DNA of 41,264 bases, from positions 1 to 41,264 of the forward strand of contig DAOVET010000016.1 of NCBI GenBank assembly GCA_030668825.1. Reading direction: 5' to 3'. Shown here one piece after another: positions 1-41,264 of this stretch. A program made the translations under genes and the position numbers. Source of the stretch: Candidatus Heimdallarchaeota archaeon (GTDB lineage Archaea > Asgardarchaeota > Heimdallarchaeia > Heimdallarchaeales > Heimdallarchaeaceae). The notes below the pieces were generated by a model that had not been told where the DNA came from, did not search any database, and was given only the letters and a program-made list of their open reading frames with translations. Numbering within the stretch: position 1 is the stretch's first letter; each line of letters begins with the position of its first letter.

Positions 1-534
1 TACTATCGATAAAAGATTCCAAGGAGATAATACTAACTTCCATTTAATTCTCTGAAACATTTTTCTTAGGGAATCACCTATCCTTCTAAATAATTCTAGA
101 AGTTTCTCATTAAGATCGTAGGCTTCTATGAAAAATCCAAATATAATCAAAAGAACACCAAAACCCATAATTACAAAGAGAATCCAATCCTGAATTTCAA
201 AACCCTCCATTCTGTATGTTATTATGTATATTATTGTTGGTAGTGCCATCATAAAAAATCCTAGATATGCAGTAATAGCGCCAAGAACGAAGTAGTCTAT
301 TCCCTTTTTCTTTATTCGGCGTAGGATTACAGCAAAGAACAGAATGAAGAAACCAGCGACTAACACACCGATAAACAACATGAAAATCCACTCCAAATTT
401 ATAGATAAATCAGCGATTCCAGTTATCATAGTTCCCAATAGACCAATTACCCCAACAACTAATCCAATCCACATTGTTGTTAGAGCTGGGGTTTTTTGTT
501 CATTAAGTTCCTTAGTGGTTTTATTCTCACTCAT
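1..534 (-). CDS. Multi-pass membrane protein, truncated at the left edge of the window (not in ORF track)
   Basis: Manual translation from ATG at 534-532, which overlaps the TGA of the 857-aa gene (ATGA). Reads MSENKTTKELNEQKTPALTTMWIGLVVGVIGLLG...FFIEAYDLNEKLLELFRRIGDSLRKMF..., open to position 1, with about four hydrophobic segments followed by an amphipathic helix. Confidence 0.85.
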   Translation of the reverse strand, partial: MSENKTTKELNEQKTPALTTMWIGLVVGVIGLLGTMITGIADLSINLEWIFMLFIGVLVAGFFILFFAVILRRIKKKGIDYFVLGAITAYLGFFMMALPTIIYIITYRMEGFEIQDWILFVIMGFGVLLIIFGFFIEAYDLNEKLLELFRRIGDSLRKMFQRIKWKLVLSPWNLLSIV

Positions 535-3104
535 TTCTTCCACAACTCCTCAATTTGTTCTGCTAGCTTCTTAGAGCGTCCAGTTTTTAGTTTCTTAAGC
601 TCTCCACGCCACCTAAGTAGAATAATAGCTACTAAAGCCATAACTATCAATCCTACACCAATGAATGCCTTGAGAGCTTTCATTTCTTCAGGAAATACTC
701 CTAGAAAATCGAAAGCTGGCCAAAAAGCTGAAGGAATAAGAGAAATTCCATAAACCATACTGAAAATCACTATTGAGAGCAAAAATAATGTCAGGAAATT
801 ATCCCCTATATATCCAAAAACAGTTTTCAAAGTTAACCATATTGTGCCAAATGTCTTGCTAAGGAATTCAGGGATTTTTTTCAGAAACTCCAAGAGTTTC
901 TTAGGATGGAATATGAAGTGGGAGAATAGGAGGAATGCACTACCAATTGATATTGATAGAAAAGCTTCGTATTTCCAACCTATTTGGAAACCAAATGCTA
1001 TCCCAGCAATGACAGTTGCCAAGCCTAGAAATCTAAAGATTAGCACTCTACGTTCAATTAATAGTTCTATTAGAGCTTTGAAGAATTCGTAGAATTTGAT
1101 CATAACTTTCTTCCTAGTTAGTAATTGAAAGAAAATGATACTAAATACTCCTAAAATAATAAAATACCAATATTCTCGGTTTCTATCACCATAGATGATA
1201 AGTACAAATCCTCCAGTCATTCCAACAAACCTGACAAATTCTTTAAGAATAGTCCTCCAATGTTCGGCGATAAATGCGAAAATCTCATCAATAGTCTCCC
1301 AAACTTTCACAAAGAAAGCTTTGATTGCGTTTAAAATTCTCACGATAGGATTATAGAATATATCAATAGCTATGAATTTCAAAACCTTCCAAACTGTCTT
1401 GTAATGGTGACAGGGTATATACAAGCTACTAGCAACAAGAATCAGAACCCGCCACCAATAACCTTCAAAATTAAAAGAGAAGTAAAGAATAGCTACCAAA
1501 GCAGCAAAATCTAATGTGTAGAGAATAACCTTTATCCAATGATCTTTCACAAACTTAAGTAATGCAACAAACTTATTCCACAGAGCAACGAAGGGTTCTT
1601 TCAGAATGAGTATAATTTCCCAAAAGAATAGGGAGAGATTAACTACTATTTCTTTTAGTTTGAGTAGAACTGGTTTTCTGATTATTATTTCTGCCAATAA
1701 TATTGTTAGGAAACCTATATAGAACAAGTACGAGTATTTTTCAGAATCATTTGTAAAAGCAAAATAGAGTGCATAAACACCTGCTCCTGTAAATATGAGT
1801 CTGATTGTCTCATTTATTATTCGTTTATAATATGGTTTGATGATATTTTCCCAAATGAATATAAAGAATTGAGAAAATATTTGCCAGATTTTCTTTAGTA
1901 TAGCCTTTCTTGTAAACACTTCGCTTATTACAATAGCAATTGAACCTAACCATACTAAGTATTCAGAACCTCCTGACTTGAGTCCAAAATAGATCAAAAC
2001 TATGCCACCAGCTACTCCTGCTAAACGGAGAATTTCCTTAATAATAGCCCACCAATGTTCGATTATGAATGAGAATATTGCATTAATTATACTCCATACA
2101 AAATCAACAAATGCAACGATTTTATCCCAAATGAAAGTAACTAAACTAACAAAAGCATCCCATATTCCCTGTAGAACCACTTTTCTTGTAAATAACTGAC
2201 TGAAAATGATTACTGCGAGACCAATCCATATGAAATATGCATATTGTAGTACTGCTATACCATAATAGATGAGTACTACGCCACCTCCAACTCCAACCAA
2301 ACGTAGAAATTCTTTAAGAATAGTCCACCAGTGTTCAGCAATAAATACAAAGAAGGAAACGATTTTATCCCAGATTGCTTTCAAAGCTTCTTTTAGAGCA
2401 ATCAAGAGATTTTTGAAAAATTCATAGAAGATGTCGACTGCTACAAATTTAATCACTCGCCAAATTCGCTTTGAGTGATGTATGATAGGGTAGACACAAC
2501 ATACTGAAAGTATGACTATCATCCACCAGTCTGTTGACCAGCCTGTAGACCACAATATTGCAATAGTTACAATCCCAGTAATAGAAATAATATCCAAAGA
2601 ATAGAGTACAATATTCTTCCAATGTTCTGCAAACCATTTGAAGAATGAGATCATTGCGTTCCAGAGAAATTTTATGGGTTTTGCAATCATATCCCAAATA
2701 AATTGATCTAGAAAGGTTAATTCTACCATTATTCCTGCTACAATTGAACCAATTCCCCAATAAACAAAAAATGTCGATCCAAGGATTTTTAGGATGAAAT
2801 CTTCACCTAAAGTTATCTGCTTACCTGTAGAAAATAGTATAAGCAAAAATCCAACTACAATCAGGAATATTCCTATCTGTGCCTTTTTATTGACACTGAT
2901 ATTATACCTTAACATCTGTACTGTCAAGTAAAAAACAATAACAATTGTACTAACTAGCAAAGAGATAAATAGAATATTTAGAACTAAATCAGAATTGTCT
3001 AAAACTAAGGAAATAATTAAAATAGCAATAACAAGAGAAACGAATGTGTAATAGAATACATTTGACAGTACTGAATGAATCCGTTTTTCTTTTTCGACTT
3101 TCAT
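531..3104 (-). CDS. Large repeat-built integral membrane protein (TM-hairpin + amphipathic-helix repeats), unknown function
   Basis: 857-aa ORF with recurring (E/D)HW, KExxRxxGxxGGxVLIYxG, TRK and HH..W..KF.A.DIFY motifs at roughly 90-aa spacing. Confidence 0.85.
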   Translation of the reverse strand: MKVEKEKRIHSVLSNVFYYTFVSLVIAILIISLVLDNSDLVLNILFISLLVSTIVIVFYLTVQMLRYNISVNKKAQIGIFLIVVGFLLILFSTGKQITLGEDFILKILGSTFFVYWGIGSIVAGIMVELTFLDQFIWDMIAKPIKFLWNAMISFFKWFAEHWKNIVLYSLDIISITGIVTIAILWSTGWSTDWWMIVILSVCCVYPIIHHSKRIWRVIKFVAVDIFYEFFKNLLIALKEALKAIWDKIVSFFVFIAEHWWTILKEFLRLVGVGGGVVLIYYGIAVLQYAYFIWIGLAVIIFSQLFTRKVVLQGIWDAFVSLVTFIWDKIVAFVDFVWSIINAIFSFIIEHWWAIIKEILRLAGVAGGIVLIYFGLKSGGSEYLVWLGSIAIVISEVFTRKAILKKIWQIFSQFFIFIWENIIKPYYKRIINETIRLIFTGAGVYALYFAFTNDSEKYSYLFYIGFLTILLAEIIIRKPVLLKLKEIVVNLSLFFWEIILILKEPFVALWNKFVALLKFVKDHWIKVILYTLDFAALVAILYFSFNFEGYWWRVLILVASSLYIPCHHYKTVWKVLKFIAIDIFYNPIVRILNAIKAFFVKVWETIDEIFAFIAEHWRTILKEFVRFVGMTGGFVLIIYGDRNREYWYFIILGVFSIIFFQLLTRKKVMIKFYEFFKALIELLIERRVLIFRFLGLATVIAGIAFGFQIGWKYEAFLSISIGSAFLLFSHFIFHPKKLLEFLKKIPEFLSKTFGTIWLTLKTVFGYIGDNFLTLFLLSIVIFSMVYGISLIPSAFWPAFDFLGVFPEEMKALKAFIGVGLIVMALVAIILLRWRGELKKLKTGRSKKLAEQIEELWKK

Positions 3105-3325
3105 CTAACTAGTAAGCTAAACTAATGTGATATTTAAACATATAGAAGGCAAATATTTAAAGAAAATGCTTATGTTAAGGTTGCAGTTCTCACAACGTTA
3201 ATATTCGATAAAGAAACATATTGAATAGTGGTTTATATGTCAGGTAATAGAGAGTATTTGCTTCCTTTACAAGAAATTAGCGCAGAAAAGTCTAAATTTA
3301 GGATTAAAAAACCTTCAAAGAAGAA

Positions 3326-4285
3326 GTGGGCCCTTATTTGGTAATTTTCTCTATGTTTTATCTTGTTTGGTATCTTACAATCAGATTTATTAATTGGGGT
3401 GATACTCCCTCCAAATCTGATTATAGAATTCTTATAATTTTGCTTGTAGTTATTTCCTTCGTTTCTCCTCTTATCTCCTTTTTTGCCTGGCATTGGGTGG
3501 GAAAATGGGTTGTCAAGAAGCTTGTAATTAATACGATTAAGATCAAACATAAAAAAGAACATGAAATCAAGGAGGTTTTTGGAAAACTCAAAAGTGATAG
3601 AGAGTACAAGAAGTATAAATTTTTCAGATTCTTTTTCACGATGATGTTTAACATTGATATTGAACCTGCAACTCAGTATTACCTCGAGGAAGAAGCTATT
3701 GAATTAAATGTAGGAAGCATCAAAGAATTTTTACAGAAAAGAATGTATGAATTAATAACCTCTACCCTAGGAATAGGCTTTCTTGCTGCTGTAATTATTA
3801 ACTTCACTAAACCTTCTTCTATTTTTTGGGGATTTGTGGCTGGTTTCTTTATTATTTTATGTTCAACAATTTTTGTAGCATGGATAACACCTGTTATTTG
3901 GACAATTAGAGATGCTCGAATAGCATTCATCAAAAGCAACAATGAAAGCCATACTTTAGCAGACAGAATGAGAATAAGTGTAGTTAGTAGATTGTTTAAC
4001 GTATCTGCATTCTTAGCAGGAATCAGCTTTTTAATGAATGTATTCGATGATATAGGAGTTGTTAGAGCTGGTGATCCTATAACCTACAGTATACTTCTAT
4101 TCCTAACTGCTCTAGCTGCATTAATGTTGATAATAGTTCTCATATCCGGAACCACATTTTTAGTGGGAATTATTTACTTATCAACTTTTCATGAGAAGAA
4201 TGTTAACAAATTAAGAGATGAATTAAGCAAAATAATAAAATTTGCTCAAACTAATGCAGTTCTTTCAGAGTATTACTCTACCTAG
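3326..4285 (+). CDS. Multi-pass membrane protein, unknown function (true start may be 3237 with a frameshift near 3326)
   Basis: 319-aa ORF with about 6 hydrophobic segments. An upstream 35-codon ORF (3237-3344) overlaps its start in another frame. Confidence 0.75.
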   Translation: MGPYLVIFSMFYLVWYLTIRFINWGDTPSKSDYRILIILLVVISFVSPLISFFAWHWVGKWVVKKLVINTIKIKHKKEHEIKEVFGKLKSDREYKKYKFFRFFFTMMFNIDIEPATQYYLEEEAIELNVGSIKEFLQKRMYELITSTLGIGFLAAVIINFTKPSSIFWGFVAGFFIILCSTIFVAWITPVIWTIRDARIAFIKSNNESHTLADRMRISVVSRLFNVSAFLAGISFLMNVFDDIGVVRAGDPITYSILLFLTALAALMLIIVLISGTTFLVGIIYLSTFHEKNVNKLRDELSKIIKFAQTNAVLSEYYST

Positions 4286-4304
4286 AGAAACAAAACAGAT
4301 TCTT

Positions 4305-4676
4305 TCATCCAGGGATTTCCAAATCAACCGTCTCAATAGTTAGATGTCTGATATTGAGGTGGGTGTCTCTTGAACCACATTTTGCACACCTAAAATTGTA
4401 TGCAAACTCCTCATCTCCCTCTATTGAAGGCTCTCCTTTGTGATCACAATCGAAGCAAATTATTTCTGCGGGTAATATAAGGAGTTCCAATTTTGAATCC
4501 TTGAATAGTTCAAGTTCATCTGTTATTATTCCATATGCTTCTTCAAGTAAATCAGGTATTACCATTTCATACGGATCAGCAGATACTATAATAGTTTTAA
4601 CTTTGCTTGCATCATGTTCTTGTGCAATTTTCTTTACTTGCTCCACTATTGCTGATGCAAGACTATATTCATGCAT
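4305..4676 (-). CDS. hypA: Hydrogenase maturation nickel metallochaperone HypA
   Basis: N-terminal MHEYSLA (ATG at 4676), two CxxC motifs (CFDC, CAKC), immediately downstream of hypB. Confidence 0.93.
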   Translation of the reverse strand: MHEYSLASAIVEQVKKIAQEHDASKVKTIIVSADPYEMVIPDLLEEAYGIITDELELFKDSKLELLILPAEIICFDCDHKGEPSIEGDEEFAYNFRCAKCGSRDTHLNIRHLTIETVDLEIPG

Positions 4677-4686
4677 TTTACTCAAC

Positions 4687-5340
4687 CTATGGTAATTGGA
4701 TACCTAATGCTTTGATTAATGCGTCTAGACCAAAGGAGGTTTTTGCGCTAGTACAAATAACTTCCATACCCGATTTAATTTTGTTAGCATCCTCAACTAA
4801 AATGTCAGAATCAAACCCTAATCCATCTAAATCACATTTATTGATCACTGCTATCTCCGCACCCTTGAAAATTATCGGGTGTTTCTTAATTACATATTCT
4901 CCTTCGGTTATACTAACAACAACTATGTTCATTTGTGCGCCTACATCCCATGCAGCAGGACAAATAAGATTTCCTACATTTTCAGCAAAAAAGATATCAT
5001 AATCATCAATATTTATCTTATCCAGTTCCTTTTGGATAAGATTCGCATTTAAATGACAACCTCCTCCTGTATTAATTTGGACTGTTGTAGCGCCATGAGC
5101 AGCTATTCTATCGGCATCAATTGTGGTTGCTACATCCCCATTTATAACAAAAATTTTGTAGTGGTCTGATAACTTTTCTGTTATTCGTTCAAGAAGAAGT
5201 GTTTTTCCAGCTCCTATACTACCCATGATATTGAAAAATAGTTTATTTTTCTCCTTCATTAAGCGTCTGATTTTATCTGCTTTTTCATCATTTACTAAAT
5301 ATGCTTGTTTTTTGACAGTAATTTTCTTCTCTTGGGTCAT
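4687..5340 (-). CDS. hypB: Hydrogenase nickel incorporation GTPase HypB
   Basis: GSIGAGKT P-loop, GGGCHL, ENVGNLICPA and NKCD motifs. Confidence 0.96.
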   Translation of the reverse strand: MTQEKKITVKKQAYLVNDEKADKIRRLMKEKNKLFFNIMGSIGAGKTLLLERITEKLSDHYKIFVINGDVATTIDADRIAAHGATTVQINTGGGCHLNANLIQKELDKINIDDYDIFFAENVGNLICPAAWDVGAQMNIVVVSITEGEYVIKKHPIIFKGAEIAVINKCDLDGLGFDSDILVEDANKIKSGMEVICTSAKTSFGLDALIKALGIQLP

Positions 5341-5469
5341 TTTCTCAATTGCCGATGTTAAAAGTGGAAATATAAGTCATTCGCTATGGATATTTTTTAA
5401 CTAGGACATCAATAAAATTTATTACCTTCAAAATTGTAGTATGTATAGTGACCGTTTAGAGGTATTTAT

Positions 5470-7278
5470 ATGAAGATTAATTTTAGAAAGGCAAAAAGAG
5501 CAGTTTCACCAGTTATCGCTACAGTTCTACTCATTAGTTTAGTAGTAGCAGCTAGCGCTATGGTGTATTTTATCGTCGTTCCATTACTTAAGGGGAGTGC
5601 AAGCGTGAATTTTATCACAACTCAATGGTTTGATAGTGATGGAGACATTGTCGCAGATTTAGTTTATATAACTTTACAAAATACGGGGTCTGCAAGTGCA
5701 ACAATTACTAACATTACCTTAACAATAGATAATGATGTTCTTGACGTGAGGACTGTGATCAACAATTCCCATTTAGTGGTGGAAGAATTGCCACTAACGA
5801 TGGATGTTACAGCTAGAGCTGATATAGCTATTTCGTTTGATCCTTCAAGCTTTGTAGCAGTAGGTAATAACGTATTTAGACTTATGTTAACATACGCTGA
5901 TGGAACTACATCGGTTGCTCAAGAGAACTTGAATTCCATAGTAAGAATCGACCCTTTAGTAATGACTGTCTTTAATCCAATTAATGAAAGCTGGGTTAAA
6001 GGAATTATTGATCCTCAAGTTATAATTGCTGGAGGATATAAACCATCAGAAGTAACATATGATTTTAGTCTTCCAGACCAAACTCTTATACTAGATGATG
6101 TTCCTCTAGCAACCAATATTGATTCTGAATTATATGCAGATGATACTGGTTATAAGATTATATTTTCTGTTGAAGATTCTTTGAATCAATCTTCAGAAAT
6201 TACTAACATTTTCAATATAGATAACCATGCTATTGGAATAAGTCTAAGTCTAAATGCAAGTTCAATTATCCAAGGTGAAGCAATAGAAGCTTCTTGGATA
6301 TTTACAGACACTACTGGAGCTCCATTGATTAATCAAACATTGGTTTTATCTGGTGACATTTATGGAAGTGAAACTCTTTTTACTTCAATTACTGATGCAG
6401 TAACAGATTATACAATCTCAGGTGCAGAAACTAATGCTACAGCAGAAGATGATTTTACTTTTACACTATATGTAAAGGACGCTGTAGGTAACCTAAACAG
6501 TGCTGGAGAATCATTCAATTTAGTGGATGTTTTTGGACCCACTACATACTTTATCTCTCCTGCTAATGACACCGATGGAGCGGAAGAGATCCTCATAGAA
6601 GTTTATGCAGATGACGCTTCAGGAATCGATACTTCTAGATTTGATATATACTTCTTTAGTCTCAGCTCAGCATATTACTACTTATATCAACAAAGTGTTA
6701 GTCAAGAAGCAAATTACAACATTTACGAGAAGAAATGGGTACTAGAATTCAATAGTTTTGTTCTTCCAGATGATAACTATACTCTTGTTGCTCAAGTTTA
6801 TGACTCCGCCTCCAATAATAATGGAAATTCAGCTGTACTTGATCTAGTTGAAGTTGATAATGATGTTACAGGTATTTATGGAGCAACCGCAACAGATGGA
6901 CGAGGTGGGTTCTTCTTTAGAAGAAGAGGATTACTAAGTTTCTATGTCGAAAGTTTGATTCCATCAACTGTACTTACAATAGAGAAAATGAAAATCAATT
7001 GGGAAAGCAGTAATAGAATCGATCTAATGTATACAGTTTATGATGATACATTTGCTCAATATTGGCTTGATTCAGCCGGAGGACCATATTCTGAAGATAC
7101 TGAGTACAATGTAGCTCCATTACAAGGTGGAATAAACATCACAGATGCAATAGACCATCATATAACTATACAATTTGATTATGGTGATAAACCCACTACA
7201 GTAACATTCACAATATCACTGTATATCGTAAGTGTTGCCTTCACAGGCTGGGAAACATATGTAATCGATACTGTATAA
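5470..7278 (+). CDS. Large archaeal type IV pilin/archaellin-like surface protein with beta-rich (Ig-like) extracellular domains
   Basis: Class III signal peptide KRA|VSPVIATVLLISLVVAASAMVY, ITLQNTGS pilin motif, acidic Thr/Ser-rich beta repeats (VxDxxxN turns) and many N-x-S/T sequons. Confidence 0.85.
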   Translation: MKINFRKAKRAVSPVIATVLLISLVVAASAMVYFIVVPLLKGSASVNFITTQWFDSDGDIVADLVYITLQNTGSASATITNITLTIDNDVLDVRTVINNSHLVVEELPLTMDVTARADIAISFDPSSFVAVGNNVFRLMLTYADGTTSVAQENLNSIVRIDPLVMTVFNPINESWVKGIIDPQVIIAGGYKPSEVTYDFSLPDQTLILDDVPLATNIDSELYADDTGYKIIFSVEDSLNQSSEITNIFNIDNHAIGISLSLNASSIIQGEAIEASWIFTDTTGAPLINQTLVLSGDIYGSETLFTSITDAVTDYTISGAETNATAEDDFTFTLYVKDAVGNLNSAGESFNLVDVFGPTTYFISPANDTDGAEEILIEVYADDASGIDTSRFDIYFFSLSSAYYYLYQQSVSQEANYNIYEKKWVLEFNSFVLPDDNYTLVAQVYDSASNNNGNSAVLDLVEVDNDVTGIYGATATDGRGGFFFRRRGLLSFYVESLIPSTVLTIEKMKINWESSNRIDLMYTVYDDTFAQYWLDSAGGPYSEDTEYNVAPLQGGINITDAIDHHITIQFDYGDKPTTVTFTISLYIVSVAFTGWETYVIDTV

Positions 7279-7322
7279 TTTCTTTTCTTTCTATTTTTTT
7301 CCTTCATTTTATTCTCATTTTT
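7279..7322 (+). terminator. Archaeal T-rich terminator
   Basis: Long pyrimidine/T tract directly after the pilin stop codon. Confidence 0.5.
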
Positions 7323-7371
7323 GAGCTGTCACTCTCGAAAAGCTAATATTGAAATACACAAATACTAATCT

Positions 7372-8271
7372 ATGAAGGTCACCTATGACAGGTATCCTGA
7401 ACTACCTAGATTCATCAAAACTTTCGTTGAATACACTGCTACTTCCTTAGCAACTAGGTCTTTCATTCTATTCGGGGATATCGTTTTAGATGATTTTTCA
7501 AAGAGATATAGTACAATTGATATTATTGTTATCTTAGAACGATCGCTCTGGGAAAAAGATTTCGATGAATTAGATATTATTATCAGCAAACTTGAAAATA
7601 TGAACAAGGATTTCGCAAAAATTCTCGAGGTTGTTTTTGTTCCTGTAGAAATGCTCGAAAATCCTAGAATGTCACATCAAGATTTTGAAGGGATGATTGT
7701 TCGTAATCTTCAACAAGAACTAATTAATAAATACCCCTTGTCTATGAAAGATGATTTTCTAATTATGAATAAAGGAGAAGTACTTTATGGTGAAGATCTA
7801 AGGAAGAATTTCCCAATTCCTCCCCTGGAATGCTTCTGGCACCAATTTTTAACAGAAATTCCTAAACTTGAGGAGATAACTAAATTATATCCTTTCCAAT
7901 ATACTAGTTCTCCTAATTATGATCTTGCTACAAATTGGATACTTAATCTGCCAGGGATCCTTTATTCTATCCAAAATAAGGATATTATTGGAAAAATGAA
8001 AGGTGCTTATTGGTTTTCTAATGAGTTTTATGGAAAACTTGGTGATTTTGTTGTAGAAGTTGCTAGTTGTAGACAGAGAAATGTTTCACTCTCAAGTGTG
8101 ATGAATGTTGTTGAAAACAGCAGAGATTTACTATTATTCACCTTAGAAAAGGCTTTTTCTGTTAAAGGTGTATCAATCCCTAAATTAACAGAGTTATTCA
8201 AAGTTGATAGTGGATATGCTAATTATAGTAGAGTTTTTATGGAGTTAAGAAATATAATAGAAAACTTGTAA
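7372..8271 (+). CDS. Pol-beta-fold nucleotidyltransferase-like protein (AadA/ANT-like), degenerate active site
   Basis: FILFGDIVLDDFSKRYSTIDIIVIL aligns with the hxGSxxxGxxxxxSDhDhh signature. Also has the GEVLYGED motif and a helical C-terminal domain with K..GAYW. Confidence 0.7.
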   Translation: MKVTYDRYPELPRFIKTFVEYTATSLATRSFILFGDIVLDDFSKRYSTIDIIVILERSLWEKDFDELDIIISKLENMNKDFAKILEVVFVPVEMLENPRMSHQDFEGMIVRNLQQELINKYPLSMKDDFLIMNKGEVLYGEDLRKNFPIPPLECFWHQFLTEIPKLEEITKLYPFQYTSSPNYDLATNWILNLPGILYSIQNKDIIGKMKGAYWFSNEFYGKLGDFVVEVASCRQRNVSLSSVMNVVENSRDLLLFTLEKAFSVKGVSIPKLTELFKVDSGYANYSRVFMELRNIIENL

Positions 8272-8281
8272 GTGCGTACAA

Positions 8282-9649
8282 ATGAGTGAGCGAGAAGAAC
8301 TTCTCAACTCCTTCATTGAGAAAGTACTAGTAATTATTCCTAAAGTTTTAGCTATCTATGAATTTCGCAAAGAGATGGCTTTTTTCGACAAATGGTCTAA
8401 GGATGAGAGAGGTATTGCAATCATCATAAATGATGAAGATTATAGTCTAGAGAATCTTCTACTCTTAGATTTAGTTTATGATAAACTACAAGATGATTTT
8501 GGGTGGGATGGTGGTGTTTCTTTTGCTTCATCTTTTTCAAGAAGCTATATCCGAACAATGGCTAATCTTTGGTATATCAACATTAAGAATAATCACTGTT
8601 TAATGCCTGAAGATCAGCTAAATCTGAAGAAAACCAGAAAACTTCTCTATGGAAGCGATATCATACCTAAAATCCCTTTTATGCATAAAGAGGAAGATAT
8701 GGTTAAGATTAACATAGGTCTAACTCATGACAAGGCAAAGGAAATTGCTAGCAAATTCCCTAAATTCAAACCTTTAATAGACCCAGAATGTTGCTGGATG
8801 AGACATGATTTCACAGTTGAGCATTCAATAGTAAAAATACTTGAGGAACAAATTCTGAAAGTTAGGGATAGCATTCAACCCGAAAATAACGCACATATTT
8901 ATGGCAGATATGGAGGATCTGGAAAAACTCAGATTGTTTATTCTCTTATGAAAGAATGTAAGAAGCTAGAAATACCTTTCATTTACAGATCAGAGTTTTG
9001 GAAAGATGATACTGGAAAGTACAAAGAAATAGAATTTAATCCGGAAAATGATGCAGACAAAGTTAGTGAGTGGGTAGCTACTCATGCTACAAATGCTAAA
9101 TTCATTCTATTTCTAGATGAAGTTGACATAAATGTAGAACTGCTAATGGAGAAATTGAGAAAAAGATTTCCAGATTTAGATGTTCTCTGTTGGATTATTT
9201 CAGGAGGTAAAGACATCCCAGAATTTGCCAAAACTAATTTCGATATTTTTGATATTGTTAAAGAGTATCCTTTCAGTGAAATGCAGCTTAAGGATATCAT
9301 TGAAAAACTCCTGAATAAATCAAAAATTAGTAATGAAATATTCACAAACGAAATCGTAAATATAATAATAAAAAAGACCAGATTATGGAATCATTCATCT
9401 ATTAGAAGAACCCCCACAGCTGTGATATTAGCCGCTTCTCTGACTCTAATAGAATCATTAAAAAACTCCGAGGAAGATGAGAGAAAGCTGAAAATACTTC
9501 CAGAAACAGCTGAAAAATGGGCTTTCTTGGGGACATCCCCATGGTATCAAAAATATGGAGATATCCATGATGTTCATGCTGAATACCTAATTTTCAATGG
9601 AAAAGAGTATTTAGAGTCAGATAAACATTACAAACATGATTTGCCTTGA
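8282..9649 (+). CDS. P-loop (AAA+-like) ATPase with N-terminal degenerate NTase-like domain
   Basis: Walker A GRYGGSGKT and Walker B FILFLDEVD. N-terminal KLLYGSDIIPKIP parallels EVLYGEDLRKNFP of the upstream protein. Confidence 0.7.
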   Translation: MSEREELLNSFIEKVLVIIPKVLAIYEFRKEMAFFDKWSKDERGIAIIINDEDYSLENLLLLDLVYDKLQDDFGWDGGVSFASSFSRSYIRTMANLWYINIKNNHCLMPEDQLNLKKTRKLLYGSDIIPKIPFMHKEEDMVKINIGLTHDKAKEIASKFPKFKPLIDPECCWMRHDFTVEHSIVKILEEQILKVRDSIQPENNAHIYGRYGGSGKTQIVYSLMKECKKLEIPFIYRSEFWKDDTGKYKEIEFNPENDADKVSEWVATHATNAKFILFLDEVDINVELLMEKLRKRFPDLDVLCWIISGGKDIPEFAKTNFDIFDIVKEYPFSEMQLKDIIEKLLNKSKISNEIFTNEIVNIIIKKTRLWNHSSIRRTPTAVILAASLTLIESLKNSEEDERKLKILPETAEKWAFLGTSPWYQKYGDIHDVHAEYLIFNGKEYLESDKHYKHDLP

Positions 9650-9702
9650 AAAATCATCTTCCATTGGAAAAATATAAAAGCAAGAACTCTTAAAAGAAAG
9701 AT

Positions 9703-9885
9703 ATGAAAGCTCTCAAGATTATAGGTGGCACCTTAGCAGGTTTAATCATAGTCCCTGTTGCCCTTTCATTTGCAATAAGCATTGGATTTCTTGTAGTTGT
9801 AATAATTATAATTGTAAAACTAATCCGTTTGATAACGTTTGCGGACTTAAGAAAGGAAAGAAGGAAAAAGAAACTGAAAAGTTAA
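9703..9885 (+). CDS. Small membrane protein
   Basis: 60 aa with a long hydrophobic stretch and basic tail. TATA-like AAATATAAA lies about 30 bp upstream. Confidence 0.6.
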   Translation: MKALKIIGGTLAGLIIVPVALSFAISIGFLVVVIIIIVKLIRLITFADLRKERRKKKLKS

Positions 9886-10655
9886 TCAAGTTCGTAAAAG
9901 AATAGCTCAGTAATAGAATAAGTCGAATGTAAATCACTTATTTTCTCTTTACTACTTAAGAGATACTCTTGAAAATCTTCTACTGTATTTTTAAAAATCT
10001 CATCATCAATATCCCACATACTTGTAAAATATCTTTTTAGTAAACTATCAACTATTTCTAAGTTTTTTATTTCTGCAGCAACTTGTGATACAAGCATTTT
10101 TGGTTTAAATCCTTTATCATTCATAAAATGCTGAAAATTCTGAATAACAGTATCATCAAATTTTGGTTCTTTCCACTGATTTTCTATTAATAGTTCTCTA
10201 AATTTGAGATAATACGGATGGTTAAGTACGTCAGTAAAAGCATTTCCAATTAATAATGCACTTGTAGATTTTGATATTTCACTAATAAACTTCTCATAAT
10301 TCTTGATTAGATGTACAAAATGAATTGCTGTAATTAAGTGAAAATTCTTGTTAAAGGGTAGAAACAAACTATCTGCTTGTATAAGATAGCAAGGGGGGAT
10401 AGTATCTTTCTTCTGGAACTCTTGCAACATTTTTGTAGAGATGTCAATTCCATAAAGGCTGTGTTTTGGAGAAGTAATAAAAGATTCAATTCTCCCTGTG
10501 CCCACTCCTATAGATAGAATCCTGTAATTGGAAGAACTGTATTTGTAATCCAAAAATGTGTATATCTTTTCTTTAAAGAACTGAATTGATTCGTTTGGAA
10601 TTTTACGTGTAAAATCGTATACACTTGCTACTTGATCATAGTTTTTGTAATTCAT
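9882..10655 (-). CDS. Class I SAM-dependent methyltransferase
   Basis: YD..A..YD N-terminus, SIGVGTGR motif I, GIDISTKML and QADSLFLPF. The ATG at 10655 abuts the upstream gene's stop. Confidence 0.88.
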   Translation of the reverse strand: MNYKNYDQVASVYDFTRKIPNESIQFFKEKIYTFLDYKYSSSNYRILSIGVGTGRIESFITSPKHSLYGIDISTKMLQEFQKKDTIPPCYLIQADSLFLPFNKNFHLITAIHFVHLIKNYEKFISEISKSTSALLIGNAFTDVLNHPYYLKFRELLIENQWKEPKFDDTVIQNFQHFMNDKGFKPKMLVSQVAAEIKNLEIVDSLLKRYFTSMWDIDDEIFKNTVEDFQEYLLSSKEKISDLHSTYSITELFFYELD

Positions 10656-10656
10656 T

Positions 10657-11742
10657 TTACTTCCACAAATATCTATCAAATTCAACTAATCTCTTAGATT
10701 TTTCTCCTACTAAAACATCATCTTCTATTCGAATTCCAAATTTACCAGGAATGTAAATTCCAGGCTCATCTGTATGAACATTTCCTGCAACCAATGGTTC
10801 CTTATTTCCTTTGACTATGTAGGGTTCTTCGTGTACCTGTAACCCTAACCCGTGACCTAATCTATGAGTAAAGTACTGTCCATATCCAGCTTTTTCAATT
10901 ACTTCCCTTGCTGCAAAATCTACTTGTTCAGCTGGAACCCCCGATCTGGAAACTTCAAGAGCCTTGTTATTAGCCTCCTCAACTATACTATATACATCAA
11001 GGAACGCCTGTGATGGTTTTCCATGAACACTTGTGACTGTTATATCAGCAAAGTAATGGTCGCATGTTGTTCCTGCATCAACAAGAATCACACTATTGTG
11101 TTTCAGTTTCTTCTTTGATGGCTTTCCATGTGGTACAGCACTGTTTTCATCAATTTGAACTAATGCCCATCCCATCTCTCCTGAAATAAGGGCCATTTGT
11201 TCTTGTACAATTTTCAATATTTCCAGTTCAGTTTGGCCAGTTTGAACAACCTCAAGGGCTGAAGCTATACCAGCAGTTGTATCTTCAGAAGCCTTTGTCA
11301 TTCTTTGAATCTCTTCTTCAGTTTTTACTGATCTAAACTCATTTATTATTGGTCCTGCGTCAACAAAGGCTGCTTCTGGGAACTGATGTTTCAATCTCTT
11401 GTAAATTTCAAAAGGAGTAGAAGGTTCTAAAGCAATCTTCTTTGGACTAGATGAAAGAGCGTTTTTTAGAATTAAATATGGGTTTTCTTCCTCCTTCCAT
11501 GTTACTATTTCATCAAATGTAGTCTGAATTTGCATATTCTCTTTTTCAAATGAAGGAGCTATTAGTATAGAATCTTCTGAAGATGAAAGAATCCCACAAA
11601 TCAATCTCTCACTCAATCCCAAATACCCTTTAAACAAATAGAAGAAATTAATTGAAGGTGGAACCATCAGCATATCTATTTCTTCATTTTTTAGAACATC
11701 AGCAATCATATTTTGCCTTTTAATATAATCTATAGGTTTCAC
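10657..11742 (-). CDS. pepQ: Xaa-Pro dipeptidase/aminopeptidase (M24B)
   Basis: Creatinase-type N-domain, RSVKTEEEI, D..G......ADIT, HRLGHGLGLQVHE, EPGIY and GIRIEDDV metal motifs. Confidence 0.93.
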   Translation of the reverse strand: MKPIDYIKRQNMIADVLKNEEIDMLMVPPSINFFYLFKGYLGLSERLICGILSSSEDSILIAPSFEKENMQIQTTFDEIVTWKEEENPYLILKNALSSSPKKIALEPSTPFEIYKRLKHQFPEAAFVDAGPIINEFRSVKTEEEIQRMTKASEDTTAGIASALEVVQTGQTELEILKIVQEQMALISGEMGWALVQIDENSAVPHGKPSKKKLKHNSVILVDAGTTCDHYFADITVTSVHGKPSQAFLDVYSIVEEANNKALEVSRSGVPAEQVDFAAREVIEKAGYGQYFTHRLGHGLGLQVHEEPYIVKGNKEPLVAGNVHTDEPGIYIPGKFGIRIEDDVLVGEKSKRLVEFDRYLWK

Positions 11743-11828
11743 ATCTTTGTTTTGGAGAGTTTATATTTAGATTTTTTGTATAAAAGATTCTGCAAAACAT
11801 TTATTGAAGTTAAAAGATATATTATCAT

Positions 11829-14123
11829 ATGCATCTTTCTTCGCTAGATACCAGACCTTTTAATAAATTTGTAGAAATGGAATTAGAAAGAGATAATCTT
11901 TATCGCTCATTTACAACTTTAGATGAACCTAAGGAAATTTCTACAGCATGGATTATCTTTGCAGAATCATGTGCTCAAAACCTATCATCAATCAACAGTT
12001 TGGCGGATATGGCTATTGAGAGACTATATGACGTGTTTCTTGAAGTAAAGGAAACTAACAAAAATCCATTACCTCTTCATCATCTTCTTTATGGTGATTT
12101 CTCTAACCAACTAATGGCTCTTAATCAATTTGAGCTTCAATTAGGTGTACTTACGTATGTTTATTCTCAAGTGAGAAATAGAGGAGTCTTTGGTTTTTCT
12201 CCTTCAACTAGTCAATACATATACTACATTACTGCAAAAAAATCTATTGACAGAATTCTCTATCGAGTACTGTATAATGAGATTCCTGAAGCAAGCACAC
12301 CAAGCTTGACCCCTGCTCCAATCATAGGTGACATATTGAATGTGTTAATGCCGCTAGTTCAACTAGAAAATATGAAAAGACTTCTTCCGATTTACGATAA
12401 TCTTCCTGATAGTGATAAAGATTTAGGCGTATTAATGGTTAAAAGTGAATATGATTACTTACAAGGAGTTACATTGCTTTCAAATATAATTGATGTTTCT
12501 AAGAAGGCTGCACAAGATTTCTGGTGGGCTGATCCTATAAGTGAAATATCCATATTGAATCACGCTAAAGAACATTTTGAGACTACAGTTGAAATTTGGA
12601 ATAAAAGCCCTGAAACTCAAGGAAAGCGAGCAATAACAATTCAAAAGGAATTTTTACCAATAGTTGAAGCTCATAGTTCTCTTTCTCTCGTACAACACTT
12701 TAAATTACTTGCAAATGGCGCATTAGAGAGTGGGGATCTTAAGCATGCGTCTAAATATTATGCAAAAGCATTGAAAGAATATAAGAAGGCTTGTGATCTT
12801 CTAGAACAAACAGAAAATTCCGAAGGACAAAAAATACAAAAACAATATCAGCAAGAGGAATCAGAACTAAAAATTCTACATATTTTAACCAAATTAGGAT
12901 TAAAACACACCATTATTGTAGAAAAATTATATGAACAAAAGACAGAAGAGGCTCTTCTAGCATGTGTTGACATAGAAAAATTACTCGGTGAAATAGAAGG
13001 AACAGGATCATTACCTTACATTTATGGGGTTAGTGTAGCATATTCTTCAGCCTCAACAATAATAAATGAACTACTTCAACAGGATTTATCCCATTTGAAC
13101 ATAATTGATAGACTTGTTTCTCAGTTTAGCTTTCCTTTAAAATCTATGAGTTCAGCTCTCTCTGAAGTTAATTTATCTTTTCTCAAAGTTAATGATGAGA
13201 ACCCTAGAGCAAGTTTTACCGAATTACAAGAACTTGATGAGAAGCTCTCATATTTAGAAAAAGCCATTGAACTTCTACCTTCTTTTATACCTGAGAGGGA
13301 TCACCAAAGAAAGAAAGTTCATGCCATAAGATACTACGTTAAGTCATTGATATCTGAAAATAAGGTATATTTGTTTGCAGATAATAATATTGTTCTAGAT
13401 TTAATTTTACGTTCTAGAGCGCATTATTTTGCCAAGAAAGCTGAGCAAAGCATGATTGGTATAAAGAAGCAAGAAAAGGAATTAAAAAACCTGATTAATG
13501 AAAGGATGATTGAGACTAAAACTGTGGGAATGGTAACTGAATCAAGTTTGTTAACACTAGGTCTTCAAAGTACATACAAGAATGTACTTAGAAAGTTTAT
13601 CGAAGAAATGATTGGAGTTACAATTGAATCTGAGGAGTTGCCAGAATTTCTAGCTGAAGCAGTTGAGAAGCAATTTGCAGAAATGACTGAATTTCATGAA
13701 TTAATGGATCTTATATTATTAGATACTCAAGAATTAATAGCAACAAGCAAAAACGTTTCCATTAAGGGAAATGAAATCAACTGGGATTTTGTAAAAAGAA
13801 GAAATATCTTTGGACCTGTTATCAAAAAGATGTATGAGGGTTTACAAGGGGTCATTCTTGGTGAACTTTACGCTATTGTAAAGAAACCGTCTAAGGCTTC
13901 AAGTAAATATACTAAATCAAGTAAGAACTTTTACGAAGTCAGCGAGACACTAGGAAAAATAGCAGAATATCTGGAAGAACAGAAAGAAATGCCTAAGATG
14001 ATATATACATTTTCTTTGTTCTGTCGAGAGAACAGCAAAGCAATTAGAGATAGAAGGAAAAGACAACCAGTTCCTTATCCAGAGATAGTTTCAATTCTCG
14101 ATTACCTCCTCCTCAATCTTTAA
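11829..14123 (+). CDS. Large all-alpha (TPR-like/solenoid) protein, unknown function
   Basis: 764 aa, helical composition, TPR-like segments (ASKYYAKALKEYKKA; ASSKYTKSSKNFYE). Ends 10 bp before the GTPase gene. Confidence 0.7.
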   Translation: MHLSSLDTRPFNKFVEMELERDNLYRSFTTLDEPKEISTAWIIFAESCAQNLSSINSLADMAIERLYDVFLEVKETNKNPLPLHHLLYGDFSNQLMALNQFELQLGVLTYVYSQVRNRGVFGFSPSTSQYIYYITAKKSIDRILYRVLYNEIPEASTPSLTPAPIIGDILNVLMPLVQLENMKRLLPIYDNLPDSDKDLGVLMVKSEYDYLQGVTLLSNIIDVSKKAAQDFWWADPISEISILNHAKEHFETTVEIWNKSPETQGKRAITIQKEFLPIVEAHSSLSLVQHFKLLANGALESGDLKHASKYYAKALKEYKKACDLLEQTENSEGQKIQKQYQQEESELKILHILTKLGLKHTIIVEKLYEQKTEEALLACVDIEKLLGEIEGTGSLPYIYGVSVAYSSASTIINELLQQDLSHLNIIDRLVSQFSFPLKSMSSALSEVNLSFLKVNDENPRASFTELQELDEKLSYLEKAIELLPSFIPERDHQRKKVHAIRYYVKSLISENKVYLFADNNIVLDLILRSRAHYFAKKAEQSMIGIKKQEKELKNLINERMIETKTVGMVTESSLLTLGLQSTYKNVLRKFIEEMIGVTIESEELPEFLAEAVEKQFAEMTEFHELMDLILLDTQELIATSKNVSIKGNEINWDFVKRRNIFGPVIKKMYEGLQGVILGELYAIVKKPSKASSKYTKSSKNFYEVSETLGKIAEYLEEQKEMPKMIYTFSLFCRENSKAIRDRRKRQPVPYPEIVSILDYLLLNL

Positions 14124-14133
14124 AACTTTCAGA

Positions 14134-15063
14134 ATGATAGTTCTTCGAGAGAGAATGGAAGATATTCAGAAGTTGAACAAAAATGGAATTCCAATAACTA
14201 TAATTGGACTACCATATGTAGGAAAAACAACTCTTGTGAATTGGATTAAAGAGGGTAGATTCACAAGACCAAAACCTACTGTTGGTGTTAACTTTGAAGA
14301 AATAAAAATTAGCAACATAAATTTCAGTATCTTCGACATCTCAGGACAAAAATCCTTCCGTTCTACAATCTGGAAATCATACGTAATGACTTCTGTAGGG
14401 ATTATTTTTATTCTCGATTCCTCAGATAGAGAACAGCTTGAAGAAGCTTCTAAATGGTTCTGGATAATGGTTGATGAATGGTTGCAAGACAACTATTCTG
14501 ACAAAGTAATAATGTTCGTAGCTAATAAAGCTGACTTACAAAAATCAATGAATCTTGAAGAGATTATTGAAGTTCTAAATCTCACAAAAATGTCTCAGTA
14601 TCAGAACCTCTCCTTTCAATTCTTTAAGACATCCTTCAGAGAAGCTAAAAACACAGAATATGCAATGAAATGGTTTGTAAGTAAGGTTAAACAACTAATC
14701 GACATTCAGAAGGTAACACCAAATGCACTCTTAATTACAGATGTTGACGGAAACATTCTACACCTCTTTGATCCAGACAATATTGTTGAAGATTCGAACA
14801 TGTTTGTTGGATATCTCAACGCATTGAGCGGTTTTACAAATGAACTTCTTGGTCATAATAAATTCAAGGTTATAAAAGTTGATCCTTACTTCTACTTCAT
14901 ATGTGAAGAGAAAGATTATGTTATATCTATAGCTGTAGATAACGAGCAAACATTACCTGAAGCTAGGAGATTAGCTTTTCTTGTCACTGAATATTTATCC
15001 ATAAACAAAGAAAAGCTGAATAAGGAGAAACTAGCAGATTTCGTTAAATCACTATTAGCATAG
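14134..15063 (+). CDS. Arf-like small GTPase fused to a C-terminal longin/roadblock-like domain
   Basis: G1 GLPYVGKTT, G2 PTVG, G3 FDISGQKSFRSTIWKSY (Arf-type), G4 NKAD. C-terminal beta-beta-alpha-beta-beta-beta-alpha pattern (LLITDVDG..YLNALSGFTNEL..YVISIAVD). Confidence 0.88.
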   Translation: MIVLRERMEDIQKLNKNGIPITIIGLPYVGKTTLVNWIKEGRFTRPKPTVGVNFEEIKISNINFSIFDISGQKSFRSTIWKSYVMTSVGIIFILDSSDREQLEEASKWFWIMVDEWLQDNYSDKVIMFVANKADLQKSMNLEEIIEVLNLTKMSQYQNLSFQFFKTSFREAKNTEYAMKWFVSKVKQLIDIQKVTPNALLITDVDGNILHLFDPDNIVEDSNMFVGYLNALSGFTNELLGHNKFKVIKVDPYFYFICEEKDYVISIAVDNEQTLPEARRLAFLVTEYLSINKEKLNKEKLADFVKSLLA

Positions 15064-15158
15064 AAAGGGAAAGAATTTTATATATCAAAAAGAGGGTAGT
15101 TCCGTAAAGAATATAAAGACTTTGGATTTATTTTCTTTGTATTATATGGTGATAATTA

Positions 15159-15743
15159 ATGAACTGTAGATTCTGCAAACTAACAGACATTGAACTTATG
15201 GAAGGAGGAGTATACAAATGCCCTTACTGTGGATATTCCTTTGATGTATCAAAAACAGCAATCCTTTACGATAAAATTATGAAAATGCCCCTATCTTCCT
15301 GGTTGTTAGCTTCCATCCTCTGGTTTTCTGCAATACTAACAGGAGTATTACTAGGATTAGGATTTACTAGTGGTTCATTGAGTACAACAATATTATTCTT
15401 GTTCATTTATGGAGCTTCGGCTTTTCTATATGGTTTTTCAACTTCCTTAGATATGTTGCAAACTTATTGGTTATTTATCAAATATAAGTTTCGTAAAGTA
15501 AGTAAAAACTTAGATGAGGTTAAACTGGAAATGCAAGCTCTGAAAAAGAAGAAGATAGTAAGTGAGATGGCAACAGGTCAATCTCTTGATGAATCAACAG
15601 GAAAATTCATTGATACTGATATTCGACCAGGAGAGAAAAGAATTCCAGCAATAGCTCCAGCATTTCTTGCAGGATTATATACTATAGGATTAGCTGTTTT
15701 ATTCACAATAATCTTCACTGTAGCCTTTCCACCATTCAATTAG
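15159..15743 (+). CDS. Zinc-ribbon membrane protein
   Basis: N-terminal CRFC...CPYC followed by three hydrophobic segments. Confidence 0.75.
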   Translation: MNCRFCKLTDIELMEGGVYKCPYCGYSFDVSKTAILYDKIMKMPLSSWLLASILWFSAILTGVLLGLGFTSGSLSTTILFLFIYGASAFLYGFSTSLDMLQTYWLFIKYKFRKVSKNLDEVKLEMQALKKKKIVSEMATGQSLDESTGKFIDTDIRPGEKRIPAIAPAFLAGLYTIGLAVLFTIIFTVAFPPFN

Positions 15744-15758
15744 ATTACATCAATTTCT

Positions 15759-16601
15759 TTATTTTATTAAGGATCTAAGATAAGCTAAATTACCTATATC
15801 ATTTCTCCTTTCATCAATAGGAGTTTCTAATATCCATGGAATTTGATTGAAATCTTTATCATTTATCATTGTCCTAAATCCCTCTTTGCCTATATGACCT
15901 AAACCTATATGCTCATGTCTATCTCTAAGTGAATTCAACTCTCCTAGAGAATCATTTGCATGAACCAGAGCTATATTAGTTAGACCAATATTGTCCTCTA
16001 GAATTTCCTTAGTGTTTTGTACAGCCTTGGAATTTCTAAGATCATATCCTGAACCAAATCCATGACATGTATCAAAACACACCTGCACAGCATGTGAATC
16101 ATTAATCTCAGTCATAATCTTCCCAATATTTTTGAACGAACCTGTTAAGGAATTTTTTCCACCGGATGAGTTCTCAACTAAAATTGTAACTTTACCCTCA
16201 GAAGTTTCAATTCCTTTTAATATAGATTGTACATATTTGGTTAAACCTTGTTCCAAAGTTCCTCCTTTATATGATCCTCCATGAACAACAAAATAAGGAA
16301 TTTCTAAAATTTTACATCTTTCAATTTCAATAGAAAAACAGTCAATTGATTTCTTATACATTTCAGAATTCTGTGATGCAAGATTAGGAAGATAAGAAAT
16401 GTGAGCGAAGTTTGGATAAATCTTTTTAGTTGACTGATTAGTTCTGAACTTACTTATCTCCTCTTCAGATAGAATTTTTGCTGCCCAACCTCTAGGATTT
16501 TTAACAAAAACTTGGAAAACATCGCATCCTTTATCCTTAGCTCGATCAAAAGCTAAATCTACCGATTTGGATATGGAAACATGACAACCAAGCTTTACCA
16601 T
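15759..16601 (-). CDS. nfo: Endonuclease IV (AP endonuclease)
   Basis: LGCHVS, H.SY..NL, VVHGGS, CFDTCH, HANDS, DRHEHIG and ILETP motifs. Confidence 0.96.
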   Translation of the reverse strand: MVKLGCHVSISKSVDLAFDRAKDKGCDVFQVFVKNPRGWAAKILSEEEISKFRTNQSTKKIYPNFAHISYLPNLASQNSEMYKKSIDCFSIEIERCKILEIPYFVVHGGSYKGGTLEQGLTKYVQSILKGIETSEGKVTILVENSSGGKNSLTGSFKNIGKIMTEINDSHAVQVCFDTCHGFGSGYDLRNSKAVQNTKEILEDNIGLTNIALVHANDSLGELNSLRDRHEHIGLGHIGKEGFRTMINDKDFNQIPWILETPIDERRNDIGNLAYLRSLIK

Positions 16602-16623
16602 TCACAATGCCCTCCTTTTGAAT

Positions 16624-17613
16624 CTAAAAATCATACGAAGAAGCTAACTGCATATATTTTGTCGACAATGCTACAACCTTGTCTCTTGCTGCCCCTGGTT
16701 CCTCTTGGAGAACTTGAGAGTAATAGACTTTTGCTCTTACATATGCTCTATAAGATTTGTAAAAGTTAACTATTGGAGATTCAGATGTAAAATCACTATT
16801 GATTTCTTCAAGATACTCTTTCATAAATAATGCAGATAAATCATATAACCTGTGAAAATCTAAATCCATTGCGAGGAATGCAACTTCTTCGAGAATATCT
16901 TGGATTCTAAGCATTTCATTGAATTCAATACAATCAAAAATAATAATTTCTCCTTTGAAATAGAAGATATTTGCTAGAATCAAATCTCCATGGCCCTCTA
17001 CAATTTTCCCTTGATTGGAGCGTTCGTTAAAAAAGTTTCTATTTTTCTCCAAAAAATCAAACACTCTTGTTTCTAAATCTGAATCTAGCGGAAAGTCAGG
17101 ATAAGTTTTTGTTGTACGGAAATTTTCATCCCATTTTTCAAATATATTTTCATATAAAGAAAATTCAGGATGAATAGTGTTTTTCTTATGAAATTCAGCA
17201 ATGATTTTTGCCAGTTTAATGAAGATTACATCTGATAATTCTTCATTATTATTAACTTTATTTAATAACAAATCTTCTTGAGGTAATTGCTTCATTTTTA
17301 CTAGGTATTCTAATGGTTTACCTTCAGTGGAAAATTCTAAATTGTCATTAATTTGAACGATTTCCAGGTAAATAGAAGGAGCTAAGCGCTTATTGTAAAA
17401 AAGTTCATTTTTGCAAGCTTGAAACCTTTTTTCAATTGTGGAAAAATCCAAAATATCTCCAAATTTGAGTGATTTTTTCATTTTATATACATATAAACCA
17501 GTTAAGAAAACCCAACTTATATGGGTTTCAATCATCTGAATATCCTTGTTGGTTTCATGTGGATAAAATGATGATTTTTGCAAGTTATAAAGTATCTTTT
17601 CCTGTGATAGCAT
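16624..17613 (-). CDS. Aminoglycoside-phosphotransferase-like kinase (COG2187 type)
   Basis: IETHISWVFLTG..YK.KK, E...N.RLAP..YL, HGDL...NI, FDCIEFN and YRAYVRAKV. Probable start MLSQE at 17613. Confidence 0.88.
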   Translation of the reverse strand: MLSQEKILYNLQKSSFYPHETNKDIQMIETHISWVFLTGLYVYKMKKSLKFGDILDFSTIEKRFQACKNELFYNKRLAPSIYLEIVQINDNLEFSTEGKPLEYLVKMKQLPQEDLLLNKVNNNEELSDVIFIKLAKIIAEFHKKNTIHPEFSLYENIFEKWDENFRTTKTYPDFPLDSDLETRVFDFLEKNRNFFNERSNQGKIVEGHGDLILANIFYFKGEIIIFDCIEFNEMLRIQDILEEVAFLAMDLDFHRLYDLSALFMKEYLEEINSDFTSESPIVNFYKSYRAYVRAKVYYSQVLQEEPGAARDKVVALSTKYMQLASSYDF

Positions 17614-18163
17614 CGTTAATCCTTTCCAATATTTCATTATGTTCGAAAGCCATATTAACTTCAATATGTGGAAGTCTTGTTGGCTCAAATAGTTTCTTGA
17701 ATTTCTCATATATTTGTGAATCTGCATCACTTAGGGTTCGTCTAGTTCTCTTCTCTCTCTCTTTGAACCTTTTACTGATTATGCTATCAGGACAATCGAC
17801 TATTACAAGAACAAACATAGCGTCAAATCTTGCACAGATTCTTCTTACTTTACTGCGAAGCCTTTCTTGATAAAAAGTTCCATCTAGAACGCACCCCACT
17901 CCATTTTTCAAAAGTGTATAAAGCACATAATAGATTGTATCGTAAACTACCATTCTTTGCCTAGTACTATAAGAACCTCTACCAAATGTATTCCTTCTTA
18001 CATCTCTAAAAATTCTTTTTCTAACGGAATCTGTGCTTATATGCTCTAGTCCATATCTTCTTGCTAGTTTTCTTGCTAATGTAGACTTACCTGTCCCTGG
18101 AAGTCCTGCAAGTACTATCACAAGTGGTGGTTTTCTACGTGGTTTTGATGAGATATAATTCAC
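17585..18163 (-). CDS. AAA_33-family P-loop kinase (COG0645 type)
   Basis: GLPGTGKST, STDSVRK, VLDGTF and SDAD motifs. Confidence 0.9.
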   Translation of the reverse strand: MNYISSKPRRKPPLVIVLAGLPGTGKSTLARKLARRYGLEHISTDSVRKRIFRDVRRNTFGRGSYSTRQRMVVYDTIYYVLYTLLKNGVGCVLDGTFYQERLRSKVRRICARFDAMFVLVIVDCPDSIISKRFKEREKRTRRTLSDADSQIYEKFKKLFEPTRLPHIEVNMAFEHNEILERINDAITGKDTL

Positions 18164-21138
18164 TTCCTCTTAGAATGATCTGGACATCTATATTGTTCTT
18201 CTTCTTTAAACACGCCTTTCTTCACTCTCTTTTTTGAATGCTTACTGCAAATCACTTTACCACAGGTTGAACATTTGATGATATGATCCTCGCACACATG
18301 GTTATCACAGAAAGCACATGTGGTTCCCTTTTCAGATGATACAATATTTTTACAATATGAACAAACAACTGCGTGATCTGAGCATATTATTTCATGTGTT
18401 ATGCTATCTGTAACGGTATGATCTTGACAGAGAACACTTCCACAGACTGAACACACATCTGGAGTTGACACGAATAACATTTTTGCTGCTTGTTTTGTGA
18501 GACACAAATCACATAGTAAGTGAATCTCAGTACCTAGAACAGATTCAGCAATCCCATGAACATTAATTTTATTGCCTTTTGCATCTGATACAGCAATTTC
18601 AGCTAATGAAACTGGAATATAAATCAAAGCAGCATAGATGTCCCGTATTTCTGAACTTTTCGGAATAATGAATTCCTTCTTAGCGGTTAAACGAAGATTA
18701 TCTTCAATTAATCTGACTTTGGGGGATTCTTTAGCTATTTTGTTAATTTCCTTTATTCTAGCAATTGCTTTCTCCACATCTTTCACAAAGTTCTTCACAA
18801 CCTCAGGGCCAAATTTGATGGTTTCTACTGCTTTATTGTAATCAGTAACATCATTATTACTCTTGAATTTGTATTTATCCTCAATCAATGGTTTAAGAGT
18901 AACATAGAGAGCCTTTGCTTGCTCAATTTTTGCTGTAAACTGTTTCACTTTATTTCTTTTATTATCAATTTCCTTCCAGAGTGCATCTTTTTCCTTCTCT
19001 AATTCTTCTAACCAATTTTGTATTTCAGCTTCATGTTCTTTCTCAATAGTTACTAGTCCTTCTTTAATACAACTTTGCCAAGCTTGAACATAGAATGTTT
19101 GATCTATCAGGAGAACATCATGAAATGATTCAAGGATGGATTCAGGTTTTCTTTGAACTTCTAATTGTTTAATATTAGCTGATGATGCTGAGAATAAACT
19201 TCCAAGATTTTTCATTGGAAGGATTGAAATAAGTTCTTCAAATACTTCTTCAGCTTGAATTGGAATACTTGTTTGTCCCCAAATCTTCTCTTTGTCACCA
19301 AATTCTATACGATCTATTAAAGGAAAAATTCTTCTTATTGGTAGTTCAAGCAAAGCATTTTCCCATCTTTCTGCATTAGCATAATGAACTTTAAGTCTTC
19401 GCTTAGCCTTTATTTGAAAATCGAGATACAAAAAGGGAACATATGCAAGGTTGAGACTCTCGGTTCCTAGATAGTTTATTTTCCTAGTTCCAAAGAATTT
19501 TTCCAATAATTCTTTGAACTCTACTGGCTCATACATCAAGTACTGTTCTTTCATTGACTTGATTACATTAGTTAGGTCAATGGGTTCTAAGACTGAGATG
19601 TCAGATTCTTCTTCAATTTCATCTCTCTCCTCCGATTCGATTTCTTCAGTTGCTTTTCTTATTTCTTCTTCAACTGCATCGTCTTCATCATCAATAAGAT
19701 CTACTTGTTGGTCAAGCAAACTAGTAGTTTTAGTAAATTTTCTAATAGCGGATAATTCTTTTTCCAAATCCTCTAAATTAAGTTCTTTTTCAATATCTTC
19801 AAAATCCACAGAGTCAATATCATGATCATAATCACCTATCTGTTTGCATAAGGTTGCAGGTGGATACTCATACATTTTTGCTACATCTTCATCTGAAAGA
19901 GTTTGGTGAACTGAGTAGAGTCTTCTTGTAATAATGTGTACTGGAGCATTGAAATTATCTGGTGAAAGAATGTAAAATTCTCCACTCCTGAATTTTTGCA
20001 ATTGGTCTACTATGAATCTAGCTTCAGGGTGAGATTGAAGCATTTTGTCAACTATTCTCAAATCTTGAGGAGTGACGAATCTACCAAAGAGAAAGGTGCT
20101 CACTTGACCAAAAGATTTGTAATCTACATCGCTTATATTCTGAGTTGCTACCACCATAGATAAACCATATTTCCTGCCTTGTTTGAATAGAAGCTGTAAC
20201 CACTGTTTTGTAGGGGGGTTTTTTGGATGAGGTGGAATTAGTTGAGGTGGTCCTGCCAGTTCATCAATGTAAAAAATGAGTTGAGGATCTGTAGATGGGT
20301 TAGAGCGAATGTAAGTGTAAAGATTTTGAGCTAGGGTTGTAATGTAGAGTTCCCTTAGTCTTAGGTTTGAAAGAGTATTCATAAAAATTATAGCAATTCT
20401 GATTTTATTTGGATTAGTTGGGCGAATCAGATTTTGAACAGACAATTTTGGTCCTAGGTTGAATACAAGAGAAGAAGCTCCTACATTAATCGATTTTATT
20501 CTTTTTATTAGTGAATCCTTCTCTTTTTGTGATAATAAAGTCCTAATGCTTTCTGATAGATATGCTTTTTCTGTTCTAATCAAATCAATTAACATCTCAA
20601 AGTTAGCTATCAAAATGTCTTTTTCTAAACACTGATCAAAAAGAGAGACCAAATAAGCTTTTACTGCTCCCCCCTTTTCTGTATTAATTTTGTATTTAAG
20701 TACATTTACCATAGTTGTAGCAATACCATCTATAGCTAAAATTTTCTCCTCCTTGTCCAATTCTTGAGGAGGCATTATAAGAGGATTAATTGAAAGAGGA
20801 ATCCCTTTTTCAGATGCAGGTGTAAAAATTACAACTTCAACCTTATCTTTGTATTCATTGTAAAACTCCTCTGAAATGCCATAAGGTTTCAGTTTCTCAT
20901 AATCTTCAACCATAGCCAAGCAGCTTATATCGCCTTGAGGATCAATAATAATTGCAGGAATTTCATGTCTCACAGCTTCCTCAATAAGTATTTTACATGC
21001 GACTGTTTTACCTGATCCTGTTTGCCCAAAAACGCTTATGTGTTTATTTAAAGCCTTTAGAGGTAAAAATACATCTTCATCTGTAGAATGTTCTTTTCCT
21101 AAATAAAGAGAAGGATTGGATCTACCTGTATCTGACAT
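18160..21138 (-). CDS. HerA/FtsK/VirB4-superfamily ATPase with acidic linker, coiled coil and C-terminal Cys/His zinc repeats
   Basis: KHISVFGQTGSGKT, IIIDPQGD, FYIDE and KQGRKYGLSMVVATQ. C-terminal CxxC/CxxH repeats. Probable start MSDTG at 21138. Confidence 0.88.
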   Translation of the reverse strand: MSDTGRSNPSLYLGKEHSTDEDVFLPLKALNKHISVFGQTGSGKTVACKILIEEAVRHEIPAIIIDPQGDISCLAMVEDYEKLKPYGISEEFYNEYKDKVEVVIFTPASEKGIPLSINPLIMPPQELDKEEKILAIDGIATTMVNVLKYKINTEKGGAVKAYLVSLFDQCLEKDILIANFEMLIDLIRTEKAYLSESIRTLLSQKEKDSLIKRIKSINVGASSLVFNLGPKLSVQNLIRPTNPNKIRIAIIFMNTLSNLRLRELYITTLAQNLYTYIRSNPSTDPQLIFYIDELAGPPQLIPPHPKNPPTKQWLQLLFKQGRKYGLSMVVATQNISDVDYKSFGQVSTFLFGRFVTPQDLRIVDKMLQSHPEARFIVDQLQKFRSGEFYILSPDNFNAPVHIITRRLYSVHQTLSDEDVAKMYEYPPATLCKQIGDYDHDIDSVDFEDIEKELNLEDLEKELSAIRKFTKTTSLLDQQVDLIDDEDDAVEEEIRKATEEIESEERDEIEEESDISVLEPIDLTNVIKSMKEQYLMYEPVEFKELLEKFFGTRKINYLGTESLNLAYVPFLYLDFQIKAKRRLKVHYANAERWENALLELPIRRIFPLIDRIEFGDKEKIWGQTSIPIQAEEVFEELISILPMKNLGSLFSASSANIKQLEVQRKPESILESFHDVLLIDQTFYVQAWQSCIKEGLVTIEKEHEAEIQNWLEELEKEKDALWKEIDNKRNKVKQFTAKIEQAKALYVTLKPLIEDKYKFKSNNDVTDYNKAVETIKFGPEVVKNFVKDVEKAIARIKEINKIAKESPKVRLIEDNLRLTAKKEFIIPKSSEIRDIYAALIYIPVSLAEIAVSDAKGNKINVHGIAESVLGTEIHLLCDLCLTKQAAKMLFVSTPDVCSVCGSVLCQDHTVTDSITHEIICSDHAVVCSYCKNIVSSEKGTTCAFCDNHVCEDHIIKCSTCGKVICSKHSKKRVKKGVFKEEEQYRCPDHSKRK

Positions 21139-21194
21139 AATCTTCAATTAAAGAGGAGAATCAAAATATAAAAACTATTGTAAAATAGATTTAG

Positions 21195-21212
21195 AGAACA
21201 AAAAAAAAAGGA
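21195..21212 (-). terminator. T-tract terminator
   Basis: A-run on the + strand (T-run on the - strand) just after the stop of the 117-aa gene. Confidence 0.4.
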
Positions 21213-21220
21213 ATTAAAAA

Positions 21221-21574
21221 TTATGCGCCAGCTATAATAAAGAATATGCCTCCAATTAAAGTTAAAATTGCTGGAAGACCACTTCCAATAATAGCAAAAA
21301 CTATCAGCAATATTCCAATAACAACATAAGATAAACCAAAGCGTCCTAAACATAATAGAACTACAAGTGCTCCAATTGCAATCAATATTATTCCAAGAAT
21401 TAGAGGTTGCAGTCCTCCACCAATTTTATCCAGCCAAGATGCTGTATAGAATACATCCATAATTCCAGCTGCTATGGTTTCTAATATTGTTAAAACTCCA
21501 ACTACGATCCAGAAAGCACCACCGAGTACTCCAAAAATAGTACCCCATTGTGCCAGTTCTTTTTTCTTAGCCAT
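21221..21574 (-). CDS. Small Gly-rich membrane protein (paralog of neighbour)
   Basis: 117 aa, about 4 hydrophobic segments, C-terminal GLPAILTLIGGIFFIIA. Confidence 0.8.
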   Translation of the reverse strand: MAKKKELAQWGTIFGVLGGAFWIVVGVLTILETIAAGIMDVFYTASWLDKIGGGLQPLILGIILIAIGALVVLLCLGRFGLSYVVIGILLIVFAIIGSGLPAILTLIGGIFFIIAGA

Positions 21575-21640
21575 AAAGCCTAATTAAAGGTTGTTCTATT
21601 TAAATTTTCTTTAAGTAATAAATATAATAATTAGAAAAAA

Positions 21641-22006
21641 CTATCGCTTTCTTGTGGAAGCAATAATAAACAATATTCCGCCAACTACTGCAAATAATCC
21701 TGGAATCCCCAGACCAAATATTCCAATGATTATTAGTATGATACCAGTAACTAAATCTGGAGGTTCAGCTCCTACTAAAATTATTATAGCAGCACCTAAA
21801 ACTACTCCAATAATTGCTAATACTATAGTAGTTAATGGAACGGTAAATAAAACTGTTTTCACAATTAAATCTTGAACGATATTTGGTAGGTAAGGTGAAG
21901 GAAGAAAATGATTAAGAAATAACAGAGCAGCACCTAGAACAAATAACACCCCTCCAGTGTAAGATAATATTTTTGCCCATCTCTTAAGGTCTCTTTTTCT
22001 AGCCAT
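21641..22006 (-). CDS. Small Gly-rich membrane protein (paralog of neighbour)
   Basis: 121 aa, MARKRDLKRW versus MAKKKELAQW in the neighbour, C-terminal GIPGLFAVVGGILFIIA. Confidence 0.8.
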   Translation of the reverse strand: MARKRDLKRWAKILSYTGGVLFVLGAALLFLNHFLPSPYLPNIVQDLIVKTVLFTVPLTTIVLAIIGVVLGAAIIILVGAEPPDLVTGIILIIIGIFGLGIPGLFAVVGGILFIIASTRKR

Positions 22007-22048
22007 ATGAAAAATAAGGGGGCATCCCTTTTAAGATTAATGGCCACT

Positions 22049-22942
22049 CTAAAGGAACGTTCCTTTTGCAGTTAGTATATGGGGGCTCACACCGCTTGAA
22101 AATCTAACTACAACTGTTTTATCAATTGAAGAGCTTTTTCCATGAAGTCTTGTAATAGTTCCTATAAGATGTTTATCAGAATTTGGGAAATTGACTTTAA
22201 CTCTTCTACCAAGATATTTTTCTAATGGAATCTCAGTTTCATAGAGTTTCATAGTAACAGTTCTATTCTTAGATTTTCCTGCACCATCATGTAAAATTCT
22301 GGTAACAACACCAAATGTTGTAGAAATCTTAGCTAACCTCTTTGGTTTAGATTTCTTAGTTCTATTCTTTTTAATTGTAAAAATGTGAGTACCTTGTTCT
22401 ATAGCTTTTCTAGTAGCTTCTGAAACTGTAGTTTTGACAGCTACCTTTTTCTTTACTGGAGCTTTTGCAACAGGCTGTCTTACAGAAGGTCTAGGTTCAG
22501 TTTTCTTTACAACTGCTTTTGGAGTTGTTTTAGGAACCTTCGGTTTAGGAATTACTTTAACTATACTTTCTGTTATAGGCTTCTTCGCAGTAGGAATCTT
22601 AGTAATAGGTTTTTTAGCAGTAGGAACCTTAGCAGTAGGAACCTTAGTAACAGGCTTTTTAGCAGTAGGCTTTTTAGCAGTAGGCTTTTTAGCAGTAGGC
22701 TTTTTAGCAGTAGGAACCTTAGCAGTAGGCTTTTTAGCAGTAGGAACCTTAGTAACAGGTTTAATTTCTTTAGCACTAGCAATAATTTTTTCTGCTATTG
22801 ATTTACCAATGCCTGGTAACTGAGATAATTCTTCTGTTGTTGCTTTAGCTAATTTTTCTATTGTATTATAACCACAATCTTCTAATGTTTTTGCAGCTTT
22901 AGGTCCAACACCAGATAATTTTAGAAGCTCACTTTCAGCCAT
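22049..22942 (-). CDS. HhH domain - Lys/Pro-rich repeat linker - ribosomal protein eL33 (L35Ae)-like fusion
   Basis: N-terminal LSGVGPKAA..L...GY.TIE.LA.....EL..LPGIG (HHH_5 type). C-terminal KYLGRRV....N.DKHLIGTITRLHG....VVVRFSSG resembles the archaeal L35Ae signature (IGR.V.W.....GKI.R.HG..G.V.ARF). Confidence 0.75.
   Translation of the reverse strand: MAESELLKLSGVGPKAAKTLEDCGYNTIEKLAKATTEELSQLPGIGKSIAEKIIASAKEIKPVTKVPTAKKPTAKVPTAKKPTAKKPTAKKPTAKKPVTKVPTAKVPTAKKPITKIPTAKKPITESIVKVIPKPKVPKTTPKAVVKKTEPRPSVRQPVAKAPVKKKVAVKTTVSEATRKAIEQGTHIFTIKKNRTKKSKPKRLAKISTTFGVVTRILHDGAGKSKNRTVTMKLYETEIPLEKYLGRRVKVNFPNSDKHLIGTITRLHGKSSSIDKTVVVRFSSGVSPHILTAKGTFL
22581..22762 (-). repeat. 15-bp coding tandem repeat (about 12 units; KKPTA/KVPTA/KKPVT)
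   Basis: Repeated TTAGCAGTAGGCTTT / TTAGCAGTAGGAACC units. Confidence 0.95.
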
Positions 22943-23089
22943 TATTTTACACCTTTTTAACAATCAGAAATCTGGAAAATAGTTTTAAAAACCTTTAGAT
23001 TGAAATGATTTTTCAGAAAGAACATAGAATCATAAAATTTCAACTGAATCTAAAGAAACTTAAAATATGAGTAAAGTATGAAACTATAA

Positions 23090-23749
23090 TTGCATAGGTC
23101 TAATACTCTGGTGATTACATTGAGTGGTACTATTCTTCTGACAGGTTTTGAACCTTTTGGGGGTTCAGACATCAATTCATCTATACTAGCATGTAGAGAG
23201 TATGAAAATAAATTAATAGAGGGATATACAGTAAAAGTCCTTGAAATCCCCTTACGATTTAAGGAGATTCGAACTACCATTGAGCAACTAATCCAATATG
23301 AACAGCCTCTAGCTGTCATTTGTACAGGACAATCATCCCGATATGGAATATCACTAGAACGTGTAGCAATTAATATTGCTGATGTGATCAAATCAACATA
23401 CAACTGTGGTGAATCCCCAAAGAACGAAATTCTAGCAAAAGATGCTCCAGCAGGATATTTTTCTACACTACCTTTACAACAGATTAAAAGAGATTTGGAA
23501 GAAAACAAAATTCCCGTTAATATTTCTAATAGCGCAGGTACTTATGGATGTAATCAGATTTTCTTCCATTTAATGCATTTTATAAATAATGAAAATCTAA
23601 ACATTTCCGCAGGATTTGTTCATGTTCCATCTTTACCTGAACAAGTTGTTGGTAAAAATCTTCCTTCAATGTCATTGGAACTAACAACGAAAGCTCTAGG
23701 AATCATTATCGGTTCAACAATTAAGCATATAAAAAAATCTGAGAAGTGA
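23090..23749 (+). CDS. pcp: Pyroglutamyl-peptidase I (start may be 23111 or 23120)
   Basis: LLTGFEPFGG, ERVAIN, SNSAGTYGCN and GFVHVP (Glu/Cys/His triad). Confidence 0.94.
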   Translation: MHRSNTLVITLSGTILLTGFEPFGGSDINSSILACREYENKLIEGYTVKVLEIPLRFKEIRTTIEQLIQYEQPLAVICTGQSSRYGISLERVAINIADVIKSTYNCGESPKNEILAKDAPAGYFSTLPLQQIKRDLEENKIPVNISNSAGTYGCNQIFFHLMHFINNENLNISAGFVHVPSLPEQVVGKNLPSMSLELTTKALGIIIGSTIKHIKKSEK

Positions 23750-23753
23750 TAAT

Positions 23754-24167
23754 ATGAAAGAGTACGAATATCTAGCTCTGAAAGATCACGAATTCATAGA
23801 AATGATTGATGCTATCTCCAGAGAAAGAAATACCCTAAAAGTTAAGAAAAAAACAGAGAAACAAATTACTTTGGCATGTCAAGTAGCTATTCCCGTTGCA
23901 TTTATCAAATTCTTCGTTCATCAACAAAATGGAAACCTTAAAGTTCAAAGAAAAATCAGCTGGTGGCCATTATTTGCTTTTACAATCCCCCTATTTTTAG
24001 CTATTGAAGGAATAATGGTTGGAATTTCTTTTGCTATTGACAACCATATATATTTCAGTTATATTCTGATAGCTTTAGCATGGGTTGTTGCAGTCATTTT
24101 TTTTACCTATCAGATTTTTGAAGAATTAGATCTTATTCTAAAAAAATTATATCGCGTTGAGGTGTAG
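23754..24167 (+). CDS. Hypothetical membrane protein (2 C-terminal TM)
   Basis: 137-aa ORF lying between pcp and the PHP gene in the same orientation. Confidence 0.7.
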   Translation: MKEYEYLALKDHEFIEMIDAISRERNTLKVKKKTEKQITLACQVAIPVAFIKFFVHQQNGNLKVQRKISWWPLFAFTIPLFLAIEGIMVGISFAIDNHIYFSYILIALAWVVAVIFFTYQIFEELDLILKKLYRVEV

Positions 24168-24170
24168 ACA

Positions 24171-25028
24171 ACGAAAATTGATATGCATAGTCACAGCAAT
24201 TTTTCAGATGGTATTTATTCACCAGAAGAATTGCTAGAATTAGCTCAAAAGGAAGATCTGAAGCTGTTTTCTATTACTGATCATGATACACTTGAAGGTA
24301 CCATTGTTGCTGAAAAGATAGCTGACAATTACTCTTTTGCATATCTTACAGGCATTGAATTATCTGCAAGATATGAACAAACAAAGATAGAAATTTTAGG
24401 ATATAACTTGGATTCTAAAAGCACAAGATTATTTGAGAAAATGACATTCCTTCAGGAAAAAAGAAATGAGAGAGTCTTTAAAATCTTGAAGAAATTAGAG
24501 GAAATGAATCTAGATGTTACATATGATGATATCTCAAAACAAATTGGAGGTGGAGTTAGTCCCGGAAGACCACATTTAGCCAGAGCGATGATCGAAAAGA
24601 AAATTGTAAAAACAATAAATGAGGCTTTTGAGAAATATCTTGGAAATGGAAAACCAGCTTATGTCAAAAGAGAAACAATAGCTCCCCAAGAGGCAATAGA
24701 ATTGATTCTAAGTGGAAATGGTACAGCTGTTCTTCCTCATCCATTGCTTGTTGAGGGTGAAAATCTACAGAAACTGGAGGAATACCTTGAATTACTAATG
24801 TCTTGGAAACTGGATGGAATTGAAGTTTATTATGATTACAACCATATTGAAACGTTTCTTCCAAAAAGAAAAATCAAAGCAGGAATCGAATTTCTTAGCG
24901 ACTATTGTAAAAAGAATGATTTACTAATAACAGGAGGATCAGATTTCCATGGGGATACTGGGAAGCTAGGATCAGTTAAGATCCCCAAAGAGGAAATTAA
25001 GAATATTTTTTCCTATTTTAACTTGTAA
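24171..25028 (+). CDS. PHP-domain phosphoesterase (TrpH/YciV-like)
   Basis: KIDMHSHSNFSDG, ITDHDT, GIELS, GRPHLA, LPHP and TGGSDFHG. Best start appears to be ACG at 24171, behind GAGGTG. Confidence 0.9.
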   Translation, partial: TKIDMHSHSNFSDGIYSPEELLELAQKEDLKLFSITDHDTLEGTIVAEKIADNYSFAYLTGIELSARYEQTKIEILGYNLDSKSTRLFEKMTFLQEKRNERVFKILKKLEEMNLDVTYDDISKQIGGGVSPGRPHLARAMIEKKIVKTINEAFEKYLGNGKPAYVKRETIAPQEAIELILSGNGTAVLPHPLLVEGENLQKLEEYLELLMSWKLDGIEVYYDYNHIETFLPKRKIKAGIEFLSDYCKKNDLLITGGSDFHGDTGKLGSVKIPKEEIKNIFSYFNL

Positions 25029-25394
25029 GAATTCCATACCTTTTGTAATAGTTCAGGATCATCAGAAAAAATATTATCGACACCCCATTCAAAAGGTTCA
25101 TCATGGTTTGTTCATCATTAATTACCCAAGGATGAACAGCTAAATTCAATTTATGGGCTCTTTCAATACTTTTCTGAGTAACAATTTTCAGAAAATTATA
25201 ATTAATAGGAACTTGAAAAACATAGAATTTTTTATGGGAGAATAATGTAAAGTGACCAAGAAAAGCTAAGACTTCTAGACGGTTTGCACTTGTAGGTATA
25301 CTCCATTGTACACTTATATCACTAAATCTCTTGATTTGTTTATGGTGAAACGAACCCAATAAAAACCAATCTTGAGTATTTGAAGAAATTATAG
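24939..25394. repeat. Left copy of diverged ~456-bp direct repeat (PHP 3' end + GDPD 3' half)
   Basis: Aligns to 30798-31254 with one 1-bp indel. 25241-25311 is identical to 31101-31171. Confidence 0.95.
25013..25394 (-). pseudogene. Truncated, frameshifted 3' fragment of GDPD
   Basis: GSFHHKQIKRFSDISVQWSIPTSANRLEV...VHPWVIND matches the 30872-31693 protein. There is no 5' half, and a 1-bp deletion near 25091 shifts the frame. Confidence 0.9.
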
Positions 25395-25520
25395 ATAAAA
25401 TAGTTTAATTCTAATTAACAGAAAAAAAAGAAAAAAGAGAAGACAAAATTGGTTTTCAATTGGTGGAATCGCTCCTCCAAGAGATGAGAATCTACAAACC
25501 TATAGATCTGTTTTCTACAC

Positions 25521-26576
25521 TCACTTCGCACCTTTATGTTTTGAATTAAGGCGTCTAAGAAAATTATTTTTTACACTTAAAGCTAATAAATAACCAATCA
25601 CTGATATACCTACACCACATAAAACATCGATTATAAAGTGATGATTGAAATAGATTGCTCCTAGGAATATAGCTATACTGTAGGGAATTGTTAAATATAG
25701 TGATTTTTTCCATTTTTGATGAATACACAAGGTTGCTGATAAAGCGTAAACAGCATGAACACTAGGGAATGCTGCAAAAGAGTTTTGTTCAAATGTTCCA
25801 TAATACCACGAAAAAATATTCACTCCTAAAATCTCATCGATTCTTCCTAGACCAGCTGTTATATTCTGGCTATAATCTAATGTAATATCAGGTTGAACAA
25901 AACCATATTGATTAATATACCAAGGAGCTGCTGCGGGAAAACTCACAAAGAGAATAAAGGAGAGTAATGTTACAGTGTAGAAAGTAATTACAAGAAATTT
26001 GAAGTTTTTCCCATCTCCTTTAAAATACAAGTATATCCCAAAAACTAAGGGAACAAAGGCATGTAATAGATAAATGCCCCCTAAAATAAGATCAATAGGA
26101 ATAGAATGTAAAGCTGAATAAAAACATTGATTAGGAGTCATTCCTCCAAAAATCCATCCAAATATTTTCATCTCTAAGTGATAGATTTCTCCTGTAAGAA
26201 CACGTGGATACAGTAAATTTCCTTTTATTTTTGACATTAACTCATAAGTAATCCAAAGTATGAAAAAAGGTAAACTGTTAATTAATAATGTAATAGGGGA
26301 TTTAGAGGTTTTAAATTTCATCAAATAAAGAACTGTAGAAAGAACAGCGAAAAAAATAAAAACAATCCCTGATAATAATGAAATAAATACAAGTCCTTCT
26401 CCATTCAAAATAATTAAAATAATATTAAAGAGAAGATAAATTGTAGCGAAAAAAATGTGATATTGTCCGCTTTTAAAATCTTGCATTATTTTCTTTGATA
26501 ACGGTGTTTGTGTAAGTGTTATTTTCTCTTCTAATTGTTTAGTTTCTCCATTTCTTCCCAATTCCAATTCTATCAC
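25521..26576 (-). CDS. PAP2-superfamily, Aur1/inositol-phosphorylceramide-synthase-like membrane enzyme
   Basis: YLLH, FPAAAPWY, AGLGRID, FAAFPSVH and YFNHHFIIDV match the Aur1/PAP2_3 conserved domains. About 8 TM. Confidence 0.85.
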   Translation of the reverse strand: MIELELGRNGETKQLEEKITLTQTPLSKKIMQDFKSGQYHIFFATIYLLFNIILIILNGEGLVFISLLSGIVFIFFAVLSTVLYLMKFKTSKSPITLLINSLPFFILWITYELMSKIKGNLLYPRVLTGEIYHLEMKIFGWIFGGMTPNQCFYSALHSIPIDLILGGIYLLHAFVPLVFGIYLYFKGDGKNFKFLVITFYTVTLLSFILFVSFPAAAPWYINQYGFVQPDITLDYSQNITAGLGRIDEILGVNIFSWYYGTFEQNSFAAFPSVHAVYALSATLCIHQKWKKSLYLTIPYSIAIFLGAIYFNHHFIIDVLCGVGISVIGYLLALSVKNNFLRRLNSKHKGAK

Positions 26577-26599
26577 TCCTTAATATCAATTTACTTATG

Positions 26600-26650
26600 A
26601 AAAAAAAAACGACCAGTACTTCTCTAATATTCTTCTGTTGCTGATCGTTT
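26600..26650 (-). terminator. Hairpin plus U-tract (bacterial-style intrinsic terminator) after the radical SAM gene
   Basis: On the - strand AAACGATCAG pairs with CTGGTCGTTT (one G-U pair) and is followed by a T-run. The loop is long. Confidence 0.45.
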
Positions 26651-26721
26651 GGTTATTCGTTTAAGGCTTGTTTTAAAAGATTCGAAAGTTCTCCTTATCT
26701 TTGTTCTAAATTTGTCAAACA

Positions 26722-28173
26722 TTATTGTTCCTCCTTTTTAGTCGATTCATAGTTAGTTTCTTCAATTAGTTCCTCGGTACCATCCCAATCAACATCCCAG
26801 TATCGGGGGGGTTTAAAATCAACAAAATGCGATAATTTGGTAGATTCACGTCGAATCCTATCGGCTACTGGTGCCCAATCTTTGGATGCTTGTTGACATT
26901 TATCAGTAAGGTAATCAACTGTTTCATTATCAATCATCTGAGTAGATTTTGCATTTGATTCATGCACCATCTCTTTCAGTGAATCAGGATTGTCAAGAAG
27001 AGGGCAAGGACGTAAATAGTTTTTATTGAATGGTTGTTTACGATTATATTGTCTAAATAATGGCGATTTCAAAGATTCCAACAAACTTACATCTTTGATA
27101 TTAACATTTGAATAATGAATAAAGGCACATGGTTCAACATCTCCATTTGCGTTGATATGTAGATAGCTTCTTCCTCCTGCTATACAACCTCTTGCATAAT
27201 CTCCATCATTCCAAAAATCAATTAAGAAAATAGATTTTGTTTCTCTAAATTTCCGAACTTGATGAAACATAAATTCTCTTTGCTCTGGAGTACTCATTAA
27301 TTCTATTATAGCATCTTTTCCAAGCGGCATATATGTAAATAACCATCCATAACTTGCACCCATCTCAATCATATAGTCGATAAATTCGTCTGATCCTATA
27401 ACATGTGTATTCTTATTGTGATAACAAGTAGAAATTCCAAACAAGACACGATGCTTCTTAAGAAGTTTCATGGCTTTTATTACCTTTTTATAAGTACCCT
27501 TACCTCGACGAAAATCGGTTTCTGCTTCAAAACCTTCAACACTTATGGCTAAAGTGAGATTTCCAACTTCAGCTAATGCCATAGCAAATTCTTCATCGAC
27601 TAAAGTTCCGTTTGTAAATGCCAAAAAGAAGCAATCTTGATGTTTTTTTGCTAATTTTAATAAATCGTTCTTTCTGATAGTTGGTTCTCCACCTGAATAT
27701 AGATACCAATAGATCCCTAAGTCTTTTCCTTCTAATATAATCCTATCCATTAGCTCAAAACTTAAGTTATCTGTTTTATCATATTCTGCGGCCCAGCACC
27801 CTTCACAGTTCAAATTACATGCAGATGTAGGATCCATAAGAATGGCTATAGGAACATTGCACTGGTTTTCTCTACTTATTTTGCGAGTCTTTTCAATCCC
27901 AACAAGTACTGTATTTACACCAAAATTCCGTACGAATAGTTTCATAGTTTTTGGATTTATATTTTCAAACGAATATAGAAGAAGCTTATACATAGGATTA
28001 CTTTCATCACGAAAAGCTTTGAAAGTTCTCTTTTGAATAGAATTCGCTGCAAATCGTTCAACACCAGAAATAAGCTTTGGAATATTTTTCTTTGGATTCT
28101 TTAAAGCATATCTAGTTGCCAAGTTTAAAACTGTCCTATTAATTGGGTTATTTTTACGTCTCATGTTTATCAC
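26722..28173 (-). CDS. Radical SAM enzyme with SPASM/twitch-like C-terminus, bacterial (anaerobe)-type family
   Basis: DPTSACNLNCEGC (CxxxCxxC), SGGEP, FTNGTL, GCIAGGRSYLHINANGDVEPC and RPCP. Confidence 0.92.
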   Translation of the reverse strand: MINMRRKNNPINRTVLNLATRYALKNPKKNIPKLISGVERFAANSIQKRTFKAFRDESNPMYKLLLYSFENINPKTMKLFVRNFGVNTVLVGIEKTRKISRENQCNVPIAILMDPTSACNLNCEGCWAAEYDKTDNLSFELMDRIILEGKDLGIYWYLYSGGEPTIRKNDLLKLAKKHQDCFFLAFTNGTLVDEEFAMALAEVGNLTLAISVEGFEAETDFRRGKGTYKKVIKAMKLLKKHRVLFGISTCYHNKNTHVIGSDEFIDYMIEMGASYGWLFTYMPLGKDAIIELMSTPEQREFMFHQVRKFRETKSIFLIDFWNDGDYARGCIAGGRSYLHINANGDVEPCAFIHYSNVNIKDVSLLESLKSPLFRQYNRKQPFNKNYLRPCPLLDNPDSLKEMVHESNAKSTQMIDNETVDYLTDKCQQASKDWAPVADRIRRESTKLSHFVDFKPPRYWDVDWDGTEELIEETNYESTKKEEQ

Positions 28174-28186
28174 TTCACCAGCATAT

Positions 28187-28251
28187 AAACAACTGTTTCA
28201 AACAAGTATTTAAATCTTTTGTTTCAAACAATAGTTTTAAATATGTGTTTA
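28187..28251. promoter_or_regulatory. Array of five 13-bp quasi-palindromic operators (AAAC-N4-GTTT) overlapping a TATA-like box
   Basis: Units start at 28187, 28200, 28213, 28226 and 28239, between the divergent radical SAM and TetR genes. Confidence 0.75.
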
Positions 28252-28432
28252 AATAATTCCTTCATGAGAGAAAACTATAAATTCAATTAAAATTGAGAGT
28301 TAGATTAGACATTAGCCTGTAGAAAAAACAGAAATACTAGATTAAGGAGTATACTTGAATGAGTTCCTAAAGGGCTTCGGTAAGATATAAGAGTGTTCAT
28401 TTGCTCAAATCATTATAATTGGAGAACTGACC

Positions 28433-29005
28433 TTGAAAAAAATAGTTTCTAAAAAAGAAAAAATTATTAATGCAGCACTTAAACTTATTGCTAAAAAGGG
28501 GAATTTAAATTTTACAATAAGAGAGGTTGTACTAGATGCAGATGTTAACATTGCTTCTGTAAATTATTATTTTGGAACTAAAAAAAAATTGATTCAAGAA
28601 ATTGAAAAAAAATTCATTGGAAATTTGCTAGAATTTCAGAATATACTAAAAGATACTCAAATTAAACCAAAACAGCGCCTTATCAAATGGACTAGTAATT
28701 TATTTGAATATATGATTGACAATCCTGGACTAATATCGATATTAAACAATAAACTTATTTTTACAGAAGATATAGATACTACCTTTAAGTTATTTCTGCA
28801 AGAAAATAATAAATATCTAGCTCAAATTATTAGAGAAATCACAAGTATTGAAGAAGAAATTTTAAAATTTAAAATAGTCCAAATTAATGCTGGTCTTTTC
28901 TTCCCTATGATCTTTGTTAATAATTCTGAAAACCTGTTTGGATTTTCTTTCAAGGATCTAGAAAATCGAAATAAATATGTCAAATCTATTATTGATTCAA
29001 TTTGA
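28433..29005 (+). CDS. TetR/AcrR-family transcriptional regulator
   Basis: KEKIINAALKLIAKKG...TIREV...ADVNIASVNYYFGTKKKL helix-turn-helix. Confidence 0.93.
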   Translation: MKKIVSKKEKIINAALKLIAKKGNLNFTIREVVLDADVNIASVNYYFGTKKKLIQEIEKKFIGNLLEFQNILKDTQIKPKQRLIKWTSNLFEYMIDNPGLISILNNKLIFTEDIDTTFKLFLQENNKYLAQIIREITSIEEEILKFKIVQINAGLFFPMIFVNNSENLFGFSFKDLENRNKYVKSIIDSI

Positions 29006-29108
29006 GTAGAATAGAGTTAATTGCTCTTGATTAAGAAAGTTAAGAAAAGAAAATTGATAATTTTATAATTGTCTTATACAATTAAATTAAGTTTCAAAAG
29101 GTGTTAAA

Positions 29109-30413
29109 ATGGTTAAAGTATCAAAAGAAAATGTGAAATATCTTTCATTTGAAGGGGGAGGAGGAAAAGGCGTAGCATATATTGGTGCTCTAGAAGTCAT
29201 GAAGGAGCTAGGTATTTTATCTTATTTTGATAAGGAAAAAGATAGTAAAACATACAAAAGGCTCAATCCTGACAAAATCATGGGTGTTGCAGGAACATCT
29301 GTTGGTTCAATAGTAGCTTTGCTTGTAGCTTGTGGGTATACGCCTGAAGAAATGCAAGATATTTTGATGACGAAAATAGGTTTAAACATTTTAGACACAG
29401 TAGAATTTGGTAAAATGCCTACTATTTATACAGAGGAGTACCAAGATATAGTCATTCAAGATCCAAGATTTAAAGATGTAGAGAAATTCATGAAAGCTTC
29501 ATGGTTAGAATATATAAAATCAGAAGATAAGAAATTAAGCAATTTAATGGAAATACCTGTTAATCGTATTCAAAGGAGAGGGATGCAATTCTTTTCGTTG
29601 ATCCTAAAAGGTTTCCTCAGTTATGAATCAAAAAAAACTTATTCTAAAGACTTGTCAAGCAAAATTAGTCCTTTTACTATCAAGGAATTAATTCACTCAG
29701 AGACAATAAACCCAGCAATAAAAAAAATTTTGCAAGAGCCAATCCATTCGTTTAATAGTTTAAAACACGAATATGGGTTATTTTTGGGTAAGACAGCAAG
29801 AGACATATTTGATTTATGGATTGAACAAAAATCTGGCGTACAAAACTGTACGTTTAAAATTTTTAAAAAGGAGTTTAATATAGATTTAGTTATACCTGCA
29901 GTTAGTGTAAATTCAAAAGAAGTATTTTATTTCAGAAATAATAGAAAATGGAAGAATCTATGTGTAGCAGATGCTGTAAGAATGTCAATAAACATCCCCT
30001 TCTTATTTAAACCTGTATTAATGAAGAAAACAAAAAAGGGAGTAAGCTCTATTACAGATAAGATTCATTTAGCTAATTTTATGATAGATGGAGGGGCAAT
30101 AAATAATTTTCCAATACATGCCTTTGACTCAAAAAATTCTACAAAGCTAAATCCTTCAGTCGTCGGATTATCTCTAGTACCTTATTATAGAGCAAAGAAA
30201 TCAGAAATTAATTCTCTAAGTGATTACATCAATTTTATAGGTTATATAATTCAAAAAAATGCAACAAAACTTCAAGTTTTACATGATGAAGACAAAGAAC
30301 AAATTATTGAATTGGATACTAAAGCAGTGAGCGTTTTTGATTTTGCATTTGAAGAAATTCCAGAAGATGTGAAAAAGGAATCTAGAACTAGAACATTAGA
30401 ATATTTCTCGTGA
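29109..30413 (+). CDS. Patatin-like phospholipase
   Basis: EGGGGKG oxyanion motif, GTSVG catalytic Ser, AVRMS..IP..F and IDGG catalytic Asp. Confidence 0.93.
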   Translation: MVKVSKENVKYLSFEGGGGKGVAYIGALEVMKELGILSYFDKEKDSKTYKRLNPDKIMGVAGTSVGSIVALLVACGYTPEEMQDILMTKIGLNILDTVEFGKMPTIYTEEYQDIVIQDPRFKDVEKFMKASWLEYIKSEDKKLSNLMEIPVNRIQRRGMQFFSLILKGFLSYESKKTYSKDLSSKISPFTIKELIHSETINPAIKKILQEPIHSFNSLKHEYGLFLGKTARDIFDLWIEQKSGVQNCTFKIFKKEFNIDLVIPAVSVNSKEVFYFRNNRKWKNLCVADAVRMSINIPFLFKPVLMKKTKKGVSSITDKIHLANFMIDGGAINNFPIHAFDSKNSTKLNPSVVGLSLVPYYRAKKSEINSLSDYINFIGYIIQKNATKLQVLHDEDKEQIIELDTKAVSVFDFAFEEIPEDVKKESRTRTLEYFS

Positions 30414-30682
30414 GCGCATACATTTCTGAAGTGATTTTAAGTTTCAGAAGATAATTCATTGTATATTTTTCTTCAATATTGTTGAAGATAAAAAAGGCCT
30501 TTTATAAGAAAAACTAGTTAAAAGAGAGAGAAAACAGCAGGAGAAAATAGTTTTCGAGAAGTTGATAGAGAAAACAGTTATCTTGCAGTTAAAGCTAGGT
30601 AGAAGAAAACGGTTACTCTTGTCTCAAACAACACATGCTGTAACAAACTTTGCTAACAGCCTTATTACTTTTAAAGACCAAG

Positions 30683-30796
30683 CTATGAATTATGTACAGT
30701 TTCACCATCAATCAAACCATTACTGTCCAGATTCCCTGATGAATCGTCTAATAGAGGGTTCAAATTATAGTTTATCTCCCAAGAATCACTCATTCC
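30683..30796 (-). pseudogene. Scrap of a Ca-binding DxDxDG (TSP3-like) surface-protein repeat
   Basis: Manual translation GMSDSWEINYNLNPLLDDSSGNLDSNGLIDGE, ending exactly at the repeat junction. Confidence 0.6.
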
Positions 30797-30797
30797 T

Positions 30798-31254
30798 TCA
30801 GATTTCCACAGGTATACTGGGAAGCTAGGGTCCGTTCGAGTTCCCAATAAGGAAATAAAGAATATTCTTTCCTACTTCAACTTGTAAGAATCCCACACCT
30901 TTAGTAATAATTCAGGATCATCTGAAAAAATCCCGTCTATTTCCCATTTAAAAAGATTCATCATAATTTGTTCATCATTAATTGTCCATGGATGAACAGC
31001 TAAATTCCATTTGTGGGCTCTTCTAATGCTTCTTTGAGTAACAATTTTCAGAAAATTATAATTCATAGGTACTTGAAAAACACAGAATTTTTTATGGGAA
31101 AATAATGTAAAGTGACCAAGAAAAGCTAAGACTTCTAGACGGTTTGCACTTGTAGGTATACTCCATTGTACGCTTATATCTCTAAATCTCTTGATTTGTT
31201 TTTGGTGAAATGAACCTAATAAAAACCGATCTTGAGCATTTGAAGAAATTATAG
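30798..31254. repeat. Right copy of diverged direct repeat (orphan PHP C-terminus + GDPD 3' half)
   Basis: The + strand encodes SDFHRYTGKLGSVRVPNKEIKNILSYFNL*, versus SDFHGDTGKLGSVKIPKEEIKNIFSYFNL* in the PHP gene. Confidence 0.95.
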
Positions 31255-31693
31255 CTTCGAGTATTTTTTCAGGAGCCTCTTTTAACTCATCTTTAATATC
31301 CATATTTACTCGAATTTTTGGAAATTTATCAAGAAATCCAACAAGCGAAAGAATCTTGAATTCTTTGTTTCTATAAGGATATTCCCAACTTTTAGAATCT
31401 TGATACCAATAGCCCAAATCATATGCTTGTAATTTATCAAAAGTATAGTCAATAATTGAACCAATTCCATTGGTAGTACGATCTAAAGATTCATCATGAA
31501 AAATCACAGGAATACCATCTTTTGTCAACCGAATATCTGTTTCCAGAACATCTACATCCAAATCATAAGCTTCTTTGAAGGATTGATATGAACTCTCTGG
31601 AGTGTAAGCACTTCTCCCTCTATGTGCTATAATCAACGGACGATCATTTTTTAGAAATGGAATGTTACTTCTCAGATAGACGGAACTTTTCAT
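30872..31693 (-). CDS. Glycerophosphodiester phosphodiesterase (GDPD)
   Basis: IIAHRG, PES, ETDIRLTKDG..VIFHD..LDRTT, NMDIK, VHPWTIND and DGIFSDDP. Confidence 0.94.
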   Translation of the reverse strand: MKSSVYLRSNIPFLKNDRPLIIAHRGRSAYTPESSYQSFKEAYDLDVDVLETDIRLTKDGIPVIFHDESLDRTTNGIGSIIDYTFDKLQAYDLGYWYQDSKSWEYPYRNKEFKILSLVGFLDKFPKIRVNMDIKDELKEAPEKILEAIISSNAQDRFLLGSFHQKQIKRFRDISVQWSIPTSANRLEVLAFLGHFTLFSHKKFCVFQVPMNYNFLKIVTQRSIRRAHKWNLAVHPWTINDEQIMMNLFKWEIDGIFSDDPELLLKVWDSYKLK

Positions 31694-31721
31694 GTTAGTT
31701 CACATTATTTATTACTGTAAA

Positions 31722-33164
31722 CTATTTCTCTTCTGCTTTATCTATAATCTCTTTTATTAGATAAAGCAATTGATCCATTGTTTTCTTCCCTATGTCCAAA
31801 GATTTTCCCGGTTCATGGAATAGTACATTCCTCTTGAATCTGATTTCGTGGAGTAAAGAAACTGCGTCTTTTGTAATCAATCTGTTCTTCTCTAAAATAT
31901 CGATTAATTTTATGAAATTAACATCTTCCTTCTCTAGTTCTGGATTTAAGTTGATTAAGGTTTTTCTGAAAACAGTTTCAAGAGTTCGATAAATAAGTAG
32001 GAAAGACAATGTTTGTTCTTCACTTCTGATTTTATCCCATTTAGAAATCTTCTCTTGAATATAATCTAAATCTGCTTTGATTGCTTGTTCTTCTTCTGAA
32101 GTCAAGATTTGACTGGAAATAATCTGTAAAAGAGGGTCATATTTGAATTGTTTCTCAATCTGTTCTCTTGCTTCTTCAGGTATTTTAATTTCTTCTAATA
32201 CTTCTTTGTATAGTTTCCACGCTATAGATTTAGCCATTCCATCTCTATAATACCAAGATATAGTTTCAACCAATTTCGAGAGAAGTAAACTCTTCTTAGC
32301 TTCATAGATTATACCAGATAAATCCCTTTGAGTCCTTCGAACAAAAAGATTACTTATTGGAAATTCAGCAATAGACAAAATTTGAATCAATCTTCTTTCT
32401 CTCTCAATTTCAGGTTCATAATAGATAATTGGAACTATCCTTGGAATTAGACGACATAATGTTCTAGATGATGTAAAGAAGAGAAATAAACCAAAGAAAA
32501 GTAACAATCCAAAAATCAAAGAGAATATGAGTACATTAACTGAATTTGTGATCTGATCCAATTCAATGAAATCAAGTTTAATACTAGTTCCTCGCAGAAT
32601 AATGACCAGTATCAAGTTCATAAAAAGTAATGCAGAAGTAACCCCACTAAACAGAAATAGTGCTTCATTATATGTTAACAGCCTTTGATTTCTTGAACTA
32701 TGGCTTCTATCAACGAAATTTTGAGAATATTGTTTTCTTGCTTCTTTAACTAAATCTGGAATAACTTTTGTTTCAATCTTGTTTTTCAAAAGCTTTATTT
32801 CCTTATTTTTAAGAATATACTCCATATCTTCAAGAGGAACAGCTTTCTCACGAATCTTTAGTCGCCTAGGCTTAAGGAATATACTTTCTAGATTGATTTT
32901 TAGATTATTAGTTATGTGTTTCTTAACTCCTCCGAAGAAGAAAACCAATCTTGGAGATATGATATAGAGGAAAATAATTGGTATTATTAGAAAGATGAAT
33001 AAAAGCAGTGAGGAAAATTGATAATCTTGGGTTCGTAACCCGGTATAAATTATATAAACAAAAATCTCTATTAGGAAAGGTAGAATTAGACCAAATAATA
33101 CCCTAAGCAACATATACCATATATTAGCACCAGGTTTAGAACCAGTCAAAGCTTGATAAGTCAT
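31722..33164 (-). CDS. 4-TM membrane protein with C-terminal HEPN-like domain
   Basis: Two TM pairs and a C-terminal helical domain with YRTLE...RFKRNVLFH (RxxxxH). Probable start MTYQ at 33164. Confidence 0.7.
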   Translation of the reverse strand: MTYQALTGSKPGANIWYMLLRVLFGLILPFLIEIFVYIIYTGLRTQDYQFSSLLLFIFLIIPIIFLYIISPRLVFFFGGVKKHITNNLKINLESIFLKPRRLKIREKAVPLEDMEYILKNKEIKLLKNKIETKVIPDLVKEARKQYSQNFVDRSHSSRNQRLLTYNEALFLFSGVTSALLFMNLILVIILRGTSIKLDFIELDQITNSVNVLIFSLIFGLLLFFGLFLFFTSSRTLCRLIPRIVPIIYYEPEIERERRLIQILSIAEFPISNLFVRRTQRDLSGIIYEAKKSLLLSKLVETISWYYRDGMAKSIAWKLYKEVLEEIKIPEEAREQIEKQFKYDPLLQIISSQILTSEEEQAIKADLDYIQEKISKWDKIRSEEQTLSFLLIYRTLETVFRKTLINLNPELEKEDVNFIKLIDILEKNRLITKDAVSLLHEIRFKRNVLFHEPGKSLDIGKKTMDQLLYLIKEIIDKAEEK

Positions 33165-33183
33165 TGATAAAAAAATTAGAAGG

Positions 33184-34287
33184 TCATATAAATGCTTGAT
33201 GGTCGATATTATCCGCCATAAGAAGTTTTGAAATTTTGGACAGTTCTTCCTTGATCCATTCAACTTCACTTTCTTTGTATAAGTTATATGTAATCAAATC
33301 ACTAAAACAAGCATGCCTTAACCTTTCGAATCCTTTGCTTGCATAAAGGCTTGATTCCTCTAGAAGTAGATGACGCCCATTTTCACAAATTTTAGAAAAA
33401 GACCAATCCAAAGGAAACTTTATTTCAAATTCTTTATTGTTGATAAAGAAATAAGGAACTTGAAATGCTAAGAAATAATGTCCCGAATTAGCAAATCGAT
33501 TACTCAAAGAAATAAATTGCTGTACTTTGAATGAAGAAGAGATTTTCTGCTTTTCTTCTATTTCCTTTGTTAAAATATGTATCAAAGCAATCATTTTTAC
33601 AAAGGACTGTTCATCTAAAGGATAATGAATCCTCTGAGGAAAATAACTTCGTGTTTCTTGTATATCAATATCTAAGATTTTCTCTTCTGAAATTAAGGTT
33701 TTTTTCTTAATATGATCTTCTTTTGTTAGTTTTAAGAAAACTAGTTCAGAACATATCCTGAACAGATCATCCAATCCTTCCTTCTTATTTAATCTGAGTA
33801 TCTGCAAACTGAAACGGTTTGACCATTTATTTAAGAAGCCTAGATATGGACAAAAATTACCATTGGAACCCAAATATGTTAGCAATGAATGATTGTGCCT
33901 CACTAAGTTTTCCATTTTTGAAACAGATATTTCCAAATCATAAGGGGTAAAGAGAATTTTATCATTGAGACTTTTTTTGACTAAATTGTCAAACACTAGT
34001 ATAGAGCTCCCAGAATGATTCCTATCTCTGTTTACGATATGAATAGGGAAATCTTTTATCTCATTTGCTAAATGTATGTCTTGAATTTCATAGTTAAATG
34101 GAAGAGAGATAATAATCTCATTAACATATTTCTTCATTTTTCTAATTTGATGAGTAATGAAGTACTCCCTGTCTTGAGAATTGTTTTCATAGCCTACGAT
34201 CAAACCTGTGGTATTCTCTTTTGAATGCTCATGTTTGGAGGTTTTTTTTCCCACTTCTTCAAGCAAATTTTTTATTGAACTATGCAT
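33184..34287 (-). CDS. Divergent MobA-like (NTP-transferase fold) protein with C-terminal helical extension
   Basis: Pattern LIVG....FITHQI......VNEIIIS....IV.RD....G....ILFTPYDL resembles the MobA backbone without the GGxxxR motif. Directly downstream of mobB. Confidence 0.5.
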   Translation of the reverse strand: MHSSIKNLLEEVGKKTSKHEHSKENTTGLIVGYENNSQDREYFITHQIRKMKKYVNEIIISLPFNYEIQDIHLANEIKDFPIHIVNRDRNHSGSSILVFDNLVKKSLNDKILFTPYDLEISVSKMENLVRHNHSLLTYLGSNGNFCPYLGFLNKWSNRFSLQILRLNKKEGLDDLFRICSELVFLKLTKEDHIKKKTLISEEKILDIDIQETRSYFPQRIHYPLDEQSFVKMIALIHILTKEIEEKQKISSSFKVQQFISLSNRFANSGHYFLAFQVPYFFINNKEFEIKFPLDWSFSKICENGRHLLLEESSLYASKGFERLRHACFSDLITYNLYKESEVEWIKEELSKISKLLMADNIDHQAFI

Positions 34288-34296
34288 TTACTTCCC

Positions 34297-34830
34297 TCAA
34301 CTGACGAAATATTCCAAAATATTCTGTAATGTTTTATTTACTTCAGTACTAAAGAGAACATCATATTTACTAACAAATTCATCTATAACCAGTTTGTTAC
34401 TTTCATAGTCATTAGAATTACAATATAAAAATTTGATTGTGGTAAAATCAATTGATTCTTCGAGTATTTTTTCTGCCCAGATTAATAATTTAGGATATTT
34501 TTCATCTTTAAATCCCTCAATAATAAGAAAATCAGGATCAGAAATATTTGAAATTTCAGCTATTAGCCGCTCTAGCTTAATCTGCTTGTTTATAGTAATT
34601 TGGGTGGCGTTATCTAAAACCACGATTGAGAGATTACTACCTGCTCTAAGAAACTCATCTGAATCCTTTTTAGAAAAAGAGTAAGAATGTTTCCTTGACG
34701 ACTTTATTGTAGCACAATTAAAATTATTTTCCGATAGTTTCTCTAGTAATGAGCAAATTATAGTTGTTTTTCCGGTACCAGAATACCCTATGATTTGCAG
34801 AATTTTCGGTTTGATCATAAGATTACACAT
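34297..34830 (-). CDS. mobB: Molybdopterin-guanine dinucleotide biosynthesis protein B
   Basis: IIGYSGTGKTT, ATIK, KDS..F..AG and IIEGFKDEKYPK. Confidence 0.9.
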   Translation of the reverse strand: MCNLMIKPKILQIIGYSGTGKTTIICSLLEKLSENNFNCATIKSSRKHSYSFSKKDSDEFLRAGSNLSIVVLDNATQITINKQIKLERLIAEISNISDPDFLIIEGFKDEKYPKLLIWAEKILEESIDFTTIKFLYCNSNDYESNKLVIDEFVSKYDVLFSTEVNKTLQNILEYFVS

Positions 34831-34896
34831 TTATTTTGTCTATTATTTCTGAACCATATAAAATAAAATAGAGTAGTTAGAAGAATAATCTCTCCT

Positions 34897-36300
34897 TTAC
34901 TCTTCTATTTCTTTTTTGATAGCATTAGCCCCATAAAGTAGTTTTTTAGCTGATGTTATGCCTATTCCACGGATTTTACTCAGCTCTTCAGGAGTAGATG
35001 TAAGGATTTTCTCTAAAGAATCAAATCCACCATCTTTGAGAAGCATTGCAATTTTTTCACCAACACCCATTATATCTGTAACCTTCAAATCAGCTATTGT
35101 TCTTTTTTCCAAATCTTCGAAATCCTCTATTGGAGTACCATCATCCACAACTTCGATTTCAAACGGTAAAATCTCTTTCTCCTTGACTGGAGTTTTAGCA
35201 GCGATTTTATCTTTTTTAACTTCTTTCTTTACTGTTGATGGCGGCACAGGAATTTTATGCTCTTTTGGATCTATTTTTACAATCGGTTTTACTTCTAGAA
35301 TTTCCTTTTCCTGTTCTTTAACAACTTCTGAGGGTTTTTTCAACACTTCTTCCTCTTCTAGTTTGAGTAAAATTTCTGAAGGAGGAACTAATTTATGCTG
35401 TTTTATTTCTTTTTTAGGGGCAGCTACTCTAGTTTTTTTTTCTTCTGGTATCTGACTAGGTTCAACGAAAATTGATTTTGAAATTACTTCGATTATCTCT
35501 CTTTTCTTTAAATATTCACTTGGACGAAGCAAATTATTAATCGGAGGTTCTTCTTTTTCAGTTTTCTCTAATTGTTTCGTAACCACAGGATCCCCTGATA
35601 CCTTTTGATAATCTTCTGCTTTTTCTTCTACAAATGCATATGCTGTTTCCCGTGTTTTTAATACTTCACTAGGTTTGAGTAGATCATTGACAGGTGGTTC
35701 TTCTTTTTCTTCCTTAGCTTCAACTTTTACAGGGGGTAACAGAGAAACTTCAGGAGAAACTGTTTCCTCTGTTTTGAAAAGTTCACTAGGTTTAACAACA
35801 GTATCATCTGGTGGTTTATCTGGTCGAGCTTTTTCAATAATTACCTCTTGATCTGGCTTTACAAGCTCTCCCAACATATGTGCACCAGAAGCTTTAGCTG
35901 GTTTGGGATCAAGCGGATCAAAATCATTAGATCTTACTTTTGCTTCTCGTACTGCAATACCTGAAGAATGTAAAGATGTTCCTGTCCCTAAGTTTCTAAC
36001 AGCTTCTATCATTTGGTAGAAATTTATGTTTGATATCCCAATATCAGAAAAGTATTCTGACAACCAATTTGAGAATCTATGAACGTTCACTTCAGATCCC
36101 AATTTTTTCTCCCAATAGTTGATTATTGTCGTTGCAAGTTGATCAAAAGTAGAAAATTTATGAGTTTCCACAACGTGCTTACCATCATACAAATCCAGAA
36201 CTCCGCTCAAACTGGCTGTATATTCAGTTTCAGTAGATTTAATGACAACGCTATATCTATGACTCCCTATCAAACTTCTTCGAGGTGACCTTGATGACAT
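34897..36300 (-). CDS. Protein with N-terminal globular domain, long disordered KPSE-repeat linker and C-terminal HhH domain
   Basis: C-terminal IMGVGEKIA..L...GF.SLE.I.....EEL..IRGIG...A, and a Glu/Lys/Pro-rich middle. Confidence 0.8.
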   Translation of the reverse strand: MSSRSPRRSLIGSHRYSVVIKSTETEYTASLSGVLDLYDGKHVVETHKFSTFDQLATTIINYWEKKLGSEVNVHRFSNWLSEYFSDIGISNINFYQMIEAVRNLGTGTSLHSSGIAVREAKVRSNDFDPLDPKPAKASGAHMLGELVKPDQEVIIEKARPDKPPDDTVVKPSELFKTEETVSPEVSLLPPVKVEAKEEKEEPPVNDLLKPSEVLKTRETAYAFVEEKAEDYQKVSGDPVVTKQLEKTEKEEPPINNLLRPSEYLKKREIIEVISKSIFVEPSQIPEEKKTRVAAPKKEIKQHKLVPPSEILLKLEEEEVLKKPSEVVKEQEKEILEVKPIVKIDPKEHKIPVPPSTVKKEVKKDKIAAKTPVKEKEILPFEIEVVDDGTPIEDFEDLEKRTIADLKVTDIMGVGEKIAMLLKDGGFDSLEKILTSTPEELSKIRGIGITSAKKLLYGANAIKKEIEE

Positions 36301-36382
36301 TATCTCACAAATAAAGAAATACTTTCCAAATTAAAAAATTTGCTTATAAGGGAAAGGAAAAAAAAGGGTAAAAAAGAGAAAA

Positions 36383-37876
36383 TTATGTTTTTGCTTCTTG
36401 AGGTTTTTCCCAAGTTGGTCTTTCTTCTTTATCGTAGGTTTCCATAACTTCGGCTTGTATTTCATCAATATTCTTTTGAATATCTTTGGAAATTCTACTT
36501 CTTCTACCAGGATTACCTCTAAATGGATCAGCTATGTGGAAGAAAAGTATTGTCTTGTAAGCTGTGGAAATAGGTCGTAGAATAGCTGATGTTGGTAAAT
36601 ATCCAAAGAGGAAGAACAGAGCACCTATAGCTAGTGAAAACACTATTTTATAGCTAATTCCTAATGCAAACTCAGTATCAGGTATATTTAGCTGATCAGC
36701 TAACCAATAATATCCAAGGAAGAAACCTCCAGATGAGAAGAATCCCATAGTTAGCAAAGTGAAGAGACCTTTAGCTATATTTACACCAGTTTTTCCAATA
36801 ATAATATCAGCAGCTGAATCTAGAGACAAATCAGCAGATCTAACTACACTTCTAATGAAGCCTCGTTTTTCTACTACTATAATTGTTAAAGTATAATAGT
36901 TAAGGAATTTGAGGATTTTGAATAATCCTTTGAGAATTATTATGAAAATAAAGAATACTATTCTCAAAACCTTCATAGTTATTGTCCAAACTTTATTCTT
37001 CTTCCATTTCCTAAAGAAATTTCTGTTAGCAAAGAATTGGATTGTTTTAATTATTGCATCAAAAAATGCTATGAACATTCCAAATAAAACAATGCTTCCT
37101 TTAACTTTCCAGATTTCCCTAATTGCTATTTTCAAAGAAGAATCTTTGTAATTATTCCATCTTTTGAAAATACAAATATTAATTGCATCACTGAAATGTA
37201 ACATCGTATAATGTATAGCTAAATAAGCATATATCAAAACAAAGAATACAACGTATTCTACCCATTTACCGGCTGTAGTTCCAGTTAACCACTGATCGAT
37301 ATTTGCACTTGTAAATACTGCAGCAGCAATACCAGTTATAATAGTAATTAGAGACATAAGTGCAAAAAAGAAGACAGGAGTCAAAGAACTCTTTTCATCA
37401 TTTACAGCTTCATTACTCATCTCAAATATCTTGGAACCAAGAATTATCCGTTTTCCTACCAGTAGTGCTATTATTAGCAAGATAGCAGCGGGTGCAATTA
37501 GAACAATTCCAATCCACACTTCACTAAAAGCGATGAAGGAGTAAATTCCAGCTCCAGTGAGTACTAATGGAATACCAAAAATAACTGTATTGACAATTTC
37601 TGCTCCAATATAACTCATTAACCATACTTGCAAATATGCAAATACTATACCTATTACAAATAAAGCACCAGCAACACCTACTACCCACCAAAGATAATCT
37701 CCTAAAACGGTTGTAACAGAGTTAAATTTCTCAAGAACCCATTGGACTAAATCTGTATTTTTAACAACCAGTTGATAGATTGCATAAAAACCAAAAGCGT
37801 AAGCAGCTATTACTAGTAAAAACCAGAAGTAAAAGATTAATCCAAAATCTCTTACTTTTCTTTCTTCTGTAGTCAT
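36383..37876 (-). CDS. Choline-transporter-like (CTL/SLC44/Pns1-type) membrane protein
   Basis: About 10 TM. KRI......F..S.EAV, GSIVLFG..IA and KFLN.Y....I.....GF..S...S..L match the CTL family pattern. Confidence 0.65.
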   Translation of the reverse strand: MTTEERKVRDFGLIFYFWFLLVIAAYAFGFYAIYQLVVKNTDLVQWVLEKFNSVTTVLGDYLWWVVGVAGALFVIGIVFAYLQVWLMSYIGAEIVNTVIFGIPLVLTGAGIYSFIAFSEVWIGIVLIAPAAILLIIALLVGKRIILGSKIFEMSNEAVNDEKSSLTPVFFFALMSLITIITGIAAAVFTSANIDQWLTGTTAGKWVEYVVFFVLIYAYLAIHYTMLHFSDAINICIFKRWNNYKDSSLKIAIREIWKVKGSIVLFGMFIAFFDAIIKTIQFFANRNFFRKWKKNKVWTITMKVLRIVFFIFIIILKGLFKILKFLNYYTLTIIVVEKRGFIRSVVRSADLSLDSAADIIIGKTGVNIAKGLFTLLTMGFFSSGGFFLGYYWLADQLNIPDTEFALGISYKIVFSLAIGALFFLFGYLPTSAILRPISTAYKTILFFHIADPFRGNPGRRSRISKDIQKNIDEIQAEVMETYDKEERPTWEKPQEAKT

Positions 37877-37964
37877 GTCTACATATTAATTTACCTCCTT
37901 CAAAAATCTTTTCCATTTGTTTTAAAGCAATAAAACTTAAGTACATTCCTTATAAAGGAATTTT

Positions 37965-38873
37965 GTGTCTGCTGATTTGAATGTGATTAGTCATCTGGTT
38001 TTAGATGATAAAGAATTCTTAGATGTTAAACCAGTTAAGAGGGAGAAATCAGTTCTTGGAGGACCACCAGCTTATGCAACAATGGTTACACCTCTTCTCT
38101 CTTTGAAAACTAGAATAATCACTTCTGTTGGCAAAAATTTCCCAGAAGCTTATCTACACTATCTTTCTTCAATAAACAGATTGGAACTAGAGATTCTTAT
38201 AGGTGAAGAGTCAACTAAATTTTTACATAAAATTTACAAAGATAAAAGAACGATGTTTTTATTGTCGCAAGCAGACATTCTTGATGAATTTGTAGAAGAA
38301 CAGAAAGGGGCTAAAGCTTGTTTAATTTCCCCGGTTTTCAGAGAGATATCTAATCTATCTGTTAAATGGGCTAAAAACAATCATGAATATATAGGACTTG
38401 ATGTTCAAGGCTTAGTTAGGAACACAGATAGAAATAGAAAAATTGTTTTGGAATTTGATAATAAATATGTTAAGAGCATCATAGAAGATGTTGATATTGT
38501 CAAATTTTCTTTAAATGAAGCAGAAGCATTTACACTAAAGAAAACCTATTCGGACATATTCAAATCTCTTCCAATAAATATAACCAATGTCATTACATCA
38601 GGCATACAAGGTGTAGTATTTAATGAGGGTGAAAAGATTTACAGTCTTAAATCTCCAATCAGAAATGAACTTGATCCAACAGGTGCAGGAGATGTAATGA
38701 TGACGGGAATTTTAGCAGAAATTATTAAGAACAAAGATGTTGATTTCTGTATAGCTTTCGGAATGGCTCTAGCCGCTGAAAAGGTTCAATATAGCAAAAT
38801 TCGCACTTTGTCTTCTAAAAATTATAGCCAGATTGCAGAGGAAATTCTTAGTACTAAAGAACTCATTAAATAG
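37965..38873 (+). CDS. PfkB-family carbohydrate kinase
   Basis: GGPPAYA N-terminal motif, LDVQG and DPTGAGD anion hole. Confidence 0.9.
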   Translation: MSADLNVISHLVLDDKEFLDVKPVKREKSVLGGPPAYATMVTPLLSLKTRIITSVGKNFPEAYLHYLSSINRLELEILIGEESTKFLHKIYKDKRTMFLLSQADILDEFVEEQKGAKACLISPVFREISNLSVKWAKNNHEYIGLDVQGLVRNTDRNRKIVLEFDNKYVKSIIEDVDIVKFSLNEAEAFTLKKTYSDIFKSLPINITNVITSGIQGVVFNEGEKIYSLKSPIRNELDPTGAGDVMMTGILAEIIKNKDVDFCIAFGMALAAEKVQYSKIRTLSSKNYSQIAEEILSTKELIK

Positions 38874-38876
38874 AAT

Positions 38877-39506
38877 TCATTTTGTTAAATCTATTATACG
38901 TAAATTTTCAAGAGAGTTTGATACTATATTCAATTCTTGAATCTTCATTTCTTCATTTAATACATACTCAAGAGTAGCATTAATAATTGGATGTTTAGGA
39001 CCTAGAAGATCACATATTTCTGGACCAGATGATATGTCAAATGTTTCAATTACTCTGGTCATAGAAACTATTTTGTCTTTATCAAATGTTATGAGAGGCT
39101 TAAGTACTCTAAAACTAGCTGCTTGCTCAATCACAGAGATATTTGCTAGTGTTTGACTTGAAACTTGACCAAGACTTTCTCCTGTTCCTATATACTCTGC
39201 ATCTTCTATTTTAACGATTTCTCCTGCAATTTGAAGCATGAATCTTTTCATCAATACAAAATAGTAAGAATGCTTGCAATTATTAACAAATGACTGCAAT
39301 GCATCCGCTATATCAATAACATAAAATTTAGCCCAACCAAATTTCTTAGACAGTTGAATACTCTTTTCTATTGATTCTTCTCCTGCAAAATCAACATTGG
39401 AGAGATGTAATGGTATGATTTCATATCCTACTTCTTGTAATAAATATCCAGCAAGACCACTATCAAAACCTCCGCTAAGAAGTAAAATGACCTTTTTGGA
39501 TGTCAT
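38877..39506 (-). CDS. thiI: ThiI-type PP-loop sulfurtransferase catalytic domain (no THUMP)
   Basis: LLSGGFDS, TGESLGQVSSQTL.N and PLITFDK..I....I.TF. Confidence 0.8.
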   Translation of the reverse strand: MTSKKVILLLSGGFDSGLAGYLLQEVGYEIIPLHLSNVDFAGEESIEKSIQLSKKFGWAKFYVIDIADALQSFVNNCKHSYYFVLMKRFMLQIAGEIVKIEDAEYIGTGESLGQVSSQTLANISVIEQAASFRVLKPLITFDKDKIVSMTRVIETFDISSGPEICDLLGPKHPIINATLEYVLNEEMKIQELNIVSNSLENLRIIDLTK

Positions 39507-39583
39507 GTTAAACACTAAAGATTTAGGTCTTTTAGAATGTTTAGATAGGAAAAATATTTTAACAAATAAAAGAAATTTACTTA

Positions 39584-40000
39584 ATGAAAATTGAACAATT
39601 CACTATGGAAATGTATCAAGAAGTGAAACAGATATGGGAAAAAACAGGACTCACTTTAGGGAAATCTGATACAGAAGAAGAAGTTGAACGAGCATTAAGT
39701 TATACTCAAGATTTATTTATAGTTGGTAAAAAACAAGATAAAATAGTTGCAGTAGTTATGGGGGCTTTTGATGGAAGAAGAGGTTATGTTCATCATTTAG
39801 CTGTAGATCCTGAATACCAGAGGTTTGGAATAGGAAAAGAAATGATGGAAGAACTTCATAACCGATTTAGAGAGAAAGAAATAGTGAAGGTTCATCTATT
39901 TATCGAAGTTGACAATGAAGGTATAATTGATTTTTACAAGAAAGTAGGATGGCACTCTCGAGAAGATTTAGCAATGATGAGTTTTGTGCCTAATTCTTAA
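39584..40000 (+). CDS. GNAT acetyltransferase (YpeA-like)
   Basis: FDGRRGYVHHLAVDPEYQRFGIG and N.....FY...G. Confidence 0.9.
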   Translation: MKIEQFTMEMYQEVKQIWEKTGLTLGKSDTEEEVERALSYTQDLFIVGKKQDKIVAVVMGAFDGRRGYVHHLAVDPEYQRFGIGKEMMEELHNRFREKEIVKVHLFIEVDNEGIIDFYKKVGWHSREDLAMMSFVPNS

Positions 40001-40043
40001 CTCATATCCTCGTGCCAATTGAGCATTATGAAAAAGAAAAGGA

Positions 40044-40814
40044 TTAAACTGGAGCAATTTCTATATTTAGAATTTCAAGAATCCTTACCATTTCTTTAAC
40101 ATCTTCTATGGTATTTATTCTCATTGAGCTTCTGAACATGCTTGAGTTAAGTTCTGAAGCAACTTTGAAGATATCTCTTCTTCTCCAGATATCCATTGAT
40201 GGGTTATATAATAAAATGTACATTATTTTTTTATCTAAATCACAGAGAAGATAAGTGTCAGCATATTCCAATCTTTTACCAATCATTTCTTTAAGAGAAT
40301 TATCAGCATTAATAGCGTAAATTCGGGGTATTTTTCCCGAAAACATATCTATCATTCTTGTGTAGAGCTGCTTAATTGAAGAAGGATTGATGTTAGATTC
40401 TTTTTGCAGACTTCTACCAATGAGAGTGAAGTATGGTTCTATTAGTCCATAACTATCTAGAACATCTCTAACAGCACTTCCTTCAAAAAGGAAGTAAGCT
40501 ACACATAGACGATACCCTGCTGCCGCAATTCTTTCATCTGTTGAGGATGTTATCTCTGTTTCAAAAGGAATAGCTATTGCTTTCAGATGTTCATTTTCAG
40601 GTACTGGAAGTGGCCCAAGCATTTTTGGATTCTTAGTTCCATCCACTCTTCCAATTGAACCTTTATCCATTTCAACTAAAGTCATTCCTTGCATTACTAA
40701 AGTAAGAGCTACATTTTCGTCAAGAGTAGAATTATTAAACAAAATTTCAGGTCCATAGTCTTTGAAGACACTAAATACCAAAACTGGCTCTTTACTTATA
40801 TTTGGATTTATCAT
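40044..40814 (-). CDS. uDENN/longin-like domain fused to a gelsolin-like domain
   Basis: N-terminal VFSVF...GPEI, GPLPVP and DER..AGY pattern. C-terminal L...DTYLL.D.....MYI.......RR......A..L pattern. Confidence 0.55.
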   Translation of the reverse strand: MINPNISKEPVLVFSVFKDYGPEILFNNSTLDENVALTLVMQGMTLVEMDKGSIGRVDGTKNPKMLGPLPVPENEHLKAIAIPFETEITSSTDERIAAAGYRLCVAYFLFEGSAVRDVLDSYGLIEPYFTLIGRSLQKESNINPSSIKQLYTRMIDMFSGKIPRIYAINADNSLKEMIGKRLEYADTYLLCDLDKKIMYILLYNPSMDIWRRRDIFKVASELNSSMFRSSMRINTIEDVKEMVRILEILNIEIAPV

Positions 40815-40823
40815 TTTTCTTCC

Positions 40824-41255
40824 TCAATATTCATCTTCTTTTGTTGGTTGTTGATCTAGCAATATTGCTATTTCAGGAATTTTAGACAAAAATTCATATT
40901 TGATTTGTCTAGGCATTTCTTTCGTTGGATCACGTTCTTTGTCTTCAATGAAAGCATTAAGAATCTCTTCAGCTAGAGATTGTGCCTTTGATTCACTATC
41001 ATCTCGATCTACGAATAAAACAATACTCCAAGTCCCCATCTTTCGAATTACCATTTTGATCACACCAAGTTTAACAACATCCATCACCGATTCACTTTCA
41101 AAAATAGTTGAAGCCATAATGTTTAGAGCACTAATTAAGCCACCCAATAGAGTACTGTCATGCTCTTCAATTGATTTATCAAAAGTATGATCAAATGCGG
41201 GAACACCACCTTCTTGAAGAATAATAACTCGTTTAGGATTTACTTCTTCTCTCAA
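40824..41255 (-). CDS. Longin/roadblock-like domain protein (frame open to the window edge, may be 5'-truncated)
   Basis: VIILQEGGVPAF...LLGGLISAL....STIF...VVKLG..KMVI......IVLFVD...LAEEILNAF. Confidence 0.75.
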   Translation of the reverse strand: MREEVNPKRVIILQEGGVPAFDHTFDKSIEEHDSTLLGGLISALNIMASTIFESESVMDVVKLGVIKMVIRKMGTWSIVLFVDRDDSESKAQSLAEEILNAFIEDKERDPTKEMPRQIKYEFLSKIPEIAILLDQQPTKEDEY

Positions 41256-41264
41256 TGGTGTCCT

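Follow-up and report, generated by a model that had tools for sequence, protein, structure and literature searches.

How did 5.4 kb of DNA come to lie between two genes whose convergent 3' ends overlap, while both genes stayed intact? The locus lies in the window, a stretch of 41,264 nt from a Heimdall-type Asgard archaeon that makes up the entire contig C48, at the ends of a PHP-domain phosphoesterase gene and a gene of the glycerophosphodiester phosphodiesterase (GDPD) family. Overlapping as they are, the two genes could both have survived an insertion only if it duplicated their ends, and a direct repeat covering the overlapping 3' ends of the two genes brackets the insert. On balance, the probable origin of this arrangement is a Campbell-type integration, driven by homology, in which a cassette displaced the resident gene tails and supplied others in their place. 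The parts of the locus are as follows.

24183..25028, plus strand: intact PHP-domain phosphoesterase gene, 281 aa (Pfam PF02811), whose final 90 nt lie inside the left repeat copy
24939..25395, no strand: left repeat copy (PHP end and GDPD tail), from repeat detection, alignment and genome search
25018..25398, minus strand: orphan GDPD stump, residues ~146-273, lacking the N-terminal half and carrying a 1-nt deletion near 25093 (translation)
25241..25311, no strand: 71-nt run identical to 31101-31171 (permutation p=0.003)
25396..25563, no strand: left junk joint, 168 nt, which gives PAP2 its last ~14 codons (comparison with relatives)
25521..26576, minus strand: cargo 1, PAP2_3-family membrane phosphotransferase/phosphatase, 351 aa (Pfam PF14378, PF01569)
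26722..28173, minus strand: cargo 2, radical SAM / SPASM enzyme, 483 aa (Pfam PF04055, PF13186)
28433..29005, plus strand: cargo 3, TetR-family regulator, 190 aa (Pfam PF00440)
29109..30413, plus strand: cargo 4, patatin-like phospholipase, 434 aa (Pfam PF01734)
30481..30797, no strand: right junk joint, 317 nt (sequence searches)
30798..30887, plus strand: orphan PHP end, 30 codons (translation, alignment)
30798..31254, no strand: right repeat copy, from repeat detection, alignment and genome search
30872..31693, minus strand: intact GDPD gene, 273 aa (Pfam PF03009), whose tail lies inside the right repeat copy

A genome-wide search finds the 456-bp segment in exactly two copies, at 24939-25395 and 30798-31254 (88% identical, E 4e-164). 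Repeat detection resolves them into two matches, 24939-25094 with 30798-30953 at 81% and 25083-25382 with 30943-31242 at 91%, at a spacing of 5859/5860, and alignment of the copies gives sharp edges at 25395/25396 and 30797/30798 with a single 1-nt indel. The duplicated PHP and GDPD ends described in the earlier note are thus present at the positions it gives. Our recount also returned its 71-bp identical stretch, the longest identical block between the copies (25241-25311 and 31101-31171), and its 16 differences in the PHP part, here over 89 aligned nt. When the 54 differences were shuffled 20,000 times, a run at least as long arose in only 0.3% of cases. Translations agree with the reading that the left copy consists of an intact PHP end and a frameshifted GDPD stump, and the right copy of a PHP stump and an intact GDPD tail. 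In a tblastn-type comparison, the GDPD stump matches at 86% over residues 146-249 and, in a different frame, at 77% over residues 248-273; the orphan PHP end has three changes of its own (G>R, D>Y, E>K).

Both flanking genes have counterparts in relatives. The PHP gene, for which NCBIfam gives nucleoside bisphosphate phosphatase / RNase RNM below threshold, has full-length orthologues there, and the GDPD gene, whose PF03009 match extends over 243 of 244 positions, has orthologues 86-87% identical in four sister species. The insert between them is a patchwork of a four-gene lipid-related cassette (25564-30480) and the two junk joints. Within the cassette, the PAP2 protein gives a sub-threshold match to phosphoinositol dihydroceramide synthase, and the radical SAM / SPASM protein gives only distant matches to solved SPASM enzymes and sub-threshold NCBIfam matches. 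Assignment of the latter as a tetraether synthase was rejected, the match being just 25 bits to the radical-SAM core of 7TOL, and the cargo as a defence system was likewise set aside, as its PADLOC matches are only generic (radical-SAM, phospholipase). At 30.3% GC for the cargo against 32-33% for the flanks, composition is uninformative. The left junk joint has a 91% match in the genome G009 and is absent from every other genome searched; blastn (word 7) and tblastx searches of the whole genome and the fetched loci gave it low-complexity matches alone. The right junk joint is confined to this genome, save a 25-27-nt remnant in G009. The same searches matched it to a single 32-residue calcium-binding-repeat fragment, and its segment 30701-30796 (minus strand) is a piece of a gene for a surface protein with such repeats.

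That an insertion took place, as the earlier note had claimed, is evident from relatives. The PHP/GDPD junction is uninterrupted in 15 of the 24 other genomes of the genus, and in G022 as well up to the end of its contig; in G018, G013, G012, G024 and 11 more distant genus members, a single uninterrupted segment aligns to both copies of the repeat. A filled site is found in G009, which belongs to another species and carries the same left junction and left junk, with cargo that is 95-98% identical in nucleotides. Its island has decayed: there is one repeat copy only, and on its right side the cargo runs into the start of GDPD and orf515, with the right-junk remnant adjoining the first ~26 nt of GDPD. 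G006 holds a different island at the PHP/GDPD junction, with a decayed ~115-nt PHP stump, and the junction positions of its island differ from those in this genome (G000).

The cargo is under purifying selection. Between G000 and G009 its genes have dS of 0.06-0.16 and dN/dS of 0.17-0.22, the flanks having a higher dS of 0.17-0.31; background identity differs little among the five sisters (92-96%). The two genomes may share the island through common ancestry or through transfer. Cargo proteins are 77-87% identical to those at G008:C47 and G005:C43, whereas flanking orthologues there are 41-68% identical, and searches of the four sister species with an empty site did not find the cargo. The cargo therefore originated within the genus and has moved between its members, in keeping with the earlier proposal of gene gain from a related lineage. 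A donor allele close to either left zone was not found among the 24 genus genomes, and scans of public metagenome contigs, one at the protein level with the patatin and one by exact pattern for the right end of the cargo, gave zero matches and hence neither a donor context nor a free element.

The two repeat copies are mosaic. Left of position 25175 they differ at 43 of 235 sites (18%) and right of it at 11 of 220 (5%; max-chi2 p=0.001), so that divergence is not uniform along the repeat. The tree of the right zone groups the copies with each other (98/97 support), with branches of 0.040 for the stump and 0.014 for its partner; a tree of the left zone lacks this clade. Comparison of left and right copies gives dS 0.55 and dN/dS 0.18 for the GDPD tail and dS 0.76 and dN/dS 0.16 for the PHP end, values equal to those between working orthologues. 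Because divergence at the between-species level is combined here with such low dN/dS, the left 235 nt must have evolved as functional gene ends in separate lineages. The earlier note held that both copies had diverged under selection before they were joined; this stands for the left 235 nt (dN/dS 0.16-0.18) and fails in the right zone, where the copies are each other's closest relatives. Polarisation of the left zone with four outgroups left 27 of 56 sites ambiguous and neither copy assignable as foreign. At the left edge of the repeat, in its first ~25 nt, five sites (24947-24962) are common to both copies and unlike all five sister genomes.

Decay of the stump can be placed on the same scale. 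Relative to the four empty-site species, it has an excess of 6.8 non-synonymous and 1.7 synonymous changes, and this ratio of 4:1 is near neutral. The excess amounts to 3.8% per nt and equals the stump branch in the right zone; decay of the stump thus began only about 4% divergence ago. The copies thereby separate the time before insertion from the time after it, with about 11% divergence under selection followed by about 4% neutral decay.

In Campbell-type integration, a circular molecule joins the chromosome through one homologous crossover. We propose that an event of this geometry placed a 5.86-kb unit (456-bp repeat and 5.4-kb insert) where the 3' ends of PHP and GDPD converge and overlap, in a lineage that either included the sister species G009 or traded DNA with it. 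Entry would have been by homology-dependent recombination with the host's machinery: a molecule bearing the cassette beside a copy of the PHP-end/GDPD-tail segment would have recombined with the resident one by a crossover within the GDPD-proximal ~220 nt. These nucleotides include the 71-nt identical run, likely the zone of crossover or conversion. One GDPD tail would thereby have become an orphan beyond the cargo, later decaying by frameshift, while the GDPD gene would now run into the other tail and the 30-codon PHP end would have been carried along as a stump. DNA uptake and a single crossover, both put forward in the earlier note, are inferences, and so are the choice of the copy whose left zone is foreign, the state of the incoming molecule as a circle or a linear piece, and the enzymes involved.

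Several features of the locus are those of Campbell integration: a direct duplication of the shared segment, with sharp ends, flanks the insert, the target is single-copy in relatives, and no recombinase of the element's own is needed. The copies have a breakpoint near 25175, as hybrids of resident and incoming sequence would, yet the right zone is nearly identical rather than reciprocally diverged, so that divergence of the copies is non-uniform, unlike in the simple case, and the molecule must carry a 456-bp piece that runs across two gene ends. At each of its outer ends the insert is joined without homology, and Campbell-type integration gives no account of how the first molecule joined cargo, junk and target copy. 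Nor does a single crossover in the right zone account for the five shared sites at the left edge, and later gene conversion between the copies could equally give a similar right zone. The earlier suggestion that the island could still excise is not supported in that form, as a crossover in the zone where the copies are alike would attach GDPD to the frameshifted tail.

The mosaic is matched as well by a duplication that arose in place and yielded two identical copies, for instance through template switching in replication or repair of a staggered break, followed by homologous recombination that replaced a ~200-nt patch with the diverged allele of another species. The replaced stretch would lie at about 24971-25174 or, in the right copy, at the corresponding positions, and one patch would account in a single event for the sister-like look of both repeat ends, the right zone with its 98/97 clade and the sites at 24947-24962. 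Recombination between species is active here, as shown by pcp genes that do not differ between G018 and G009 (dS 0), and synonymous divergence is elevated from orf137 through the GDPD tail in all species pairs; the G006 island likewise is a second insertion with a target duplication of another length. Against this stand the two rare events that a duplication and a patch require, where Campbell-type integration needs one. A patch in the left copy would by coincidence have its left edge within 30 nt of the repeat boundary, and one in the right copy would require a crossover within only ~30 nt of homology. Capture of cargo and junk is again left without account. We regard this explanation as possible, though rather less probable than integration from outside.

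The locus also has the gene, cargo and displaced-tail layout that is typical of integrative elements targeting tRNA genes or gene 3' ends, so that a site-specific integration, with the integrase acting in trans or since lost, the 71-nt run as att core and a replacement tail carried by the element, has to be weighed. The significance of the identical run fits such a history, as does the integrase-less H47 island of Escherichia coli, which moves via identity segments in long imperfect repeats according to the available text of PMC3191183, and a serine recombinase gene at C29:24400-25137 adjoins one of four further loci of similar layout in this genome. The island speaks otherwise. Pfam, NCBIfam and PADLOC scans found no integrase or transposase domain and no element-encoded tyrosine or serine recombinase in any island ORF, six-frame searches against this genome and the fetched loci found no integrase fragments in the junk joints, and there is no tRNA in the whole window of 41 kb; the earlier statement that integrase, transposase and tRNA att site are lacking is thus borne out. 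The identical run lies inside a gene tail, yet homology continues on either side of it, and no word of at least 10 nt is common to the five repeat families of this genome as a shared att motif would be; the differing junction positions in G000 and G006 also argue against a fixed site. A site-specific integrase is therefore unlikely to have made this insertion. A transposon or insertion sequence is also at odds with the locus, where the duplication is 456 bp, no transposase is encoded and, among the 25 longest of 40 inverted repeats reported in 23000-33000, none pairs the two island ends.

An artefact of assembly, either a chimera of strains or a 5.86-kb circle mis-threaded into an empty site through the 71-nt run, is very improbable. 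Public short-word (k=31) contigs, from four of the 24 runs listed and from four studies, bridge 25395/25396 in two of the four runs (X8, X9) and 30797/30798 in all four, so that both outer junctions, across which the earlier note had sought support, are spanned. These contigs all end inside the identical run, at 25270/25291 and 31130/31151, and either pairing across it is allowed; they list no joint of an excised circle or of a restored empty site, which, given where they end, speaks neither for nor against such forms. In G009, however, the cargo is integrated with one repeat copy, hence with no such ambiguity, and depth is flat over island and flanks in the four runs. The alternative pairing would also leave the chromosome with a frameshifted GDPD gene. 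In the contig, the gene continues into the tail of lower dN. Both junctions are real, since G009 has the same left junction and a remnant of the right junk, and contigs bridge the two. An old local duplication with copies decaying neutrally would fit copies that are 12% diverged, one of them frameshifted, but it is scarcely credible, as the left zone has too many synonymous changes for neutral decay of the stump halves (a codon test on a small count of 49 substitutions gives p=2e-6 for omega 1 and p=0.002 for omega 0.59), the differences are unevenly spread and the closest species have an empty site.

The mechanism favoured here, Campbell-type integration with displacement of gene tails, is not new; Campbell integration itself, the rhs and T6SS loci with their displaced tails and the H47 island all follow this logic. 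In the available text of PMC5361080, rhs, CDI and T6SS effector-immunity loci are described as undergoing homology-facilitated illegitimate recombination and 'C-terminal displacement', which leave orphan 3' ends. Here too, a module anchored in a conserved stretch replaces the resident 3' end, and the old end is kept downstream as an orphan (25018-25398); the tails, which form no clade (dS 0.55), fit a new tail from another lineage, and stumps can accumulate in arrays, as at the FTHFS locus of the sister species G012 and G013. Unlike at those loci, the host genes are ordinary enzymes, the cargo is metabolic and regulatory rather than an immunity gene, and the duplicated unit spans two overlapping convergent genes. 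H47 is likewise a small island without integrase or excisionase, flanked by extensive imperfect direct repeats, and as far as PMC3191183 is available it reports recombination in identity segments of these repeats and experimental mobility that is independent of homologous recombination and depends on functions in trans. The present repeats, long and imperfect and without recombinase genes beside them, differ in being copies of host gene ends, and the present island, in an uncultured organism, is known from sequence alone, whereas movement of H47 was demonstrated. Mobile elements described in Heimdall and other Asgard archaea, in the portions of PMC8813620 and PMC11529989 available, comprise integrated viruses, aloposons and tRNA-targeting elements. 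These share with our locus the group of organisms and a flow of genes into the chromosome at defined sites; unlike it, they encode integrases or transposases and use tRNA sites, and in the same portions of the two papers the terms 'direct repeat' and 'homologous recombination' do not occur.

Gene gain by recombination at this locus is thus real and not unprecedented. It provides a datable gain in a Heimdall-type Asgard archaeon that involved no mobile-element enzyme, it illustrates insertion between two overlapping genes of which neither was broken, and within one genus it documents the site both empty and filled, a descendant in decay and the likely source cassette. Together with four further loci in this genome (on C27, C39, C22 and C29) that have the same layout of gene, cargo and orphan tail, it suggests that related Heimdallarchaeal species exchange ready-made cassettes by plain homologous recombination. 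A broader and more doubtful proposal, which we offer tentatively, is that cassettes spread between the species of a Heimdallarchaeal complex as recombinase-free 'homology-anchored' islands with replacement tails, host homologous recombination taking them in and out. If true, such islands would be one of the main ways in which the closest archaeal relatives of eukaryotes acquire genes, and they would be the source of five loci in one 2.8-Mb genome, of the locally doubled synonymous divergence around PHP/GDPD, and of the stacked FTHFS tails that were observed in sister species.

The genome under study (G000; 2.76 Mb in 138 contigs, 33% G+C), of which the window is the entire contig C48, holds only two matches to the repeat in a whole-genome search, 24939-25395 and 30798-31254. 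These copies are 88% identical, differing at 54 of 455 aligned sites plus one 1-nt indel, and their longest identical block, 71 nt starting at 25241, has a length reached in just 0.3% of 20,000 shuffles. The direct repeat described in the earlier note is real, as is the layout of gene ends read from it, which involves PHP (a PHP-domain phosphoesterase gene) and GDPD (a glycerophosphodiester phosphodiesterase family gene):

24183-25028: PHP gene, intact, ending inside the left repeat copy
Left repeat copy: GDPD stump, residues ~146-273, its reading frame disrupted by a 1-nt deletion
Right repeat copy: orphan PHP end, 30 codons
30872-31693: GDPD gene, intact, its tail inside the right repeat copy

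PHP and GDPD are convergent and overlap by roughly 10-16 nt. The island cargo, enclosed by the two copies, comprises intact PAP2_3, radical SAM/SPASM, TetR and patatin-like phospholipase genes, four in all. Domain searches found no integrase or transposase domain in the island, and there are no tRNA genes anywhere in the window; the earlier note had likewise seen no integrase, transposase or tRNA att site.

In four sister species (G018, G013, G012 and G024), ~92-96% identical to G000 in two other 20-kb regions compared, the genes pcp, orf137, PHP, GDPD, orf515 and orf367 run colinearly with those of the window. All four have PHP directly next to GDPD, and the one segment present there can be aligned to either repeat copy, as far as 25394 in the left and starting from 30799 in the right. 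The same unbroken junction occurs in 11 further, more distant members of the genus. The uninterrupted locus for which the earlier note proposed to look is present in relatives, with the following distribution:

State of the PHP/GDPD site in the other genomes of the genus (n = 24)
PHP and GDPD uninterrupted: 15/24
Uninterrupted as far as the contig end, 93 nt into GDPD: 1/24 (G022)
PHP facing orf515, GDPD absent: 3/24 (G003, locus L044; G015, L045; G021, L043)
Same island: 1/24 (G009)
Different island: 1/24 (G006)

In G010, G016 and G020 (3/24) the GDPD query gave no orthologue, and the state of the locus is thus not in the count. These alignments show the island to be an insertion at the PHP/GDPD junction. 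GDPD seems dispensable at this locus, since it is missing from G003, G015 and G021 and has been lost in G009 too.

The G009 cargo shares 95-98% nucleotide identity with that of the window, and the left junction and the non-genic stretch joining it to the cargo (left joint, 25396-25563) are the same. G009 is without window 25035-25287 and nearly all of 30428-31667; its right side retains a 25-27-nt piece of the right joint (30481-30797), the start of GDPD (~26 nt), and orf515. These remnants, together with the same left junction, indicate that G009 carries a decayed descendant of a window-like arrangement, and they also place the cargo in the chromosome. In G006 the two genes are separated by another insert, of 5 kb (locus L027, G006:C87 1081-6138), with genes for a NosD/beta-helix protein, a TPR protein and two unknowns, and a strongly decayed ~115-nt PHP stump on the GDPD side of the insert. 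Insertion with duplicated overlapping ends therefore occurred twice at this site.

Thirteen of the 24 listed public sequencing runs contain at least half of the sampled words of the island. Contigs of four runs, from four studies, were compared with the window: the right junction is spanned in 4/4, the left in two (X8 and X9) among the contigs listed, and depth is flat over the island in the four runs. No joint of an excised circle or a restored empty site was listed among them. Every contig ends within the 71-nt identical run, so the pairing across it is not decidable from the contigs; synteny with G009 and the frameshifted GDPD that the other pairing would yield argue for the arrangement as assembled. 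In X9, one contig (depth ~40 vs ~100 for the main one) leads from 28156 back to 25425 by way of 35 extra letters, which may represent a tandem or circular PAP2 and radical SAM pair of a strain present alongside; an additional copy in G005 consists of this pair alone. One X8 contig matches rightwards from 25387 and continues leftwards with 255 unlike letters, so another organism may carry the left joint and cargo in a different setting.

Differences between the repeat copies number 43/235 to the left of 25175 vs 11/220 to the right (max-chi2 p = 0.001), and the repeat is a mosaic. In the tree of the right zone both copies form one clade (98/97), with the stump branch longer (0.040 vs 0.014), while in that of the left zone they are not a clade and both fall within an unresolved star of species alleles. 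Codon analysis of the GDPD tail, left vs right copy, gave dS 0.55 and dN/dS 0.18, the working orthologues having dS 0.37-0.56 and dN/dS 0.14-0.22; for the PHP end the values were 0.76 and 0.16, and in the middle part of the repeat dS was just 0.10. Free decay of the stump halves since a local duplication, the neutral outcome against which the earlier note set its reading, predicts dN/dS of ~0.6 or more and was rejected (p = 0.002). Relative to four outgroups, the stump has an excess of 6.8 non-synonymous and 1.7 synonymous changes, a neutral ratio, amounting to 3.8% per site in agreement with its right-zone branch. This excess, the trees and the dN/dS values show that selection on the stump has been absent for just ~4% divergence, and that the remaining left-zone difference, ~11%, arose when each version still formed the end of a working gene, in separate lineages. 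The proposal that the copies diverged under selection in separate lineages before being joined thus stands for the left zone and fails for the right, where they form a clade.

The geometry is that of a homology-dependent single crossover, or of gene-tail displacement. Crossover or heteroduplex formation would have taken place in the GDPD-proximal 220 nt, and the incoming molecule would have supplied a GDPD tail of its own, with a PHP end carried along as passenger. Since PHP and GDPD overlap, both stay intact only with insertions that duplicate the overlap, and this constraint may be the reason both islands here carry such duplications. A duplication that arose in place, with later import of a foreign ~200-nt patch, would fit the mosaic as well and better accounts for five derived sites common to both copies (24947-24962). 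A site-specific recombinase acting in trans is less likely, given the homology on both sides of the identical run, the different junctions of the two islands and the lack of a motif common to the five repeat families of G000. As for excision, which the earlier note considered still possible, recombination through the most-alike part of the copies would join GDPD to the frameshifted tail, so the insertion cannot be freely undone without a cost.

The finding is genuine, has clear bounds and is amply backed by comparative data, and its kind is already known. Campbell integration is among the closest described cases. Others are homology-facilitated illegitimate recombination with C-terminal displacement at rhs/T6SS loci (PMC5361080) and the H47 island, which lacks an integrase and has long imperfect repeats (PMC3191183). 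The Asgard mobile elements described in two papers bear integrases and target tRNA genes, and neither text uses the terms 'direct repeat' or 'homologous recombination' (PMC8813620, PMC11529989). A non-exhaustive literature search found nothing closer.

The cargo core (25564-30480) also turns up at other places in the genus, in settings quite unlike the present one, adjoining DegV, MMPL and other genes within a variable region that has an epimerase gene at one end and IMPDH at the other:

Matches to the cargo core (nucleotide identity)
G008:C47: 86%
G005:C43: 85-86% and 78%
G008:C3: 78% and 67%

The four empty-site sisters gave no match to it. Cargo proteins are 77-87% identical to those of G008:C47 and G005:C43, whereas flanking orthologues of G008 and G005 are just 41-68% identical, which means that the cargo moved between members of the genus. 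The G000 and G009 cargos differ at dS 0.06-0.16 with a dN/dS of 0.17-0.22, from which the cargo is kept by selection; ordinary flanking genes have a higher dS (0.17-0.31), so the island may have passed between the two species after their split. Neither joint has a counterpart in the genus, and the end of the right joint (30701-30796, minus strand) encodes a 32-residue fragment of a calcium-binding-repeat surface-protein gene, resembling Asp-rich, calcium-binding repeats present in three large secreted G000 proteins (C107, C85, C127). The DNA was thus a patchwork before it was inserted. Beside the G008:C47 cassette (L031), a 235-nt direct repeat (85%; 6108-6342 and 7800-8034) encloses formate/nitrite transporter and glutaredoxin genes, with a 60% third copy on the other side of the cassette; at 16965-19745 an intein with LAGLIDADG domains interrupts the IMPDH gene.

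Among six species, dS reaches 0.33-0.7 over the stretch that begins with orf137 and includes the GDPD tail, and exceeds 1 in the PHP end, vs 0.15-0.3 in ordinary flanking genes. This two- to four-fold rise covers window 23750-31330 and the matching parts of L023-L026, extends through PHP to about GDPD codon 125-146, and falls again some 10-70 nt past the right repeat boundary. The pcp genes of G018 (L023) and G009 (L028), different species, are identical (dS 0), with neighbouring genes at dS 0.15-0.45; this identity marks a recent import by recombination from one species into another. Around the site, species are clearly exchanging DNA by homologous recombination.

Self-comparison of G000 yielded 24 intra-contig direct repeats (at least 150 nt, spacing 1-30 kb), mostly paralogous genes. 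In four of these, besides the present island, 190-260 nt of the 3' end of a conserved gene is repeated across 1.3-8 kb of recombinase-free cargo:

C27:8608-8866 and 16845-17102: FTHFS, repeat 258 bp, 83%, spacing 8.2 kb
C39:646-889 and 5867-6111: peptidase M20, 245 bp, 81%, 5.2 kb
C22:26535-26737 and 28058-28260: peptidase M20, 203 bp, 95%, 1.5 kb
C29:22348-22540 and 23841-24033: ABC transporter, 193 bp, 96%, 1.5 kb

None has an integrase inside its cargo; a serine-recombinase (Resolvase) gene lies just outside the C29 locus (C29:24400-25137). The loci are variable among sister species. Extra FTHFS 3'-end fragments (590-880 nt, 75-86% identical) lie alongside the full gene in G012 (C41:19446-20311) and G013 (C61:2416-3262 and C19:2373-2966), which suggests that the FTHFS locus of sisters has stacked displaced tails. 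A further ~1.4-kb stretch of G000 (C20:31664-33093; L035 1664-3093) recurs many times, at 67-77% identity, in each of the five sister genomes and probably represents a multi-copy gene family or insertion sequence.

Follow-up and report, generated by a model that had tools for sequence, protein, structure and literature searches.

With a probability of about 0.5, we read the locus described here, in a Heimdallarchaeaceae-like Asgard archaeon, as an accessory module under TetR control, with which lipid tails would be coupled and both head groups and acyl chains remodeled. The window (the whole stretch of DNA that was analyzed, 41,264 nucleotides) contains four genes between those for GDPD and a PHP-family phosphoesterase. 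They encode a PAP2_3 membrane enzyme, a radical SAM/SPASM enzyme (rSAM), a TetR regulator and a patatin, as an earlier note on this DNA had proposed, and all four carry lipid-related family assignments. Heimdall-group archaea are the closest prokaryotic relatives of eukaryotes, and how an archaeal host acquired bacterial-type membranes is still an open problem of eukaryogenesis. What the locus adds is a gene resembling that for membrane-spanning lipid synthase (Mss), which shares a conserved and putatively TetR-controlled operon with the gene for an Aur1-type head-group transferase and lies beside a patatin gene; a module that is accessory and moves between sites; a host lineage that lacks Tes and PlsC yet has many DegV genes; and a defined set of four genes that lends itself to expression and assay.

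The proposed mechanism, for which we infer Mss membership, all of the enzyme activities and substrates, and the regulatory logic of the cassette, is as follows. An island without an integrase was inserted between PHP and GDPD with a 457-bp duplication of its target. Its core is a two-gene operon, in which an rSAM of the probable bacterial Mss type is followed by the Aur1-type PAP2_3 candidate transferase. By analogy with Mss, rSAM may abstract hydrogen at the termini of two alkyl chains of membrane lipids and link the chains into a membrane-spanning lipid. By analogy with inositol phosphorylceramide (IPC) synthase, PAP2_3 could take a phospho-headgroup off a donor phospholipid and attach it to a lipid with a free hydroxyl, inositol phosphate being the obvious candidate. 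The TetR repressor probably binds both palindromes over the operon promoter, and the patatin-like hydrolase would supply or trim acyl chains.

Our literature search found no paper describing the combination of rSAM, Aur1-type, TetR and patatin genes, in line with the earlier note, which had not recognized it as a described system. Mss homologues in Asgard archaea, a link that the earlier note did not draw, are already in print without gene context (PMC13159169). Of the earlier interpretation as a whole, the gene identities, the lipid theme and the co-occurrence of the genes stand, while the membership of GDPD, the origin by a single import and scavenging as the core role are not supported.

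The cassette and its landing site

The features of the locus are collected in Table 1. Matches to Pfam all exceed the gathering cut-offs: PAP2_3 (PF14378) scores 68.3 bits against a cut-off of 27, Radical_SAM 70.9, SPASM 25.9 against 21.5, TetR_N 37.3, Patatin (PF01734) 81.4 and GDPD 125.7. Together with the ORF coordinates, these matches bear out the four gene identities and the lipid theme.

Table 1. Features of the cassette and its flanks, in window coordinates
Feature	Position	Strand	Remarks
PHP-family phosphoesterase	24183..25028	+	Pfam PHP; native left flank
Target duplication, left copy (457-bp repeat)	24939..25394	.	PHP 3' end and decayed GDPD 3' end
GDPD C-terminus pseudogene fragment	25018..25359	-	113-aa ORF, frame-shifted tail
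Aur1-type PAP2_3 membrane enzyme, candidate phospho-headgroup transferase	25521..26576	-	351 aa; second in rSAM operon
Radical SAM/SPASM enzyme (rSAM), bacterial-type family, probable Mss homologue	26722..28173	-	483 aa
Two 13-bp palindromes, TTGTTT-C-AAACAA	28193..28231	.	20-58 bp upstream of rSAM start; candidate TetR operator
TetR-family regulator	28433..29005	+	190 aa; divergent from rSAM gene
Patatin-like acyl hydrolase	29109..30413	+	434 aa; 103 bp downstream of TetR, same strand
Target duplication, right copy	30798..31254	.	PHP 3' remnant and 3' end of intact GDPD
Intact GDPD, native gene on the right and target of the insertion	30872..31693	-	273 aa

The two direct repeats are 88.0% identical over 457 bp and bracket 5.4 kb of cargo set between the convergent PHP and GDPD genes, which confirms that the genes lie on an island. 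The final ~90 bp of the PHP gene fall within the duplicated target; the gene is kept in 24 of the 25 genomes of the genus, and its NCBIfam match, to a 3',5'-nucleoside bisphosphate phosphatase-like model, is below cut-off. The translated pseudogene fragment corresponds to GDPD residues 147-247 at 88% and gives no Pfam match. In 16 of 26 related loci, PHP and GDPD directly adjoin, with neither the cassette nor anything else between them. Therefore, GDPD is the landing site and lies outside the module, and its adjacency, in which the earlier note had seen meaning, reflects the insertion site; it is also missing from the three other cassette contexts. The repeated stretch is single-copy in cassette-free relatives (L102-L104 and L106), the closest of which (L102) carries its one copy at 85-87% identity.

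No recombinase family match was found among the insert ORFs or the flanking ORFs scanned with Pfam and NCBIfam, and by gene content the insert is not an integrase- or transposase-borne element. Insertion with a long target duplication is known from the restriction-modification literature. As in those cases, the module is bracketed by a target duplicate hundreds of bases long, the insert has no integrase or transposase, and the event recurs at other genes of the same genome; genome G000, which holds the window, shows at least seven further insertions of this gene-tail-duplication kind. The present duplication differs in its length of 457 bp and in having diverged by 12%. Base composition shows only a slight dip in GC (26.5% at 28-29 kb against ~32%), and a scan for sigma-70 promoters and terminators gave results at chance level.

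The radical SAM enzyme and its Aur1-type partner

Relatives of rSAM are found in at least 576 species-level genomes, mostly bacterial, with ~60% identity to homologues, and 74 of the best 80 loci bear bacterial labels. Across 17 sequences, the three cysteines of the CX3CX2C motif (C116, C120 and C123) never vary, nor do five further cysteines, and mean column identity across phyla is 63%. On circumstantial evidence, rSAM most likely belongs to the Mss family, represented by WP_129545148.1 of T. ethanolicus and Tmari_0825 of T. maritima (Sahonero-Canavesi et al. 2022; PMC13159169), for which the published homology criterion is E <= 1e-50 with at least 30% identity to either protein. rSAM resembles Mss in general features: both are radical SAM enzymes that carry the CX3CX2C motif and end in an Fe-S domain of SPASM type, and both occur in anaerobes with lipid-related neighbours. 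Their taxonomic ranges, which take in Bacillota, Spirochaetes, Synergistetes, Actinobacteria, the FCB group and a few archaea including Asgard, are consistent with membership but not specific. The taxa overlap those listed for Mss in PMC13274423 (Table 2) and PMC13159169, for example in Sporanaerobacteraceae, Tepidimicrobiaceae, Tissierellaceae, Caldicoprobacteraceae, Syntrophomonadaceae, Spirochaetes and Synergistetes. Counting against membership, the preprint of the Mss paper terms the archaeal homologues "low homology". Among 64 NCBIfam matches, none is to an Mss-specific model. The genus enzyme differs from Mss in sharing an operon with an Aur1-type transferase and in its link to a patatin gene, and the cassette copy lies on an insertion island in a host without PlsC and Tes.

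Of the 69 non-Asgard loci with enough upstream sequence, 32 have a TetR gene directly upstream of rSAM, and 5 of 76 non-Asgard loci contain a patatin-domain gene no more than 4.5 kb away. An Aur1-type gene adjoins rSAM in none of the bacterial loci (one weak PAP2 match in 76), and the copy in Harpocratesius consists of TetR and rSAM only, without PAP2. The coupling of rSAM to PAP2 is therefore without precedent, which counts against the preferred reading. A second rSAM-patatin pair in G000 (on C22) is taken as coincidence, since the radical SAM gene there encodes a SPASM protein that is unrelated and has an aldehyde ferredoxin oxidoreductase for a neighbor.

The possibility that rSAM is itself Tes (GDGT-MAS) was rejected, as it scores 28.6 bits against the NF045702 cut-off of 450. 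The cassette enzyme would share with Tes (PDB 7TOL) the coupling of lipid tails by radical SAM chemistry, and it is about as long, with ~100 extra N-terminal residues ahead of the core. The fold of the rSAM model, however, matches Tes (7tol) with a Z score of only 17.1, compared with 25.1 for SkfB and 23.9 for anSME. As modeled, the enzyme is thus nearer in fold to peptide and sulfatase maturases than to a lipid enzyme, which counts against our preferred reading.

The cassette PAP2 enzyme is, by sequence homology, a true Aur1 relative, as its earlier description as Aur1-type had suggested. A profile of the family (A2, 20 sequences) matches yeast AUR1 in the PDB with E values of 2.6e-39 (9vj3_A) and 3.7e-39 (9ivc_A) over profile positions 19-301 of 313, and the next match, to a PgpB-type phosphatase, has an E value of 1.2e-3. 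The catalytic motifs P271-S272-x-H274 and H313-x3-D317 do not vary in any of the 20 sequences and align with PSLH and HHYFVD of AUR1. The enzyme shares the PAAPPWY, PSxH and HH[YF]xxD motifs with Aur1, the catalytic subunit of the fungal inositol phosphorylceramide synthase, and its homology is whole-length to both Aur1 and the Bacteroides phosphoinositol dihydroceramide synthase (E 2.6e-39 and 3.1e-38). It scores 131.9 bits against a cut-off of 480 for the equivalog model of the Bacteroides enzyme (NF052609), and is therefore not an equivalog; it differs from both of these enzymes in its coupling to a radical SAM gene. A pathway-level link between sphingolipid enzymes and Asgard archaea has already been reported (PMC12872458). 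Around distant Heimdall PAP2_3 paralogues (L008-L015), nothing lipid-related was found among the 10 neighboring proteins scanned.

These results do not fit the import of a bacterial/eukaryote-type cassette as a single piece. Only rSAM has close bacterial relatives, while PAP2 and the patatin are members of Heimdall/Asgard families, and the cassette TetR is not the best match in G000 to a profile of the bacterial neighbor TetRs. It scores 23.5 bits, and two other TetRs of that genome score 51.4 and 47.4, a difference that counts against the preferred reading; co-transfer of TetR with rSAM from bacteria is thus not supported.

Regulator, acyl hydrolase and host lipids

The assignment of the regulator to the TetR family is accompanied by the palindromes in its own divergent promoter region, to which it is predicted to bind; its PDB and NCBIfam matches cover the DNA-binding domain only. 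The window and all five other genus copies examined carry the 13-bp palindrome between rSAM and TetR, whereas 776 kb of bacterial loci give only 6 matches to it. The patatin translation shows a GGGxKG oxyanion loop (G16-G-G-G-K-G21), the GxSxG serine S64 (G62-T-S64-V-G66) and the DGG aspartate D327 (D327-G-G). The Ser/Asp dyad is therefore intact, as previously noted, and its motifs are also kept in a 45% paralogue.

With regard to the host, each of five genomes carries three copies of PlsY, which was already known from Heimdall genomes (PMC6431249, PMC8813620), 12-19 copies of DegV and two of inositol-1-phosphate synthase. PlsC is absent from all five, which places diacyl lipid synthesis by the host in doubt and counts against the preferred reading. 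Neither Tes (NF045702) nor GGGPS (PcrB) was found above cut-off in any of the five, and the lack of a GGGPS match makes an ether-lipid substrate uncertain.

The same genes bear on a regulated catabolic or scavenging chain, in which foreign ester lipids would be stripped of their fatty acids by the patatin and the resulting glycerophosphodiesters split by GDPD, with the other genes serving to rebuild lipids. The intact patatin active site, the number of DegV fatty-acid-binding paralogues and PlsY genes, which fits the uptake of outside fatty acids, and the DegV gene that adjoins the patatin gene in two other contexts are all consistent with such a chain. We nevertheless consider it unlikely, because GDPD is a native insertion target and the operon that the candidate operator would govern codes for a pair of biosynthetic-type enzymes and no hydrolases. 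Scavenging as the core role is thus not supported: rSAM, most likely a member of the Mss family, would couple tails, and the Aur1-type enzyme would be a transferase, both of them biosynthetic.

Alternatively, rSAM might act on the isoprenoid ether lipids of the host in place of the missing Tes, and the Aur1-type enzyme would then cap the product anew. This possibility is raised for archaeal homologues in the Mss preprint, and both the lack of Tes and the presence of inositol phosphate synthase genes agree with it. It is distinctly unlikely, however, as rSAM is found in only 4 of the 47 genomes of the order and therefore cannot be the lineage's general route, the ether-lipid substrate is uncertain, and rSAM is ~60% identical to enzymes of bacteria with fatty-acid lipids.

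A mobile hybrid-lipid module, in which fatty-acyl chains would enter by way of DegV and PlsY, a bacterial-type Mss would weld the tails and a eukaryote-like Aur1 transferase would cap the product with inositol phosphate, is a speculative proposal to which we give a similarly low probability. If true, it would represent a natural switchable "mixed membrane" in some Heimdall-group archaea and a way to test an archaeal host running bacterial and eukaryotic lipid chemistry.

Co-inheritance and spread

The preferred reading as an accessory lipid module draws on the distribution of the genes. Of the 25 genomes of the genus, 4 carry all four together, with four distinct genomic contexts among them, so that the conserved co-occurrence for which the earlier note had suggested a search is indeed found. 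Close PAP2 and rSAM proteins share the same four genomes (G000, G005, G008 and G009) and are absent from the 22 other genomes of the order at the thresholds used; the rarity of the cassette within the order, at 4 of 47 genomes, counts against the preferred reading. The PAP2 gene lies directly downstream of rSAM in all six rSAM copies of the genus. TetR and a full-length patatin are present at four sites (the window, G008:C47, G008:C3 and copy 2 of G005), while a contig end falls inside the patatin of G009, and copy 1 of G005 has only PAP2 and rSAM. The contexts include the PHP/GDPD site (G000, G009), a DegV gene (G008:C47, G005) and a PadR-methyltransferase with MMPL (G008:C3, G005). Gene order is the same across the four contexts at 51-97% protein identity, and therefore the unit has outlived long divergence and relocation. 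The cassette is an accessory module that moves between sites. Metagenome scans revealed no further copies, one scan giving two distant loci at 27% identity.

It could be argued that the four genes are unrelated cargo that shares one mobile segment by chance, considering that their evolutionary origins differ, that copy 1 of G005 and the Harpocratesius copy hold only two genes each, and that G000 has at least seven other insertions of the same kind. The constant order and divergence of the unit, the conservation of the operator-like palindrome and the lipid-related assignment of all four genes make this quite improbable. Finally, that rSAM acts not on lipids but in the maturation of peptides or cofactors (RiPP, anSME, or NirJ/AhbD-like) is very improbable: SkfB, anSME and SuiB are the best structural matches of the model, and NirJ2 and AhbD the best in NCBIfam, but the latter score 97 and 81 bits, far under cut-offs of 500, genes for precursor peptides, proteases or exporters are not among the recurrent neighbors of rSAM in the best 80 loci, and the high column identity across phyla and the conserved TetR partner are both unlike RiPP clusters.

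One sequencing run labeled RNA-Seq, which is probably DNA and thus neutral with regard to expression, yielded contigs of 179 and 242 bases that match stretches of the rSAM and patatin genes exactly.

Recurrence of the Cassette and Its Insertion Site

The window is an entire 41,264-bp contig (G000:C48) of a 2.76 Mb assembly with a completeness of 90.6%. ORFs sit exactly where the earlier note had placed a PAP2 enzyme, a radical SAM enzyme, a TetR regulator and a patatin, and the Pfam assignments match.

Features of the window and further repeats in the same genome (G000)
Feature	Position	Strand	Remarks
ORF, 304 aa	22049-22963	-	N-terminal helix-hairpin-helix-like stretch, then long Lys/Pro-rich PTAKKP / PVTKVP repeat
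PHP gene	24183-25028	+	
Left repeat copy	24939-25394		88.0% identity to right copy, 457 bp
GDPD tail	25018-25359		113 aa, frame-shifted; all that the left copy retains of GDPD
PAP2_3 enzyme	25521-26576	-	351-aa ORF; Pfam above gathering score
Radical_SAM + SPASM enzyme	26722-28173	-	483-aa ORF; Pfam above gathering scores
Palindromes TTGTTT-C-AAACAA	28193 and 28219		
TetR_N regulator	28433-29005	+	190-aa ORF; Pfam above gathering score
Patatin	29109-30413	+	434-aa ORF; Pfam above gathering score
Patatin stop to right repeat	30414-30797		~385 bp, no recognisable gene; 88-aa ORF without a family
Right repeat copy	30798-31254		Part of intact GDPD
GDPD	30872-31693	-	273-aa ORF; Pfam above gathering score
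Further repeat, C22	26535/28058		
Further repeat, C27	8608/16845		
Further repeat, C29	22348/23841		
Further repeat, C39	646/5867		
Further repeats, C116	29188/31361 and 49160/53602		
Further repeat, C127	856/9374		

Close relatives of the PAP2 enzyme (66–94% identity) occur in three of the 24 other genomes of the genus, twice each in G005 and G008 and once in G009; relatives elsewhere in the order reach just 28–34% identity and turn up in nine of the 16 genomes from other families. The radical SAM gene (rSAM) is present in 4 of the 47 genomes of the order, the same four that carry a close PAP2, which lies directly downstream of it in all six genus copies. The window copy, both G008 copies (contigs C47 and C3) and the second G005 copy come with TetR and a full-length patatin. 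The G009 contig stops inside the patatin, the first G005 copy comprises PAP2 and rSAM only, and TetR and rSAM alone make up a copy labelled Ca. Harpocratesius repetitus. The co-occurrence check proposed in the earlier note thus shows the genes recurring together in the genus with flanks that differ by site, and the cassette is a conserved lipid module.

The flanks are PHP/GDPD at G000 and G009, and a DegV gene beyond the patatin at G008:C47 and in G005; the first 65 bp of the stretch that follows the window patatin are also conserved 3′ of the G008:C47 patatin. At G008:C3 and in G005 (loci L021:8873-13153 and L020:1333-5613), the genes beyond PAP2 encode a PadR-methyltransferase fusion and an MMPL-family transporter of 1135 aa; the cassette paralogue with these neighbors is of the 66–79% type, and the transporter is possibly a lipid exporter linked to the cassette.

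In the direct repeat that brackets the insert, about 90 bp come from the 3′ end of the PHP gene and about 365 bp from that of GDPD. Across the genus, 26 PHP loci from other genomes were sorted: PHP and full-length GDPD are direct convergent neighbors in 16, the cassette occupies the same site in one (G009), one ends inside GDPD, five have another gene beside PHP, and three are cut by contig ends. GDPD, which the earlier note had drawn into the module, is seen at the G000/G009 site alone among the cassette contexts and is not part of it. In the nearest cassette-free relatives (loci L102–L104 and L106) the repeated stretch is single-copy and 80–87% identical, and the two window copies resemble each other more than any relative's copy. 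This pattern fits a target that was duplicated when the cassette inserted and that decayed afterwards. The cassette proteins of G000 and G009 are 94–96% identical, and the flanking PHP, PCP and ORF137 of the two genomes 88–91%. Family profile scans of the window ORFs gave no match to a recombinase family in the insert or its flanks. Self-comparison of G000 revealed at least seven further cases in which one to six inserted genes separate a gene from a short second copy of its 3′ end (direct repeats of 130–260 bp, 76–96% identical), the insertion mode also seen for the cassette. That the module moves by inserting with a long duplication of the target is new.

Identity and Proposed Regulation of the Cassette Enzymes

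An alignment of 17 rSAM sequences conserves the CX3CX2C cysteines, five more cysteines and an N-terminal region of ~100 residues, with a mean column identity of 63%. The AlphaFold model (pLDDT 83.1) has a SPASM-type fold, and its best structural matches are SkfB (Z 25.1), anSME (Z 23.9) and SuiB (Z 23.3), as compared with Z 17.1 for the archaeal tetraether synthase Tes/GDGT-MAS (7tol). A Tes assignment is ruled out by the score of 28.6 bits (cut-off 450), and the scores for NirJ2 and AhbD fall far below both cut-offs.

Sahonero-Canavesi et al. (PMC13159169) describe two radical SAM proteins, WP_129545148.1 and Tmari_0825, that on anaerobic expression in E. coli join the tails of two fatty acids, and place homologues of this membrane-spanning lipid synthase (Mss) in Firmicutes, Spirochaetes, Synergistetes, Actinobacteria, the FCB group and others, as well as "unexpectedly" in Asgard and DPANN archaea, so that the family in Asgard archaea is already in print. 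A 2026 follow-up (PMC13274423) gives families having Mss and Ger, and those shared with the rSAM loci are Sporanaerobacteraceae, Tepidimicrobiaceae, Tissierellaceae, Thermohalobacteraceae, Caldicoprobacteraceae, Syntrophomonadaceae, Peptococcaceae and Oscillospiraceae. We consider rSAM a candidate member of the Mss family, with a probability of roughly 70%; an Mss-type enzyme would perform tail-to-tail coupling, probably the key activity of the module.

A 20-member PAP2 profile matches the yeast AUR1 catalytic subunit over nearly its full length (E 2.6e-39), the next match being a PgpB-type phosphatase at 1.2e-3. The blocks FPAAPPWY, GLxRIDxLLGIN, PSLH and HHYxxD are common to the family and AUR1, and PSxH and HHxxD are invariant in the family alignment, bearing out the Aur1-type motifs claimed earlier. 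With the NCBIfam model of the Bacteroides phosphoinositol dihydroceramide synthase, PAP2 scores 131.9 bits, under the cut-off of 480; it is thus a homologue of Aur1-type transferases and no equivalog of a characterised enzyme. Because each of five genus genomes encodes two inositol-1-phosphate synthase domains, an inositol-lipid donor is plausible. The operon of rSAM with an Aur1-type transferase and its tie to a patatin gene are new, and the literature searched for the combination of rSAM, Aur1-type transferase, patatin and TetR yielded no description of it.

The 259-bp divergent region between rSAM and TetR is conserved among cassette copies. It contains two palindromes, both 20–58 bp upstream of the rSAM start amid TATA-like A/T runs. 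With one mismatch allowed, the window and the five further genus copies examined all carry the palindrome in this divergent region, against a background of six occurrences in 776 kb of bacterial loci. TetR may bind these sites, which represent a new candidate operator.

Host Lipid Context

Five genus genomes were searched, the four with the cassette and one without it (G013). Since they are 88–92% complete, absences mean "not found": none of the five has Tes (NF045702) above cut-off, PlsC (PF01553), or GGGPS/PcrB (PF01884) above cut-off, although archaeal controls do match the last. The PlsC result is in line with Wu et al. 2022 on Ca. Heimdallarchaeum (PMC8813620). All five carry HGD-D domains, three PlsY copies each and a greatly expanded set of 12–19 DegV genes (fatty-acid-binding, FakB-type); none of four archaeal control genomes matches DegV or PlsY. 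The membrane-lipid pathway of the genus looks unusual from its gene content, and the overall picture fits a lineage with extensive fatty-acid handling. Such handling makes acyl-lipid substrates plausible for Mss and the patatin, leaving the second acylation step without explanation.

Origins of the Genes

For three of the proteins, the nearest homologues come from sources labelled, for example, "Candidatus Heimdallarchaeaceae archaeon" or "Promethearchaeota archaeon", which suggests that the host is a Heimdall-group Asgard archaeon. The homology search with rSAM gave at least 7,997 candidates, all at E ≤ 1e-10; among the matches listed, Heimdall-type proteins (60–97%) are followed by those of Clostridia, Tissierellales, Peptococcaceae and similar groups at 57–62%. 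A species-level genome scan matched at least 600 stretches, at least 576 of which encode a relative, and the best 80 of these loci comprise 74 bacterial, four Asgard and two methanogen-labelled ones. Around the 76 non-Asgard loci among these best 80, a TetR-profile match lies within 4.5 kb of rSAM in 40, a patatin-domain gene within that distance in five and a DegV gene nearby in one; of the 69 loci with at least 700 bp of upstream sequence, 32 have a TetR gene as the next gene upstream in the same orientation.

A quick maximum-likelihood tree (84 rows) groups all seven Asgard rows in a single clade (SH-aLRT 100%, stem 0.52) that falls somewhere among Bacillota and Spirochaetota. As the tree is midpoint-rooted only, the bacteria-to-archaea direction is inferred from distribution. 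The two methanogen-labelled rows nest inside Spirochaete clades; the odd labels (L029, L082, L094 and L095) cover Methanomicrobiales- and Methanosarcinaceae-labelled contigs and a Bacilli-labelled copy identical to a Sphaerochaeta one, and reflect either mis-binning or very recent transfer.

Named PAP2 relatives are confined to Heimdall-group archaea in a word-based search, as are the few named neighbors from an exhaustive one (8 proteins at E ≤ 1e-30; 1,075 at E ≤ 1e-3). The patatin family comprises ~70 clusters (37–98% identity) with named members from Heimdallarchaeaceae, Heimdallarchaeota, Lokiarchaeota and Promethearchaeota, and identity outside it is at most 30%. The cassette TetR weakly resembles the TetRs beside bacterial rSAM genes (23%, E 8e-4), scoring 23.5 bits with their profile as against 51.4 and 47.4 for two other G000 TetRs. 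Bacterial affinity is limited to rSAM, and these differing affinities indicate that the unit took shape in the archaeal lineage, around a radical SAM gene that had been imported. The earlier note's observation is confirmed and its interpretation partly right: its lipid module stands, GDPD falls outside it, and of its "bacterial/eukaryote-type" genes rSAM alone has a bacterial affinity.

A 45% patatin paralogue lies elsewhere in G000 (L135, G000:C22:15000-26500), adjoining a glyoxalase-family gene, an unrelated SPASM radical SAM gene and an aldehyde ferredoxin oxidoreductase, with an Arf-family small GTPase 3 kb off.
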